From contig OZ004611.1 of the NCBI GenBank assembly GCA_963924565.1, forward strand, positions 30,380,001-30,444,000: a stretch of 64,000 bases of DNA. The letters run 5' to 3'. Origin of the DNA: Ascidiella aspersa (Eukaryota). The notes beneath the pieces were generated by a model. That model saw nothing but the letters and a program-made list of their open reading frames with translations, had not been told where the DNA came from and searched no databases. Shown in pieces: positions 1 to 64,000 of this stretch; position 1 is the first letter of the stretch, and the number at the start of each line of letters is the position of its first letter. The position numbers and the translations under genes were made by a program.

Positions 1-1108
1 TTGAGCAAATTTCTGTATTTTTTATGACTTGTACGTTGTTTTGAAGTTTCCAGCTGTATTGACGAAGTTTGAAGACGTTTTATCCGGGTTTGCACTAATT
101 TAAAACGAATTTTGAAATGTTTTCAGGCATTTTAGGCTGTTTTCAAGCTCTAACGGCTCGCAAAGCTTTGGCAAATATCAAGGTTTGCTTGATATTTAAA
201 TAAGATTTTATATCGAGAATTTTCCACAAAGCAAGCTTGGATAGCTAAATAACTAGTCGTTTTTTCTAAAAATATAAAAAAAATCCAAATAATTTATTTT
301 TTTCGCTTCTGGCGTAACTTTTTGCGGTGTTTTGGGAACGTTTTAAACCCTTTAACTAACCAGGCGTTAGTGTAGCACTGTTAAACGATTTCAAAATTTC
401 GATTTAGTCAAAGAATGGTATCAACAATGCTTAATATAAGTAATGGCGTAGTTTTGAGTTTAAGATATGCAAGTCGGTCATTTTTGAAGTCGAAGTTGTT
501 GACAAAAATATATAATCGTGAACAGCATAAAAATTTTGCGGGGTTGCATAGACTTGGAAAACTAGATTTAGTTTAGCTTTTGCAAATTAAATCAGAATTA
601 AATTTATATTTAAATCGCAATTTATTTTCATAAGACTGTGAATTTGTTTTTAATTTCTCTATCTAAATAAATATTACATGTGTGCTAGATTTTGTACGAT
701 TTAGCATATTCTATGCTTTTCAAAAAGTCACATACAAGTCTTTTCGACCAAAGACTATCGCTTCATATTCTTTTGTTTCGTCTGAGAGACTGAAAATAAC
801 GTTGATTAAAAGTACCATTTTTGTTAAATGAATTACGACTAGAAATACACAGAATTGGTCGCTTTTTGCTCTACTTTTTGAATTGATAAACTAGAATTGT
901 CTGGTTGCCCACGCCTCCAGTAGTTTCTAAACTGGGGCCGCTACTCTGCGAAACTATATACTTTGTTTTGCGCTGTTTTGCGCTCGTAATCACCAAGATA
1001 TTCAACAGTAAACTTAAGGAAACCGACTATCTCTCAAGAGGCCCTTAAAATGCGACGCGAATTTGTTTTTGCCAAATTAGTGACGTATATCTGATGACGT
1101 GTTTTGTC

Positions 1109-1122
1109 CTATCCATCAATCA
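1109..1122 (-). promoter_or_regulatory. Overlapping Pbx/Hox consensus sites upstream of Hox2
   Basis: Minus strand TGATTGATGGATAG contains TGATTGATGG and TGATGGATAG; several TGACG half-sites lie nearby (1081-1160). Confidence 0.3.
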
Positions 1123-1290
1123 CTGCTACCACTGACGTAGTCACTGTTACTACTGACGAAGTTTTGCCTGTAGGTTTGACTTAAAGATCCCAAAGTCCAG
1201 GTTGCGGGAACGAATTAAGGAGAAATGGGATTCTGCAAAAGTTTTATGAATAGGATCTAATGGTAATGATGTCGAAACGTCGTTTAATAT

Positions 1291-1415
1291 TTGGGTACAC
1301 TACGCTTCAGTTAATTTTTGAAGATGATACAAGCTCGTATCGAAAACGTCTTAATCAAGATGCTGTCGATCTACTCGACCTTTGTGGCTTTGGCATTTAT
1401 CAAGATACATTAATA
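1291..1415 (+). mobile_element. Family A repeat (hammerhead-bearing, Penelope-like non-autonomous element), inverted-pair copy
   Basis: ttgggtacacta head followed by an opposite-orientation arm TTGAAGATGATACAAGCTCGTATCGAAAACGTCTTAATCAAGATGCTGTCGATC, shared with 51286-51440 and 57437-57551. Confidence 0.65.
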
Positions 1416-2495
1416 TTTTTTGCACAAATTGTTATCGAACTGATTCTTCGGCCAAAGAACTTAAATTTATTTATGGTACACAACGTACATCATATATTGT
1501 TTAAGACTGATTACAATAACATAAAAGGCCCCGACTTTATAGCAAGCAACGTATGAGCATTTAAGTTTTTTTAGAGCTTCATGACCCTATGGTTTTAGCT
1601 TGGAAGCCAAAATTACACCATTTGGAAACGACAGTAATTGGGAATTCTTTTACATTTGGCAGTGGCCAATTCGGTGCGCAGTCAATCAGGTGTCGCGCAA
1701 CGGGCATCTCTCGCGTCTTTTAAGGCAAAATTACGTGACAATAAAAGATACACTGTAATACTTGCTCTTTTTAAGCCTGCAAATTTCCTCACAATCCAAA
1801 CTTGCTTACAATCCAGTTCCTGCATTGTGATTCTATTTTTACTTAACAACCTTCAGATTTGGGTTTCTGGCTATTTGAAAATGTATGATTGAGACGTATC
1901 GAGAAACTTTCAATAGGACAGTATATAGTATAATTAACAATAGGACAACAGGCGGACTTAAAGAAACGTTCATTTTGTGGTAAATTATGTGAATAACATC
2001 TTAAATGAGTTTGTTTTATGAGGTCTAAACGAACAGCAAGACTAAACCTTTAAATTTCCTGATAGCTCATATTCTATTTCCCGCATTTTCAGTTCGTAGA
2101 CAATTGCCCGCATTTCTCACGCATTTTTCTCAAGTTTTATAAGGTCATGTTTAAGATTCGAGGACGAATCTATTTCGCACGCTTAGTGGGTAAAAATTTA
2201 TAAATAAAGACAAGATAGGCTGATATTTCAAAATGACTTTTTTATAACACCCCATAATAGGCAAGTTAAAATAATGCTTGGGTGATTACTGATATTTACA
2301 GCGTGGAAATTGTCACATTTGCTTTCGCGCACCGGCAAAAATAAGTAGGTAAAAAAACAACGCTGAACGGCGGCACGACAGAAAAACATACCATTTCAGA
2401 GATAAATATTTGTAAAATGTCGATTATATTGCCTAACTTTTATAAAGAACGATTCTAAAAAAGACAGTTAAAGTCCAAAAAACGATCACAAGCTT

Positions 2496-3060
2496 AAAGG
2501 ACGATTCTATTGTACATTTGTCGTACTCAACGAATTTTGAAGCATATTTGGTAAAGCGTAAAACTCGGCGTACCGAGGTCGTGAGCAAAAATCAATCCCA
2601 ACGTACAAACTCAACGAGCAAGCTTCACCCGCTGTGAAGGGAAACAGTCAAACCAGTAAAGTTCTGCTAAAAAACGCATTTAAAAAAGCGTTTTTAAAGG
2701 ACGATTCTACTGATCAGTTTTCTAATTTTAAAGCACAAAATTATAAAACTATTTGTTAAAGAGCAAACTTGGCGTAGCGAAATCGTGTGCAAAAATCAAC
2801 CCCGGCGTTCAAACTCAATGAGCAAGCTTCACCGGCTGTAAGGGGTTACAGTCAAACCAGTAAAGTTCTGCTAAAAAAAACACGTTCAAAAACTTGTCAA
2901 GGGCGATTCTACAACTTTAAAGGGCGATTCTACGGACAAGTTTTCTAATTTTAAAGCACAAAATGATAAAGCTATTTGTTAAAGAGCAAACTTGGCGTTG
3001 CGAGGTCGTGTGCAAAAATCAGCCCCGGCGTTCAAACTCAATGAGCAAGCTTCACCCGTT
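2496..3060 (+). repeat. Tandem ~200-220-bp unit x ~2.7
   Basis: taaagg(a/g)cgattcta at 2496, 2695 and 2918, each followed by ...gcaaaaatca...aaactcaa(c/t)gagcaagcttcacc. Confidence 0.85.
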
Positions 3061-3339
3061 GCACTCTGCTCAGTTCGCAAAGGGCTGGCGAGCGCTGCTA
3101 AATGACATCACGTCTGCGCAGTCAGCCAAGCAGCCAGTCCGACATCAAGGTACAGCAGAAACGGCAGCCACAGACACAAGAACGGCCAGATCGGTCGCAC
3201 GTTTTGGCTCAAGGCCGCCGCTCCGATTTGTTTCCTTCCGAGCAGCGAGGCCAAAGACAGCAGCAGACTAGGAACAACCTTTTGCGGTCAAACACGATTT
3301 TGGTTGTTTGTTTTTTCGGCATTTCTTGGATAAAGTTCA

Positions 3340-4300
3340 GCCTCGTTTGTGATAATTATGGGATTGTTTTAAAGCCAGAAAGCAAATTGTCGTAAGTTTT
3401 TAGCACAGTTGCTAGGCCAATTGAATTTTTGCCAAGCGTTTTCAGAAAATAACGTCCATGCTCATTTGTTGGAAATATGCGATTAATTTTAAGGCCAGCA
3501 AAGCAAGGTATCGTAAAGTTTTACTCAGTTGCATTTGACGCAAGTGGATACCTATTGAATGTTTTTGCCAACGCGATTGTAAACGTTATAGTTCATGTTT
3601 GTGTATGGCAAAACGACGAATTTTTAGGCATGACGAGCAAAGTGGCGTGAAGTTTAAAAATGTTGTTCACTTATTTCTATGATAATGTTTCTAAAGGCGA
3701 ACAATGCAAGGTATAGTTAAGTTTTTAACACATTAGTTGCACTTTATGCAAGTTGATGCATATTGAATTTTCGGCAGTGCATTTTCAACAAATGGTTTAT
3801 GCTCTGATGCTGGAAAACGTTTTTTTTTTTCATATTCAAACAGCAGGGTTGTCGTGAGTTTTACTTCTGTTTGAGTTTGTGCTTCGGTTTCTGTTATTGT
3901 AAGTCTACAATAAATCAAGTTCATAATTGTTTGGGAAGAGACGACTTTTATCCACTATAGAAGAAAAGTAGTGTGAAGCTTTAAAAATGTGCAATTTATT
4001 TAACTTTTTTTAAGAAAGAATTTAAGCCATAGGTCACAAACGCTTCTTTTTGGGGGACTAAAAAACAGTTGTTTACAACAGAAAATCGGTGTAAAATTGA
4101 GTTTTGCTTAACATCAAAACAGTCAAGTTATTGCAATTTTGTTAATATATTTGCAAACGAAAGTTTATGCTCTTATAGGCCGATAAGTAACATGCGTTTT
4201 TAGGTCAGCATAGCAGGGTGTCGTATGTTTTACTTTACTCATGTGCTCAATGTAATTTTGTCTACGCGTTTTCAAGCAATGTCCAGGTTCATGGATCAAA
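3340..4300 (+). repeat. Highly degenerate ~120-bp tandem array
   Basis: Recurring tttta-ggc-agca-ggt-tcgt-agtttt motif near 3367, 3487, 3621, 3832, 3945 and 4197. Confidence 0.5.
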
Positions 4301-4899
4301 CAATTGGAATTTTCGCGAAAATATGGATATTGCAATTCTGTCACTGAGTTTAAAAGAAAGTTAATGGTCGGTGTTTAAAAAACGTGATTTGTTTATGTCC
4401 AGACAAGCCGGGTATACGGCTTTATTGTGCATTTATTTTGATTTGCAAATGCACAAACTGTGCATGGTCTTATTTATATTTATTTAAGTTATTACGCCGC
4501 GACGCTTTCCAAACAAACTTATATGTTCAACCTAAGAAGTCAAACGTCGAAAGTTCATGGTTTAATGTTAACAAAATGTGGCACAACTGCGGTAAATATC
4601 TATTATATGATATGAAAGGAATATAGAAGCCTATGAGAGGTATTTAAGTTAATCTTATGAATTATATGTATTACTAAGCTAATGACGTTCAGTCCACGAC
4701 CAAACAATGAGGGGGCGTTTTTTAATCCTTTTATTTGTGCATTGTTACAAATACATTTATCCTGATCATATTTCGTGAACGAAACAGGTCCAAATTGCAT
4801 TTTTGCCCATTTTAGCAGTTGATATAAAAAACGGTGTTGTGCTAATTGTCCAAGCTACGAAGAAGCAACAACCATTCGCTTTCAAGAAAAGACCACAAG

Positions 4900-5257
4900 A
4901 GGGCCACGTGCACAACGTCCAGCAATCTCTGTGACCTTCGCGCAACTGTCAAGGTCACTCTCATCGACAGGCGAAAACAAAATGGCGGACTAGTTCGGAT
5001 TTCGGTAAAAGGTCTTTGCTTTTTGCACGCGAAAATTGCCGGGAAAGGAAAGGGTGAGATCGTATCGAGAGATGCAGCCTTGTTAGCGACTTTCTCTCTG
5101 CCCAATTGCGGCCGGAGAGTGCGCCACTCTATTGCCCGTGTTTACTTTGCCAATGACAGTCGGCGCGCTATATAGCGTCCTGCCTTGACTGACTCTGCTG
5201 TTGTGTATTAAGTTAGGGCCGCGACCGCACGCAGAACGAACTGCAAACGCAGCAGCA
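4900..5257 (+). promoter_or_regulatory. Putative Hox2 proximal promoter
   Basis: GC/CpG-rich segment before the ATG with TATATAG (5169-5175), CCAAT (5150-5154) overlapping TGACAG (Meis/Prep, 5154-5159), TGTTTAC (forkhead, 5139-5145) and TCAAGGTCA (NR5A/ERR-type, 4949-4957). Confidence 0.55.
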
Positions 5258-5972
5258 ATGGCGACATACAGGGAAGCTGGCTTTATTAACTCGGAGCCTA
5301 CGTTCGCTGAATGCTTTTTGCCGCCTGATTCAACAGCCGCAGCTGAAAAGGCCTACCTTCAAGTTTCCCCGGGTGCCTCCATTAATTCAGCGTCAAGCGC
5401 CTACGAGGGCAATAATACGACTAACGAAGAGCGTTTGGCTGAGTCGGTAGGAAGCAACCAGTCGCAGCACAGTGAGAAGTGCAGCCCGACCGCTGCGAGC
5501 AAAATCGGGATCTCGCGAGGCGCCAGCGGGAAAATCGACTTCGGATTGCCGCCGAGCTCGCTTAGCGGAGTTGGGCTTGCTGCGAATCGGCCGCAAGACG
5601 CGAAGTACTTCGCCGCGGTGCAAAGACGCCGGGATTTTGTGTCGCCGCGTCTTGCAGAAGAAGCAGAAATGCAAGCGGCCTACTATACCCAAGATGGGGG
5701 TGCTTATAGCGGTTACCCCGTGTTTTACCCCCAGCCAAGTTACCCCCCAAGCGATGCCTCTACGGATTTGGGGACTTACCCAGTGGGCCACATGGCGCCG
5801 TTTGGCCAATGTGGTCTTAGGAACCCCGGGGTACAGCACCCCTACCAGAATGGGGGCCAATTAATCCCGTACGGCCCCAAAGAAGGTGGATGTGGGGTTG
5901 ATGAAGGGGGTCAGGAATTTCCTTGGATGAGAGAAAAGAAAACGCTGGGCAAAAAGACATCGGAAGGAAGAA
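5258..5972 (+). CDS. Hox2: Hox2 coding exon 1 (N-terminal motif to hexapeptide)
   Basis: ATG at 5258 in gcagcaATGg context; ORF encodes GFINSEP and FPWMREKK; donor AA|gtaagt at 5972/5973, phase 1. Confidence 0.93.
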
Positions 5973-8900
5973 GTAAGTTATTTAATAGTTTTTTTATTTT
6001 TTTTGACCAAGTTTTTTAGATGTCGTCTTTGAGGTTTGTGAATTAACAACAATATAAGAAAATATTAACGAAAATGCTGCATTAAATCACTTCACATTCA
6101 AGGAAGACGTTTGCAATTTTTTAATTATATTTTTATTATCTTTAAACTGGCATTATGAAAAGCACGTATGCTATAGGATAAAAAGTGATACATGGATTGA
6201 TCTAAGCAAAGTAGTCATAAAGTTTGGAAAGATATTGTCTTTGAGGTTTGTGAATTAACAACAATATTAAAAATAATGACAAAAATGCAGCATTAGTTCA
6301 TTTTACATTCAAGGAAGAGAAATGTTTTTCCCTGTCGTTCGCAAATTTCAGTCGACCGTAACTTCGAATTTGCAAAATCTTTTCATGGAATCGAAAAAGT
6401 GTGTTGTGGCACAAATGACACAAATGCAGCATTATGGTTGATTTTACATTAAAGAAAATAGATTTTGTGCGGCTTCGTTTGCAAATTACTGTCGACAATA
6501 ACTCCTAATTAAACAACTTATTTTATGGACCTATTTATGTATTCCTTGATAAGGATTATTTTAACCATATGCAAGGCCAAGTGCTCCTGAAAATATATGC
6601 ATAAAATTTTAAATTTTAAAACTACGCTGATTTAGATTGTGGCGTAAAAAGGTATCTTACCAAAAGACTACGCTATTTAAAAAAAAAAGTTTAATACATT
6701 TCAGACATCCTTCCTTATACATCTTAATGTTTGCTTGCTTTTTGTTATTCTAGGACTTATTTTTTTTCTAACGTTTTACTTTTCAATTTAAATCTTTTTT
6801 TTTTCAATTTAGATAATTGAACTTTTTTAGGCTTAACTTTAACTTCTTTTGATGGTTTATAAAATAAAATGAATATTTATTCAGGACATGAAATCAATTC
6901 AGTCCTCCTATAATTTTGTATGGTTAGTGTATGATACTCATTCACGAAACTCATTTATTTAACACAACATGCAGAACCATTGACTTTAATCTCAAGTTTA
7001 GTAAAAACTTCGAACCTAGTAATACATCTGTAACTTTAAAACACTTTAGCGTCATATATTAAACAAAAAGCTGAACAAGTAAAGGCATCAGCCTTCAATA
7101 ACGCAAAGCCACATTCATTTATTGTTGTGTTCTGTATTCCGAGAAAATTCTGGCATTTACGATTTCACATTTGCATTCGAAATAGTCAATTTGTGAAGTT
7201 GGACACAAATCAACATAATATTATTGCCAAATTAAAAGCACAGGGCACCAAGGTTCGGTTGAGCTTGTCTGGCTTTTTTGCACGTTGTTAAACACACTTC
7301 CAGCAAGTGCCAACGACAAAAAGAGACTTTTAGGCACTGTTCCAAATTATTACGGCATCTTTTTGCCGTAAATAGGCTTTCCAAAAATGCAAACAACACG
7401 TAAGCGTTGCTAAACTATCCCATCAACCTTTCCTTAACTAGGTAGAGCTTTTTTGCCGTTTTTTTTTACTTGTTAAACAATGTATTAAAGTACACCTATT
7501 GAGGTATTCCAAACATTTATTGAGGTACACTATGCACGGATCTGTAATGTAGCTCTATATGACTGTAGTTTAGAAGAAAGCAATAATAACCAGATCTTTG
7601 ATGCTTTTATGTAGAGATTTCGATATAGGGTTCGCAAGAAACATATTTTGTGTTTTTATTGTAAGTTTTTCGCAGGATTTACCGAAAGCGGCATATTGAT
7701 AAATGTATTGTTGTGAGTTATTCCGCATAGGCGGGGAAAATACAATGATTTTGTTTTTTTGTGTGTGATTTTGGTAATATTGCCTAAAACAGGTGTTGTT
7801 ATATATTTGTTGTGAAATTTTGCAAGGGTTTACAATAACCGCCGTGCTTTCAATTTTTCAATTTATTTGTGATAAATTATCGCAGAAAAATTTCGAAGAT
7901 AAATGTTTTTCGATGATATTGTGGGTTTCTGTTGGTTTGCACACTTAAGCATATGTTTTGCTGTTTTACTATTCGGTATGGTTACATTATTAACACAGAC
8001 GAGTGATTAGCAGTTTTCACAAAGCAACTGATACATGAGGTGATCTAAGCAATATAGTTGTTCGGAAAGATGTTGTATTTGAGGTTCCGGATTAACAACA
8101 ATATAAAAAATGACGCGACGAATCTCCCATCGACAAAACAGAACGCACTTTAAATGTTATAGAGTCTCGATTCCTCTTCAGACGTCCAGACAGAGACGGG
8201 GCAGCCCGGAAAATTGTCGCTCGAAAATTTAATGCAAATCATGCTGTAATGAATGTCGGGTTTAGCGCAATACGACGCTAAAAAGGGCGGCTCCATTTAT
8301 TCTAGGCCCGGACTTTAGTGCTATTTTCGCATTTAAAACGACTTGATAAAAAGGACAACTATTTTTCGACAAAAACGGCTATAAGTTTGGCTATAGTTTT
8401 TACCACAATATTCCTAAAGCGTATTGTATTTAATAGCGTTAATAAGTATATAATTAAAAAAATCCCTTATGGCGTATGTCCACTTCTCAACCCATTGGCC
8501 GCGCTCAAAATTCTGTGGCCATTTAATTGGGTTGGGTCGCCGACTGCAGCAGTTTTACATAGTTAGAATTGTGCAAGATTGGTACTGCGCAAAATTCTTT
8601 CAAACTTTTAAAAAGCTCCGAGAGAAATACAAAGACATATATTATATTTGTTAAAATCGAATTTACTTATGGTATTTTTCACATGCTTTGTTTCCTTACA
8701 AAACGTTAGTGAATAGAATTGGGTCGTCAAAGCTTTGCTGCTATATTTAAGGTGAGTATTTAAAAAAATCATAAACATTGGTCTACTGCTATGCGATTTT
8801 TTTCCAGCCTACTCAGGCAAATTTTCAATTTTAACACTACATGAATAGTTTGCAGAAAATTGGGGCAAAATTCTGTTTATAAGTCCAAAAAATATGCCCG

Positions 8901-11900
8901 GCTTTATAAATGGAGCTTTTCTACTTGTAAATCATCACGGGAGTCGTCTGTTGTGCGAAGCTTGTTTCTGTATGAATAGCAAATTAAGCGTGGCGAACAT
9001 TAGAAGGAAAATCCCCACAAAATATTGTCTGCATATTGAAATCGGGGACGAAATCTCGTTTGCAATGACGTTCTTTAATAAAATATATAAAAAATAGTAG
9101 ATAAAATGTCGTGTGGCTATACAACACTGTCGAGAAAAAGGGAAAATCCGTTAAAGGTGTTTAAAAGAAATAATTCCAAAAAATAAAGATTTTAAAACCA
9201 ATTTTAATTCACTAAAATCGTTGCAGCATATTTTTGTCTTTATTTACCCATATTCTTGCATCAATTACATTTTTGTTATGTCAACGGTTAACGGGTGCGC
9301 ATTTTATAATTAAATTTCGGTTTGTGAAATCGTGCATTTTCGCACACTCATAATGCAAAGTAATTTTCAGTCACATTAACTGATTATTTCAGTCACATTA
9401 ATTGATGAGGATACAAGCGCGAATCAAGACTTCTTTGTTAAGACTGTATACTCGACCTATATGGATTTGACATTTATTTTTCGAAGAGTTTTCACCTACT
9501 AAAAAAACACCTTTCAAAAAACACTGGAAAACAAGTTGGTCGTAGTTTGACATATAGAAAACGATTACGCGTGTAGTTTGCAGCGTCTGCAAAGCTTTTA
9601 ACTCGTCTTTCAACAGAAGGTGTAGCCTCGAGGTAAAAACACTATTTTCAATGGATTTTTTTGGGGGGGGGCTAGAAGGTTGTTTTAAGAGCCACTTAAA
9701 AAGTGAAAGTTTCGTTCAATTTTAACAACCATGACGCGATAATATTTTACAAACGCTTTCTGTTGCCAACACAAGTGAAAAACACAGCCTGTGATGAAAA
9801 CGACCAGGGCATTCAATCAGTAAATAATATTTCTTGTGTAAACTGTTTTCAAAGAGTCCGAGTTTATTTTAGATTCTTTTGTAATTGATAAACTTGTGCT
9901 TTTACAAAACGAATATAAATAAATGTCTCGGTAAGACTTAATAAAACACTATAGCTTGAAAACATCAAATAGCCCAATGAGGGCTAACAAAACAAATTTG
10001 ACATTTCAAAGCAAAAACATTATAGTTAGCGAATATAGTAAAGCTATTACATAAAAAAACAATTGACACATTTCTCTGTTTTGAAACGTTTCGGGAATAC
10101 CATGATGTTATCAATGTAAAGATGAAGGCACAAAAGTTTTGAACTCCAGCATAACCGAATGTGCGATTAACACAAATCAAAAAAACGTGTTTCTTATTTA
10201 TGAAATGCTTTTAGGACAGCGTTATAAACTATGGACATTTTAATTAGTCAATTATTTGCTTATAACTTCGTTCTCTTCGATTGAAGCATAAAAAAATCAA
10301 ACAGAAATGCGCATTGTGTTTAACTAATATAGCTGTGAAATAAACTGAATTACAACCAAAACCAAAAATAATATTCGCTATCCGTATAATCTGCAAAAAA
10401 AACATGTTTCAACTAATTATGAAGTGGAAATAAATTATGTTAAACGGTTAAAATTTCCTTGTGATTAGAAGTGAGAATAGAAAACGACAGAAAACTTAAT
10501 ATTTACGCCAAAGGCAAAAACAGTGACGAATTATAAACATCCTACTGAGTCAGCTATGGACGCCTGATAAAAGCATTACACGGTAACACTACCTTTGGTC
10601 CGTATGCTTATATCGTATTCAAGCGAATTTACGAACTCGAACCTAATTACTGCCTCTCCATCTGTTCGCTCAAAGATATAGAGATAGAAAGATGTAGCCC
10701 TGATGCTAATATCACGTTTGAGCGTGACTTTTATTGCTCGAAACAACTAACTCAACATCAGAGTTCATTTAAAGACAAAATCATCGAACAAAGTGGGTCA
10801 TCTAAAGTCAATGTTGACTAACGCAGTCGCTGATCTTTGTTTTTTGTTGTGGGGAACCATGAAATTTTGAAGTCGTGACTTTACAAAGCAACGTCAAAAC
10901 GTTCACAAAGTTGCATCTAAACATGGCACACTATACACAGTTTGATTATTTTGTTAAGATTTAAGAGGTGTTACTTGCAATACAAAAGCTACATTAAAAG
11001 GGTGTCATCAATTCGCGCAAAACGAAATGAACTTATTTTCACGCAAAGCGAAATAAACTTATTTTCACGCAAAGCGAAATAAAAAAAATTTGTAACTTGG
11101 CCAGAACATTTTTTACGACGTATGAAAAACGGATGTCCTATATTATTTAGCTTTTCAGATTTTTTCTTAAATAGGCTGAAGTGTCGAAAGGAAAGCTTAT
11201 AGCGGTCCGCCATTGAGTTTGTAACTTGGGTTAGCTTTATTGTTTAGGTTTAAGAATTAGAAAACTATTTTTCTAAACCAATAAACATATTGCCTATAGT
11301 TCTGATTAAACAATGACATCTCTTCTAGTATTATGATGTCACAAATTTCATTGTACCATTCGAAAAGTTTGAACAATGCACGAGTTACTTAGTGTTTATC
11401 CTAAATATATATCCAGTGTTTTGGGGGACCGAAACGGTCCCCTAAATTTCTCCAGCGGTTTCCCAAATTTTGGACTTGCAACTTTTTGGTATTTAAATGA
11501 AACACTTGCGGTCTCTTAAAACTACTTAGCGGTCACCCAAAACAAACCTTAAAAAAACCCTGTATATCACATTAGCCACATCCAAGCAAATCAAAACGAA
11601 ACGAAACTCACCGTGCGACATTGTTTCCCAACCTATGGGTCGCGACCCTTAATTGGGGCGCCGCTTAATTTGGTTAGGTCACATGGTGAGATGTGTTAAG
11701 ATAGGTTCATAGAAAAATTTCTTCAAAAAAAGTGAGAGAACAGAGAAATCTGAGGACATCAAGCAAATATTAATTAATTCGAAATTATTTATGCTTTTTG
11801 TTTTGTTGTTCTCTGACAAAAAATTCAGTTTGGAGAATTGGTTGCCAAAGCTTTGTCGTTCAAAACTGTGATTTTTTGCAGAAAAACCGCTCGAGTTTGT

Positions 11901-14900
11901 CCAGCAAATGTAGGCTACGCCCACTGTGCGTGGGCCATCTTGTCGTTGTTTTGGTTTGTTGCGTCACAGAAAGTAATAATCATCAAGACAATTGCGACAG
12001 TCAAAGTTTAGCTTTTTTAGACTTTTAAATTCTTTTTTTCGCCAAGTCGCTGTTGTGCAAAAAATCACAGCTTAGAGGAAAATTTTAGTCGCCGCGGCAA
12101 AAAGGTTGAGAAACACTGTCGTACAAGTTAGAAACTGGTCGGAAAACTCCCACACTGTCAGGAAGGTGAATTTATTGTGTTTTGAGCCCTCTAACCCGTC
12201 ACGGCTTGCCTTCTATGGTTGACGTACCTTTCTTGCCTTTGACGCTTTCACGCCTCGTATATCTCGCCCCTTCAGTTTTCGTTTCGGGCTACTAGAAAAG
12301 GGTTTCTCAACCACACACTTAGTTTGGGTTGGCGCTTGTTGTTTTCTGTCGCAGCAATTCACAACAAAGCTTTCGAAAAAACAACAAAACACCTTTTCAC
12401 CCTTTTGAATTGTTTGCTTGGCGCGATTGCATTACACGTCGATTTTAGCATATATGCTTTAATTGCCAACAAAGCAAATCATACTTGGGAGCATAATGGT
12501 TGGAGGTTGTAGTAAGACGTGATAAGAATATGAAAGCTCATACAGAAGTATAGGTATCATTTTGAACGTTTCGAATAACTCTTTATTTTTTTTGGCTTTG
12601 ATATTCTTATTAAATCATATTTAATAACACAATAACACGTGGCTTTCTTTGAACACTTTTCGTTCAAGATTGTTTTCAATGTTTATGGTTTCTGCTCCCT
12701 GGTAATTGTACGCAAAGACGCAAAGTCATTCTGTAAATTACGTTTTACAAATAAGACGGCATTGAACAAAATAAAAACTTAAGAAGATATTACATTGGTT
12801 TTATATTTTGTGCTATCTTATATTTTCTGCTGACGTCGTAATTGTGTACACGAAATTGGTTTGGAAATGATGTTTACACTCTCTGTATAAAAAACCACAG
12901 ATTTTTATTTAAGTTGGCTCTTGGTGTTTGCATGTTGGCAACCAATGAGACATTTTACTTGTAAAAAAGTGACTTTAAACTTCTAAACTCTTAAATATTT
13001 TATTATTCTGCTTGAAAGTGACAGTTGTTCACGTGACGCAAAAATGTTAACATATTTTTAGGTTCAGTTTTGTTTCACAGGGTTGTGGTTAACTTGCCTG
13101 TAAGTAAAATTATTTTATCCAACGATAAGTGGTAACAATTAGACAAACAATTGACCTTAATCTTCAAACAATATCCAACTGCAATTATTTTCCATTAGGT
13201 CTTGGTTTAGTCAGTTTCTCATCATTTTTCACAATATCAACAGGTCGCAAAAAACAAATAAACAGGTCGAAAAATATCACAGTTTGTCAAAATCGTAATC
13301 TGCATCAGTTAAGTTATACACTGTAAAACTGTAACAGTCACAGGTCGTTGAGCCTGTGTGACTCAGTTCGATCGCGCATTCCTTCAAATCATTGGCAGAC
13401 CAAGTGAGTTTACACAACTAAGACTGGACAGAAACAACGACGTTTATGGGAAATTGTGTAAGTGATACCGGGGCTCACAATTGGCGCTGGTGCAATTTAT
13501 TCACGCAATTACGGCACGTCAGCTGTGCGTTATAAGACGAGGGTTGGCAGCCGTTTTAGGGCGCAGGCCAAAAACCAAACGTAAATGTTAGAGGTTTAGT
13601 TTGTGTAATTCGTATAGTTTTTCCGTTTCTCACTAGCGCCAAAAGAAGGTCGTTTATACAGATTTAAGTAAGCAAAAACTTTATGCACGTTTCAACAAAA
13701 ATCAAAGGGGTGTTAGTAAACAACAAGAAATAACAAATAAATAGTCGAAAAAACGTTAACAAAACGGGGCCCCACTATTGCTTACAATTTTGGTGTCTAG
13801 TGATAAGGAGTTATTGTAGGAGTCTTTTTAAAAAGATTCAAGTCAGAATTCGGATAAGATCTCGCGAAAAACGACCGAATTCAACGTCTTTCATCTACGT
13901 TTTAATTTACTCCGATCACGACCATCGCCGAAACGGTTAAGTCACAAGAAAGAGGAACAAACATGTGTCGATTTTATCGAACACTGCTTTCGTACATTTC
14001 CAAACCGACTCAAAAACCTTCAGAAAGGCTTCCCCTGCAAGACAAGACCACATTGGTGCACTGCAGCACTTACCTATACACAGAGCAGCGGGCAAACGGT
14101 CTGTGTTTATTTATGCGAAATTTTCTCCGCTCCCTGTGTGTGCCCGTGTGCTGCCAGGTCGGCTACGATACTTTGAACCGTGAGTCGGCCCATCCATCAT
14201 TCGTCTGGCCGCCTGTCAGTCCTGTTGACTTGCGTCGCCGACACCTAGACGTTTTGACCCAACCTCTCGCCAGCGCGCTTTCCCGCTTCGTGTGAGAACC
14301 GCGACCTTTTTTGCTGTCGTAGGTCGCCGACAGCTGCCGAGCCGTTCGTTTAAAACAGGGGTTCTTACATTTTTTTTACCGTGGACCCCTAAAATTTATT
14401 TTTGCTTCGCGTGGACCACGGTAGGCCAGAAATTTTCAAAAATGACGTCATTAATTAACGTCACACAATACAAATAAACTTCACACAATACAAATAAAAT
14501 TTTATAAATCTGCTGAATTCGGTCCAAAAATATGAAGGTAAAATGGAGTCTAAGTACATTCAGTGCAAAATATTTTTGAAGTTTCGGTAAAAGTTATTTT
14601 TCACTGAAAACAGTCATGACTTAATTATTTTGACAGATAATCCGATATTTGTTTTGTGGCAGACAAACACATATACGTGTGTGTCTGTCTTTTTTGTAAC
14701 AAACTAATGGTGCTAAACTTCACACAAAACGTTTAATTTTTAATGTTTTAATTTCCTATTCTCACTCCGGTAAAAGTCCTCTCCGACTGAACATAGAGTA
14801 GTTTTTTTTTTGTACACCAAACTGACACTTTTGAACGTCAACGGGCGTCTCGTTTTTATGCAAAATTGACCTGCCTTACAGCTATATTTCTATACATATT

Positions 14901-17900
14901 TACATAAAAGGATTATAAAGAGCAGGTAAAAGTCATTTTATTATTGATTTAACGACAATCAGTCTTACGACTGAACAAAACCTTTCGCCGTGACACAAAT
15001 TACAACAAGGAACAAACAGTTCACAGAAACAGCAGCTAAAAAAATTACTGGAAACCGACCTGGTATCGTGTTTTTTGCAGAGTAAGCGAACATTATGTAG
15101 CATGAAGTAACTCTTTTTATCACCCCGGGACTCCTTTACTGAAATTGGTTGCACACAAATGCGTTTTTTAGTGCAAACTACATTTCTGTAGAAAGTCGCC
15201 GACGGCCGACGTCTGCTGAGCTGTTCGTCTGAAAGTGTGCGTCGTTTTTTGCAGAAATTGACCTGTCTTACATTGTTTTATACAAACTTTTTTTGTTGAA
15301 AAATTAATCTTGGTAATAAAACATTCCAAAAGTTTCGCTGGGTGTTTGTTTTTCACGAACACGAAGCTCTGCCTTCGCCGAGAATCGAACCCCAGACCTA
15401 AGGATCGTAGTGCCCCAAGCAAAGAAGATGACAGTCTAAGCCAGTGATCGGCAAACTGTGGGCCGCGTGATAGCCGTGCATTTATTGCACCTATTTTAAA
15501 AGTTGGTGTAGGATAAAATTTTTAAATTGGCTCAGCTTGGAAAGGCCCACGTGCCAAATGTGATCCTGAGAGCCTGTCCAACTATATTTTTTCCAACTTG
15601 AACTGTACGTAATTTTTTTTAGCGCTTCGCGCGTTTATATTCTTCGTTTTATAGCATGTTTTACATTCTCATATTGCAGTGCTTTGAGCTTAAAGGCGCC
15701 GTGAAATATTTCACGTTAAAACCAAATATCCTGAATCCGCCACTGTTTTCGTAGTGGTTTTACGTAGTCGGCCTTTAATAGCTCTGAAAAGAGTTCTTTG
15801 GGCAGCGACAAAAAATGTTTGCCGACCACTGATTTAAGCCCATTGATTCGCTCGCTTTCATTATATACCCGGATGTTGAATCTTGGCCTAATTTGCTGAA
15901 ATTAAAGGGATGGGGAAAAATTGTGAAGGCCTGACGCAACTTATTTCAATCGTTTTCTTATTTTTTAAAGCATTTGTAATTAAACTAGAAAATCTTTCGC
16001 TTTTATATACGTGAAATAATCGTTGTTTAACCAGGGATAAACATAGATTTCAAGTTTACCAGCTATTGAAGAACACCTGCTATCCATACGAAAAAACATG
16101 ATTGGTCATGTCGCAACGCATTTTACTGTGTTCTTTATTTTTTAAATTGCATTGGGGAGGGATTTTTAAACTGGGGTCCATGGGCTAGTTTTTTTTCGCA
16201 TCAGTGTATGTTAAAACAAACTAGACTTAAATAAAACAAAAACGATTTTGCGCCTTCTCCTTGAATGTATTTGAACTCACATCACAGTTTCACATTTTTT
16301 CAAGTTTTTTTTTAGTCGACTGGTTTTATGATATCATCTATAAAAACGTAATGCAGAATGGACCAAGCGAACCAATTTTTTTTTTTTAGTTTGCGTTTAA
16401 AAAAGTTTAAGAAACCTGCTTTAAGGTTTTACCTTTCCAAACCAGGACAATCCGTCTAGCCGCTTAATACTTTTATTAAACTACAAGTGAATGTTCTTTT
16501 CGTTAGTTGACGTTTTTGCGGTCGTCATATATTGCGTTGTTCGTCGTTTGGAGATTTGAGAAGTGCGTGAAATCGTCAAATAATGCTTACGCTGGTATTT
16601 CACGCCGACTGTGTACAGTTAATACGAAAAGAGTGTTAGATCCTTGCTGCGATAGGACGGATGTATATATAGCCAACAGTACCGAGTTCAAAGACTTGAC
16701 TCCGCCATTTTTTTGCCATGAATTCTAAACGCCCTGAGGGTCCAGACTACTGTATATGGAGACAACTGTAAATACTTCTACACGACTTCAGATAAGTGTG
16801 TACCAATGCGAGCGGTGGTTGGGGTTGCTTTTTCCATACAAATATACAAATACAACCAGGGTGGTAATAATTTAAGATACCGACTTAACTGAAGAGTGTT
16901 TCTTCATTACATTTTTGGAAAACAATTCACATAATTTTAACGTTACATAACTTTACATGGACATTTAAAGCTCTAGCCCAGTATGATTAAAAGGTTGCTT
17001 TGCTTGGTGCAAATAAAAACAGAATTTTGATGACCAAAAGATAAACTATTTTTAAATAAATTTAAATTTCCAAAAAATCACTCAACTTTTGACAACGGTT
17101 CGGAGTGTATTACAATGTGTGAGGTGTCGGCGCTGATTTGTTTCATACAAATACAACCAGTGTGGTAATAATTTAAGAACACTGACTGACTAAACTGTTA
17201 CAGTCTTTGTTGATTTTTCGGGGAACCAATTCACATAACTTTAAATAAACATACAAAAATTTAGCCCACTGGTGCAACTACAACCAAAACTGTGACGATC
17301 AATAGATTCACCATTTTCAATTAAAATAAATTTTGGAAAAAAACTCACTCGAATTTGTCTTATCTATTTACAAACACGATCGAACTTCTAGCTCGATGAC
17401 TCAGAGAGGTCTGGCATTACTAATGCTTAGAGTGTCTATTTTGGATTCTTAGTTGTTGACTTTTAAGCTACTAATTTTTTGTTTATTGTTCAGTTTCTTG
17501 AGTCAGTTGTTTGCGTAAGGATTAAGTACAATGAATTGAAATATATTTTTCTATATTGTAAAACTTATTCTATTCCGATTCCACAAAGCAACCTTAAAAA
17601 GTAACACAAATAGCAAACTGTTTTACCATTAATCGAAGTAGCTACCACAATTTTACCAAAAGTGTATTCAATCAGAACACTAAAACTTAATCCAAGTCAA
17701 TTGAGGCAAAAAAACTTACGACGGGTCAAGCCAAAAATTAAAACACTATGACTAAATTCGCGCCAAAAACCAGTGGCTAAGTACAATTTCAAAACAAATG
17801 CAACTATAGACACATAAGAAACATAAGAGAGGAGTGAGTTGTTTGTGTGAGGTTTGAGTACAATAAATTGAAAAATATATTTACATTGTTAGTGTTTCTA

Positions 17901-20900
17901 TTAACCATTCAATTTTTCTTTTACCATCAAAAACAAACAAATGCAAGCAGGCTGTTTATCGCATATCATCAAATTAGTTAGAGAGGATTTAACCAAAAAG
18001 TTATTCGATTAAAACACTATGAATAAATTCACGTCAATTCCTTTAAAGACTATGGCGTATTGGCGTAATTCATATCCATTCATTTTAGGCAAAAAAAAAC
18101 TTATGTCGAGTGAAGCCAAAAATTAAAACACTATGACTAAATTCGCGCCAAAAACCAGTGGCTTAAGTACAATTTCAAAACAAATGCAACTATAGACACA
18201 TTGGAAGCTCAAGAGAGACTTGGGGCTGGGACCCATGGGGCAAACACGCTTGGGCGATCTCCTGTGACTATCACCCACATTCCTTACCCCGTGGACCCCC
18301 AAAACGGCACCGAAGCGAATTTTAACTTGGTGGTCGCGGAAACTCGATACTAACCCCGCACTGACCACTGCAGAGGCTATAGTGTTTGTCCAGCATTTGT
18401 GCTCACGGTGGTCTGTCGCATATCGGGTGGCCTCTTGGCCCCACTCTGGAGCCTTTTGTTGGGGCCAAACTCATTGCCCCCCACCCCCGGATTGCTGGGT
18501 AAATTTGATTAGGACCCCAGCTGCTGTTTTGGTTGACCCTGCAACTTAACCCCAAGCGCCCCAATTAAGATAAGGTCTACGAAGCTTTTGTGGCTCTCTG
18601 TCTTGTTTTGTTTGTTATTTTTGCGGGAATTCGGACTTTAGGAACATTTCGGTTCAGCCGGCAGTTTTTTTGACTGAAGTACTTGGTTTCCCGGTTTATT
18701 TTGGTCTCTTTTTGATGTTTGTCTTTCGTTGGTGGGTTTGATTTTTTACAGCGATTAAAGCAGTAAAATAAATGTCTAATGGTTTGCATAGAAACGCAAA
18801 AAGAAATGCCGCATAGACAATTTGAAACGTGCAATGAATGTTGAAGGCTCCAATTCTTTTAAGTTTTTCGAAAGAGCTACTAAAACAAAAATAGAGAAAA
18901 AAAGTTTAAAAATAGCACCAAATATTCCCGAAAGATCGCTGACAAATGTTATTCTATACGCTTAACTCTATAATTAAAATAAAGCGTTTGGTAAATTGAA
19001 CCTACCAATGTTATAAATCCAACGAAATCAGCATGTAAGGTTATAGCCCATGAGCCTTGGGGTTGACAAAACTATCAAACTCGGAAATCGCGTTTATTAA
19101 TAATTAATTAACCAAGCATCAGCTATTGGCAATGTGTAGGTGTAAAGTAAATGTTGCTTTAGGGCTGCGAAGTGGTGTGAATCGACAAACACGAGAACGT
19201 CGCTTTATAGGCACTAGAAACGCTACTGTGTGGGCTTGGCATACAATCGGGGCCGCTAGACTCTATCAATATTTGCCCAAGACGAGGCCAGATTAAGCTG
19301 ATGCCTTAAGCAAACTTTTGAAGGCTTGATGGGCATGTACATGGCATGGCTGGTCCTCTATCGGTTGTAGAGAGACAAGTTTAGTCGAAATTTAATTTTT
19401 AATTCACGGGGTAAGACAAAAACATGTTTTCGCTTTTGGTGGCTAACCGGCTGTACCTTTTATTGGCCGTCGAGAGAGAACTTGTCTTATCTTAATTTTT
19501 AATCCATGTTAATACGGACATACAATGTTTTCCTTTGTACGGTTTTGATGGTATCCCCCCCAAACACACACACTCCTACCCCACTTTGCGTTGATTTCCG
19601 ATATAAGTGACGATCGTGACGAATTGCTAGTGCTTGACGGATGATTGGCAGCAGTTTTACACCAAAATTTCTGCCAGCAATTTTGCTACTTGCAAGTTAC
19701 GAAGACGATAAACACTAGAAAATTAGTTTTTGAAAGTAATATTTTAATCTTTTAGATTTAGAATATCTATCTATTAATTTTCAACATCTTAAATTGTTAC
19801 TGTACTCCTATATGGGATTTGAACTTTCTATAGATGCGATTAACAAAACGACTTACTAGTAAAATAACAAAATGCAAAATCAACATTCAATAAGCGTCGA
19901 AGCGATCAATTTCTGTTCGAAACAGTGAATTTTCAGAATTATTCGCGACAAGCCGTGCGCGTCGTAATAAAAACAAGCAAACGAAGAATATTTTTTGCTT
20001 AATGGAGCATAATAGTTAGAGGTTGTAATAAGACTGGGTGAAAATATCAAAGCCCATACAGAAGTAGGTTTCATTTTAATAGTTTCAAATATATTTTATT
20101 TCACAGAAAAATTATTGAAACTGAAGTTTCAAATATCTTTTATTTCATAGAAAACTTATTGAAACTGAATAAAGAAATATTCGAAGAGTTCAAAATGATA
20201 CCTACTTCTGTATTGACTTAGTTATTCTTACTACGTGTTGCTGCGAAGGTTGGATTTTTAACAACGAAGGACGGCCACACCCCTTCATTAAGATAATTGT
20301 CTTTAAACAAGGGGCTACGGAGACAATTAAAAAAAAATCCGACTCCGGCCAATTGTGCGATGTAGCCGAGTCCTGAGATACTTTAAATGTAGTTTTAGAA
20401 AATATATTGTTTATCGTTTCCGTCAAAAAACATAGACTTTGCTTTCAGCAAGTAAACGGTACTAAAAATATCATTTCATCTAATGCACCAATTTCAGCCA
20501 GTAACTGACAATGTTCATTTCTATTCCCACAAACTTTCTGTAGCAAAGTAAGAGGTGCCAGCGTTCTTCGCACCTCATCGTCGTATCGCGTTACGTTGAA
20601 GTGTCAAGGTGTGGCCTGAATGGCCCCAGCAATAAACGTGTAACCCCGCGAAATCACCACAAACAGCAATTACCTTAATCAGTCGAGCCTCGCAAACACA
20701 AATGAAACTTATACCTTTCACCTCACACCAAGGTTTTTCCGCCTGTATATAGGGGTGGGCAATTATATTTGACAGCGGGCCAAAATAAAAACATAAAATG
20801 TCTTGGCGGGCCATGTCAAAAAAGGGTTTTCAAATACAAATAATACAACGTGTGATTTCCTTTAGAGGAATCTTTAAATACCGGTATTCTTGTTTTGACA

Positions 20901-23900
20901 AGCTGGTAAGAGTAGGTACGAACAGGTTGGGATGCCTTACAAGAGTAATATGATCCAATTACAAGAGTAATATGATTCAATTTAAGATATGACGATGCCT
21001 TTGGTAGCGAAATATATATTATAGTGCCTGACGTGAATTGCTAGCAGCTTGGTTAAAGTGTTTTGCTGTTCTTGATCAGAAAGTGACGTCGACATTTATC
21101 TTACAAGGGTCAAGGTGATTTCCAATATAACATATTCAATGCTGCATTCTTTCAATATGTGCTTTTGTACTCATGACGCCGTTTGCCTTTACTGTTAACT
21201 CTATGTGTCCTGTGCAAGTGCACCTGTAAGAAATTGCGCATCACCGTTGTATATAAAGGTGTGTTTTGTCTTGTTCGGTCGAGTTACCAAATAACGGCAC
21301 CTGTCATCACAAAAAAATTAAGGGAAAGCGGCAATTTTAAAACACAATTTCGCGTTTGTGCTGTACGACGTATGCTGGACGAAATTGTGTTTTACATAAA
21401 AACGTATACCGGATATCCAACCCGCAGTGGTTCTCAATTCTCATACAGTTGAAAGTTATATCTTAGGGTAGAATTTTTTTATTTTGAGGAGTAAACTTTT
21501 TCCACGTTGGAGTTGAGGAGGGAATAGTGGGATAACCTTTAAAATTACATAAAAATCTTCTTCGGGTGAGTTACGGTTGTTCTCAGAGTCTGTAAGATCC
21601 TTGTCTATTGTTATTTAAACAGCAGCTTATCTAGTCTAGAGATCATTGCTTTGCGACTTGCGTGTCATAAAACCTTGCTAGTTCTGCCGCAGGCAGTGTT
21701 GTTAACAAGTCATTTTGAAATGACTTAATTCCCAATCAAGTTTTTTTTAAATAACTTAAGTCAACGTCAAGTTATTTTAAATAAGTAACTAGTCAAGTCC
21801 CAGTCAAGTCATAATTTGAGCAAGTCAACTTCAAGTCATGTTCTTGGTTTAAAAATAAAACGTTAAACCATTGGAATAGTTAAACTACTGGAAATAATTC
21901 CTACTATTATGAGCAATAACTGAATTAAAAAATAAGAAAAACACAACATATAGCAAGCAAAATGTTTTACAAGCAAAAATTAGGATAAATATCTCAATTT
22001 TATAAATAAATGCTTAAGGAAAAGAAAACACTTCATTTCAACCCAAGTCATTTGCCCAAAAGACTTAAGTCAAGTCAAGTCATTTGAAAACAATAACTTA
22101 AGTGCACTTAAGTCAAGTCATTGACTTAAGTCATTACAACAATGGCCGCTTGTTTAACACATCATGTTATTGTTGCCCATTCCAATTCAGGAGTATTAAG
22201 TAGTTAAACGTTTGAGGAGGACCGTAAAGCATATAATTAAACACTTAGTTTGTTTTCAAAAACTCAGTATTGTGATCAAACTATCGCGCGCATGTTTTGT
22301 TTGTCGAAAAGGTTAACTTTGTTGACTGTTGCACCAGCGTCGTTAAACGTTGATTAGCTGTTTTTATTTGCTTTGTACCCCGCAGTTTGCAATATCAGTA
22401 AACAATACAAGTTGCAATACTTGTGTTTACTCTGGCAACACTTTACGTGTCAATTTATTTGCTAAATTGTATGTATTTAATTACAAAAACGTAAATAAAA
22501 CAATACGGCTTCAAAACAAACTATATTTGTTTCGACCCTAAATAGAAAAATAATACTTTTCCGCTTTAAAAAATTATAAAAAAGAGTCAGAACAAGTTTC
22601 ACAATATCGCCCAAATATACATTGTAAGTATAATTATTACTTGCGTTTTCCAGTGAGAAAGAAATATTGTATTGTTCTTTGACAAATTACATATATAACC
22701 AAGAGTATGGATTTTTGTTGTTCCAAAATAAGTCCATTTAAAAACAAAAAAAGTAGTTGTTTTAGAACTTTTGCCAAAGTAAATGATTTTAAGCAGTTAA
22801 CAGATTGATAAAGTATTACGTATTAATTGTGTTATGTTGAATTCCAGTTAAAATATTACTATAGCAAATGTGCGGGTGAACTAATGTTCAACCAGTTCAG
22901 ACCTATTCATATTATGACTGGCAGAATATTTCCTGTTAAACAGCGGACAACTATTATTAAAATAATTATCTGCATTAAACTGCCATTATGTAGTTAACCT
23001 TTACCATACCTAGTTATTGAAACGGTGAAATAGACAAAGGTTACCCGTGATTGCCCACACCTCTTTTACATACTGGGTATCAGGCCGAAAATACATTTTT
23101 TTCTCGCTTTGCGCCAATCTAATTTTGTGAAGGCTATTTCAGTTATTTCAATATATAATATGTTATTGTGGAGCATAATGGTTGGAGGTTGCAGTAAGAC
23201 GTAATTAGAATATCAAAGCCCATACTGAAGTAGGTTTCATTTTGAACGTTTCGAATAAATCTTCGTTCATTTTCAACATCTACCTACTTCTGTATGAGCT
23301 TTGATATTCTTATTACGTATTATGTTATTAATGTGTAATACCCTTTCCTTTTTGAATTATTCTTCTACCTTTTCAATGCGCAAAAACATTAGTTGTCATG
23401 AAGTCATACTGTTGAATAGAAATCAAAAATGACTTTTATTTTGGCCGCACGGGGTTTAAATGTTTTTTTTTTCGGTAATAGCATCTGCATTTTCTGTAAA
23501 GATGTAGCACATTCCGCAACACCACTGACAAGACAAATTTTAAAGTACCTTTAGTTGTAGATTCGCTACCTACAAAAAAATTAACTAGGTATTATTGTTG
23601 TCCAATCATCCTTGTTTTATATTAACGCACTGATTTTTGTTTGTCTAATCAAGTTGGTAGTTTTCAGGTATATTATATCGATCATTATTATTCGGGACTT
23701 ATTCATTTCAGGGTTATATCTACGTGGATACGAACGCTAGGTATAAAGTGTAATATTTTTTTAGATTTAATGCTGAGATTTATTTACGTCGTTGAACTCA
23801 AACAGATATTCATTTTGTAACAAATCGCCATGTGATATTGATTTTCAAACTCGCAAATTCCCGGGTTCGCGAGTTCAAGTCCCAGCTCAGCCGATTGAGT

Positions 23901-26900
23901 TCATCAGAAATAGAGTGCGTGTGTAGGTTGATTATCGCGATAAATGCTCCAAAACACGGCAAACAGTTTGCGCCACTAAGGCAACAGCCCGGACAGACCG
24001 TACGTGCCTAATCTCACAATCTATACCTGTTTGTACTTGAGCACTTCAGTCACAGTACAAAGCTTAAGTGTTACACGTCTATTGCCACAACACTTTACCA
24101 GCACATAGCCATGATTCTAGCAAATCCACTGGGTCGTGCGTAATATAACAATGTTGTGGAAACGTATATCGGTCAATGACGTCACGATTTCTGAACGCGT
24201 GTTACGTCATTAATGAATTTCAGAAAAAGGTTGTGCCCAAAAATTGTCCGGTATACTATTAACTAACAATTAAAGCTTGCGTTCACCCTTTAAAACAGTT
24301 TGAAATTCATCCTAAATAATTAGAAAATGCTTGTCCATATAAACAGCACTAAACATCTGGTAAAATGGCGATAAAAGGTTAAAATTTTAACTTTTGCTTT
24401 TTGTTCATATTACCCCTTTAGTTTTCAAGCTATATAAATAAACAGTGACCAAATGCATTTGAGCACTTAGTTACCGAGCAAGTATTTGTTTTAAAATGGT
24501 AAGTTTTTTCCACACTAAATTTAAAAAAATTATAGTTCCATTTATTATCTTTTATTAAAATCTTAAGACAAGAAGCGAGTTTTCATGTAGAGACCGCCTA
24601 ATCGTTTCATTCGATAATTTGGTTTGATCATTATGTGAGTCAATACATTAGCTATTAATTCCGCTTAAGGAAGTAATACATTGCCTATAATTTCCCTACG
24701 CAGACTGTTATCGTATTTCATGCTACTTTATGATATCCTATATGTACGCTTAAAGTTATTTAAGTATATTTACGACAAAAGTTTAATACAGCAACAAAGG
24801 CGTCACCATTGATTTATTTGATCAGCGACTTTATCCATAAAGATTTATTTGGGACAAATTTATAAGATGTTTTAAAAACGCGAAAGTGCTACTTTCGGTA
24901 GACGACTGAGTTTAAAAAAAGCTTTTACAGAATTTTTAAGCACAAAATCCTAAAAAATACAATAATGTTTAAAATCATTTAAAGCAAATCCTTGTATAAA
25001 CCGACGGTTTCGTTATTACTTGAATGTTTTAACTGCATCACATTTATTTTTACGTTCTGTGTTTTTCGATACTTAGGAAGTATAAAAAAGTTCAACCCAA
25101 AAACAAATACAATTTTTTTAATTTTTAATTGCTACTGAAACAATTTAAAAACAAACCAACTTATACTTAAACGAAAGCACATTCATTTTTAAGGTCACTT
25201 TTTTCAAAATTAGCAAGCGGCCTATAATACCAAACCAATTGCAAATTTAGGCACACAGAAATAAACGAAGCCTTTGCTTAGCATAAAACAAATGTGTACT
25301 ATTGTTAGAAAACACTGAATTAACATAAACAATATATTCAAAGGTAACATAAATTAAATAGATCTTTTTTGTATGTATCGATATATTTTTATTGCGGCAA
25401 AATCCGACGTGGCCCATTTATCGATTGTCCATGGCGTTCCGGCCATTGTTACGTCACGTCGCATCGCGCGCGCGCCCCGCGGCCATAACAGTAATTCACC
25501 TGGCTTAGGCTGGTAGAAACAGCACTAGCGTCGAAGCGTGAAACGGCGTCGCTGTCTCGCATCTCTCAGCAAAAACAGCAGCCTTGAGAACCAGCAGCAG
25601 TGGGCTGCAAAATGGACAACGACTAGTCGCGCATCAAAGGCTACTCTCGCTCTCGCTTGCGCGTCACTTTGGACAATGTCAAAATATTTACCCGGCACCT
25701 CGCAGTAGAGATAGCGCGGTTTGTAGCTGCTACTGTCGAGGGCCAACGACAGGGCGCGCTTAATCGGATTAGGAAGGGCCAAAAGCGGATTTGTTGAGTG
25801 CGTAAGTGCCGGATTTGGGCTCGTTATCGCTTCTGCTGCTTGACACCGGCCGCTTTCCATGAATGACTGGCAGCTCAGCTCGCTGGCCTGGTTTGGTGTG
25901 GAGTACGCCGATTTTGAGTATTTTTGAGTCTCGACGCGCAGTATTATATGACATATGTGTGTAGGTTAAGTCCTTACTAAAAAAACCAGCTGTATATCAA
26001 GTAATGTTCAAAAAAACTTAAACCTAATCAAGTATTTGCTGTCCATAAATGACTGGCAGCTCTGCTCGTTGGCCTGGTTTGGTGTGTATGCCGATTTTGA
26101 GTATTTTTGAGTCTCGACGCGTAGTACTATAAACACACCATTTTTAACCTATGACATATGTTTATAGGTTATTTCCTTACAAAAAAGCCCAGCTGTATTC
26201 AAATCATTTGCAAGAAACTTTAATCCAATTCGATTAATTTGCACAAAACCCTTAAACTAAGTTAAATAGTTGGCATTTTAAAACTATGACATATGTTTAT
26301 AGGTTAGGTCCTTTACTAAAGACCCAGGTGAATGTCAAGTCATCTGTAAGAAAACCTTAATATAAGGCAATCACTTTGCAAAATATCTCAAAACCCTGCA
26401 TTTTGAAACAATGACAGATTTACAGTATCTATAATTTAAGTTCTTTTCTAAAAGCCGAGGTATATGCATGTCAATATGTCAAGCCACTTGCAAATAAAAA
26501 CCTAATCCCAATTTAGTAATTTGTTAAATACCAAAGTCAGATAGTTTACAAAATAACTCAAACTAATTGAAGTCATTTGCCATATAATCCCAATCCAAAT
26601 TGAATGATAACAAAATACCTTAAGTCCTAGTTAATTTTTTACCAAAAAAAGTAAATTCAAATTAAGTCAATTGCAAAATACCTTATATAACGTCAATTGA
26701 TTTTCCAATCACCCGAAGTTTAAATCAAGTCATTTTGCTACAAAATCGTGATCCAAGTCAAATGTTTTGCTAAATACCATAGGCTGGCCTACAAGTCAAT
26801 TGATTTTGATAAAAGCTTAACGTCAAGTAATTTGCAAAATATTCTTAATCCATGCTAAAATATTTGCATAATAACTTAGTTCTAAGTCATTTGAATGCCT

Positions 26901-29900
26901 TTCCTAAATGTTTTATCAAAAATGTACTTGAAGCACAAAAGTTCGGTCGTTTGTTTACAGGTTTCATTTTAAATCAATTTTAACCTTTGTATATTTCATA
27001 TGCAACATACAAACGACCCGTGATATGAAATCTATAGGTATTAATATCACACCCTCTTATGTCGTTTTTGCATTATTGCAATATAAAGTAGGCCTATATG
27101 CATAATAGGCTAAAATGCCTGCGATTAACTCGTTCGTTCTAAGCACAACCGTTAACATTTTGGTTTTGCTGGCAAACAGAGATACTGACAAAAAAAGTTG
27201 ATTTTAGTGAAGTAAAAATAATACACGCTTTAAATCATCCAAATTGTCAGTATTAAATTTTTTTTTATTTCGTTTTATTAAAATATTTTTGTTTACAAAT
27301 TAAAAACAAAAACTATAATCGAAAATAAGTAAACAAAATCATTTAGTCGGGCGATTAAATTTAAGATGACTTAAAAATAAGGGAGAAAATCTCGTCTTCG
27401 CAGTTATTTGTTTTGTATGAGTTTCCAAGATTGCTGTCTGTGAGAAAAAAAACCCGCAAGATTTAAGCGATTTCTAATCATGTAAAATCGATGAAAAGGC
27501 TTCTTTAGAACTAAGCGGTTTCGTCCCCTTTTCAACTCTAGTTATTAAAACTAAAACTATATGAGTCATAAACCTATTTTGTATTGGATTTTAAAACCTA
27601 ATTTAGGAGATAAGACAGATGTTTACTTTATTAAGCCTTAGTTCTTTAACTAACGAAAATAAAAATGAATTCCACATTTACTGTAACTTTAATAAATTAA
27701 ATTAAATTAAAAAAACAAAAAAAATTACAATCGCAAAACATTACATTTCCGATTTAATTATCAAACTATCGCCTTAATAAATATTGTGAATGTGGCCTCA
27801 CAGCATTTCAAACGCACTCGATAACCTTACTACAGTAATTGCTTACCAGGTAAATAAACAAGAAGAAAAATGAGTAATCCAAGTTTGTTCGGCAACCTAA
27901 GAAAACGTATTGAGAGAAAAAAATTCATGATTTTTTGTGCCTTTCTTTCAAAAAACAAGAAAAGAATAATTGTACTTCTGGTCATAACCTAAAAAAATAA
28001 TACTTAAAAGAAAATAGTTTCATGATTTTTTCGCGTCGTTCATATAGGCTGCTCTTAGGTCTCCAAGAGTTGCCCTGACTCGGTAAAAAAATGCCCTCGA
28101 AATGGTCGGAAACAAAACACCCAAGGGCCCACTTTGATGTAAGATTAGGATCTCACCCGCTCGTAGCAACATCAGGTAACACCGAGGCCAGGTCGTTCTA
28201 GCTGCGACGTCAGCGAATGAATTGGCGCGCGCGGAAAAATACCGAAAATCGTTCCCAGGTCGAGAGTTGATCAAGTTCAACATATGATGTCACTCAATTA
28301 TTTCTTGATAATTTTTCTGTTTTTTAATCGGGCTACGTTTGCTTTTTTCTTTGTTTATGGAGCTATAGTCCTGCGTTTCTTTCTGGGGTAAGTTCTTTGA
28401 CTTAATCTTGAATAGGTACACTATACACGGATCTATAATGTCGCGCAAAATGAATCAATTTTTGTTAAAAAAATAGAATTAAATAAAAACTACATACATT
28501 TTAATTAGGTGCACTATACACGGATCTATAATATAGCTTAAAAATGAATAAATTTTGTCAAACAAAATTTGCAATAAGCTGAAAATGAACCCTAAAGCCA
28601 AATAGGTCGTGTAAATGGACGTTATTATAAAGACGTTTTGAAACGCAATTGTATCATCACCAATTAACTTTTTAATGCGCTGTGTATAATTGTGCATCGA
28701 AACGTCTCTATTAGATTATTTTTACTCGGCCTATTTCGACTTGAAATTAATTTTCAAAAAAATCCTAAATATTGGATGAAATACATTCCACTATATGGAG
28801 TTAAATAGCAAGGTTTCTTTATAATTTGTGTTTTATTGTTGAACACATCCCAGTTCAAGTTTAGTTACAAACAAGACGGCAAGTTGTAACATTCCATCAG
28901 CAACGCCTTAAGAAAACGCAAATTCGCATTAGATTTAGGATTTTCTAAGATTTGAATTGACTTTTTGTCTTTTTTTTTTTAATCCTAACATCTCAACTGT
29001 GACGACATAGACCGATAAGTTAAACAAATAAAATCAACTTGATATTAAAGCAGTGGGCTATCCGCCAATTCAATGTTGACCCTATGAAAGTTCCCAGCAT
29101 TTAGGCAAGGTAATTACGCAGTAATTTTCTGCTTTAGTTGAAATCCTTGACCGAACTGAAAATGTCTGTTTGTTAGAGACCAAGTTGTAAAACTCTTTAC
29201 AAAAAATGTAATTCCATAATATTTTAACAACGTCTTAGAAAACGCAGAGTCGCATTTGATTTAGGATTTTCAGATATTTGAATTGACTGCTTTTTTTAAT
29301 TCCTACAGTTGTTCGTTTGTGATTGCGAGGTAGTATTTTCTTTTGAGTTATTTTTTAATAAACAGAACCAACTCAAATGCTTTTTAAACGTTTATATAAA
29401 GTTTACATAAATTGAAGCAATTTGAAGAAAGATTTTGAAAAAAAGATACTGATTTTTGAAAAAAAGATACTGATCGATAAACTTTAGTTTTATCGGCGCC
29501 ACGAATCCAATGTCGTCGTATCATTGTTGCAAAATAAAAAAAACTTAAAATCATTATTGCACAATAAAACTTCAAGAAAGTTAAAGCATCGATAACCGAA
29601 ATTCAATATCGCCGTATCACGTAAATCGTTCACCCTCAGAGGTTTTCTCGCGCGTTTAACGCTATAAACGCCTTCTCTCTTAAACAGACTTGACTCCTTT
29701 ATATAAGAAGCAAAGGGAAAAAATATCTTTGCAATTCTTGCAGGAATTCGTGCCTCAGGCGCCTCTCGAAGACTAAGGACTGCATACACCAACACTCAGC
29801 TTCTGGAACTGGAAAAAGAGTTCCACTACAACAAGTATCTTTGCAGGCCGCGGCGCATTGAGATCGCCAGTCTGCTCGACCTTACAGAGAGGTATTTCGT

Positions 29901-32900
29901 TTAGTATCATTACGTCCAGCGGATATTGTGTCGCCTACTTGTTCGTTCCAAATATTTGTGTTTTTTAACCGAATTATTAGTGGAACCCAAAAATTATTGC
30001 AGTTGTTATCATTGCACACCACATTTGTTTTGCACTTAAGCCCAATCCAAAACCTTATCTAATGCCAATTCCTTTTTAGTGGAACCCAAAGTTGTCTAAC
30101 CCAAAGTTGAACGTCGTCCTTTGTTTGAGATCCTCCAGCATTTTAAGTTAAGATCAACTTTATCAAAATTCGCTTGATATGCGCCAAAAACTAAGTATAT
30201 TAATTTAAACCTTAGACTATGCGATTCAAATTAAACTATTTGACTTGTTGGCCGTTGTTATAATTCATATTCTACGATTGCGATGTTAACCCTAAATCAA
30301 CCTTATTAAAATTACTTGGTTAAGTATTTTAGTGCACTATGCACGGATCTGTAATGTAGCTTGAACGAAATCCAAAGCTAAAAAAGTCAATAATTCGAAG
30401 TCATATTGATTAAGACGTTATGATACAAACTTGTGTACCTTACAGAGAGGTATATTTTATTATCATGACGCTTGGGTAACCTATGCACGGATCTGTAATC
30501 TAACTTGATAATGAATTTTAAAACTAAAAAAAGGTCAATAAACCGACATAATTTTGATTAAGACGTTTTAATACAAACTTGTGTACCTTATGCACGGATC
30601 TGTAACGTATGCTTGAGTATAAATTGCAAAGCTAAAATGGCCCAGTAAATGACATAATCTTGATTAAGACGTTACATGCGCATTGACTGTTAATGATACA
30701 AGGCAGTATATCGAAACGTTTTAACCAAGGGTACCGGTTTATTCGATTTTTTTATAGTTTTGCAATTGATTATTATTATTACGCCTGGGTACACTATGCA
30801 GTATATACACGCATCTGTAATGTAGTTTGAACGAATTGCAAAGCTAAAAATGTCAATAAATCTACATCATCTTGATTAAGACGTTTTAATACAAACTTGT
30901 GTACCTTACCTAGATGTATTTTTTAATTATCATTACGCCTGTGTACCCTATGCACGGATCTGTCTGATTTCGGTCCAAAACATGAGAAAATGAAATCGAA
31001 AAACATTCATTAAATAAAGCATTATTAACATTAACTAGATAAATGTACTATTTTTAGTCGCTTTGCGAGAATATTTTGCGTGGTTCTATGCGAGCATCCA
31101 GATGTGGGGCCCTGGTAATTAAATTGTTAAAAAAAAACTTGATAAAGAAAAAAAGATATAAAAATTGCATAGCTAAAAAGGTCGAACAAATCGACAACAT
31201 CTTGATTAAGACGTTTCGATCCGAATTAGTGTCACATTGACTCATAATTTATAATGATACAACTTCTCGAAACGTTTCAATCAAGATGATGTCGATTTGA
31301 TCGACCTTTTAGGCTTTGCAATTCATTATTGAGCTACACTTAAACAGGAAAATAGAAAGACGTCCCAAAATGACCTTAAATAGAAGTAAATGAGTAACCC
31401 GAAACAAGGACAACCTTTAGCGACAGAAATTAACATATTTTTTCCCGGAGAAAACGCGCCTCCCCCGCAATTTTTATCTATTTCGCTGCACTTTAGGCAT
31501 TTTTTTCGTTTTTTCCCGGTACTTATAGGTTAACCTTTATATTTTTTTTAAAAAGGTTCTTTTAGAAAAGGTTTATTTTTTGACACTCTATTTCATTCTT
31601 TTTTAAACATTTTTTTTTTTTTTTTTACTTTTTAAGTAATATTTTCATTATTTTTAAGTTTCCCCTTTTAAATGCTATTTTGCGTTTATTTTGGATGTTT
31701 TGTCAAACGTTATTCAAAGTCAAACTTTTATATATTTTTTTGTTTGTTTCCTTGAAGATTTCTCTAAAACCCTCGATTTATTTAAACCCCACTTTTTCTT
31801 GAAAACCCATTTCCGAATATGTTTTTTTTTTACTTTAAACGCTCTTCCATTTTCCGATATTTCCAAATTAACTATTTGTTACATCTTAAAATCCATAAAT
31901 TTTTTTTGGTTTTCTTTAAAATCCCTTAAAAAGTTTGCTTTCAAATTTTAACGCCATACACTTTTCGTATTTTTTTTTACCTATTTTTGCCGTTTCTATC
32001 TTGTTTCACAAATAACCGTTTCTTTTTTAATTTTCGTCAAGTTTTCATTTTTAAACTTTCAGTCCCGTTTCTATAGTTTAGGAACACCTTATAGAGCAGT
32101 TTCGTTAACCTTTGTAGTTCTGGGCGCACCTCGGCACCTTTTTTGGTTTTTAGGGTATACCGACATTTCTTTTGAATGGATTCCAGGTCTTTATTACAAC
32201 TTTTCCTTGGCAGTTTATCTATCACAAAGTCTAGAATAGGACGAAAGGCTTTCTATGGAACGAATTTTCTGGGAGAAAGTAGTTTTAAATTGACCTGACA
32301 CCTGTCTCGGTTTATTTTCCCAGGAAGCCGCTTTTAAACAAACGATTCAGACGAGCGCTAAAAGCTTTCAAAGACACGCCACACAATAACATCCGATCTT
32401 TGTGTGTACATTGTTTATGTTTGTGTAGAGCAGTGGTCTGCAAACTGTGGGCCGCGATAGGTATTCGGGCTTTGAGGTTTATGATTGTGAAGCTCAATGT
32501 TTAAAAAGTAGTTGTGGACCGCGTGAGAGTCGTACGTTCATTGTCTACATTATAAAGTGTAGCTATGAGTTTTTATCTTGGCTCATTGTTGCACAACCAA
32601 GCCACTAGGCCAGGGGTGGTAATTTACGGCCCGCGGGCCAGATCCGGCTCGCCAACGCAAATCATCCGGCCCGCGACCTATTTCACAAACTGGGCACGAG
32701 GCCATTCCTCAAATATTTTCTAGCTATTTCAACTACGAAATAGCAAATATTTTTTATGCGCTTTGCGCTAATCCTGTTCCTCCATCGAGTGTAAATTGCA
32801 AAACACCCTAGTTTTATCCCTGATTAACTGTCGTTGCGGTGACAATAACGTAAAGCATACACAGCTAACATATAGCGGCCCGCGGAACACCTTTTTTAGT

Positions 32901-34908
32901 TTGGTTTTGGCCCGCGACTAGAAAAAGTTGCCGACCCTTGCACTAGACCATGCCCCCCAAACTTGTAGTCCAGTTTCACTGTTAAAATACATTATTTTTG
33001 GCACATAATGTCAACTTTAGTCCGTTTTACTTAATTAGTCTATTGAGCCCAACAGTGTTATCATTCTATAGCTTCTTTCATCGTGTGAAATTACAGTTTG
33101 ACTATAAATGCCGTTATTTCGAGCAATATTCGAATCTAATTTACAAATTTCAGTTAAAATAGATTTAAACCCGTATGCGTTTAATTGAAGTTTTGCCAAT
33201 TTAAAACAAAAAACGCAATTTTCAAGTTCGCTCGAGGAACACGAAACTTGGACATTTTCAAAAACTTAACTATATATTTTCGCCCACACTGGCACACAAG
33301 GAAAAGAACAACAGAAATTAAGGACTTTTTTCAATCCAAACTATAGATTGCACCTTGTAGTTATAGGCTTAAATTTACACCAACACAGACGATCAGACAT
33401 CCAAGGATAAACAACAACAAACATTAAGGAATTTTTTTTAATCCTAACCATATATTTTTACCTATACTAGGCAAGTCAAAGTCTGGTTCCAAAACCGACG
33501 CATGAAGCACAAACGTCAGCAGCAGCAGACACAGAAGGACGGTGGCGACAAGGGCGACAAAAGCGACGACGCCGACAGCGCCGATTCGAGCGACGAAAAG
33601 GACGGAGAAGCCAAGGCTAAAGCCGGAAGCGACAGCGAAGCGGAGAAAAACGAAAATGGCGATTCGCCTCAAATTACGGCGCCACAATCTGCGGGAAATG
33701 AAGCTTCTTCATCCCGCGAGTTTGACGATAACCGGTCGAACACTACAAGTACAGCTGCTGCTGGTAACGATGTAAACTCACCAGGCGACTGTAAAAACGA
33801 TGATGAGCCTGATAGTAAGCGCAGTAAGCTCTCAAGTTGCGTGGGACATTCTCACGGCATTTTCCCGCAATCGGAGCCAATCGAAACCGTCCAGGAAGCT
33901 TCATTTCCAGCCGCAAACTTAAAGCGAAAGCTGAGTAGTGACCCGCGGGAAACGGCTCAGCAACCAAGCGCCAATGTAGCACAAACGCTCAACAATGAAG
34001 CTTGCTACGACCCCATTCCAAACCACAAGGCACTGGTTTCTGTTAAGGAGGAAAATACAACGTTACCAGCACTTGTACAGACCTACGAAGGCCAAGGCTA
34101 CAGCTACCAGCACCCTCAACACCAGCACCAGCAGGAAAAGACTGGTTATGAGGCTCGGGCTGTGTCGACTGCAACTGTACAGTACAGCGATGTACAGAAC
34201 CAGCAGCAACAGCACTACCAGCATCAGCAGCAGGCTAAGAGCAACTCCTGGCGGGATGCGTACACCTCCGCACCCACGGAGTACGCGGCTTGTGATCCTC
34301 GCTACCAAGACGCTCCAAAAACAACGCCCGGCGCCGAAGGACATGCCTACGCACCCGGGAACCGCTACCTTCAGTACCAGGGCGCCTGTAATCGCCGTGC
34401 GTCAGTCGCTTCAATGCATGAACGCTACGACTACACCCAACAGCATCTGCAAAGGCAAGCAAGCAGGCGAATGTCCGAAACATCTTACCCGAGCAAAAGC
34501 CTTGACTGGCAGGCTGGAAAAAGCGGCGCCCAGTACCGTAGCTCGCTACAGCTGGTGGCGGACAGCAGTGGCACGACCAAGTCCTCTTATCCAAGCGGAC
34601 GCGTGTTCACCCCGTACGATACGTCGTACAGTGACATGCGAGCACAGGGCGTCTACGGGAGTGACTACTTTGATTCCAGCTACACCAAACCAACGGGGAC
34701 GTCCGCTGGCGACATTAATGGTAAAGCTTACTTCAGAGCGGTTGCAAATCGTTGCGATTACAGCCCATCTGCGGGAAATGCGAGCTCCTATCCCGGCCGA
34801 CACTTCAGCCCGGCTCAGTTTGAGATCCACGCGCGGACAGTCACCCACGTGGACATTGCACAGACCGCTGGGTTGCTAGGCAATGCGCAGCGCGTCCTCG
34901 ACATGTAA
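5258..34908 (+). CDS. Hox2: Hox paralogy group 2 homeodomain transcription factor (Hox2/proboscipedia-like), join(5258..5972,29744..29891,33471..34908), 766 aa
   Basis: N-terminal [20 protein letters not shown] resembles the Hox2 GFINSQPSLAECL motif; hexapeptide FPWMREKK; spliced homeodomain [43 protein letters not shown]|[16 protein letters not shown] is diagnostic for PG2. GT-AG sites are phase-compatible (phase 1, then phase 2) and total 2301 nt. Micro-exons in intron 1 cannot be excluded. Confidence 0.93.
11414..11562. mobile_element. Short MITE with apparent 6-bp TSD
   Basis: CAGTGTTTT...AAAACCCTG termini flanked by tatatc on both sides; internal gcggtc repeats. Confidence 0.55.
11619..12118. 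mobile_element. hAT-type MITE (older)
   Basis: CATTGTTTCCCAACC...GGTTGAGAAACACTG; degenerate TSD (5/8). Confidence 0.65.
12488..12612. mobile_element. Family B repeat copy
   Basis: ggagcataatggttggaggttgtagtaagacg...gaacgtttcgaataactc followed by a short inverted arm. Confidence 0.65.
14190..14218 (-). promoter_or_regulatory. Candidate Pbx/Hox + Meis/Prep enhancer module in intron 1
   Basis: Minus strand TGATGGATGG(G) at 14190-14199 and TGACAG at 14213-14218, inside a GC-rich, apparently non-repetitive island (~13920-14345). Confidence 0.5.
14356..14570 (+). mobile_element. hAT-type element end (CAGGGGTTCTT), partial
   Basis: Homologous in reverse orientation to ~57660-57853; further related sequence at ~30960-31140. 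Confidence 0.6.
15442..15831. mobile_element. hAT-type MITE
   Basis: CAGTGATCGGCAAAC...GTTTGCCGACCACTG; TSD gtctaagc/atttaagc. Confidence 0.75.
16790..18220 (+). repeat. Two local duplications (~300-bp tandem pair; ~120-bp pair at 17704 and 18088)
   Basis: tacaaatacaaccag(g/t)gtggtaataatttaaga occurs twice; aagccaaaaattaaaacactatgactaaattcgcgccaaaaaccagtggct occurs twice. Confidence 0.75.
20003..20235. mobile_element. Family B repeat copy, inverted pair
   Basis: Same head as 49395; the inverted arm contains gatacctacttctgtat. Confidence 0.65.
21694..22144. mobile_element. MITE with AAGTC subterminal repeats
   Basis: CAGTGTTGT...ACAACAATG termini, flanks gccgcagg/gccgcttg; second copy in opposite orientation at 63659-63998. 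Confidence 0.75.
23169..23318. mobile_element. Family B repeat copy, inverted pair
   Basis: Near-identical to 49395-49579; retains TTGAAAA...GAAACGTTC on the minus strand at ~23244-23279. Confidence 0.7.
23855..24030 (+). mobile_element. Possible tRNA-derived SINE fragment
   Basis: B-box-like GAGTTCAAGTCC followed by a GC-richer body; no A box seen. Other isolated B-box fragments at ~15365-15420 (-) and ~35420-35630 (+). Confidence 0.35.
25856..26900 (+). repeat. ~185-bp tandem duplication decaying into a ~33-bp degenerate minisatellite
   Basis: tccat(g/a)aatgactggcagctc at 25856 and 26043; tatgacatatg x3; then repeated aagtcatttgc-aaatacctta-like units. Confidence 0.7.
28415..28740. mobile_element. 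Family A repeat, degenerate copies in inverted arrangement
   Basis: Two ggt(a/g)cactatacacggatctataat heads (28415, 28508) plus diverged arms in both orientations. Smaller fragments occur at 7524-7554, ~42530 and 45507-45600. Confidence 0.55.
29744..29891 (+). CDS. Hox2: Hox2 coding exon 2 (homeodomain residues 1-43)
   Basis: Acceptor ttcttgcag|GA at 29743/29744; encodes [49 protein letters not shown]; donor AG|gtattt at 29891/29892. Missing from the ORF track because it has no start codon. Confidence 0.93.
30331..31340. mobile_element. Cluster of family A repeats in Hox2 intron 2 (tandem and inverted copies)
   Basis: About five tatgcacggatctg heads with ttgattaagacgtt arms, and a fold-back at 31160-31340. 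Confidence 0.7.
32611..32940. mobile_element. hAT-type MITE in intron 2
   Basis: CAGGGGTGG...CCGACCCTTG termini, ggcccgcg subterminal motifs, TSD cactaggc/cactagac. Confidence 0.8.
33471..34908 (+). CDS. Hox2: Hox2 coding exon 3 (helix 3 and long C-terminal region)
   Basis: Branch-point-like cctaac at 33443-33448; acceptor ctatactag|G; encodes [16 protein letters not shown] in frame with the 33502..34908 ORF; stop TAA at 34906-34908. Confidence 0.95.
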
Positions 34909-37340
34909 GAGTCCTTCATTGTTTTTCGGTTAAGTTTTATTCCTTTTTGCTGCCCCGTTGAAATTAATTTTGAAAACCGCTTGCGTTTTGTTTTTTACTC
35001 GCTTTGGACCCAAAGCCATCAGCACTTTAAGTGAGCAATTTTTTACATTTGAATTGTAGAGAAACGTTATATCAATATGGTTGTTACTACTGAAACCATG
35101 TTTAGCGCATTACATGATTTTTCCCCCATATTAGTAGCCAATGTTGTGTGGAACTATCACACATGCCATACAGTTTTAAAATAACTAAAAAAAGCAAATC
35201 ATAAACGTTTAAAGCCAATCAAACCTTGAACATTTAAAGTAAACCAAAGCGTATAGTTCAAAATATTTTAAACCAAGTCAAGCACCAGCTGACAAAAAAT
35301 GGCGCTTATTCGTTCGTTGCAAGCCAACCTCCAAGTTGCACTCCCTACACTGCTATAAGTAAAAATCGGGGCTAAGCCTCAAGCAATTGACCGCACACGG
35401 GCAAAGCAAGCAGTACTTGGCGTCTGTAGTTAAACGCTCGTTTGCCGAGTTGTTTTGGTGCTACATGGGGCGTGGGTTAAAGTCCCACGAGGGATTTGGG
35501 GCTGTTTTCGCAAGCAAATGCCCCTTTGAGCGTTTGCTTTGATGGATGACCAGCAGTCTGGGCCATTGCGCTTTTTGCCGTATTTGGTGAATTCAGTGCA
35601 CTTTCTCAGCTAAAGGCGCCTCTTAACAAAAAAACAGCGCTCCCCAGAAAGATCTACACAGCGCAAAAAAATCTGTAAAATTTGAAGAGTTCGAAAACCT
35701 TAAAAACAGTGATTTTGGGTATCTATATTGGCATTCCCCCTAGGCTTTTGGACAAATGACGACTTGTTAGTAAAACTTGACTTGTTATTTATACTGGGAC
35801 AAAAAGTAACCCTTAAAATCTTACGAGTTTCCAAACCTTAAAAACGTGATTCTGTACATCTTCAGTGGCATTAACCCTAAATCACACAATGCATCTCAAA
35901 TACCATCTTTTTTAGTATTCAATTATGAACAGCAGTCACTTAATTAATCAACAACACTAGAATGAATTAAAAGATTGCATTTAAATGAAGTGTTAAAATT
36001 CCAGACCATTTGAACAATATAGGTTATGTTTTTTTTATTAACCATTTACAAGATAGCGCTTCACTATATTATCAAATGGAGCCAACAAAACTTGTCAATT
36101 TAACCCTTGCAAATAATCCCTTATAGGATAAGAACCACTGAACAACCTCAATGTACACATTTCAGGCGAAATGTTAATTTTAGATATCACCGCTTAATTT
36201 GTACTTTAAACCTTACAAAAAGACCTTTGATACTGAAAATGTCTGCCCAAAACTTTTAGTAAGCGCTGTACTATTTATAAAAAAGGAATTTATTTTCAAA
36301 ACAAAAAGGTTTGAGACAACTCAATAGATTTAGTTTTACAGGCGAATTTCTTCCTAATGATTATTTCATTTGTAAGAATTTAGGTTGGAATTTGTGTTAC
36401 AAGTAAAATCAAAGGAAACATACACCTAAAAAAAAATAATATTTAGCAGCTTAAATACGTTTAAAGGATTAATTTTTAGAATTTACTGCAGTAAAATGAC
36501 CTAAAACCACGTGAACGATTTAGGATTTTATCATGTGTGTTCGTCGACTTTTTTATTTCGAAGATGGTTATCAGACCTAAGCTAAGTGATTCTAAAAACG
36601 CGCTTTTTACCACAAAGAAATAATCTAGAGTAAGGTGGTCTGCTATCTATGGGAAAAAAACTAAAAAAGTCTGCAAAAAGATCGGTTAAAGTCTCCTTAT
36701 ATCCTTTAAACCAGTGCTTCCCAACTTTTGGTTCGCGACCCACTTTTAATGCAAGTTTTATTGTACAACCCACATGAGATATGACCAAATTGTTTAGCAA
36801 TAGTATGAAATGCATCTGATTGGAAATAGGATTACCAGTTACATAAAATCTGTATCTTTACTACTGACGTACGTCCTGGAATAGTTACAGTGACACAACA
36901 CATCTAATTTTGACATATTTGCGATATTGTTGGATTAATGCTACGTAATGATAATGCAATAATTTCGTGATCGAATAGAAAACTGTAACATTTAGAAACG
37001 CTTCGCGACTCACCAATGGGTCGAACTGCTTTACACCACGAATATTGCTACTTTGCTTAGAGAAACATTTTTCATTTAGCGTACTATACTCAAGGCAAAA
37101 GACGAACGTATAGTAATGCAATTTCGTTTTAATATATATCACCAAGACGCAACGAATAAATAGAGAATTGCGTAGAACTTTATTTATTGCTGTTTTTATG
37201 AGTTCGTATATTGTAGTACAGCGCTGCGGACTTTTAAAGTGTTAGATTCTTTTTATTTATTCGTGAAAAAAATATTGCTAAACCGTTCAATTTTCTTGTT
37301 TGTATAAACTGTTGCTACCAGGCATAGTAATATAAATATA

Positions 37341-37540
37341 AAAAACAGCTCGTCTGGTAATTTTCATTCTTTACGAACGTTTCGGCAACCTATACAAGCC
37401 GCCTTCGTCAGGGTGAATGACACTGAACGCTCGTACAATAAATGGAAAAACACACGAAGGAAAAAAGCAGAAAAAAAGGCGCATAGGTTGCAGAAAACGT
37501 TGGTAAAAAATTAAAATTACCAGAGGGGCTGTGTTTTGAT
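37341..37540. mobile_element. Fold-back element C1
   Basis: aaaaacagctcgtctggtaattttcattctttacgaacgtttcggcaacctat is imperfectly inverted at ataggttgcagaaaacgttggtaaaaaattaaaattaccagaggggctgt. Confidence 0.6.
37364..37420 (-). ncRNA. Minimal hammerhead ribozyme motif (fold-back element C1)
   Basis: Minus strand TCATTCacc-CTGACGA-A-GGCGGCTT(gtat)AGGTTGCC-GAAA-CGTT-cgtaaaGAATGA. Confidence 0.6.
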
Positions 37541-38065
37541 TCATATTTCTTGTTTGTTTTGATATTAAAGTATAAAAAAATTACGATTGCGGATTAATAA
37601 TTGCAGCAACTGTTTTTTTATATTGGTGAATAAGTTCCAAGACGTAAGATTAAAACATTCCACAACTTAAAAAGTTTTAGACCAAAAGCGCTCTCTAAAA
37701 TAAATATTTTGGCACCTTAATCAAAATAAAAAACTTTTTCTTTTGTTTGAGCGTCACGTTTAACAGTTCGACGCTCCTTTTTAATGTAACTTTGTGACGT
37801 CACATATAAACCTAATATCATGACGTGATCACAATTTTATTAAATACCCCTTTCCAAACAAAAATTACCTCCCCTGATGAGACTTACAAGTAGTGTGGAA
37901 CGGCTTAGCAACACGTTAGAAAAATACCCACAATTACAAATAAGCGATTTGTACATTTTTGATCTTCTGTTATACGTTATTTATATCATCTTGCCTTTAG
38001 TTTATGTTTATCGTTTGTGAGACCTTTAATAATTCTCGTTTTGTACGTGTTGCCTTTGTATACAC

Positions 38066-38569
38066 CAGTGTTTCTCAACCTTTTTTAGTGGTGACCCTAA
38101 TATTAACAGAATACTGTGGCTATTCAATTAATTATCTTCGCTGAACCTTTTTTTTTAAATTGATGCTTGAATTAAACAATGAAACCTGAACACACACATG
38201 TGTGTTTACTGACCGGAGGGCCGGAGGTCGTGAGTTCGAACCTCACTGCAGGCTAGTTGTTTTTCTAGTCTGCTCTGCTTGCATCAATGATGTACAGATT
38301 CGGTGAAGAGTCTACAATGGCTTTCGGTATTGAATTGAACAAAGAAGAAATTAAATTGAAAACAAAAGAAACGGCATTATTAAAGTCAATGCTATTAAAT
38401 ATGGATCATATCGTTGTTTTGCTTCAGCAATTTTCTTAAATTTTGAAAAAACCCTTGCTGAGAACCAATTTCAATAAATCTAACTATATAAAACTACTTA
38501 AGTCGGTGACCCAACCAAATTAAACGTCCACCAAATTTTGGGTCGCAACCAATTGGTTGAGAAACAATG
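38066..38569. mobile_element. hAT-type MITE with a nested insertion
   Basis: CAGTGTTTCTCAACC...GGTTGAGAAACAATG; TSD gtatacac/gtacaaac. Confidence 0.75.
38178..38330 (+). mobile_element. Truncated, rearranged copy of the tRNA-like element nested in a hAT MITE
   Basis: ccggaggtcgtgagttcgaacctcactgcaggctagttgtttttctag... matches the reverse complement of 46777-46884. Confidence 0.7.
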
Positions 38570-39935
38570 GTACAAACGAACATGTAAATTCCGTACAGTT
38601 ATTTTTGTTCCTTGTTTGCTGATTGTTCCTTGTTTACCCACTGCCCTTATTTGCAATGCTTTTTAGCTTTTAGCTAATGACTTAAAACGCTACACCATGT
38701 TTATTTTTTGCCATTAGTTGAACTATCATTGTTTTATCTTGTTCCAGTTGGAAAGATGTAATAGATTTTATAAAACAAAGCTTGTGATTACAGCTGGAAT
38801 TACACTTTTGTAAAACGTAACAGTTTTTAAATACTTTGGCAAAAGTTCCACAAATGTGTATTCGTTGTAAGCAATGCAGTAAAAAGATAAGACGACATAG
38901 CGTTCGACTTTTGTTGTTGTTTTTATCCGCATTTCTTCTTTTCCCTTTTTTACGAATTCCGTCGCGTTTATTTCTTTCCGCCCGTTCCGTTTCCGTGTTT
39001 TATTCGATACCGACCATCGCCTACCTTGCGAATAATAAATGCAAAAAGACGAGCGAACATCGTAATTCGCCCTAAAAAACACCCAAAAGCTCGCCCGAAA
39101 CCCCATTTGTCACCCAAAACAGACTGGGACTGTGTTCAGCCCCCTTTTTCAGGGGGGTAACGGCTGTGGGTAGATGACGTATGTATTTTCCAAGGCAAAC
39201 AAATCGTGCGTTAAAGCCGATACATAATCCCGTAAATGCCTGAGCACTAAGCCGCCTCTTATGCTCTAAGCTTGGCCTTTTAAAACGGCAAGAACCAAGG
39301 TATGTTTTTTCGCGATTAGCCAGCGTCACGGTCTGTCGAACACGCGGCGCCCTGCCCGTTTGACGTAAATTGATGCGCCGCCTCCCTGCCGTCCGTACGT
39401 TTACGCCCACCTGCGAGGAACAAATACGCCAGAAAACAGTTTCGCTGCAAAGACTTCTGCAATATGTTTTCAATTTCTTAAAGTAAAAAAAATGATAAAA
39501 AATAATAAACCTCTAAAAGGAGCTAGTTTTAACGGAAAATTGCTAAAAACAGCTTACAAGATGAAACAAGTTAAACTACCTACATATTAAACTTTTAAAT
39601 TATTTCCAAGAATTTTTTAGAGCGAACAAACATTTTTTTTCAATAAGAATAAAAAAAATAAAAAAACCATAAGCTCAATGCAGTTTTGTTTCTTTGTTGC
39701 TGGTATTTCCTTCGTTTGCTGCAAAGGTTCTATTATTTCCAAGAATATTTTCTAGAGCTAACAAACTAATTTTTTTATCGAAAAATATTTCATTGTTTTT
39801 TAATTATAATAGTTACATAGTTTAACTTTTTTATTTATAATAATCTACGTATAGTTTACATTTTTAGCTTGATTACGAGTTTCAATTGTTTTTCAATCAA
39901 CCACAAGGTTAAATTTCACTTTTGATTGGTTACTT

Positions 39936-40390
39936 CAGAGGTCGGCAACCTTTTTGGCCCTGCGGTTTGAATTTAAAAATTTTCCGCGGACCGGCTTTAC
40001 AAAACAACAAACGTTCAGTAAAGTTAATGCATTACAACTTTTTTTTCAATGAACCAATTAAAATGTATACGTTGTTTCTAAAACTTTCCTGCCTGAACAT
40101 CAAAATAATGAATTATTTTGCAATGTATCTCATATGGTAACAGCACACCGGTTTACCTCACGAGTGCCCAATACTAATTGAGATTTGTTATCATACCATC
40201 AACCATCGAGTATGTTTAAACGAAAGTTAATGGGTTTTGAATAGAAAACTACATTTATTTGTTTTTGCCTTATTTTTTTATTTTTTGGGGGCATTTTACG
40301 TACGGTTGCGGTTTAAATCAAAACTTAATCTGGCATCCCTGCTACGGACCAATAACGAACTCCTCGCCGACCGGCGGTTGCCGACCACTG
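39936..40390. mobile_element. hAT-type MITE
   Basis: CAGAGGTCGGCAACC...GGTTGCCGACCACTG; TSD ggttactt/ggttacat. Confidence 0.8.
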
Positions 40391-41055
40391 GGTTACATGG
40401 TTAATTTTTGTACGATTGTATATAAATGTACTTATTTTTCCACCTAAACTAAATAGCCGTACATGATGAAAACGGCTATCACTAAAGACTTAAAAAATTC
40501 ACTTTTCACCTTGCGACCCCTAAATATAAAAGAACTAACCAATTAAAGTTTTCTAACGAAAAGTTGCGAAAATTTATTGGTTAGAGGTTTCAAAACTTTT
40601 TACAAAAATAGTGTAAACCTAACAAAAATGTTGCCACAAATGGTTGGAAACTTGGAGTTTCAATTTTTTTGTTATCCTAAACAAAAACAAAGGTCATTAA
40701 AGAACTTTGACGTCATCTCTATATTTCCCCCGATATAAAAACCTAAAAGCTCCCTGTTTGTCCGTCAGAGCGCGTAAAGTGTGCAACAGAAAGTGGTATT
40801 CCGATTGTAATCGCGGAATCGACAAGAAGTCGCGTTCGAACGTCAAACCTTGAAGTGAAACGCGCGCGATAACGACGCTATCGTCCAATCAGCGTCGCGC
40901 AATTTGATGACGAAATAATGGAAACTCTTTCTACGTCAGCGCATTTCGAAATTGAAACGACGCTGTTTTTTTTCTCGATGCAAAAAACGCTGGAGGGAGG
41001 TTTAGCTGATGGGTTGAGACTTCGATGCCTTAGAAAATGCTTATTACTTGCTCTG

Positions 41056-41071
41056 TACTGCCCTCTGCCGG
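41056..41071 (-). promoter_or_regulatory. Candidate CTCF site
   Basis: Minus strand CCGGCAGAGGGCAGTA is a close match to the CTCF core CCASYAGRKGGCRSY; it lies at the edge of a CpG-rich island (40750-41080). Confidence 0.4.
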
Positions 41072-42556
41072 TTAAATATTAGACCCTTGAATTTTGCTCC
41101 ACGCTAAAGCTCAAAGCGTTCATTTGTACACCATAAAAATAAACATAAAGGAAGTTCACGTTTATTCATTTGTGAGTTGCGTGACGTCAAGGTCGCTTTC
41201 AGAATAACAACAAGTCAAATTTTAGTCCATTGCCGACGCAGCAAACCTAAAACTGGTGTAAGGAGCCTTACGCGAAAATCACCAACTAAAATATGCAAGT
41301 CATTTGCCTAAAACAAGCTGTTTGTCAAAATTATGTCACTCATATCAGGCCACTATAAAACATTTGAACAACTGCAATTAAAGTCAGTTACTTAATTCAC
41401 CACAATACTGCTACAAATCGGAGCCTTATAGTTAAATGCGCTTTGTTTCTCAATGTCGGCCCTGGTTTGATGCAATTTACGCTTAATAAATAACGTAATA
41501 TATCTTATTTACTTAAAGAATTTTTTCAATTATATATATATATATATTTTTGAATTAGAACAAATTACTTGCAAGGTTTATAAAAAAAATTGAAAATAGT
41601 ACAAAGCCAAAATTATAAAATACAAAAAACTGGCAATTCTTTAAGATCCAATATGATACAATCGCATTTTTGCTTTCAAAAGATTTCAACACTCGAAAAC
41701 GAGGTCATTAAAAATTGTAAAATGTACCTTTACGCTTTTTAAAAATTACCTTTAAAATGATTCATAAAAAAGTAACGTTCATTTTAATGTATCGTTTTCA
41801 CTTAATAATCGTTGTAAATTTTCAGAAACAATTAAAGTCGTTACAGACTAGTGAAAATCCGATTTACATTGTTTGCAAAAGTAAAACTGTTAATCTTTTA
41901 TAAGCATCTACATAACCATGTTAAACAGACTAAACTCCCCGGATCATTTTAGAAGGTATAAACGTAAACACCACTGATCCACGCGTAAATTGTTCGCGGT
42001 TATATATAGACAACACTCGCAAAAGATACCAGTAATCATTTAATATCCACTTTTTACACAGTGCTGAAAGATTACATTCTACCGCACCTAGCGGAAAGTA
42101 ATACCGATGATTTTCTGCCACTAAGAGGTTTAACAATAAACCGCCACAGCAAAATTTGACTAACAAAGACGCGGCTTATATTTTTTCCCGAGCAATCACT
42201 CTTCAGAGTGCACAACGATGAGCCGTGTAAAACATTTGTAAATTGTGTCCTTTTATGTGCAAGATATGTCATTTACTAATGTAAATATGCCAAAAGTGCA
42301 CCGACTATGTTACGCTTTTTCGCAATGTTATCTTCTGTGCCAACTTCCGAGCAATATTTGGCTTTAAAAAGAGGAAGTATGGCAATACACAAAATTAAAT
42401 GGTCGTTAGCCGCCTAAAAGCTTTCCTATTGTAATATGTTTTCCTGTTGCTTTTTTCCGTCCCTTTATTCATTAATAAAAAAACGAAGCTGTACGAAATG
42501 ATTTGCGAATAAATAAAGAGTTCCTTTGGAACACTATATACGGATCTGTTCATAAG

Positions 42557-42833
42557 TTTAATGGTGAAAATAACGGCCCAAATAGACGTAAGAAGCGACA
42601 TGCTTTATTATTCAAACGTTTCGGCAAATGCTCATGCCATCATCAGTGATATGAAGGCCACATCAGCAGTTACACCCGTTTATATACACTTTAGTCGCAT
42701 AAAGGAATGATAAAAAGGTGCGCAACAAGCGTCGCAAAAACGATAGATGATGGCATGAGCAATTGCCGAAACGTTTGAACAATAAAGCATGTCGCTTTTT
42801 ACGTCCATTTAAGCCCTTATTTTCACCATTAAA
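42557..42833. mobile_element. Fold-back element C2 with ~88-bp inverted arms
   Basis: 42557-42644 and 42746-42833 are near-perfect reverse complements; aaataaagagttcc occurs at both 42511 and 42831. Confidence 0.7.
42609..42651 (-). ncRNA. Minimal hammerhead ribozyme motif (fold-back element C2)
   Basis: Minus strand taTCA-CTGATGA-T-GGCA(tgagcatt)TGCC-GAAA-CGTT-TGAata. Confidence 0.6.
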
Positions 42834-43087
42834 TAAAGAGTTCCATAGTCTATTTCAGTACATCAAATACTATACAAGGTTCCCAAAAACTCCAGGATGT
42901 AAAAGTATTGCTAATACTCCGAATCTATAGGGTTATATCGTAACATATCCATTTCAAAAATGTTGTCATTGCCAGTGTAAGGGACCAACACTTCAACATC
43001 CACCTTTATTTGAACTATTATTCAAGGTAAAGTATAACTAATTTAATTCTTAGGTAAATGATGGCTCCGAAAGTAGATGCTCATCAT

Positions 43088-43727
43088 TAGGGCGGTTATT
43101 TTTTGACTTGTCAGAAAAAGTCAATATTTTGTCAAAATTTGCACGTTAAGTCGCTGAATATTTCAACTATTTACACAACAGTTTTTTAAAATAACCAGCG
43201 TGTTGTTTTTGTTTGCACTTTTAGTAGTTGTTTGTCTTCTTCAAATCACAAAATATTAACTAAACGTTTTCATGAGTCTTGCATAAACCCCAAAAAATAA
43301 CCGATTTGTGTTCGACCGGTAGCCATTAAAACGTCAAAAACGTGTGCTTGACGATGCCAAGACACTAATGCAGTACTTCAGAAAACATCACTGCGACGTA
43401 ATACCATGGGAAAGCACCGGAGATGGAAGGCAGTACAAAAGCAAGTGCTTACAGTTCGATCCCCCTCCGCCCCCAATGGGAAGCATTTCACCCCCTCCCC
43501 CGGCACCCACATCTGGGTCAATGCCCCCTTCCCCCCTCTGGAGGGGGCGGGGGCCGAGGGGCCCTGCTTTCCGCCATTCGTCAAGGGGTAAGTTGATTTC
43601 TGTAAATTTTTTTTAACTAAGAGGTCAAAATTTTGTCTAAAAAATATATTTTCAGGTCAAAATTTGTCAAAATTTCAATTTTTTCGGTCAAAATTTCTTA
43701 TTTTTAGGTCAAAAAATAATCGCCCTA
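43088..43727. mobile_element. hAT-type MITE with TAGGG termini and a G/C-run-rich core
   Basis: TIR TAGGGCGGTTATTTTTTGAC versus the reverse complement of GTCAAAAAATAATCGCCCTA (19/20); TSD ctcatcat/cttatcac. Confidence 0.75.
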
Positions 43728-44889
43728 CTTATCACATTCATGGAAGTCAGATACTTGCTATTTTATTCCGGCACCGACACGCGAGATTCGGAGCAAAATT
43801 ATCGCGACCCCACCCGACACCAAATGACGTCATTACTATGCTCAACAAGCAATATAAACATAAAAAAAAACGTTCAAAGTTTTTTTACCATGTTGAACTT
43901 GGCATTGATGTTAAAAATTTAACACCAGTTGCCTCTACTTTTTAATAAATTAACATTTCAAGGTAGTAATTGGTTGCGTTGTATCGCAAATTAAAGCCGA
44001 ATTTCTATTTTAGTGTTTTTGGAGCGGCATCGATACCACCGTAATATCGGACCAGTAGCGATACGGCGACTTGGTATCGTGTATCGGCTCCGATTCGATA
44101 CTTTTGGACAACCCTAATCACTCAACACACCTTATTGTTTAATTCAGTTTGACTTCGGTAACGCATAAGATGTAAAGGATTAAAGGATTCATTTCCCATT
44201 TTCAAAAGGCTTATAGTAATCGGCTTTCAAAAACTACTCTGGATTTTTCCTTTTTACCGAACGTGTAATGCAACCAAGGGCGATATATGCTAAAGGGCAT
44301 TGCGTAAAGCCTCTTAAAGAGCCCACAGCATAATGTATTGCTTCATTTTGTTCAGCCACGAAAAATTCAGGTTGTTGCAAAATCTTTACAGCTGAAGTCA
44401 CTACCTTTTTAAATTACTAACAGAAGTTTAAAGCAGGGCTGCCGAGTCGGTTTAAAACAACCTGAGTCCGATGAAATAAAGTCCCGAATGTTTCCTTAGG
44501 GCTTGGAAGAGTTTTCGTTGTAAAGTCATTTGATTGATTTGCATATTATTGGTTTTCCAATAACAAGTTATTGCTCGTGTTGCCTTATTATTTACATAGC
44601 CGGTACAGCTAGATTGTATCTTGCAAGTTTAAAAAGGGAAACTTTTTTGAGAGTAGTAGGCCGCATTTGTTTTGAAATTTCCGGGCTAACTATTTATCTA
44701 ATCCACCCTGTTAATAATCCTATATACATTTTGAGTAAAGTTGAGTTTTTCGACAATTTGTTAGTACGCCAACAAGATTATGGAATCTTGAGGTGGTACG
44801 CAGTGAAAAAAAGGTTGAGAGCCACTGTTATAAAGGATAACGCAATCCAAACTAAATAAGTTTTTCCCACTGTGCTTGCCTCGTTTCAC

Positions 44890-45262
44890 TCTCAAAACAA
44901 TACGATTTATCACCTTGGCAGTTTAAAATAGAAATGTAATGCTATTTTTAATCACAATGCTTTCTTTGCTGTGTTCGAACATGTTCCTTTTATTATGCTT
45001 TCCCGTTTTAGCTTCACTTTTAATACAGTACAGATCATCACCTTGGAAGTCTAAAATATAAATGTAATGTTATTTTTAATCGGAAATACTCCCCTTCAGA
45101 GAACAATTTAAACACTACCGTCCAATGCTATATCCGAACATGCTTCTCTAACTGCGGTTTGTCTCATTTTAACTTCACGCTTAAAACAGTACAGATTATC
45201 ACCTTGGAAGTCTAAAATAGAAATATAATGTTATTTTTAATCGGAATACTTCCCTTCAGAGT
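44890..45262 (+). repeat. Tandem ~130-160-bp unit x ~2.5
   Basis: atcaccttgg(c/a)agt(t/c)taaaata(g/t)aaat(g/a)taatg occurs three times. Confidence 0.8.
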
Positions 45263-46675
45263 ACAAGCATCATGCAACAAGGGCAAACAATCTTTAATAA
45301 GTCTGTTCACGTTTATGTGACCTTCTCACTTATCAAATTGCTTAAGCTACAGAATTGTGTTTTCCAACGTCCAATTTTGTAAATCCTGAGAGATATTTTT
45401 GTTGCTTATACCGCACGATTGTTAAGATAAACTTATATAATTGACCTGAAGAATATCATTATTTTCTAATCTGTTAAAGGACAATCTTACAACCATACTT
45501 TAACGTAGGTTCACTATGAACGGATATGTCATGTGGCTTGACAATGAATGTCAAAGCGTACCAAAACTTCTTTTGTAAGATGATGTCAATTTACTCGGCC
45601 AAAATATGTTAAACTATAGTTTTAGTTGTCCAATCTGCCTGGAAAAATAAAGTTAATTTGAAATTGTTGGCATTTTGCGATCTAGTTCCAGTTGTCTCGC
45701 AGAGTTAGGGGACCTTTTCTGATGACAATGCTTTTTTTTTTTATTAAACCAAACTCAGCGGGCAAAAAATTTTCGGTGTTTAAAAGCACCATTAAAAGGA
45801 AAATACTTTGACCAATGTTCAGTCATGAAAAGGTAAGGCGTAATGTTTACTGCAGCTAATTATTTAGGTTAGGTACGGGTTAGCGTTTGGGCTGGGGGGA
45901 TCAAGTAATATGATATTTATTCTCCTAGGTTAATAAATGACTAAAACATACATAATAATATTTTTGACTGCTTTAGCTGCATTGGGCATTACGTCATACC
46001 TTAACCTGCCTTGGACATAACATTTGGTCATAGTATTCTGATTGTGACCTAATCCAAAGTAGAACGCGAACAAAGGTTGGTCTAACAATAGAGGTGTCGA
46101 CTGTTTTGTTTGCTAGCCTGTTGGTAGCTCAAAACCCCAATTAGAAATGTCACCGGCTATTTATAGCAGGGGCTGTACGGCCAAATTGTCACGTCACAGA
46201 AGGCGGTATTGTATGTCACCTTGAAAACCTTTGCAGGTTATTTTGTCCTTTCGAACATTGCGGAATCCAACCTTGTGTTTCAGTCAGCCTTTAAGCTTTG
46301 TTAAATTTTACTTAACTTATTGAGGGTTCGACTAACCGTTAGGTAAAAAGTCTACGTTTGGAGCACCAAGAAAACAGTGACATTACTGAAACGTTTTCAT
46401 GGCATGTTTTAAACAGTTAACTAATCAATAATAGTGTTTTTCTTTAACATATATAATTTGTTTTTATCTTTTTTATTGGTTTGTGTTTAACGAAAATCAT
46501 ATCAATCACTATGTTTTTTTGCGACGATAACTTTAAATGCACTTCGGGGATAATATTAGTAATATGTTTGCAAGCATTTTAATATTGCAATTGATATTAC
46601 CTGCGAAGCGAATCCCTGTGCGACGCCCTTGTAAAATTGCGCGTCGTGAAGCACACTTTAAGACTCTCTGAGTAA

Positions 46676-47124
46676 AATGAAAGACACACACAAACATATG
46701 TGTTTAATAACATTTGTGATCTAGCCCCTCGGAAGTTGCTTTATGACCAACGATTACGGCTTCCGTATCAATAGTACACCGAAAAGCCATCGCAGACTCG
46801 CCGAATCTGTCGATCTTTGATGCAAGCAGAGCAAGCCAGAAAAACAACTGGCCTGCAGTGAGGTTCGAACTCACGACCTCCGGTAAAGCCGGGACCGTCG
46901 CTCTACCAACTGAGCTATGCAGGCTCAGAGAGGAGCGAGTCGAGAAACAACCATGCGCCAATACTTGCACATTTTTGTTAGTACAAGCAACTTCACACTG
47001 GGGGATCATCAGTCCGTATCAATCAATGAAAGACACACACAAACATATGTGTTTAATAACTTCTGTGATCTAGCCCCTCGGAAGTTGCTTTATGACCAAC
47101 GATTACGGCTTCCGTATCAATAGT
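46676..47124 (-). mobile_element. Non-autonomous element with 100-bp terminal direct repeats and an internal tRNA-like gene
   Basis: 46676-46775 and 47025-47124 differ at 2 positions; tgagtaaaa flanks both ends (46669-46677, 47124-47132); related fragment at 38178-38330. Confidence 0.75.
46850..46924 (-). pseudogene. tRNA-like Pol III gene with non-canonical anticodon arm (T-arm resembles elongator tRNA-Met)
   Basis: GCCTGCA/TGCAGGC acceptor stem, A box TAGCTCAGTTGG, GCTC/GAGC D stem, GTGAG-TTCGAAC-CTCAC T arm and a TTTTT terminator 5 nt downstream; the anticodon region is 2 nt too long with no canonical 7-nt loop. Confidence 0.7.
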
Positions 47125-49394
47125 GAGTAAAACTTATGGTTTTACAGTCACTTACGAAAACCATATTAATCTTCATTTGCATAAGTCCTGGTTTAAAAGT
47201 AGACTTTGCGGAGCATGGTGTTTATTAACCACAAACAACCGATACAAATTATTTTTAAAACTACGACCTTTAAACATTAAATACACAGGATTAATGTATG
47301 CTTGCTACTCGACTTTTGGCCAGGTACTTAAGACGACAATGTACTAAACTAAGCTTACTGTTGTAAGTCAGGCGAGCTTGTGTGTACAGAGATCAAAAAA
47401 CAACATGCGGCTAGGTAGCCATAAGCACAACGGCCAATAACAAAAACAATAATCAAAAACCAGATGAGATCAGCCGGATGTATTTTTCTGATCAACGACG
47501 TCATAATACTTTGTCTTTGAACCACGGGGTTTAGAATTTTGCCACCAAAAAGCAGCATATTTCCCGAAGCCATAAACACTCGACATAAATTGTTTGTAAA
47601 ACAATGATTTTTTTAAGATTATTAGCATCGAGCTTTTTATGTTGCTGTTCTACTTTCAGTCTATGTAATATGTAAGACGACAATTTACCTAACTAATTTG
47701 TGGTCTTACATACCTGACTGAAAGTAGAAAAAAATCTTGCTGTGTTTAGTCAGGTAAGCCTGAGATCAAAAAGCCGTATGCCACTCCAGACCATAGGTAC
47801 AACAGCCACCAACAAAAATAATTAATTAGACAAAAACCGACACCAGATCAGCCCGTGTAATGTTTCGGATCAACGAATATACTATTTTCTCTTTGAACCA
47901 AGGCGTTTAGAATTTTACTTATTTCATTGGTATTTACAAAAAAACAGGTTAATACCATAATACGGGGAAGACTAAGTTACCGAAGTGTCACTCATCTTCT
48001 GAAAATTGCTGCTGGTCGGGTTTTCATCTTTTTTCCAACACGTGAAATATACAATTTAAACAAAACGAAATCATGAAGCCACGGACTGCCTATAGATGTA
48101 CAGCAGTCATAATAAACAATAATAAAAAAAATAAACACATTACGAGATCCGATCGACCATGTAAGCCTATTTATTGTCAGAAGATTGTCGTTAAATCCAC
48201 AATAAAACACAAAATCCCTTTGATTAAACGACGTCTGTATATAGCAATTTCGTTCTCAAAAGTAGGTAGCATTTTGAATGTTTCGTATATCTTTTAATTG
48301 ATGCCGTCTATATATAGTGATTTGGCAGCCGGTTTAGGCAGGTGGCCAATCATCTTCGGTAAACAGCAATTAACAATTGTGTTTGACGAAGAAGGGCCAC
48401 GGTTTACCCAAAGGCCCTGAAATCGATTTTCTCTTTTCTTTGATGCTCGTAAGATTTTACGCCAACATATTAAATGTCCATTGTCGAGGTTATGTTAGCA
48501 ACACAAGGCTAAACAAGGTTCGCAACAGGGTAAAACAGGTTCACTTTTAAACTTTGCTTCAAATTATTACAGCAGCTAAATCAAAACTTGTCAGTAACCT
48601 ATACATTGTTTCCTATAGTGTCCTGATTTTTTTGGGTTGGTGCTGGTTATATTTAAAGCTCTATTTTTTAAAACCTCCATTTTTTAACCTATAGCACAGC
48701 CTTTCTTAACCTGGAGTTAATTTATGTTCAGGACAGAAAAAATGTGCAAGCTGTAGGTATTCGAAGCCTAATTTCCTTGTTCAGATTTAATTAATTCGAA
48801 GTTATAGCCTCATAGCCTATAGATTCTTTATCGTCTAGTGTCGGTAACGTTATGCTTCGCGAATCGGTACTTTTTAGTTTATTGGCAAGTCTAAAGACTC
48901 CAGAAGTTGTTAATACGAACTTTCCTTCAGAAGCCAACTTTGTAGTCGGAGTACGGTATCGTACGGAAAGGCAAGACAGGGCATGATATTTACAAAGATT
49001 TTTGTTTTAACTCAAGTTATTGATTTACATCAATGACTACAGCGGAATATGAACTAACAGTTGAGGCATTATTATTTCCACGAATATATTAAGCAAGTTT
49101 GTGACCATTTTATAAATTACATTAAAATGTTTAAAAATATCAGATCACGGGTAACATTGGACCCAATTTGTTTGTTATTCAAGTTTGGCATTAACCCATT
49201 AAAATAAATGTGCTAATTCAAAACATTGTAACTTTGTACAGTTAAAATAGTGTATATCATGATTAACTACTAAAGGTTTACAATGGGTATTTTAAGTTTA
49301 ATATGGGACAAAAAAATCGCCCAAAATTTGTTTTAAAGCAAACACTGTTAATTTAGGAAACATAATTTGCATAAGTGTTGTGTAAACTGAACTT

Positions 49395-49579
49395 TGGAGC
49401 ATAATGGTTGGAGGTTGTAGCAAGACGTAATAAGAATATCAAAGCCCATACTGAAGTATAGGTATCATTTTGAACGTTTCGAATAACTCTTTATTCATTT
49501 TCAACATAAATGTAAATAGTTATTCGAAACGTTCAAAATGATACCTACTTTTGTATGGGCATTGATATTCTTATTACGT
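49395..49579. mobile_element. Family B fold-back repeat (hammerhead-like, Penelope-like non-autonomous element)
   Basis: tggagcataatggttggaggttgtag...gaacgtttcgaataac arm followed by its reverse complement. Confidence 0.7.
49467..49510 (-). ncRNA. Hammerhead-like motif with U3/A8 core (repeat family B)
   Basis: Minus strand atg-TTGAAAA-T-GAATAA(agag)TTATTC-GAAA-CGTT-caaaat; 6-bp stem II, weak stem I. Confidence 0.45.
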
Positions 49580-50389
49580 TAAACCTAACAAAGATTTAAG
49601 ATAAATTCAAATTAGTAGATCATTAAGTACTTGGACCCATACGCAATCAATCTAAATTCTAAGCCATACTTTCATTATGAAACTTTGCTAAAAGGTCGTT
49701 TTAAGCTGCAAATAGATTGTAATTTAGATATAGTTAGTCGCCAGGGCAGGAATACTTCCAAATCGAAAGGGCTGATTACCAAGGTTAATCAAGTCCTCGA
49801 CGCAAATGCGATCGATACCCAATTACATCTCGTCAGGTCTTCAATAAAGATGGGACTATAAGATTGAATCTGCCTGTCAAATCCCCAAGCAGCCTAAATT
49901 GCTCGTATATTGCAATTCATTTGATGGCCCAAAGTAATTCGTAAGTTTCATTAAAGTTTTCGCTTATACCTAAGTGAGTTAAAATATTTCCAGTAATTAA
50001 ATTTTGTGACTGCTTCAATCGAATGCTAGCTGTTGGAAAGCCGACGTTTTAATCTTCGATCTATCGCTCATATAATTTCCCCTTGTGCATCGCTCACACG
50101 ACGTTCGCATAGCACGGCGCATCCGTTCAATTACAACGACATTAATATCGACCGGTCCTCGCACAGAATGCGGATCATCCTACGACCACTTTCACTTTCC
50201 TAACGTCTCAATTGAGGACTCCTAACGTTACTCTGGTTAGAGATAAAGGCTGGAAACAGCTATCACTTGTGGGCCTTGATTTATTTCTTTATGCGAAAGT
50301 AAAACGTTTAAATTTCATGCCAGCGCTTATTTTATAATTATCTATGTGGTTTTGTACGTTGTGTTCCGTAAAAGTTAGAAAGTAGTCAT

Positions 50390-50710
50390 AAAACGTAGTA
50401 CGAATTTCAAAGCCCATACAGAAGTTAGGTAGCATTTCAAAGGTTTCGAATAAATATTAAGATAATGGATGGCGGAGTTTGCAGTTAGACGTAGAATGAG
50501 TATCAAAGCCCATACAGGAGTAAGTAGAATTTTGAAAATTTAGAATAAATATTAACATAATGACTGTAGCTTGTAGTTAGATGTAAAATAAGGATCAAAG
50601 CCTATACACGAGCGGGTATACCATTTTAAACGTTTAAAATGCTCCCTACTTCTGTATGGGCTTTGATATTTTTACTACGTCTTACTACAACCTCCAACCA
50701 TTATGCTCCA
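50390..50710. mobile_element. Family B array: three tandem partial arms plus one inverted arm
   Basis: tcaaagcccataca repeated about every 95 bp, then ctacttctgtatgggctttgat...ccaaccattatgctcca. Further degenerate copies at 58282-58378, 61437-61575 and 62755-62980. Confidence 0.65.
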
Positions 50711-51285
50711 ATATTCATAAAACATTACTCTGGTTGCGACGACCCAAATACTAAAGCTTAAATATAACATGAAGCTTTGGCGACCCAGTTCTCGTCAGTG
50801 ATTTTTTTATTAAATGGAAAAAACATAAGACAAGCATAAATAACTTCCAATTGAGTTAATATGAGGCATGTGTTCGTATTTCTCCATAAGCCTTCTCAAA
50901 TTTTAGAGACATTTTATTATGCACCAATCTTAATAAATCTAACAATATAAATCAAAATCGCTAGTTGAAAAAGGAACAAATAGAACTACTAAACACAATT
51001 GTAAATAATTCGTTTTTGTTAAGTTAAAGTGGTCGAAAATGGTGTTTTGTTAAGGTTTGAAGATAATGCTGTGCTATAAGGGTCAAAAATAGCATTTTCA
51101 AATGGTCGAAATGGTAGTTTGTGCAAACAATAAAAAATAGTAAAAGTTTTTCGTGTTCAAATAAATGTTTTTGTCGTTTAAACAAACCTAAATTGTGATT
51201 TTATAAGGCTTGTAACTATTGTTTTGCAAAAAAGAGCCTTAAATCGTGTTTTACAAATTGGAATTTTCAAAAATTGACCTTTTAT

Positions 51286-51440
51286 TTGGGTACACTATGC
51301 ACGGATCTGTAATGTAGCTTAATAATAAAATCAAAGCCACTAACTGAACTAACTGAAGATGATACAAGTTCGTATCGAAACGTCTTAATCAAGATGCTGT
51401 CGATCTACTCGAACTTTTTGGCTTTGAAATTTATTATTGA
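51286..51440 (+). mobile_element. Family A repeat with intact hammerhead core
   Basis: ttgggtacactatgcacggatctgtaatgtagctt head followed by the inverted arm containing the hammerhead motif. Confidence 0.7.
51348..51389 (+). ncRNA. Minimal type-I hammerhead ribozyme motif (repeat family A)
   Basis: taa-CTGAAGA-T-GATAC(aagttc)GTATC-GAAA-CGTC-tta: intact core, 5-bp stem II, GUC triplet, predicted cleavage after 51384; stem I is short. Confidence 0.65.
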
Positions 51441-51864
51441 CATTTTATTGTCCAATAATAATGTTTAAAAGAATAAAGAAGCTTTGCAACGAAATGTAAA
51501 ATATTGTTTATGAAATGGTTAAAATGGTATTTCGAAATAAAAATCAAGAATTGTATTCAACAAAATGTTAAAAAATAGTATTTTGTGAAACGATTAAAAT
51601 AAGTGTTTTGCAAAAATAAAAAAATAAAAATGGTAGCAAATGGTCGTATAGATACCGGAAAAACACAAAAACGTGCGTTCTTCTTAATCCGACGCACAAT
51701 GAGCGAAATCTCGTGGGCCCATTGGTGGCAATCGCACTACGCCTGTGCATTGCAGTGCAGTCAGGACACTGCTGCGTACATACTTGGTGCTATACACAAG
51801 TGCACAGCGATTGATTTCCGTTATATGAGAGCCATGTGCACTGTGCAGTTGCTTAGGCGTGTTC

Positions 51865-52410
51865 AACGGCCTTCTATGTAGGGATTGCAAGCTTAGGTGT
51901 ACGCAATATCATAATGCAATGGTTTGTAACAATATGAGCTAGGCAAGGGTTGGTAGATCAGTATAATGTTTTTAATGATAACCAGTGTGAAAAAGATGAT
52001 TACCAGTGTGAAAAAAGTGGACAGCACTGTGCCATTGCTTATGGCCGCTTAACGGCCTTCTATTCTAGTAAAGGATGGCAAGCTTAGGTGTACGCAATAT
52101 CATAATGCAATGGTTTGTAACAATATGAGCTAGGCAAGGGTTGGTAGATCAGTATAATGTTTTAAATGATAACCAGTGTGAAAAAGATGATCACCAGTGT
52201 GAAAAAAGTGGACAGCACTGTGCCATTGCTTATGGCCGCTTAACGGCCTTCTATTCTAGTAAAGGATCGCAAGCTTCGGTGTACGCAATATGATAATGCA
52301 AAGGTTTGTTACAATATGAGCTAGGCAAGGATATAATAGAATGTTTTCAATGATAAAGAGTGTGAAAAGAACTGAATAAAAAAAAACTAAAAATAGGACA
52401 GAGCAACTGT
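51865..52410 (+). repeat. Tandem ~190-bp unit x ~2.8
   Basis: aacggccttcta at 51865, 52051 and 52242; the first two units are nearly identical. Confidence 0.9.
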
Positions 52411-54253
52411 GCAGGTATAATTTTGAACGTTTCGAATATATTTTATCCACCTGTACAACTACTAACCGTGGTGCGAAGCGAAGAAAACACTATACATTTC
52501 TACCATTTTCCTTTGAAGTTAGATCGTAGGCTGCATTTTAAGAATTGTTTGTATATATTACGCTGTTTATATCGTGTTTCGCTATCAAGAAACTTAAAAT
52601 TAAAAAAAATGGAGACATAAATAAGCCTAAACGTCAAAGCAGTTGTTCATTTTTTGGATCTCCACTAATCCTCCCACAAATGTATCTAATCCGATCAAAT
52701 GAAACAGAAATCGATTAGTAGAGTGTTTGTAACTGTTTTAGTCCATTTCACGCAACGTGCAATACATTTGCTGAACTCTTACGATCATTTTTGATGCGTT
52801 TTAGGTTTATTATTTCCTAAACTAGACTAAATTAATCCCTTTGCCCATATGAATTATATAGCTTTTGTGTATGTATAAGGAGAAGGGAATAACACGTAGA
52901 ACAAAACTACTGTCCTAAAATTATTGCATAGATAAATCTAATGAAAGGTCTTACAATACAGCTACTTCAACATAAAGGTTAAGTTCGGCGCACAAATTGT
53001 TTTTCACCTACAAAAAATGAATATCAAAAGTGTGATTTCGATTGAATCATGAATCACGCCCATATAATTTTTTTTTTTTTAACTGCTGAAAATGTTCAAT
53101 ATCTGCAGTTTTGAATAACACGGGCAGTAGGCACACACACACGTATAGTCGCATGCCTACAGTCCTACATACACAGCGTTTATACAGTTATAGTAACGTT
53201 TCCAATTCTGCCTTCAATCGCTATACAGTGCCTATAGCGTTGAACCTGAGTGACCCCACTCGGTAGTCATTGACAAAGTGGCTCTACGCAGCATAGTTAT
53301 TGCTAGCAGAAGGTTGGTCCCATTGGCAAATTTAAAGACACAATAGCCTTATACTTTACTCTTGTTTACAGTTTTGTGACTATGGCATCAAGACATTGTT
53401 AAAGTTTAATTTATCACTACGTTAGTGCGAGTTTGTTATCGCTGTTTTATATGTGTGGTTGGTTGCCATTTGTCGCTTTATAAGAACTCTGTCTTGCATG
53501 ATGTGCCATTGTTAGGTAAGTTTTGGAAACCAACAAAAAGAGCCGATTTAGCAGGACATATTGGAGTTTTCTAGATATATTTTTGCCTGTACGGCAGAAA
53601 TAGCGAATAGTTCGGACTGTTAGTGCCAATGTGCTTAAAATGGTCACAGTTACTCCCTTCGCCTGCAGTGTTAAGGTTTAACGCTAAAATATAGCCTTGG
53701 TGTCCTCTTATGAACTAGTAGTGTTTAAAACTGTGTGGCGGTAGCTTACCGATGCGTTTGGTAAGCTGGTTGCTATTGTTGTGTATAAAGAAGTTGAAGC
53801 TTCGTTATACGTTTTTCTACAGTCTACTAAAAATTAGTATGAACTGTGTAGTTCTATAACGACAAATAACTGAAAACAGCAGGACACCATTAGACAGCCT
53901 AACTTATGCGTTTAACAAAATTAAATCTAGCTCAGCCAATAAATTTAATGATATGCAAACGGCACTTTCCTGTATTGCATACAAAATATTTAAAAGTGCG
54001 CATTGTTGTATTTCTTGTATGGTGCCGTTGTAGGAAAATCAATCAGAAAGGCGTTTGGTGCCATCGCGACAGGTTAGCGAAGAGAGAGAGCGAAAAAAAG
54101 AAAGCGTATCGGTATGCGAGAGAGAGAAAAAGAAAGAAGGTTCTTGGTCCGTAATTTTCATAAGCGAGCGTGCAAACCCATTTCCGGCAGAACTAACGCT
54201 TAATTGGTCGGCAACTTGAATATTACAGCAAAGCCGAGACCTAGTATACAGAA

Positions 54254-54764
54254 CAGTGGTTCTCAAAGTATGGGTCGCGACCAAAACATGGGTCGCGCAG
54301 GGTAAAAAAATGGGTCGCTCTATGGTGATTCAATCCTGCGCAAACGAACTTTTTTATTTCATTTTTCAAATATTTTCAATTCAATCATAACTGAGTTATT
54401 GCATTATAAGCTTTCCACGTGGCTTCAAATCTGTAACCTGGATTATTGCATCATAAGTGGTTTTATGAACGTTTTGATGGCAGCCAGCTACAGTAGCTGG
54501 TAAGAAAGCTTTTAGTCACCAAACAAGCCACACTGATATTATAAAGGAAAAAAGTTCAGTTTCACCAATCACACTAAAATAAATCAATCATTTGTTTGTA
54601 ATCAATTATTGTTTTATAGAACTGTGTACTACATCTGGTTGTTTGTGTCTTTTTCTATTTCATGCATGTCAGAAAAAAGACATTTTTTGATGTTTGAGGC
54701 TTGGGTCGTGAGATGCTCATAAAACTCAGATTTGGGTCGCGCTCAAAAAAGTTGAGAACCACTG
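54254..54764. mobile_element. hAT-type MITE
   Basis: CAGTGGTTCTCAA...TTGAGAACCACTG; gggtcgcg subterminal repeats; TSD atacagaa/atatagag. Confidence 0.8.
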
Positions 54765-57436
54765 ATATAGAGTAATGTTAAATTTGACGCTCTGTTTTTC
54801 GACTTGTTTCGTAGCCGTGTTAGTTATTTATTGTTTGGCTGTAAATATTCTTTTTTTCTTAAAGTTCAAAGTTTATTGGCCTGACGAAGATTGACAAATC
54901 TTTGAAAGACGAACAATTTTATAATTGATACAATGTCTGGAAGCAACAATATAATAGTAAAATTCGAACCAGTTTTCTTCCTTTCTGTGAACGTCCAGAT
55001 ACAATGTAACAAAATCGATAATAGCATATACCTGAGGACAGCCGACACAAACGTATGGAAATTCCCCTAAAGTAGGAAATGACATTACGTTTTTTATTGA
55101 TCCTACAGGAGACATGCTGTTACGTGTCACTTTTTTCCCAAAGATTTGCAAGCCAGACATTTTCTTTAAGGATTAGTTTTATGAACCCCAGAGACACTCT
55201 TAAAACTGAAAGTAAAATTAACGAGACACGTTCAAAAATATTAGGGTTATGTGCTACCTCCTACTTTAAATAATGCAGTAATTCGTGATATAAACCAAAC
55301 TATAGAAATTTTTTGCTGAAACTATATTTTTGCAATGTTTGGTTTGCATTTTTTGTTTTGAAATATGTGTTGTTACAAAATAGAAAGAGAACAACTGAAA
55401 CTAGCTGTAATTCTTATTGCCGAACCAGCTATAGACAGACCGGCTAAAAGACTGTGTTACAGTATTTAGAGACGCATTCAGCACTTAAAACAGGTCTTCT
55501 GGTTTTTAGTTTGTTACCAACTTTTGGTATTTTTGAGATTTTTAGTTTTATACTACTGTTACCTTTGTAAAACGTTCCGCGAAAGTTGAAATTTGAAACT
55601 GAGAACTCTTCTAGGTCCCTGCCTCTGCACGACCATGCTAAAATAATGTAAAGTTTAGTTGGCGATTGTGTTTGTTATTACTCTTACATTTGAAGATCGT
55701 TAGCTTTACCACTTGCAATTCAAGTCAAAAAAGTATATCTAATACAATGTATATTTGTGTATATTTCATGTAGGTCCATACTGGACTCCCCAACAAAACG
55801 TTACCTCTGGAAACCACCCCTTACTATACTATACCTCAAAAAACAATAGGCACACAAATTTTTTGCATGGACCGAATTAAAGGTTATTATTATCGGGTTA
55901 AAGCACATTGTCCAATAAATGCATAATATTCTGTTTGTTTATCTTGTGTTGTACTTGTAGAAGGTTATATATAGAGAGCTGTATTTTTAGACTTTTAATT
56001 TGACACTACTTATACCTTTGTAAAAAGTTCCCACGACAGTTGATATTTGAAACTGAGAGATCTTCAAGGTGCCTGTTCCGCCAGCAGTGTTTAATATTTT
56101 AAGTTCAGTTGGCGATTGTGTGGTGCACTTATTTGTACATTTGAAGATCATTCGTTTTACCATCTGCAAATCATGTCAAAAAATTATATATTATATAGAC
56201 GTTACCTTTGCGCATAATTAATGCGGGCCTACCCGACTAAAAATAAAACATGGTATTTTCAACGCCACGCCCTTGTATTCCTCAAATAATTACTGAGCAA
56301 AGAAATCGTTTAATGGAACGAAAGTAAAGGGTATTAGGATCATGTTAAAATAAATTGTACAAATAAAACCATAAAATAATGTTCGTTTATTTCGTGCCAT
56401 ACTTCAAGTGTAAATAGAGCTGTGGTTCTTAGCCAGGGTTTCTCACGCTCAAGGGTGCCAAGCGATCTTTTAAATTGTGCTGAATTACCAATTGCTCTTT
56501 GATAAGCTTCTTGGTACAATTTTTTGTCTACTTTTGGAATGCAACAATCCAAAAACTCTTATCTTCATTGCGCATAGCTGATGTGTGTTGTTTTTATAAG
56601 GCTTATGGTGACATAGTAAACCACTTCAAAGAACCAAAGGTGTCCCGAAGTGCCCATATTTTGTATAGGGTTCCGTAATTTAAAAGAGAAGAGAAAACAT
56701 TGATTTACAGAAATGACCGCGCAAAGGAAAAGTAGTTCTCAGACATAACAGCGGCGTAACAAGAGGAGGCTTTGCGATTTAACAGAAGGTTGTTTCCAGC
56801 GATACGAGTCCTGAGAAAAATGCATTGCATTTGTACGGATATTTTACAGCGCTTGCAACAAAACCTCGTGACACCTTTACATGGGAAACACTAAAATGTT
56901 GAAAGACACTCATAGAGTATCATTTGGTCTCCTTAAAAATACCTTGTAAAATTAGTATTCGATAAATTTAACCGGCTTCAAGAATACAAAACCCGCTGTC
57001 AGTTACAATTTTAATTCAACCCAGGCCCGTGCTGCCGTCCTCCAAATCAATAATAGGAAGAGCGAAAAAGGCTTAAAACCTTAGCCCCGGCGCCTTGCCA
57101 AATGAAGACTAATTGATTGTAATTGAATTGCGGCGAACTGGTTTGCCCTGGATTAGGACACAGGTTACGCGTACTTGAATTATTCAAGGTGGTTGGGGAT
57201 TTGGTCGATGCACTTAAAGTGAGAGATCCTGGTTGTGGATGCCGTAAGCGGTTTGCAATCAAATGGGTTTTAAAATTTTAATTACCAAGATGACCTTGCA
57301 ATCTGCATGACCTTGAATAGAACCACGCAAAATATTTCCGCAAAGCGATTAAAACTACTACATTTATGTTGGAAATACTTTTATTTACTTTTTTTGGCGG
57401 GATAATGAATTACAAAGACAAAAATGTCGAATAGGT

Positions 57437-57551
57437 CAGAAGGTGATACAAGCTCGTATCGAAACGTCTTTATCAAGATGATGTCGATCTCTACTCGGCA
57501 TTTGCAATTCATTTCCAAGCTACATTACAGATCCGTGCATAGTGTACCCAA
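57437..57551 (+). mobile_element. Family A repeat, complete sense arm with mutated core
   Basis: CAGAAGG-T-GATACAAGCTCGTATCGAAACGTC...CTACATTACAGATCCGTGCATAGTGTACCCAA. Confidence 0.7.
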
Positions 57552-60235
57552 GGTTTTTTTTAACAATTCTATTACAATGACTCCACATCTGCATGGCTGC
57601 CACGCTTAAGATTCCCGCCAAGCGAAAATAGTATATTTATCTCATTATTGGAAATGCTTAATTTACTGAATGTACTTGGGACTATTTTACATTCACATTT
57701 CTGGACCAAAATCAGCAGATTTGTGAAGTCTATTTGTATTGTGACGTCAGTTTATGACGTCATTTCAGAAATTTTCTTACCCACTCTGGTTCAAACGAAG
57801 CAAAAACAAATTTTTAGGGGTCCATGGTAAAAAAAAGGTTAAGAACCCCCCTGATTTAGAGGATCATGTTACATGCACAACGCCACGGCCACAATTAGAA
57901 AAATAACGCATTAACTATTATAAACTATTATGTGCATTAACTAAATTAAGTTATTTTTCGCGAAAGCTTAATCTGCGAAGAAAGTATACGCAGACCTCAT
58001 ATAATTAGTTGTGAATGCGCTTTGCATTTGAAGGAGGTTTAACAATTTAATTACTTCTGCACTGCGAGGCTCCCTAGGGGGTAAAATTTTCCGATTGAAT
58101 TATATCGCAGTATGGTACCGACGTCCCCAATCTATTTTGAAATCTATATTTAAGCTCTATATATCGTGGATGTCCGGCATTGATTTTTTTCCTGGTAAGA
58201 TAGGAAATGCTTTTTTGTGAAGCTTTTAATACCTAAACCTCTTCATTGCCGAGGTGAGGCAAGCATAGTAGGTAAAGTTATGGAGCATAATGGTTGGAAA
58301 TTGTACTAAGAAATTGAATAAAAAAAAAATTCAAAAGGCTTCTTATGCTTCTGTCAGGGCTTTGATATTCTTCTTACCAGCTAAAAAATTGACGAACCAA
58401 CTTGGCCAATTCTATACAATAAATACACATATCTTACCCCGCAATTTTTTTATTGCATTTGATTTTGTTATATTGTAAAGAGTGAAGTTAAACAACTTTT
58501 AAGTAGCTCAGACATTTCATTAAATGTCATGTTGTTGTGCGAAGGTTATGTTGAAGAGCCCAGATGGGTCGTTACTTCTTTGCATTGTAAAATATTAGGA
58601 GGCTTGTTTTCTTTCCACAGTATCTTCTTAGCTAACGTTTGCTGCATTTAGCACAAGCCTAATGTGTAAGGACTCGCATTTTAAAAGACGTCGAGAGATC
58701 TCTCATTATTTTTTTTTATTTCTCCTGCGGTTTTCCGATTTACGCTTCAATTTTTTATAGATGCACAAAGTCATCGGAAATATTGTTTTTTGGATTTTGA
58801 TGAGCAGGTATTGGTTGGACGTATATATTTAATACATTGCAGTAGGAGTTCTTTTAATCATTGTGCTTAAGTTGACGTTCTTTATATTACAACTGGTGAC
58901 CTATATGAACATAATAAGCTACTCTATCAAAACCAATAACACCATTTTAAATGGGTTAGGGCTGAAATTATTAGCAGAGTTAGTGTATTTAGGTAAAATG
59001 TTGTATAAGCCTTATTATGACGATTTAGGACTTAATCCGACGGATTTACGAATTATTCCTGGTCTTAATCTGGACTTTATTTTATTCTGACGTTTAAGTT
59101 GTTTACATTTCTGTCTTTTTATCTGGAGTCCAATTAACAGACGTCATTTTTGTCGTTAATGTTATGTAAGTCCGTAACGTTTACGAGATGGTTTTACGGT
59201 TGCTTGGGTTAGGGCAGCTGTGATGACAACATAAAAAGTCGCTGACGCACTGCGACCAAATGTTGAATATTTGCAGAAAAAAAATCTCTGCAAAAATGCG
59301 ACGGATTGTGTTGTTGGTTGTGTTGTCTTTGGACCACCACAAAAATCGACGGTGTTTGAAAGCATACGAACAGAAATATAAGGGTTGGAATTCGAGATGA
59401 CCGGTAATATCGGTTTGGAGCCGATACCCGATGCCAATTAGTAGGGGATATCGTCTGATGCTTGGGATCTGTATAGACATCGGAATCAGATTCCAAGTAT
59501 GGGACACCCCTAGTTGTTATATGCGTCGTAAGCTTGTAGTAGCATCTTTATTACCTGCCCAAATATTTTAAAACGCTTTTCCAAGTACTTGACAACCTGC
59601 TTAAGCCCCTCCTTTTCCGCGTTAATTTTCACAGCCTTCTCTTAACGTGATTGTTTTTTTCCCGTCGTATTGAAAAAGCACCTTATCCAAATCTAAACTT
59701 GCAATAATTTACTTTTGGACCGTTAAGCACGAAAGCTAATCCGTTACAACAACTTTAAGAGGGGCGTTAGCCTTTCGCACACACCCTCTTATAACGTCAC
59801 TCGCGCGAGCGGCAGACATGCCATGACGTCACCAGCAAGATACGTCCATTGATTTTGCGAAAACACTTAATGAAACGTACATGTGATTGACATTAGCCGC
59901 GTTTTTTCTGCCTTAAGCTTTTTAAATATACTTCTATTAAGAATCAGTAAAATATTTTAGTTTATAGAACAACTTAAGTTCCTAGCGAATATTGCGAATA
60001 TTATAAACTAATTCGTTCGTTTAAATAAGAATTTTTTTTAGTGTAACACAACACTGCTAATCCTTAACTATAATCATGAATGAAAACGATCGCGAAATTA
60101 TTTTAGGAAGAAACCTATTTTTTTGGCGAGAGTTATTTTTGATAAATTAAAACCAATGTATTTAAAAGAAAATAAATTTGTTAAAAGTTTTTTCATATGT
60201 GGTATCGGTAGTTTTTTTTAATAATAAACACCTTT

Positions 60236-60855
60236 CAGGGGTGTCCGTACTGAGTGTTTAATTCCGATGCCATGACCCGATATTAAAGACGAAAAATATC
60301 GCGATATTATCCGATAGCAAATGACGTCATTGCTAGAAATAAACAAAATTTTGTAATAATGACGTCATTTCGTATCGGATATCCACTAATCAAAAATCAA
60401 ATTGTTGAATGCAAAAAAAAGACCTTTATTTGAGTGAATTTTAGTTTGAACAAAAACTACCGTTTAAATTGGCAAGGTCAGATGGGACACTATAGCTGAA
60501 ATGCTGAAATTAATTTGGTATTGAATCACCCTAGTATCGGAAGAATCACCCTAGTATCGGAAGAATCACCCTAGTATCGGAAAATCACCCTAGTATCGGA
60601 AGAATACCGATAATACCACATGATATCAGGTATCGGCTCAGATCCGATAATTTTTGCGCTACCCTAAAAATTACGTTCCTGCTTTCTAGAGCGAAAATAG
60701 AACTCATTCAGATTGGAAACCATGGCTGAAATTAATTTAGTACGGGCCGGCAATGATACCCCACTAGTATCGTACAAATCGATACTACCACTTGGTATCG
60801 GGTATCGGCTCCGATCCAATGATATCGGGCATCCCTGTAGTCAGCGCTACCCTAA
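60236..60855. mobile_element. GTATCGG-rich MITE with an internal 20-bp tandem repeat
   Basis: CAGGGGTGTCC start, gtatcgg/ccgatac subrepeats, gaatcaccctagtatcggaa x4 (60523-60602); relatives at ~43770-44116 and 59380-59512. Confidence 0.6.
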
Positions 60856-60928
60856 AATGTCAGCTTTCTATAGTGACCATCAGATTTGGTAAGGTGAACT
60901 ATAGCACTATACAGTGTACACTATACAC

Positions 60929-61211
60929 CAGTGGTTCCCAAACTTTTTTCACTCGCGGCACACTAAAAATATCTTAACTATTTCGCGGCACACTTTTAAC
61001 AGAACAACAATAGAGTCATTTTACAATCGCCCTGACAAACTATCTGTAAATGTCTGAATGTTATTAATTTGTAATGGGTATAGTGCGTATTCAAGTCTAA
61101 AATGCTTGCGTATATGCCTATTTGTAAAAGAAATACTCTATTTTCCGAAATTACAAAAAGTTTCGCGGCACACTTGACAATTTCTCGAGGCACACAGTTT
61201 GAAAATCACTG
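60929..61211. mobile_element. hAT-type MITE
   Basis: CAGTGGTTCCCAAACT...AGTTTGAAAATCACTG terminal inverted repeats with a perfect 8-bp TSD ctatacac. Confidence 0.85.
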
Positions 61212-63355
61212 CTATACACTATACATGCAAGCCTTGAGGCAGGTATGGCGCTAAGGTCAAGTCAGGGGCGGGGCGATCGCGAATGACTTCACCTTAGCCC
61301 AAGGACCAGGGAAGTCATCATCGTACTGTCATCGCGTGACTCGGACTTATAATGTTACTACAACGCCCGGCCGATCATTTGTTGTTGCAAGCTCGGCGTA
61401 TAGGCAAGGGCAATCATTTCAGTCCTTGCTTGTAAATATGGTTAGAGGTTGTAGTTAGACGTAGTAAGGATATCAAATCCCATGCAGAAGTAGATATACA
61501 CTATGTTGAAAATATATATAAGAAAGAGATACTCGAAACCTTCAACGTGCTACTTAGTTCTGTATAGCCTTTGATAGATTTAGGGTTTTGAATGCATTGC
61601 GGGCTTTCAGATTATAACAGGGCCTTCAAGATTCAAGAAAGGATCATGCTAAATGAATTCCGGACTATATAGAAGATGAAGTGCCTTGGAACTAAAACTT
61701 TTCCAAAAACATTTACGAATAGATTAAAGGATTTTGGAATAGATCAATAGTGCTTACTCAGGAGAGAATAATCAAGTTATAAAGAAAGGGTAATAACTTA
61801 AGGCTTCTCTGACTAAACAATCAGATTTTAAAATCAAAACGAGCCCCTATTTAAAGTTTAGCTGCTTTTGAAGTATTTGTGTCTGCAGTTAAATGGATGG
61901 CCTTTTTAAACAGAATTGTTGTGCTTAAAAAGAATTCAGTGTTTCGAGAAAGCTCACTACAAAAACTGAAACAGTTTAGTGCCCGGAACACATTTTAAAA
62001 ATAATCCAGAAACTCTGTGAGACATATTTGAATCATAATGGCTAAAGATTAGAGTGGACGTACAATGAATCACTGAGCGATTAAATTTCGTATAAACAAA
62101 TTCGAAACATTCGCAAAACTTCTGTATGGGATCTGGTATTTATTCTACGTAATGACAAACATGTATATTTCCCTTCGTTTAGCAAATGCTGAGGTTTTAT
62201 GGCTGTAAAGAGTGTCACTGCAGACTCAGAACTTGCGCCAACGCGTACACGCAAACGCTTTAGCACCGGAACAAAGTTTTCAGTGTTTGACAGCTCTGAA
62301 TAATTCATTACGTAAACCAGACGTCGGTTTCTTCGCGGGTTGTGCGTGATTATCCTCGAGTAAGATTTTGAACCCCGGAGACCCAAACCCCGGAGCAACT
62401 TAAAGTTGTTGTTTTTACGGGAGCGCGTTTTGAGTTCCAGATGTGTAGTTGTTTTAGCAGCGGAGACAGGTCAAATTATTACTTGGAACTTGTTTGTGTG
62501 ACATTAAACAACTTCGAATTTTGCCGCTGCTGACGATAATGATAATTTTAACGACTATTATAACAAACTCTAACTATACCCTTGTTTTCGTTTAAGTAAA
62601 AAAATGCCACCTATAACTATATCATTACAGATTAGCATTGCTGTCGTTTTCTTAAGGCAGATAAAAATATTAAATACCTTTAATACGAATTACTAATTTT
62701 AAACACAATGGAGCTGGTTAAATATAGTTTTTTATTTTTTAAGAAAAATGACAAGTTGTAGTTAGAGGTAGAAAGTTTGTATAGAAGCTCGTAGCATTTT
62801 GAACGTTTCAAATAAATCTTAAGATAATTGCTTGAGGTTGTAGTTAGACTTAGAATGAATATCAAAGCCCATTCGAAAGTAGGTATAATTTTGTAAACGT
62901 TTCTAATAAGCCTTAAGCTAATGGTTCAAGGTTGTATAGTTAGACCTACAATAAACACCAAAGCCCATGGAAAAGTAGAAAATTTTTGTACGTATTGTAA
63001 AAGGGGCTTGGGCTAAAAGGGGCTTGCCCAAATGAACTACGTCACTGGGGATGCTAAACTTGTTATTGCTTGTGTGGTATTGTGGGTAACATCGCAATCT
63101 AGTGTCGAAACAGCAGCATGTGCTTTGTAACAATATCACCTCATTTAACCCCTTTTGATAAATTTTGAGAAACTTGATACTACTTTATATACTTATATAA
63201 TTTTTAGTTAGCCACTGTGAACGATAATCGAAATCTAAACGAATATTATGACAAACTTCAAATTGTTTTCTGATACATAAAGAATTGTAGCAATATTTGT
63301 AAATGGCGGTATTTCCTTGTGTTTTTACACGATTTTTACTGTCTTCATTTCTACT

Positions 63356-63393
63356 TTGACCTGATGAATCACGGTTGTGCGAAAGCTTGTCGA
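63356..63393 (+). ncRNA. Minimal type-I hammerhead ribozyme motif (type D)
   Basis: TTGAC-CTGATGA-A-tCAC(ggtt)GTGc-GAAA-GCTT-GTCGA: 5-bp stem I, 3-bp stem II, palindromic AAGCTT helix III. Confidence 0.6.
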
Positions 63394-63658
63394 TAATTCA
63401 ATACAACTTGCCAAAGTGCCATCTGATTTCCTATAAAGATTTGTGTCTCGGTATTTGGTTGTAATATGTTTTGTACTGAGCCTACGAAATCCCCTGTTTT
63501 TTTAACCTTTTATTGAATAAATATATAAAGCGCGTATACTCATAAATCGGGTCGAAACCACATGGGTATAAATTGTGGTCTAGCTCTATACTGAAGTAGC
63601 ACTGACCAACCATTACAGCATACTCGTAATAATATCTCATCTAAGGCTGGATATTTAG

Positions 63659-63998
63659 CAGTGTTGCAATGACTTAAAACAATGACTTGACTTAAGTGCA
63701 CTCAATCACTGTGTTCAAATGATTAATTTAATTAAGTCTTTTTGGCAAATGACTTGGGTTTAAATGAAATGTTTTCTGTAAGTCTTTGTTTTAAATAGAG
63801 CTATTTTTGTTGAATTATTGCTCATATAGTCGTACGAGTTTAAAATTTCCAATAGTTTAACGTTTTATTTTTAAGACAAGGACGTGACTTGAAGTTGACT
63901 TGTTATTTATTCAAAAAGACTTGACTTTAACCAAAGTTATTCTACAAATGACTTGACTGGGACTTAAGTTATTTCAAAATGACTACCTTACAACACTG
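63659..63998. mobile_element. MITE with GACTT subterminal repeats (same family as 21694-22144)
   Basis: CAGTGTTG...CAACACTG termini; internal sequence is the reverse complement of the 21.7-kb copy. Confidence 0.75.
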
Positions 63999-64000
63999 TA

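Follow-up and report, generated by a model that had tools for sequence, protein, structure and literature searches.

Penelope-like elements (PLEs) are recognized by two reverse transcription start sites that bound a tail (PMC11167929), and tandem and inverted insertions as well as non-autonomous multimers are known for them, as set out in the available part of PMC8557442. The same part describes non-autonomous members (MRC1 and other non-autonomous Chlamys elements) with pseudo-LTRs derived from partial tandems, head-to-tail multicopy insertions, inverted 5' copies, a tail at one end, and a likeness to the autonomous partner near the 3' end; no tRNA-bearing member is mentioned there. Animal non-LTR retrozymes, in the available portions of PMC7229834 and bioRxiv 10.64898/2026.07.22.740005, consist of tandem units of 150 to 450 bp with long target duplications, for which PLE mobilization and rolling-circle copying have been proposed. 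Their defining trait is a type I hammerhead carried by every unit, and the word "tRNA" does not occur in the available main text of the preprint. The SINE-like repeats Sm-alpha and Sj-alpha of schistosomes carry a Pol III promoter within the tandem unit, need at least two units for propagation, and free their monomers by hammerhead (PMC6765202, in part). Helenus, Ajax, and Cassandra (TRIMp3) are small, non-autonomous elements with a small-RNA-gene module and direct repeats, the RNA gene lying inside true LTRs that are accompanied by a primer-binding site, a purine tract, and duplications of 4 to 5 bp (PMC10886601, in part). The tRNA intronic circles and the circularly permuted tRNA genes, as described in parts of PMC6614914 and PMC3978253, respectively, belong to host tRNA genes and are not mobile.

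The window analyzed here is a stretch of 64,000 nucleotides of the Ascidiella aspersa genome (contig OZ004611.1, positions 30,380,001 to 30,444,000, forward strand). It contains an insertion made of 1.29 copies of a 349-bp, non-coding, tRNA-bearing unit that a PLE, probably of the P2 group described below, likely copied with its reverse transcriptase and GIY-YIG endonuclease, a reading to which we assign a probability of roughly 0.8. The element is likely a non-autonomous, tRNA-bearing PLE in which no ribozyme was found, and neither a TRIM nor a DIRS element. It shares with the non-autonomous Chlamys PLEs the traits listed above but differs from them in its tRNA-like module and T-run, its tail of 100 nt, its animal host, and a probable partner with a C-terminal endonuclease. 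It resembles the retrozymes in its units, its duplications, and its proposed mode of copying, whereas no type I hammerhead was found in its unit. The putative promoter within the unit and the proposed need for two units recall Sm-alpha and Sj-alpha; in contrast to these, the element has a T-run after the tRNA and no detected hammerhead. With TRIMp3 elements it has in common the small size, the lack of autonomy, the RNA module, and the direct repeats, but not the LTR-based architecture. Unlike in the host tRNA genes mentioned, the motif predicted for the element would form only between adjacent units.

Layout of the insertion and its tRNA-like module

The terminal direct repeats described in the first-pass annotation were recovered at 46676 to 46775 and 47025 to 47124 with 98 of 100 positions identical, and the unit measures 348 to 351 bp across the family. 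The window contains the following features:

46669 to 46677, no strand: left copy of the target-site duplication, 9 bp, overlapping element end A by 2 bases
46676 to 46775, minus strand: 3' copy of the 100-bp repeat, equivalent to a PLE-type tail; 46676 is the fixed reverse transcription start point A and the 3' end of the insertion in the RNA sense
46776 to 46839, minus strand: segment from the T-run to fixed point B, which is the unit junction 46776/46775
46840 to 46844, minus strand: T5 run, putative Pol III terminator
46850 to 46924, minus strand: tRNA-like module in which the A and B boxes and the acceptor, D, and T arms are intact
46889 to 46892, minus strand: palindromic CCGG of the anticodon loop, which would serve as the central helix of a proposed inter-unit bulge-helix-bulge
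46925 to 46956, minus strand: moderately conserved box upstream of the tRNA (identity of 0.855 over diverged copies)
46985 to 47090, minus strand: long hairpin with point A (47025) in the loop, a layout that is the same in subfamily 2 and in autonomous P2
47025 to 47124, minus strand: 5' copy of the 100-bp repeat; the 5' end of the insertion is at point B (47123 to 47124)
47124 to 47132, no strand: right copy of the target-site duplication
38178 to 38329, no strand: second copy in the window, of an older subfamily, in which the A end is inverted and joins an arm that ends at B

The flanking duplication claimed earlier, tgagtaaaa, is present on both sides, with the element ends overlapped by 1 to 2 bases, and the 11-mer tccgtatcaat occurs three times, as reported. 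The internal inverted complementarity was also borne out, since 46985 to 46994 is perfectly complementary to 47081 to 47090 and to 46732 to 46741; it is part of the long hairpin, which in the window is more stable than its shuffled versions (z = −4.5; 200 shuffles). The T5 run had been placed immediately after the tRNA, but it starts 5 nt past it. The box upstream of the tRNA travels with 138- to 142-bp tRNA sub-repeats in other subfamilies. The second window copy lies inside an 11-bp duplication with one mismatch (38167 to 38177 and 38330 to 38340). No empty-site allele was seen; contigs of two runs, possibly the source of the assembly itself, span from the flank into the element.

ARAGORN and Rfam agree on a tRNA at 46850 to 46924 on the minus strand (Rfam score of 54 bits; E value of 1.3e-10), in support of the internal 75-nt tRNA fold proposed earlier. 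The anticodon arm, described then as aberrant, is indeed abnormal throughout the family, but its worst defect is private to the window copy, in which base 46885 is at odds with 141 of the 143 family units in the alignment. The family arm has a 5-bp stem and a 7-nt loop, with a C in place of the tRNA U33 and one extra base 5' of the stem, and the young subfamilies have in addition a pyrimidine at position 37 and one extra base 3' of the stem. The tRNA-like fold is kept through compensatory changes across copies, and such changes in the acceptor stem and in the hairpin imply selection on RNA folding. In the Pol III box test, the A and B boxes have identities of 0.97 and 0.95 over diverged copies, and the T-run that follows the module comprises at least five Ts in 108 of 128 modules, four in 14, and three in 6. 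The tRNA module, which occupies the position of the hammerhead ribozyme in P2, most likely provides a Pol III promoter and a fold recognized by host tRNA enzymes.

Exact-pattern searches retrieved 1063 and 214 tRNA modules in the genome. Copies are 98 to 99% identical, with at least 138 matches coming from the 40 candidates scored among 2831. The 59 loci studied, 40 of them chosen by full-length ranking, hold from 0.2 to 12.2 units each, and head-to-tail arrays reach 12 units; the array at L068 displays a higher-order duplication. No relatives outside the genome were matched in the metagenome contigs searched.

Two fixed ends and candidate autonomous partners

Of 85 copied arms at the 59 loci, 83 start at A (54 arms) or B (29 arms), the two ends of the 100-bp repeat, in a count for which locus L055 was curated by hand. 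Inverted loci number 26 of 59, and their joins are of the A-B type in 25 cases and of the A-A or B-B type in none. Target duplications measure 7 to 15 bp at 43 loci and 5 bp at 2, with none found at 14; they span 12 to 15 bp in 24 of the 26 inverted loci and 7 to 14 bp in 18 of the 33 others. Copies with 5' truncation and with inverted 5' copies are both present, and a few copies show one additional 4-nt repeat at end A. The 5' ends fall at the tRNA 3' end or the T-run in 7 of 85 arms (P = 0.027, uncorrected over six bins), an excess possibly due to T-rich microhomology. The 100-bp repeats are not LTRs; they represent the overlap of a partial tandem.

The two autonomous PLE families, P1 (Neptune-like) and P2, show the same two-end pattern, which was counted in favor of PLE mobilization: end 1 is paired with end 2 in 7 of 7 inverted P1 rows and in 15 of 15 inverted P2 rows, and target duplications are mostly 12 bp in P1 and 13 to 14 bp in P2. 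P2 resides in the same genome and encodes RVT_1 and GIY-YIG domains. Sequence comparison suggests a weak link to P2 itself. A profile of 35 element tails placed the P2 tail first among 20 PLE loci (99.8 kb), with an E value of 0.045 and the next at 1.8. In pairwise comparison with P2, subfamily 2 beats 498 of 500 shuffles, whereas the window subfamily is not significant, its score being reached by 148 of 500 shuffles. The window subfamily, subfamily 2, and P2 all fold into a hairpin that has a 3-nt bulge in common and carries the distal end in its loop; the P2 hairpin does not exceed its shuffled versions in stability (z = 0.38). The segment from 46776 to 46839 is colinear with the P2 stretch that precedes end 1 of P2. 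The element tail of 100 nt compares with about 81 nt in P2 and with 30 to 40 nt in the available part of the PLE literature. P1 and other P2-related families, tried as partners, gave no profile match below an E value of 1.8 and no blastn match. The PLE searches scored 150 of 211 and 131 of 169 candidates, so that a partner closer than P2 may exist.

The insertion process can be pictured on the model of the anole PLE, which has been studied in vitro. The protein of the PLE would bind the long hairpin and nick the two strands of AT-rich DNA at sites separated by about 13 bp, and reverse transcription would begin within the RNA at point A or B. One primed strand would yield a truncated or tandem copy and two primed strands an inverted copy, while the 100-bp "direct repeat" would be the A-B tail, doubled when the enzyme passes it by one full unit.

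The RNA template and its possible origin

The template is probably a repeating RNA, with about even odds for a one-unit circle read repeatedly and a lower, still substantial, likelihood for a linear multimer that starts at B. Several counts speak for a single repeating template: unit pairs are identical in 143 of 195 cases within loci and in 154 of 1081 between loci; in several arrays a variant is shared by every unit that covers the site, being private in L049, L050, and L055 and present in the inverted arm as well in L065; and 5 of the 29 B-primed arms stop at B after a whole number of units. Against a pure circle stand the arrays L052, L063, L068, and L204, which are mosaics of different unit variants, and homogenization of arrays after insertion could be an alternative source of uniform units. 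The cluster of 5' ends at B (25 of 85 arms) fits an RNA that starts at B just as well. The full-length ranking by which 40 of the 59 loci were chosen favors such copies, although in a less biased set (L208 curated) 4 of 19 forward arms likewise have their 5' end at B.

How a circle might arise can be modeled, although we consider the proposal doubtful: host tRNA-splicing machinery would replace the hammerhead, with palindromic anticodon loops forming an inter-unit bulge-helix-bulge that leads to a circular template. Pol III would start at one tRNA module, pass one T-run, and stop at the next; the two modules would swap anticodon stems, and pairing of their CCGG loops would create a strict bulge-helix-bulge. 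TSEN would cut both loops at 37/38, RtcB would seal a circle of exactly one unit, and the Penelope reverse transcriptase would roll round it, so that only arrays with at least two tRNA modules would be source copies and the window copy could not spread further. Such a dimer, with its C-G proximal pair, 3-nt bulge, and central helix, can be drawn and lies 6.4 kcal/mol lower with the D and T arms held; its probability in the unconstrained dimer fold is 0 (values for subfamily 1). The extra bases that flank the anticodon stem, before it in all forms and also after it in the young subfamilies, may shift the ruler of the splicing enzyme (PMC10485636). Among the 22 modules in which the two middle bases have changed, alternative loop palindromes are not enriched (about 3 of 16 independent cases are palindromic), and within one array palindromic loops occur alongside non-palindromic ones. 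Conservation of CCGG over diverged copies (0.83) is lower than that of the stem (0.88 to 0.91) and higher than that of the next three bases (0.67). Recombination breakpoints did not single out the anticodon loop in 143 modules. At the proposed loop cut lies the 5' end of 1 of 85 arms, against 3.2 expected, which is neutral because a circle predicts no excess there.

A true retrozyme, in which an unrecognized self-cleaving RNA cuts at B, monomers circularize there, and a PLE copies the circles, is improbable. In its favor, B serves as a 3' end and is also where 5' ends fall most often (25 of 85 arms), 118 internal B junctions share the same continuation, and P2 copies do not pile up at their equivalent end 1, with none of 29 in the 10 nt that follow it and 2 in the 15 nt that precede it; unit size and tandem habit also match animal retrozymes as described in part of PMC7229834. 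Against it, no Rfam ribozyme was found in two subfamilies at E values up to 1 or 5, and the sole hammerhead-like word in the unit is altered in subfamily 2 and paired within the long hairpin. An internal type III hammerhead with an altered core can be drawn in the window subfamily; it was rejected, the core word being changed in subfamily 2 and the region forming a conserved plain hairpin. Moreover, priming at B needs no cleavage, since B aligns with end 1 of P2, which is 68 nt from the predicted P2 hammerhead cut.

Other origins and significance

An ordinary tRNA SINE driven by a LINE, with the direct repeat made by a local tandem duplication, is already largely refuted and very unlikely. The A and B boxes are intact and the target duplications variable, as such a SINE would have them, and the extra 4-nt repeat at end A has a parallel in some LINE tails, which add short extra repeats. 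Nevertheless, the tRNA has an internal position with a conserved T-run behind it, and no more than 3 of 85 arms (3.7 expected by chance) have their end at the tRNA start, where the first-pass annotation had placed the ends that would betray a SINE. The two alternative fixed 3' ends and the obligatory A-B inversions match instead the PLEs of this genome.

The reading of the repeats as 100-bp LTRs, be it in a TRIM of the Helenus or Cassandra type or in a DIRS-like element, is refuted. The window copy is framed by near-identical direct repeats, and tRNA-like sequence as well as an ability to form tandem arrays is described for Helenus (PMC10886601, in part). Yet here the tRNA lies between the repeats and not within them, the repeat borders read by eye on both strands show no TG...CA ends, primer-binding site, or purine tract, the duplications are of 7 to 15 bp and not 4 to 5, and most copies are truncated or inverted. 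DIRS elements, to our knowledge, make no target duplication. Finally, a DNA-level repeat (satellite or Helitron type) with no RNA step, which homogeneous tandem arrays and the L068 higher-order duplication might suggest, is refuted unless the duplications are artifacts: insertions are scattered and flanked by target duplications, truncation affects one side, and both the acceptor stem and the hairpin show compensatory changes.

The reading as a non-autonomous PLE is preferred. The earlier view of a young non-autonomous retroelement distinct from an ordinary SINE holds; the element may also, as suggested then, spread a working small-RNA gene. Of its three suggested affinities, the pseudo-LTR survives, and the TRIM and DIRS-like ones give way to the partial-tandem overlap, the 5'-truncated or inverted copies, and the long, variable duplications.

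If the splicing proposal is true, this would be a mobile element that makes its own replication intermediate by tRNA splicing, a case not found described in the literature searched. The internal priming of PLEs and the building of their tandem and inverted insertions are called unresolved in the available parts of PMC8557442 and PMC11167929. The element offers a compact test system for both, because the substrate is small, abundant, and very young, and the two reverse transcription start sites, a putative binding hairpin, and a candidate partner occur in one genome. The element further suggests that a retrozyme lifestyle does not depend on a ribozyme.

The window copy and its family

The element is read in the minus-strand sense, and most of the architecture reported in the first-pass annotation is borne out by sequence comparison: the 100-bp direct repeats are 98/100 identical, the 11-mer occurs three times, an internal segment matches the repeat in inverted orientation, and a 9-bp duplication flanks the insertion. 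The internal tRNA is called by both ARAGORN and Rfam. The T run, described as following it at once, begins (as T5) 5 nt downstream of the tRNA. An aberrant anticodon arm was also reported; the mismatch that spoils its stem in the window copy is private to that copy, the pairing base being present in 141/143 aligned units. The features of the window are as follows.

46676-46775 and 47025-47124: direct repeats of the element
46850-46924, minus strand: tRNA module
38178-38329: second copy, of an older subfamily, with the same ends as the young units
42557-42833: MITE-like element, 88-bp terminal inverted arms, 92% complementary
49425-49579: palindromic repeat family, at least 6 pieces in the window
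Near 12483-12593, 20003-20103, 23169-23279, 50628-50717 and 62791-62968: relatives of the palindromic repeat
5189-6019 and 33448-34908, plus strand: long open frames

The two open frames look, from their sequences, like exons of one Hox-type gene, which we take to be Hox2/proboscipedia-like; the first carries a hexapeptide-like motif close to its end, while the second starts with the end of a homeodomain (Pfam PF00046, E 2.7e-5). The element lies ~12 kb downstream of these frames.

A genome search (308.6 Mb, 75 contigs) returned 2831 candidates for the element, of which 40 were scored, giving 138 matches, mostly 97-99% identical. Because these matches are often 346-350 bp apart, the repeating unit is ~349 bp and the window element comprises 1.29 units. 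Exact-pattern counts gave 1063 tRNA modules with one loop type and 214 with another. The 59 loci mapped comprise the 40 scored plus 19 retrieved with a 76-bp query, whose matches lie mostly on contig C1 (20 examined; L226 removed as a duplicate of L225).

Fixed ends and a probable Penelope-like partner

Across these 59 loci, 3' ends are fixed and 5' ends ragged. Among 85 arms, each one copied stretch, 54 (counting locus L055) start at the repeat end at 46676, called A, and another 29 at the opposite repeat end, called B; the two starting at neither belong to one locus. Arms of opposite orientation occur at 26/59 loci, with an A arm joined to a B arm in 25 and like-to-like joins (A-A or B-B) in none. 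Of the inverted loci, 24/26 have target duplications of 12-15 bp, the length being 13 bp in 14 of them; among the 33 non-inverted loci, 18 have duplications of 7-14 bp. All these lengths include 1 to 3 bases overlapping the element. Older subfamilies, at ~80% identity, have the same ends. Locus L059 has just 11 nt of inverted B end, lodged between its target duplication and its 5' end: a minimal two-strand priming product.

Penelope-like elements (PLEs) behave similarly in the sources consulted in part. Purified PLE protein cleaves both strands of AT-rich DNA, and reverse transcription begins at two RNA-internal sites, the interval between them being the genomic "tail" (excerpts of PMC11167929); partial tandems, inverted 5' copies, a one-ended tail and non-autonomous multimers are described in passages of PMC8557442. 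The element is likely mobilised by a PLE.

Searching the genome for GIY-YIG domains, with 150 of 211 candidates scored, revealed two young autonomous PLE families, P1 (L102-L113) and P2 (L115-L125, contig C2 at 30.63 Mb and others). Both have two 3' ends and contain a minimal hammerhead core. P1, presumably Neptune-like, has a 36-nt tail, pairs one end with the other in 7/7 inverted copies and has mostly 12-bp duplications. P2 does so in 15/15 inverted rows (14 distinct loci), with duplications of mostly 13-14 bp. Its 3422-bp unit encodes RVT_1 and GIY-YIG domains, its tail region has 422 genome candidates, and its 81-nt tail overlaps the likely ORF start; in tandem copies the frame is broken between reverse transcriptase and endonuclease, and in locus L123 it reads through. 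The cysteine linker of P2 is of the kind that the relevant passage of PMC8557442 assigns to Neptune and Nematis. Additional P2-related families occur at L136-L158.

Another GIY-YIG match, L101 (contig C11:2088-5303), has intron-free frames that we take to resemble bacterial UvrC and Rho, so this small contig may be bacterial.

The element repeat resembles the P2 tail. A profile of 35 element tails searched against 20 PLE loci matched the P2 tail best (E 0.045; next 1.8). In pairwise comparison with P2, the score of subfamily 2 was reached by 2/500 shuffles, which is significant, and that of the window's subfamily 1 by 148/500, which is not. Folding gives both subfamilies and P2 a long hairpin, which in all three has the same 3-nt bulge and a loop containing the distal end; the stability of the P2 hairpin is not above shuffles. 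The proximal end is preceded at 74 nt by the end of the tRNA module and, in P2, at 68 nt by the predicted hammerhead cut, so that in a colinear alignment the two would roughly coincide. The partner is probably P2 or a close relative (probability about 0.6).

The tRNA module and the template

A subfamily 1 unit and a subfamily 2 unit are 86/87 identical over the tRNA and T run, against 74-80% over the remainder; either selection or recent module exchange could explain this. Of 128 modules, 104 have C-G at acceptor pair 6, 13 have U-A and 11 have U-G; at pair 7 the counts are 104 for A-U, 13 for G-C and 8 for G-U. They represent related copies and not independent events. Both pairs lie outside the promoter boxes, and therefore the RNA fold matters. 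By established tRNA rules, its loop shows that the module is no translating tRNA. Nor does the copied RNA begin with it: only 3/85 arms end at the tRNA start (3.7 expected), whereas 25 end at B (4.4 expected). In P2, no such 5' pile-up was found at end 1 (29 copies). In older subfamilies (L229, L230, L232, L266) only the module and ~62 nt upstream are amplified, as 138-142-bp sub-repeats (at least 10 in L266), each tRNA followed by a T4 run.

Pol III reading through a dozen T5 runs is implausible, and the template for long arrays must therefore be either circular or a multimer that Pol III does not make. We put a circle at about even odds. Units diverge by 0.24% inside a locus and 0.79% between loci, and several arrays carry one variant in all units covering its site, as rolling-circle copying predicts; however, later homogenisation could also produce uniform arrays, and four loci are mosaics. 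A second enzyme positioned at B on circular RNA would yield arms stopping at B after whole turns. A linear multimer is a possible, if less favoured, template: an RNA that simply begins at B would account for the 5' ends with fewer assumptions than a circle.

That tRNA splicing of neighbouring units makes a one-unit circle is a model prediction we consider improbable. In the family, CCGG and three further bases make up the anticodon loop; the three are CUU in young subfamilies and UAU in older ones. Adjacent units would exchange anticodon stems, so that the CCGG palindromes pair into a 4-bp helix between 3-nt bulges, the strict tRNA splicing motif in the portion of PMC3978253 consulted; cutting and ligation would free exactly one unit as a circle. 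The swapped units would match fly pre-tRNAs in their C-G proximal pair and 6-nt spacing (excerpts of PMC6614914), and folding places the swapped form 6.4 kcal/mol lower when the D and T arms are held. By chance, a palindrome would occur at the CCGG register 1 time in 16. However, the motif has probability 0 in the unconstrained fold, and RNase P and Z could cleave such a circle. Extra bases flanking the stem may upset the distance that the enzyme measures to its cut sites (PMC10485636, in part), and in flies fully paired helices splice less well (PMC6614914, same excerpts). Neither palindrome covariation across modules nor a recombination breakpoint signal at the loop was found.

Relation to known elements

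Rfam found no ribozyme in two subfamilies, and the sole hammerhead-like word in the unit is not conserved. Identity with TRIMp3 was rejected, the element failing tests drawn from parts of PMC10886601 and the meeting report PMC12859917. In the literature searched, which was mainly open-access, we found neither a tRNA-bearing, ribozyme-free PLE parasite nor a mobile element that tRNA splicing turns into a circle; Repbase or Dfam may already list the family. Animal retrozymes, as portrayed in sections of PMC7229834 and bioRxiv 10.64898/2026.07.22.740005, are defined by a hammerhead, a test the element fails, but work alike. Schistosome Sm-alpha repeats likewise have a hammerhead, whereas none was found in the element, and resemble it in having tandem units that contain a Pol III module (PMC6765202, in part).

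Follow-up and report, generated by a model that had tools for sequence, protein, structure and literature searches.

A U3-A8 minimal hammerhead motif of the Penelope-like type in short inverted insertions of Ascidiella aspersa

The window analysed here, a stretch of 64,000 nucleotides with about 36% GC, contains on its minus strand at 49504-49473 a minimal type I hammerhead in which positions 3 and 8 form a U-A pair. A preliminary description of this DNA claimed a UUGAAAA core on the minus strand, and this heptamer is indeed found at 49504-49498, with U3 at 49504 and A8 at 49499. Judged by sequence and pairing, the motif is a minimal hammerhead (min-HHR) of the Penelope-like element (PLE) type in its U3-A8 variant; it has the structural features of this class, and its cleavage is a prediction. 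The motif belongs to a repeat family, hereafter family B, the copies of which were compared within this one genomic window. It is quite probable that family B consists of short 5'-truncated PLE insertions whose pLTR carries this minimal type I U3-A8 hammerhead, and that the insertion at 49395-49579 is a neutrally decaying fossil.

Anatomy of the insertion at 49395-49579

The insertion is 185 bp long and consists of a sense half (hammerhead, arm and tail) placed head-to-head with an inverted copy that lacks the last 30 nt. Its parts are the following.

49395-49579, minus strand: whole family B insertion, made of inverted truncated copy, hammerhead, arm and one-sided tail; folds as a long single hairpin
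49513-49579, plus strand: inverted (head-to-head) copy, 5'-truncated and without tail, starting in loop II; base-paired with the sense copy over its GAAAC box and the 3' strand of its helix II
49505-49512, minus strand: helix I 5' strand; 2 bp, a bulge or mismatch, then at most 5 further bp in this copy; partner strand 49472-49466
49497-49504, minus strand: core box 1, i.e., U3 (49504), U4, G5, A6, A7, A8 (49499) and A9, with an unpaired extra U (49497) before helix II
49481-49496, minus strand: helix II; 6 bp, G10.1-C11.1 closing pair, 4-nt loop
49473-49480, minus strand: G12-A13-A14-A15.1, loopless palindromic helix III (C15.2-G16.2), U16.1 and U17; layout as in the published min-HHR alignment
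49395-49468, minus strand: start of an ORF, as a remnant; ATG at 49468-49466, 4 nt past the cut, with an in-frame upstream ATG from A9-U-G10.1
49395-49424, minus strand: AC-rich tail of 30 nt, on one side only

Both core boxes of a PLE-type min-HHR, N3-U-G-A-N-N8-A and GAAA...UH, are present together with a Watson-Crick 3-8 pair. The GAAA lies at 49480-49477 and U17 at 49473, and the predicted cut site, after GUU, is between 49473 and 49472. Helix II contains six Watson-Crick pairs, and the palindrome at 15.2-16.2, ACGU, is self-complementary, leaving little or no loop 3 as in other min-HHRs. Four marks of PLE hammerheads are thus combined in this motif, i.e., the extra nucleotide after A9, the G10.1-C11.1 pair, the loopless palindromic helix III and the GUU cut. 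The weakness of stem I, raised earlier as a caveat, is real, since helix I has only two contiguous pairs (G2.1-C1.1 and U2.2-A1.2), followed by an A.A mismatch or a bulge; 2 bp is at the bottom of the published range of 2-6 bp, and the outer pairs vary among copies. Two other layouts, a type III reading with stem III supplied by the inverted arm and a downstream GUC as the cut site, were rejected on inspection, as helix I cannot close in either.

In an alignment of 69 columns, the two arms of the insertion show 4 substitutions and one indel of 2 nt. Family B insertions are about 100-320 bp long, and their central junctions vary from one insertion to another. The 3' ends of 21 arms fall at the tail end in ten cases and at -24 to -32 in six, the remaining five being shorter, and about 17 of the 21 arms extend 5' beyond the cut site, with noisy boundaries. 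No target-site duplication is evident by eye in the 20-nt flanks of 7 insertions; such duplications are variable in PLEs and often absent. The head-to-head 5'-truncated inversion, the 30-nt tail at one end and the two clusters of 3' ends among 21 arms are the features of a PLE remnant, suggesting from sequence that 49395-49579 is a probable 5'-truncated remnant of a PLE pLTR.

The ORF remnant of this copy is frameshifted by a 2-nt insertion, which it has in common with the copy at 12487-12612. Read from the A9-U-G10.1 ATG, the family B majority sequence stays open over 34 codons, a length that is not significant alone (212 of 2000 shuffles), and the ATG at 49468 is the one that aligns approximately with the sister families. 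Protein-level conservation between these families, described below, indicates that the first codons of an ORF lie in the pLTR and tail, and we infer that they belong to a PLE ORF. A Pfam search of 150 of the 155 window reading frames of at least 65 aa found no RT or GIY-YIG remnant, and the PLE origin is therefore deduced from the anatomy. The same result led to the rejection of an autonomous Penelope-like element, for which no RT/GIY-YIG ORF was seen among these 150 of 155 frames. Protein searches with a short peptide alignment returned no autonomous RT-EN partner, and three representative-protein matches (P0003-P0005) were set aside as low-complexity repeat artefacts.

The 3-8 pair in family B and its sister families

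Besides the insertion described above, four family B copies keep core box 1, and two insertions of other families are needed for comparison.

23169-23322, minus strand: family B copy with U3-A8 core at 23276 and damaged helix II, antisense within a Hox intron
61438-61580, plus strand: family B copy whose left arm carries the tail; U3-A8 core at 61506, with decay of both helix II and the palindrome
20003-20245, plus strand: family B copy with U3-A8 core at 20159, carrying A9>C and A15.1>G
19755-19828, minus strand: strongly decayed family B copy with U3-A8 core at 19784
42522-42833, minus strand: sister-family insertion with canonical C3-G8 minimal hammerhead at 42646, architecture as in family B and homologous downstream peptide; outgroup for the 3-8 comparison
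51286-51440, plus strand: family A insertion with C3-G8 minimal hammerhead at 51353

Family B has 20 profile matches, which cover 1,425 bp of the window. The proposal that U3-A8 is a trait of the family, based on the recurrence of the 11-mer atgTTGAAAAt, is borne out, as U3 and A8 occur in all five copies keeping core box 1, with neither C3 nor G8 in any of them. The 11-mer itself occurs at four sites (19787-19777, 23279-23269 and 49507-49497 on the minus strand, 61503-61513 on the plus strand) against 0.34 expected, a count reached in 0 of 100 shuffles. The extra U after A9 is likewise present in 5/5 of these copies and G10.1-C11.1 in 3/5, the 61506 copy having lost G10.1 and the palindrome. 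The family majority retains the extra nucleotide, G10.1-C11.1, the palindrome and every other position of the core. Tandem family B units of ~95 nt are also seen at 50369-50718 and 62753-62995; in these each unit runs from its tail end into the 3' strand of helix II of the following one, and because of this junction they are without core box 1. An unnamed NCBI protein of 90 aa (P0002), the one match of the peptide-alignment searches besides the three artefacts, appears to be the translation of another family B palindrome, running through inverted arm, core and sense arm, and the inverted arm of the repeat encoding it requires U at position 3. P0002 is probably a spurious gene model or chance translation, and family B would thus occur outside the window as well.

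The window was also scanned with a descriptor that follows the minimal hammerhead of the literature, leaves positions 3 and 8 free and makes no demand on helix I. Four matches were obtained (51353 plus, 49504 minus, 42646 minus and 37411 minus), all with a Watson-Crick 3-8 pair, three C-G and one U-A. Shuffled windows gave 0.03 matches each, or 0.01 with U3-A8, and none of 200 shuffles contained a match with a Watson-Crick 3-8 pair plus a helix I of at least 2 bp. Three of the six shuffle matches were also Watson-Crick at 3-8, so the 4/4 count in the window is weak alone; more weight falls on how rare the motif is as a whole. Among the five core-bearing family B copies, only 49504 passes the descriptor.

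It had further been claimed that standard searches would miss the U3-A8 core. An Rfam scan indeed misses 49504, but the miss is not specific to the variant, as the three C3-G8 motifs are missed too and no hammerhead was reported at E <= 1 for any of the four. A strict hammerhead scan that does not allow for the extra nucleotide misses the 49504 motif altogether, and a pattern scan of prokaryotic genomes gave 0 matches. The Rfam matches to miRNA families (33-34 bits, with thresholds of 53-99) are generic hairpin matches, and a miRNA precursor was rejected.

Whether U3-A8 is compensatory was addressed within and between families. Covariation inside family B, which the preliminary description had put forward as a check, is not seen: in 7 aligned segments (5 with core, 2 truncated), 0 of 16 pairs change on both sides, which is below the shuffled means, and only 38.8% of the helix I cells are paired. 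This absence is what is expected from neutrally decaying genomic copies. The comparison with the sister family is more informative on this pair. Downstream of the cut, the 42646 copy and the family B arm align over 21 ungapped codons ending on the same codon, with a peptide score of 52 against 20.8 +/- 3.5, reached by 0 of 5000 shuffles; the pair was chosen after the translations had been seen, which makes the test post hoc, with a wide margin. Nucleotide identities by codon position are 13, 13 and 8 of 21, four of the nine identical residues show synonymous differences, and the other five frames score at most 18.

Anchoring the comparison on the hammerhead numbering, nine pairs of the 42646 motif can be set against family B, of which six have changed on both sides and are still Watson-Crick, two are identical and one is broken. 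The six double-changed pairs are 3-8, two in helix I and three in helix II. The helix II covariation arises partly by construction, as the descriptor demands a helix and the helix lengths differ, which does not apply to the 3-8 and helix I parts. C3-G8 versus U3-A8 is thus, as read from these alignments, a double change between families, and the compensatory reading of U3-A8 gains support from the homologous C3-G8 family at 42646. The family A copies at 1318 and 9402 carry U3 with G8, showing that single transitions are easy.

Family A is linked to family B less clearly. Comparison of single-copy DNA is weak, the score being reached in 20 of 2000 shuffles with the core and 321 of 2000 without it; the consensus sequences give 5-11 of 3000 (global) and 24-296 of 3000 (local), and the peptides 193 of 2000. 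The only strong homology link between the families therefore appears to be that of the 42646 copy. A cross-family MAFFT alignment was left out of the results because it misaligned the cores.

Several neighbouring repeats were recorded. The insertion at 42522-42833 is the best-preserved sister insertion, with 88-nt arms that are 92% complementary, and its ~100-nt spacer upstream of the core holds a TATA-like box at 42686-42679, possibly a pLTR promoter. Family A has 21 profile matches amounting to 1,737 bp, including the 42.5-42.8 kb copy, with sites at 1318-1412, 9402-9480, 28413-28757, 30328-31339, 45503-45600, 51286-51440, 57394-57554 and 7523-7558; it has the same inverted-plus-tail architecture as family B, and its C3-G8 core has survived intact at 51353, with single decays at the other sites. 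Two more minimal hammerheads, belonging to other families, lie at 37340-37537 (core 37411, minus strand), inside an inverted repeat and with C.C in place of the pair that should close helix I, and at 63361 (plus strand), with a 3-4-bp helix I and an AGCU palindrome but U10.1. A tRNA-Ala-like sequence at 46850-46924 (minus strand; Rfam 54 bits, ARAGORN) is flanked by a 100-nt direct repeat (46676-46775/47025-47124, 98%), has a second copy at 38221-38328 (87%), and may be a tRNA-derived SINE. Tandem duplications unrelated to the hammerhead families are found at 51838-52368, 55527-56404, 2494-3056 and 44885-45266, the array at 51.8-52.4 kb having a period of about 190 nt with 90% identity.

The 49395-49579 insertion lies ~14.5 kb downstream of the last coding exon of a plus-strand homeobox gene, which by its diagnostic residues we take to be Hox2/proboscipedia-like. 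Segments of this gene are at 5189-6019, 29707-29901 and 33448-34908, all on the plus strand, with an FPWM-type motif in an upstream exon, and its homeodomain is split (Pfam Homeodomain positions 1-42 in 29707-29901 and 41-57 in 33448-34905). Its introns house several family A and B insertions. None of the four descriptor motifs lies between the identified Hox exons, so that cleavage of the Hox pre-mRNA would not be expected. A literature search found no paper combining Penelope-like, hammerhead and Hox cluster.

Folding, proposed origin and alternative readings

The minimum-energy fold of 49395-49579 is one long hairpin (-87.4 kcal/mol, z -17.8), and forcing the hammerhead fold in the whole element costs 33.1 kcal/mol, the inverted copy capturing the GAAAC box. 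The probability of the G10.1-C11.1 pair is correspondingly 0.96 in the isolated motif and about 0 in the whole element. Even the isolated motif favours the pairing of U3-A7 with bases across the cut (-4.8 kcal/mol vs. -3.1 kcal/mol for the hammerhead). In the 23276 copy, where helix II is damaged, the hammerhead fold costs about 10 kcal/mol. The changes U3C, A8G and both together, made in silico, barely alter the predicted fold, and thus folding cannot decide activity. Because helix III is loopless, a monomer cannot fold and two copies must pair their ACGU palindromes. This dimer-only function and the burial of the core in the long hairpin were overlooked in the preliminary description. Since the hairpin of its transcript is predicted to capture the GAAAC box, the 49395-49579 copy is most likely inactive as a ribozyme.

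Published work on PLEs suggests how such a motif could have functioned in a parent element. Two hammerhead copies would swap strands there, their ACGU palindromes forming a 4-bp helix III, and the parent RNA would be cut slowly after GUU by this dimeric hammerhead, perhaps with the assistance of protein; the hammerhead of the Anolis PLE PAc is reported to cut only with protein present (PMC11167929). Reverse transcription by the PLE protein would be initiated within the AC-rich segment, at one or the other of two sites separated by 30 nt, and would stall or fold back near helix II, giving a short inverted pair. U3-A8 would have been fixed in the parent lineage because the 3-8 pair was kept, the hammerhead staying viable.

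A different division of labour may be considered, in which the hammerhead serves as the fold-back hairpin of reverse transcription, creating the inverted copy, and as a translation switch, more than as the knife of transposition; we regard this role as rather unlikely. In such a switch, cleavage would leave a 5'-OH RNA with the ORF ATG 4 nt downstream, in helix I, and would permit cap-independent translation of the PLE protein. Hammerheads of viral 5'-UTRs whose cleavage licenses cap-independent translation are described in a recent report (PMC13725137). If the hammerhead did act as a translation switch, the U3-A8 and C3-G8 sister families of one genome would offer a natural pair for relating ribozyme strength to PLE expression.

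The covaried pair could also have arisen in a dead ribozyme, i.e., the insertions would be PLE-derived, and U3 and A8 would be two neutral transitions fixed in a master copy whose hammerhead was irrelevant. The U3.G8 decays at 1318 and 9402 show how easily C>T occurs at position 3, helix I has only 2 bp, and the ~17 of 21 arms that pass the cut 5'-ward would come from uncleaved RNA, within the noise of their boundaries. Hammerhead mutants of the Anolis PLE PAc, moreover, are reported to have left insertion in vitro unimpaired (PMC11167929). However, neutral drift of this kind fits poorly with a family majority that has kept the rest of the core, the extra nucleotide, G10.1-C11.1 and the palindrome, or with two helix I pairs in each of which both bases differ from those of the sister family; the U3-A8 state is also reported in about 1,300 S. 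mansoni motifs (PMC4209133). An origin by neutral change is for these reasons improbable, and a selected 3-8 pair in a PLE-derived hammerhead is preferred.

The pairing of U3-A7 across the cut raises another question, namely whether UUGAA is simply the inverted-repeat partner of the cut-spanning UUCAA, produced by fold-back or template switching, which would make U3 uninformative on catalysis. U3-A7 is complementary, base for base, to the five nucleotides at the cut, the predicted fold pairs both, and sequence resembling the inverted arm stands directly upstream of the core in 5/5 core-bearing copies. Yet a distinct ATG, which the inverted arm cannot supply, precedes U3 in 4/5 copies, the spacing from U3 to G10.1 is identical to that of the three C3-G8 motifs of the window, a canonical core occupies this position in the homologous sister family, and the symmetry leaves A8 unexplained; such mimicry is thus very unlikely. 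Still less credence is given to a self-propagating non-autonomous hairpin, MITE-like or retrozyme-like, that would be amplified whole and use its inverted arms as an extended helix I. In its favour, the 64 kb contain about 20 arms and no ORF body, the arms of the 23276 and 61506 copies have the core at their apex, and the frameshifting 2-nt insertion is common to 49395-49579 and 12487-12612. Against it, the central junction is different in every insertion, the one-sided tail may be on either side of the core, the arms contain a protein-coding signal, and core box 1 is missing from the tandem units of both arrays (50.4-50.7 kb and 62.8-63.0 kb). Among named classes, a non-LTR retrozyme was rejected on the tandem family B units without core box 1, and a MITE or foldback DNA transposon on the one-sided tail and copy-specific junctions.

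The preferred reading, PLE insertions with a U3-A8 hammerhead, would add one more animal lineage to those with this variant, and the homologous C3-G8 and U3-A8 families within one genome support selection on the 3-8 pair. Short palindromic repeats of the Hox region become readable as PLE ends through the hammerhead, the tail and the 21-codon coding signal. No new ribozyme chemistry is revealed, and the importance of the finding is modest.

Comparison with published hammerheads and PLEs

The novelty of U3-A8 implied by the preliminary description does not stand, as the variant is already published (PMC3088659; PMC4209133). Natural hammerheads with U3-A8 covariation were reported in 2011 by Perreault et al., who state that covaried 3-8 versions are active in vitro, citing Przybilski and Hammann 2007 (PMC3088659). 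These hammerheads are like family B in their 3-8 covariation; however, the filters of that study required stems I, II and III beside the core, whereas 49504 is a dimer-type minimal motif (PMC3088659). In 2014, U3-A8 was described in PLE minimal hammerheads, with about 1,300 matches in S. mansoni, and the supplementary alignment includes a PLE-linked S. mansoni example with a UUGAAAA core and CGUU as well as a hemichordate example with U3 and G8 (PMC4209133). According to the same source, the published minimal motifs were inactive when monomeric, and their activity was low when they were dimeric or had an extended helix III. Dimeric PLE hammerheads are attributed to Lunse et al. 2016 in a review (PMC6765202).

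The closest published motif is that of PMC4209133. The min-HHR of the Schistosoma mansoni PLE Cercyon shares with 49504 the UUGAAAA core, an extra nucleotide after A9, G10.1-C11.1, a 6-bp helix II, a loopless C-G palindrome, U at position 17 and AU-rich flanks, and Cercyon motifs are likewise reported as close opposite-strand pairs. In contrast, the extra nucleotide is U in 49504 and A in Cercyon, helix I has 2 bp rather than 3, the flanks are unrelated by eye, the window has no attached PLE ORF, and the animal host is different. The 2-bp helix I of 49504 is shorter than that of most published examples and equals the lower limit, found in D. virilis.

Non-LTR retrozymes are, like family B, non-coding repeats with type I hammerheads that are thought to be PLE-dependent; they are arranged as tandem units of ~170-400 nt, each with a complete hammerhead, whereas family B is inverted, about 110 nt and minimal (PMC7229834; bioRxiv 10.64898/2026.07.22.740005).

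The architecture of family B is best matched against EN+ PLEs. PLE insertions in general are described as combining a 5'-truncated copy in inverted orientation with a tail of 30-40 bp at one of the ends (PMC8557442). In Penelope of Adineta vaga the repeats are head-to-head, the tail measures 31 bp, and pLTR and tail together hold the first 12-22 ORF codons (PMC3846280). In the Anolis Poseidon element PAc, two start sites of reverse transcription close to an AC-rich stem-loop have the tail between them, and the ORF begins at stem II, with the cut 26 nt downstream (PMC11167929). Unlike in these elements, no RT or endonuclease sequence is seen with family B in the window, and its insertions measure only about 100-320 bp, and PAc is C3-G8 where family B is U3-A8 (PMC11167929). 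Family B shares with EN+ PLEs the head-to-head inverted pLTR and an optional ~30-bp tail at one end, together with the first ORF codons in pLTR and tail, an AC-rich end and AT-rich insertion sites (PMC3846280, PMC11167929). The A9-U-G10.1 ATG of the 49504 motif lies 26 nt from position 17, the same distance as from the PAc ORF start to its cut (PMC11167929).

Follow-up and report, generated by a model that had tools for sequence, protein, structure and literature searches.

Positions 51286-51440 of the 64,000-nt stretch of DNA analysed here (the window) very probably hold a ~155-bp insertion of a Penelope-like element (PLE), or of a non-autonomous derivative moved by the PLE enzyme, which contains pLTR and ORF-start sequence only and was made from uncleaved RNA. 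The hammerhead motif at 51353 is real and, judged by its letters, ordinary: it is a type I minimal hammerhead of a class already published in many animals. The copy that carries the motif is probably inactive in vivo. An earlier note on this DNA had described a retroposed repeat that carries a hammerhead core and a GUC triplet, and this part of its account is supported; both the described class of the motif and the second, inverted copy at 51286-51339 had been overlooked. The further suggestion that the cleaved RNA is the template for retrotransposition is not supported by the copies of the repeat (family A) in the window. The features discussed below are collected in Table 1.

Table 1. Features of the insertion at 51286-51440 and exons of the Hox gene in the same window
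Feature	Position	Strand	Basis or remark
Inverted, 5'-truncated copy of the family A 3' end	51286-51339	-	nhmmer, model 75-129, E=2e-12
~33-nt tail of the inverted copy	about 51286-51320	-	35/35 identical to 57517-57551
Junction, perfect 9-nt tandem duplication (51339-47 = 51348-56)	51339-51356	+	sequence comparison
Direct copy: ribozyme + ~56 nt, ends at the proximal 3' site, tail-less	51348-51440	+	nhmmer, model 3-96, E=6e-26
Stem I, 5' strand	51350-51352	+	3 bp only in the 51348-51440 copy
Catalytic box C3-A9, CTGAAGA (CUGAAGA)	51353-51359	+	read from the sequence and descriptor
Extra T (U) between positions 9 and 10.1	51360	+	feature among those described in PMC4209133
Stem-loop II, GATAC (51361-65) / GTATC (51372-76)	51361-51376	+	5 bp, 6-nt loop, G10.1-C11.1 closing pair (G51361-C51376)
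GAAA box	51377-51380	+	sequence
CG	51381-51382	+	part of palindromic helix III, ACGU (ACGT), 51380-83
GTC (GUC) triplet	51382-51384	+	predicted cut after 51384; UH = 51383-84
Stem I, 3' strand	51385-51387	+	descriptor
Competing hairpin, 51381-86 with 51391-96	51381-51396	+	MFE structures; predicted to bury the cut site
ATG-started hydrophobic micro-frame, probable PLE ORF-start remnant	51394-51440	+	likeness to families A' and B
Hox first exon, hexapeptide near 5918	from about 5258	+	sequence reading
Hox homeodomain exon	near 29776	+	Pfam
Hox last exon	33448-34905	+	16 kb upstream of the 51286-51440 insertion

The core of the motif is complete (CUGANGA at 51353-59, GAAA at 51377-80 and UH at 51383-84), and both the extra nucleotide that separates positions 9 and 10.1 (T51360) and the G10.1-C11.1 pair (G51361-C51376) are present. 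A stable helix III is absent; the palindrome at positions 15.2-16.2 (ACGT, 51380-83) could permit a dimer, and when 51377-51388 is cofolded with itself ACGU pairs with ACGU. Helix I comprises 3 bp in the 51348-51440 copy, which lies inside the published range of 2-5 bp. The reading CTGAAGA-T-GATAC/GTATC-GAAA-CG-GUC with a predicted cut after 51384 was confirmed from the letters and exceeds chance in shuffled sequence. The hammerhead had been called intact, which holds for the core alone. For the family as a whole, stem I would be 4-5 bp, as read from the copies at 1305, 9397, 28665, 30681 and 31249. The string cttcagttaa at 1305-1314 is, as had been stated, the reverse complement of stem I and the start of the core, and the TTAA proposed for the family stem I stands within the window, preceding the core at 1305-1314 (inverted), 9397 and 28665; TTGA, a G-U wobble, precedes it at 30681 and 31249. 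From these letters the family stem I is most likely TTAA/TTAA; the 51348-51440 copy carries CTAA before the core and therefore has a stem I of only 3 bp.

We searched the window with a descriptor consisting of the core, G10.1-C11.1, a stem II of at least 4 bp and a palindromic helix III. This descriptor, which was written after the motif had been seen, matched three sites in the window (51353+, 42646- and 37411-), compared with four in 1000 block-wise dinucleotide shuffles; with a stem I of at least 3 bp added, two sites were found in the window and none in 1000 shuffles, and allowing U3-A8 gave one extra site, 49504(-). Pairing was then scored over nine aligned copies from family A and two other families, A' and B. 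In the stems, 80.6% of 72 cells were paired, a level reached by 0 of 500 shuffles, and controls in which the alignment was slid gave 25-44%. Across the nine copies 7 of 8 pairs differ on both strands, against a control that ignores relatedness. The G10.1-C11.1 pair is invariant (9/9), and the other four pairs of stem II change on both sides between families; a fourth family, C, lies outside this alignment because it was misaligned. A covariance model of the nine copies gave 18 matches with E values up to 1, every one of them in a family that had been mapped before, with family C at only E=0.72. When the entire window was scanned with Rfam (E up to 1), five matches and no hammerhead family were obtained, as would be expected for a motif that lacks helix III.

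Among the traits that Cervera and de la Pena (2014; PMC4209133) describe for PLE minimal hammerheads are an unpaired base between positions 9 and 10.1, a G10.1-C11.1 pair and a palindromic 15.2-16.2, together with a short helix I and the existence of many families in a genome; the authors also describe opposite-strand pairs and a U3-A8 variant (in Cercyon PLEs). The four hallmarks of the class are all found here, namely the extra nucleotide, G10.1-C11.1, the palindrome and the presence of families with compensatory changes, and three further intact cores in other families show the same build: 42646(-), 37411(-) and 49504(-), the last with the U3-A8 swap. Since all of its features match the minimal hammerheads of PMC4209133, the 51353 motif is taken as an instance of that described class. 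Reverse transcriptase (RT) and GIY-YIG matches were sought with Pfam in 197 of the 655 window ORFs of at least 40 aa (105 ORFs of at least 72 aa and 92 ORFs of 40-71 aa near copies); none was found, and only a homeodomain passed the curated cut-off. Such an absence is expected, because the family fragments are only 100-130 nt long. The window also contains no full element in which pLTRs flank a complete ORF. With neither an RT nor a GIY-YIG remnant recovered from the scanned ORFs, we infer PLE membership from the motif and the architecture. A literature search, with most subscription papers outside its scope, returned no paper on family A.

The architecture is that of two family A copies in opposite orientation. 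The inverted, 5'-truncated copy at 51286-51339(-) adjoins the direct copy at 51348-51440(+), and the inverted arm alone carries the tail. The direct copy is identical to 1319-1400 at 76 of 81 aligned bases, and at 8 of the 10 loci of families A/A' the two orientations lie side by side. The segment folds back (arms 51321-39 and 51418-37, 18/20 columns identical, z=-2.6), which would suit a MITE, a DNA transposon in which the likeness of the inverted arms to a hammerhead is accidental. We consider such an origin extremely improbable: the arms are internal and vary by locus, the tail is at one end, and four families share the core, with compensatory changes in their stems. Neither fixed terminal inverted repeats nor a constant target-site duplication was found, and at 51286-51440 there is no clean target-site duplication, only AT-rich TTTTATT on both flanks; a MITE is therefore unsupported, given the variable arms and the lack of a clean duplication. 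The TTTTATT itself was not accepted as a target-site duplication, being AT-rich and offset by 2 nt on the right.

The question of the template was addressed with the other copies of family A. A profile built from 12 window copies gave 24 matches at E up to 1, of which two (E 0.83 and 0.35) were dropped and 22 kept; the profile was made from the same copies that it maps, and its ends are approximate. The 3' ends of the 22 matches fall at model 125-130 in 12 cases, at model 95-98 in six and elsewhere in four, which defines two end sites ~33 nt apart. If the ribozyme cut the transcript and the 3' product, with its 5'-OH end, were then retrotransposed as a retrozyme-like SINE, no copy could hold bases 5' of the cut. 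Fifteen of the 22 matches span the cut (model 39/40), and all 15 reach upstream of it, starting at model 31 or earlier (range 2-31). None of them starts within 3 nt of the cut, nor does any of the 22 window matches start at model 37-43. When checked copy by copy, the 13 bases before the cut match the 51348-51440 copy at 7-13 positions in each spanning copy, and the shortest upstream overlap, at 30676, is about 6-7 nt, so that every one holds at least 6 homologous bases upstream. The copies are not independent, as 7 of the 15 sit in a cluster at 30.3-31.3 kb that is partly duplicated locally; one of the 15 belongs to family A'.

Some observations do favour a cleaved template. Seven of the 22 matches lie only 3' of the cut, coverage peaks at 18.2 copies at model 81-90, 3 of 21 family B matches start within 5 nt of the cut (the 3' ends of this family are less clearly bimodal than those of family A), and a role in cutting precursors is among the proposals in PMC4209133. 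Nevertheless, the seven downstream matches start at model 57-105 rather than at 40, and mean coverage is 15.0 copies at both model 31-40 and model 41-50, without a step at the cut. The claim that the segment after the cut recurs most often in the window was not confirmed, and family B is about as frequent (21 against 22 matches, E<0.01). That segment, said to extend ~105 nt to AGTGTACCCAA, measures ~90 nt by the profile; in the 51286-51440 insertion AGTGTACCCAA is not downstream of the cut but upstream and inverted, at 51286-51296, and the direct copy ends ~56 nt beyond the cut. For the Poseidon PLE of the anole (PAc), Frangieh et al. (2024; PMC11167929) report that ribozyme mutants insert normally, that unprocessed RNA is the main substrate in vitro and is what inserts, and that no RNA-seq read ends at the cut. 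The copied RNA contained an uncut ribozyme, because the spanning copies all carry upstream bases. Within the window the cleaved-template reading is already largely refuted, and it is very unlikely to be correct. A better explanation for the frequency of the 3' part is that reverse transcription begins at two 3' sites and that 5' truncation follows.

Under the PLE explanation, the RT-endonuclease would nick AT-rich DNA, and reverse transcription would start internally on the RNA, either ~57 or ~90 nt downstream of the ribozyme. The uncleaved RNA would be copied for 60-130 nt, with a stop in or just 5' of the hammerhead, and two short cDNAs, one with the ~33-nt tail and one without it, would be joined in opposite orientation. 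The hammerhead of the parent element would cleave weakly, only as a dimer through the ACGU palindrome and/or with the help of the PLE protein, and that of 51348-51440 would be a passenger. In a separate piece at 1288-1314 (-), the 5' start of the family (10 nt) and the final ~14 nt of the tail meet with hardly anything between them; the piece adjoins the direct copy at 1317-1426 and looks like an RT template jump.

The source RNA may have been other than that of a long PLE. Family A could be a free-standing, non-autonomous element of ~130 nt, whose RNA starts ~10 nt above the core and whose copies are near-full-length cDNAs; compared with chance truncations of a 3-kb PLE, the source RNA differs and the enzyme is the same. 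All 15 spanning copies start within the range given above, and family A is out of frame with the ATG at A9. Among eight upstream stretches, shared non-inverted sequence extends only to ~12 nt above the core (9401 versus 31253), and it is because family A shares nothing beyond this point that an independent element is possible. Non-autonomous derivatives of pLTRs are also reported (10.64898/2026.07.22.740005). However, the related families A' and C have spacers of 65-100 nt upstream of the core, so the ~10-nt boundary is not universal, and stalling of the RT at the structured ribozyme explains the clustering of starts equally well; the idea was, moreover, assessed on one 64-kb window only. We regard a free-standing element as rather unlikely.

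A second non-autonomous alternative is a non-LTR retrozyme, with tandem units of 150-450 bp that each contain a canonical type I hammerhead and are expressed as circular RNA. Partial family A units are indeed arranged head-to-tail at 30325-30963, where the tail runs into stem II; the cluster also has local duplications, and one of its units is inverted. These units start inside stem II, however, and none retains the catalytic box. At the 51286-51440 locus Tandem Repeats Finder found no array, and two or more consecutive tandem units with a complete hammerhead were not found anywhere in the window. The ribozyme is, in addition, of the minimal type, which PMC7229834, in its treatment of these motifs, sets apart from the canonical motifs of retrozymes. 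There is little probability that family A belongs to this group.

Several calculations bear on whether the 51348-51440 copy can cleave. Stem I has a predicted pairing probability of at most 0.001, and in three sequence contexts a monomer folded like a hammerhead is 5.7-8.3 kcal/mol less stable than the MFE structure, by nearest-neighbour folding that does not properly score tertiary contacts and dimers. Of the 14 family A copies that span the cut, just one has an intact core; the descriptor found no second family A copy with an intact core in the window, and no intact tandem partner. Since helix III can form only between two molecules, and the window holds no second intact family A core, we infer that the copy is inactive; the modelling suggests that it is probably so unless it is aided by another RNA or by the PLE protein. 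As helix III is only the palindrome ACGU, a dimer is the proper format for an assay, as the earlier note had it. According to PMC4209133, a single Schistosoma motif gave no cleavage and dimers cleaved weakly, and the review PMC6765202 agrees on this point. The intact core fits a young copy (76/81 identity to the 1319 copy, and a tail identical at 35/35 positions to the 57.5-kb copy), and selection is not needed to explain it: the core survived because the copy is young and its truncation falls just upstream of C3.

The sequence that follows the cut may contain the start of the PLE coding region. Families A, A' and B each have an ATG that lies 5-14 nt past the cut and starts a hydrophobic peptide, similar in all three, which begins 10 nt after the cut in family A. 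Constraint at the protein level is seen between A (the 57478 copy), A' and B, and not for the 51394-51440 frame itself. A' and A (57478 copy) share 10 of 15 residues (null p=0.003), and A' and B share 7 of 12 (p=0.0005) or, over a longer stretch, 9 of 21 (p=0.012); these p values are optimistic, because the stretches were picked by eye. In both comparisons the other reading frames score lower than that of the peptide. Differences between families are biased towards silent changes, with an excess at third positions that on its own gives p=0.09 and 0.05. T-rich DNA in any case yields hydrophobic peptides, and of the 1873 stretches of 24 codons that begin with ATG in the window, 447 have no stop. 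The ATG at A9 behaves differently in each family: in family A it meets a stop after nine codons and is out of frame with the peptide (the frame is shifted), in A' the same frame contains stops, and in family B it is open into the start of the peptide. From the sequence, the hydrophobic peptide of A, A' and B probably fits the start of a PLE ORF, a position comparable to that in the anole PLE. A search for PLE proteins that begin with the shared peptide matched 0 of 44 candidates at E up to 10. The parent PLE protein was also missed when 1.84 billion proteins were searched by profile, which gave two weak matches (98 and 116 aa, E 4e-4 and 7e-4), each covering only 17-18 hydrophobic positions, in several stretches.

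A tentative and, in our estimate, doubtful extension is that the ~26 codons after the cut are a conserved PLE N-terminus and that the ribozyme is a switch of translation or decay instead of a maker of templates, the ~130-nt remnants being cDNAs of uncleaved RNA. The N-terminus would be hydrophobic and like a signal peptide, with its start codon at A9 or 5-14 nt after the cut. The capped leader would be severed from the ORF start once a protein or a second RNA folds the ribozyme, and synthesis of the ~130-nt remnants would have begun from the first site of RT initiation on the uncleaved RNA. A literature search on PLEs and signal peptides, covering titles and the starts of abstracts, returned no paper on the topic.

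The insertion lies in an AT-rich setting (GC 30-47% in 2-kb bins) that contains a Hox gene at 5258-34905 (+), with three coding exons over ~30 kb. By its residues we take this gene to be Hox2/proboscipedia-like; the databases gave no close relative, with matches only to generic Hox-like clusters. At least four minimal-hammerhead families occur in and around the gene, and copies of family A are found in its intron 1 (7.5, 9.4 and 28.4-28.8 kb) and intron 2 (30.3-31.3 kb). At 42524-42833, two family A' copies lie head to head. The minimal hammerhead at 42646(-) is intact and has a GUU triplet; a TATA-like box is placed ~40 nt above its core, in a spacer of ~100 nt, the cut is followed by an open peptide of 26 codons, and the tail resembles that of family A. 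By its sequence, this hammerhead appears as good a candidate for cleavage as the 51353 motif. Family B, a second PLE-like family with 21 profile matches (49385-49583, 12481-12592, 19997-20244, 23165-23321, 50367-50717, 61438-61577 and 62756-62993), has inverted pairs and an AC-rich tail of ~30 nt at one end. Its best copy, 49504(-), combines the U3-A8 core variant with a 6-bp stem II and a GUU triplet, and weak Rfam miRNA matches at 49459-49548 are merely the palindrome of this family. Family C (37326-37550) is an inverted pair with an intact core at 37411(-), a long stem II and a broken stem I. A pyrimidine tract that ends in TTCAG lies ~10 nt above its core, and TTTTCAG is similarly placed at the family A copy near 9397; such a tract may be a splice acceptor or an initiator-like motif. 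In D. virilis Penelope, an intron ends at helix I, as PMC4209133 describes.

Other repeats are present in the same window. Repeat X (57549-57849, 30958-31141, 57268-57367 and 14358-14564) borders on family A at two loci (57.5 and 31.1 kb), with the same T-run at the junction, and represents either a composite element or a preferred insertion site. The repeat that continues from X has an end that we assume to resemble non-autonomous hAT-type elements. X was rejected as a continuation of the ORF beside two family A copies, since the frames break and X runs into a different repeat. A 191-bp tandem repeat (2.4 copies, 96% match, 51838-52368) lies 400 bp downstream of the insertion, and a 20-bp minisatellite is found at 60523-60605; the descriptor detected no hammerhead core in either. 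At 46850-46924 (-), an Rfam tRNA match of 54 bits overlaps a repeat shared with 38221-38328, and may be a tRNA gene or a tRNA-derived SINE.

The 51353 motif matters little in itself, as thousands of such motifs per genome have been published, with about 2,000 copies in Schistosoma and 9,000 in Xenopus among the counts in PMC4209133. The family A copies provide a small independent check on what PLE hammerheads do: copies that cross the cut, together with two fixed 3' sites, agree with the internal initiation on uncleaved RNA described in vitro in PMC11167929, and they argue against the idea of a cleaved template. If the shared peptide is truly a membrane-targeting N-terminus under the control of the ribozyme, this would be a new piece of PLE biology.

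Four known systems can be compared with the insertion. The first is the PLE minimal hammerhead as described in PMC4209133, with which family A shares the core boxes, the extra base, G10.1-C11.1, a palindrome without loop III and a short helix I. Further likenesses are several families per genome, mostly single truncated copies, the U3-A8 variant (family B here) and opposite-strand pairs 100-700 bp apart. Helix II is 5 bp here, unlike the 7-8 bp of Schistosoma, and helix I is 3 bp in the 51348-51440 copy, compared with 4-5 bp in Schistosoma and 2 bp in D. virilis; unlike the published PLE hammerheads of that study, no linked ORF was seen in the window. The second comprises non-LTR retrozymes (PMC7229834; 10.64898/2026.07.22.740005), which are likewise short non-coding hammerhead repeats and are reported to be related to PLE pLTRs; family A differs in having no head-to-tail array with complete ribozymes, a minimal rather than a canonical ribozyme and mostly inverted pairs. 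The third is the complex PLE insertion, for which the legend of Fig. 2 in Craig et al. (2021; PMC8557442) describes strong 5' truncation, a truncated and inverted copy on the 5' side and, at one end, a tail of 30-40 bp. The 51286-51440 insertion and its relatives show the same heavy 5' truncation, partial tandems, an inverted 5'-side copy and a one-end tail, except that both copies in 51286-51440 are <100 nt, without an ORF body.

The fourth system is PAc of Anolis carolinensis, which we compared by its published description, placing its start codon at A9 from the text of PMC11167929. There, the start codon is at the base of stem II, the cut follows 26 nt and the RT start 111-118 nt after it, the tail lies between two internal RT start sites, and the ribozyme needs protein to cleave. 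Families A, A' and B have 26 nt, and family C 30 nt, between A9 and the cut, and the distance from A9 to the distal 3' end is ~116 nt; the 26-nt distance follows in part from a 5-bp stem and a 6-nt loop. Unlike PAc, the family A ATG stops after nine codons and the peptide starts 10 nt past the cut, the frame of family B being open. Like PAc, family A has an ATG at the start of stem II, 26 nt from there to the cut, a 3' end at ~116 nt and an optional tail of 30-40 nt between two ends, and in both it is the uncleaved RNA that is copied.
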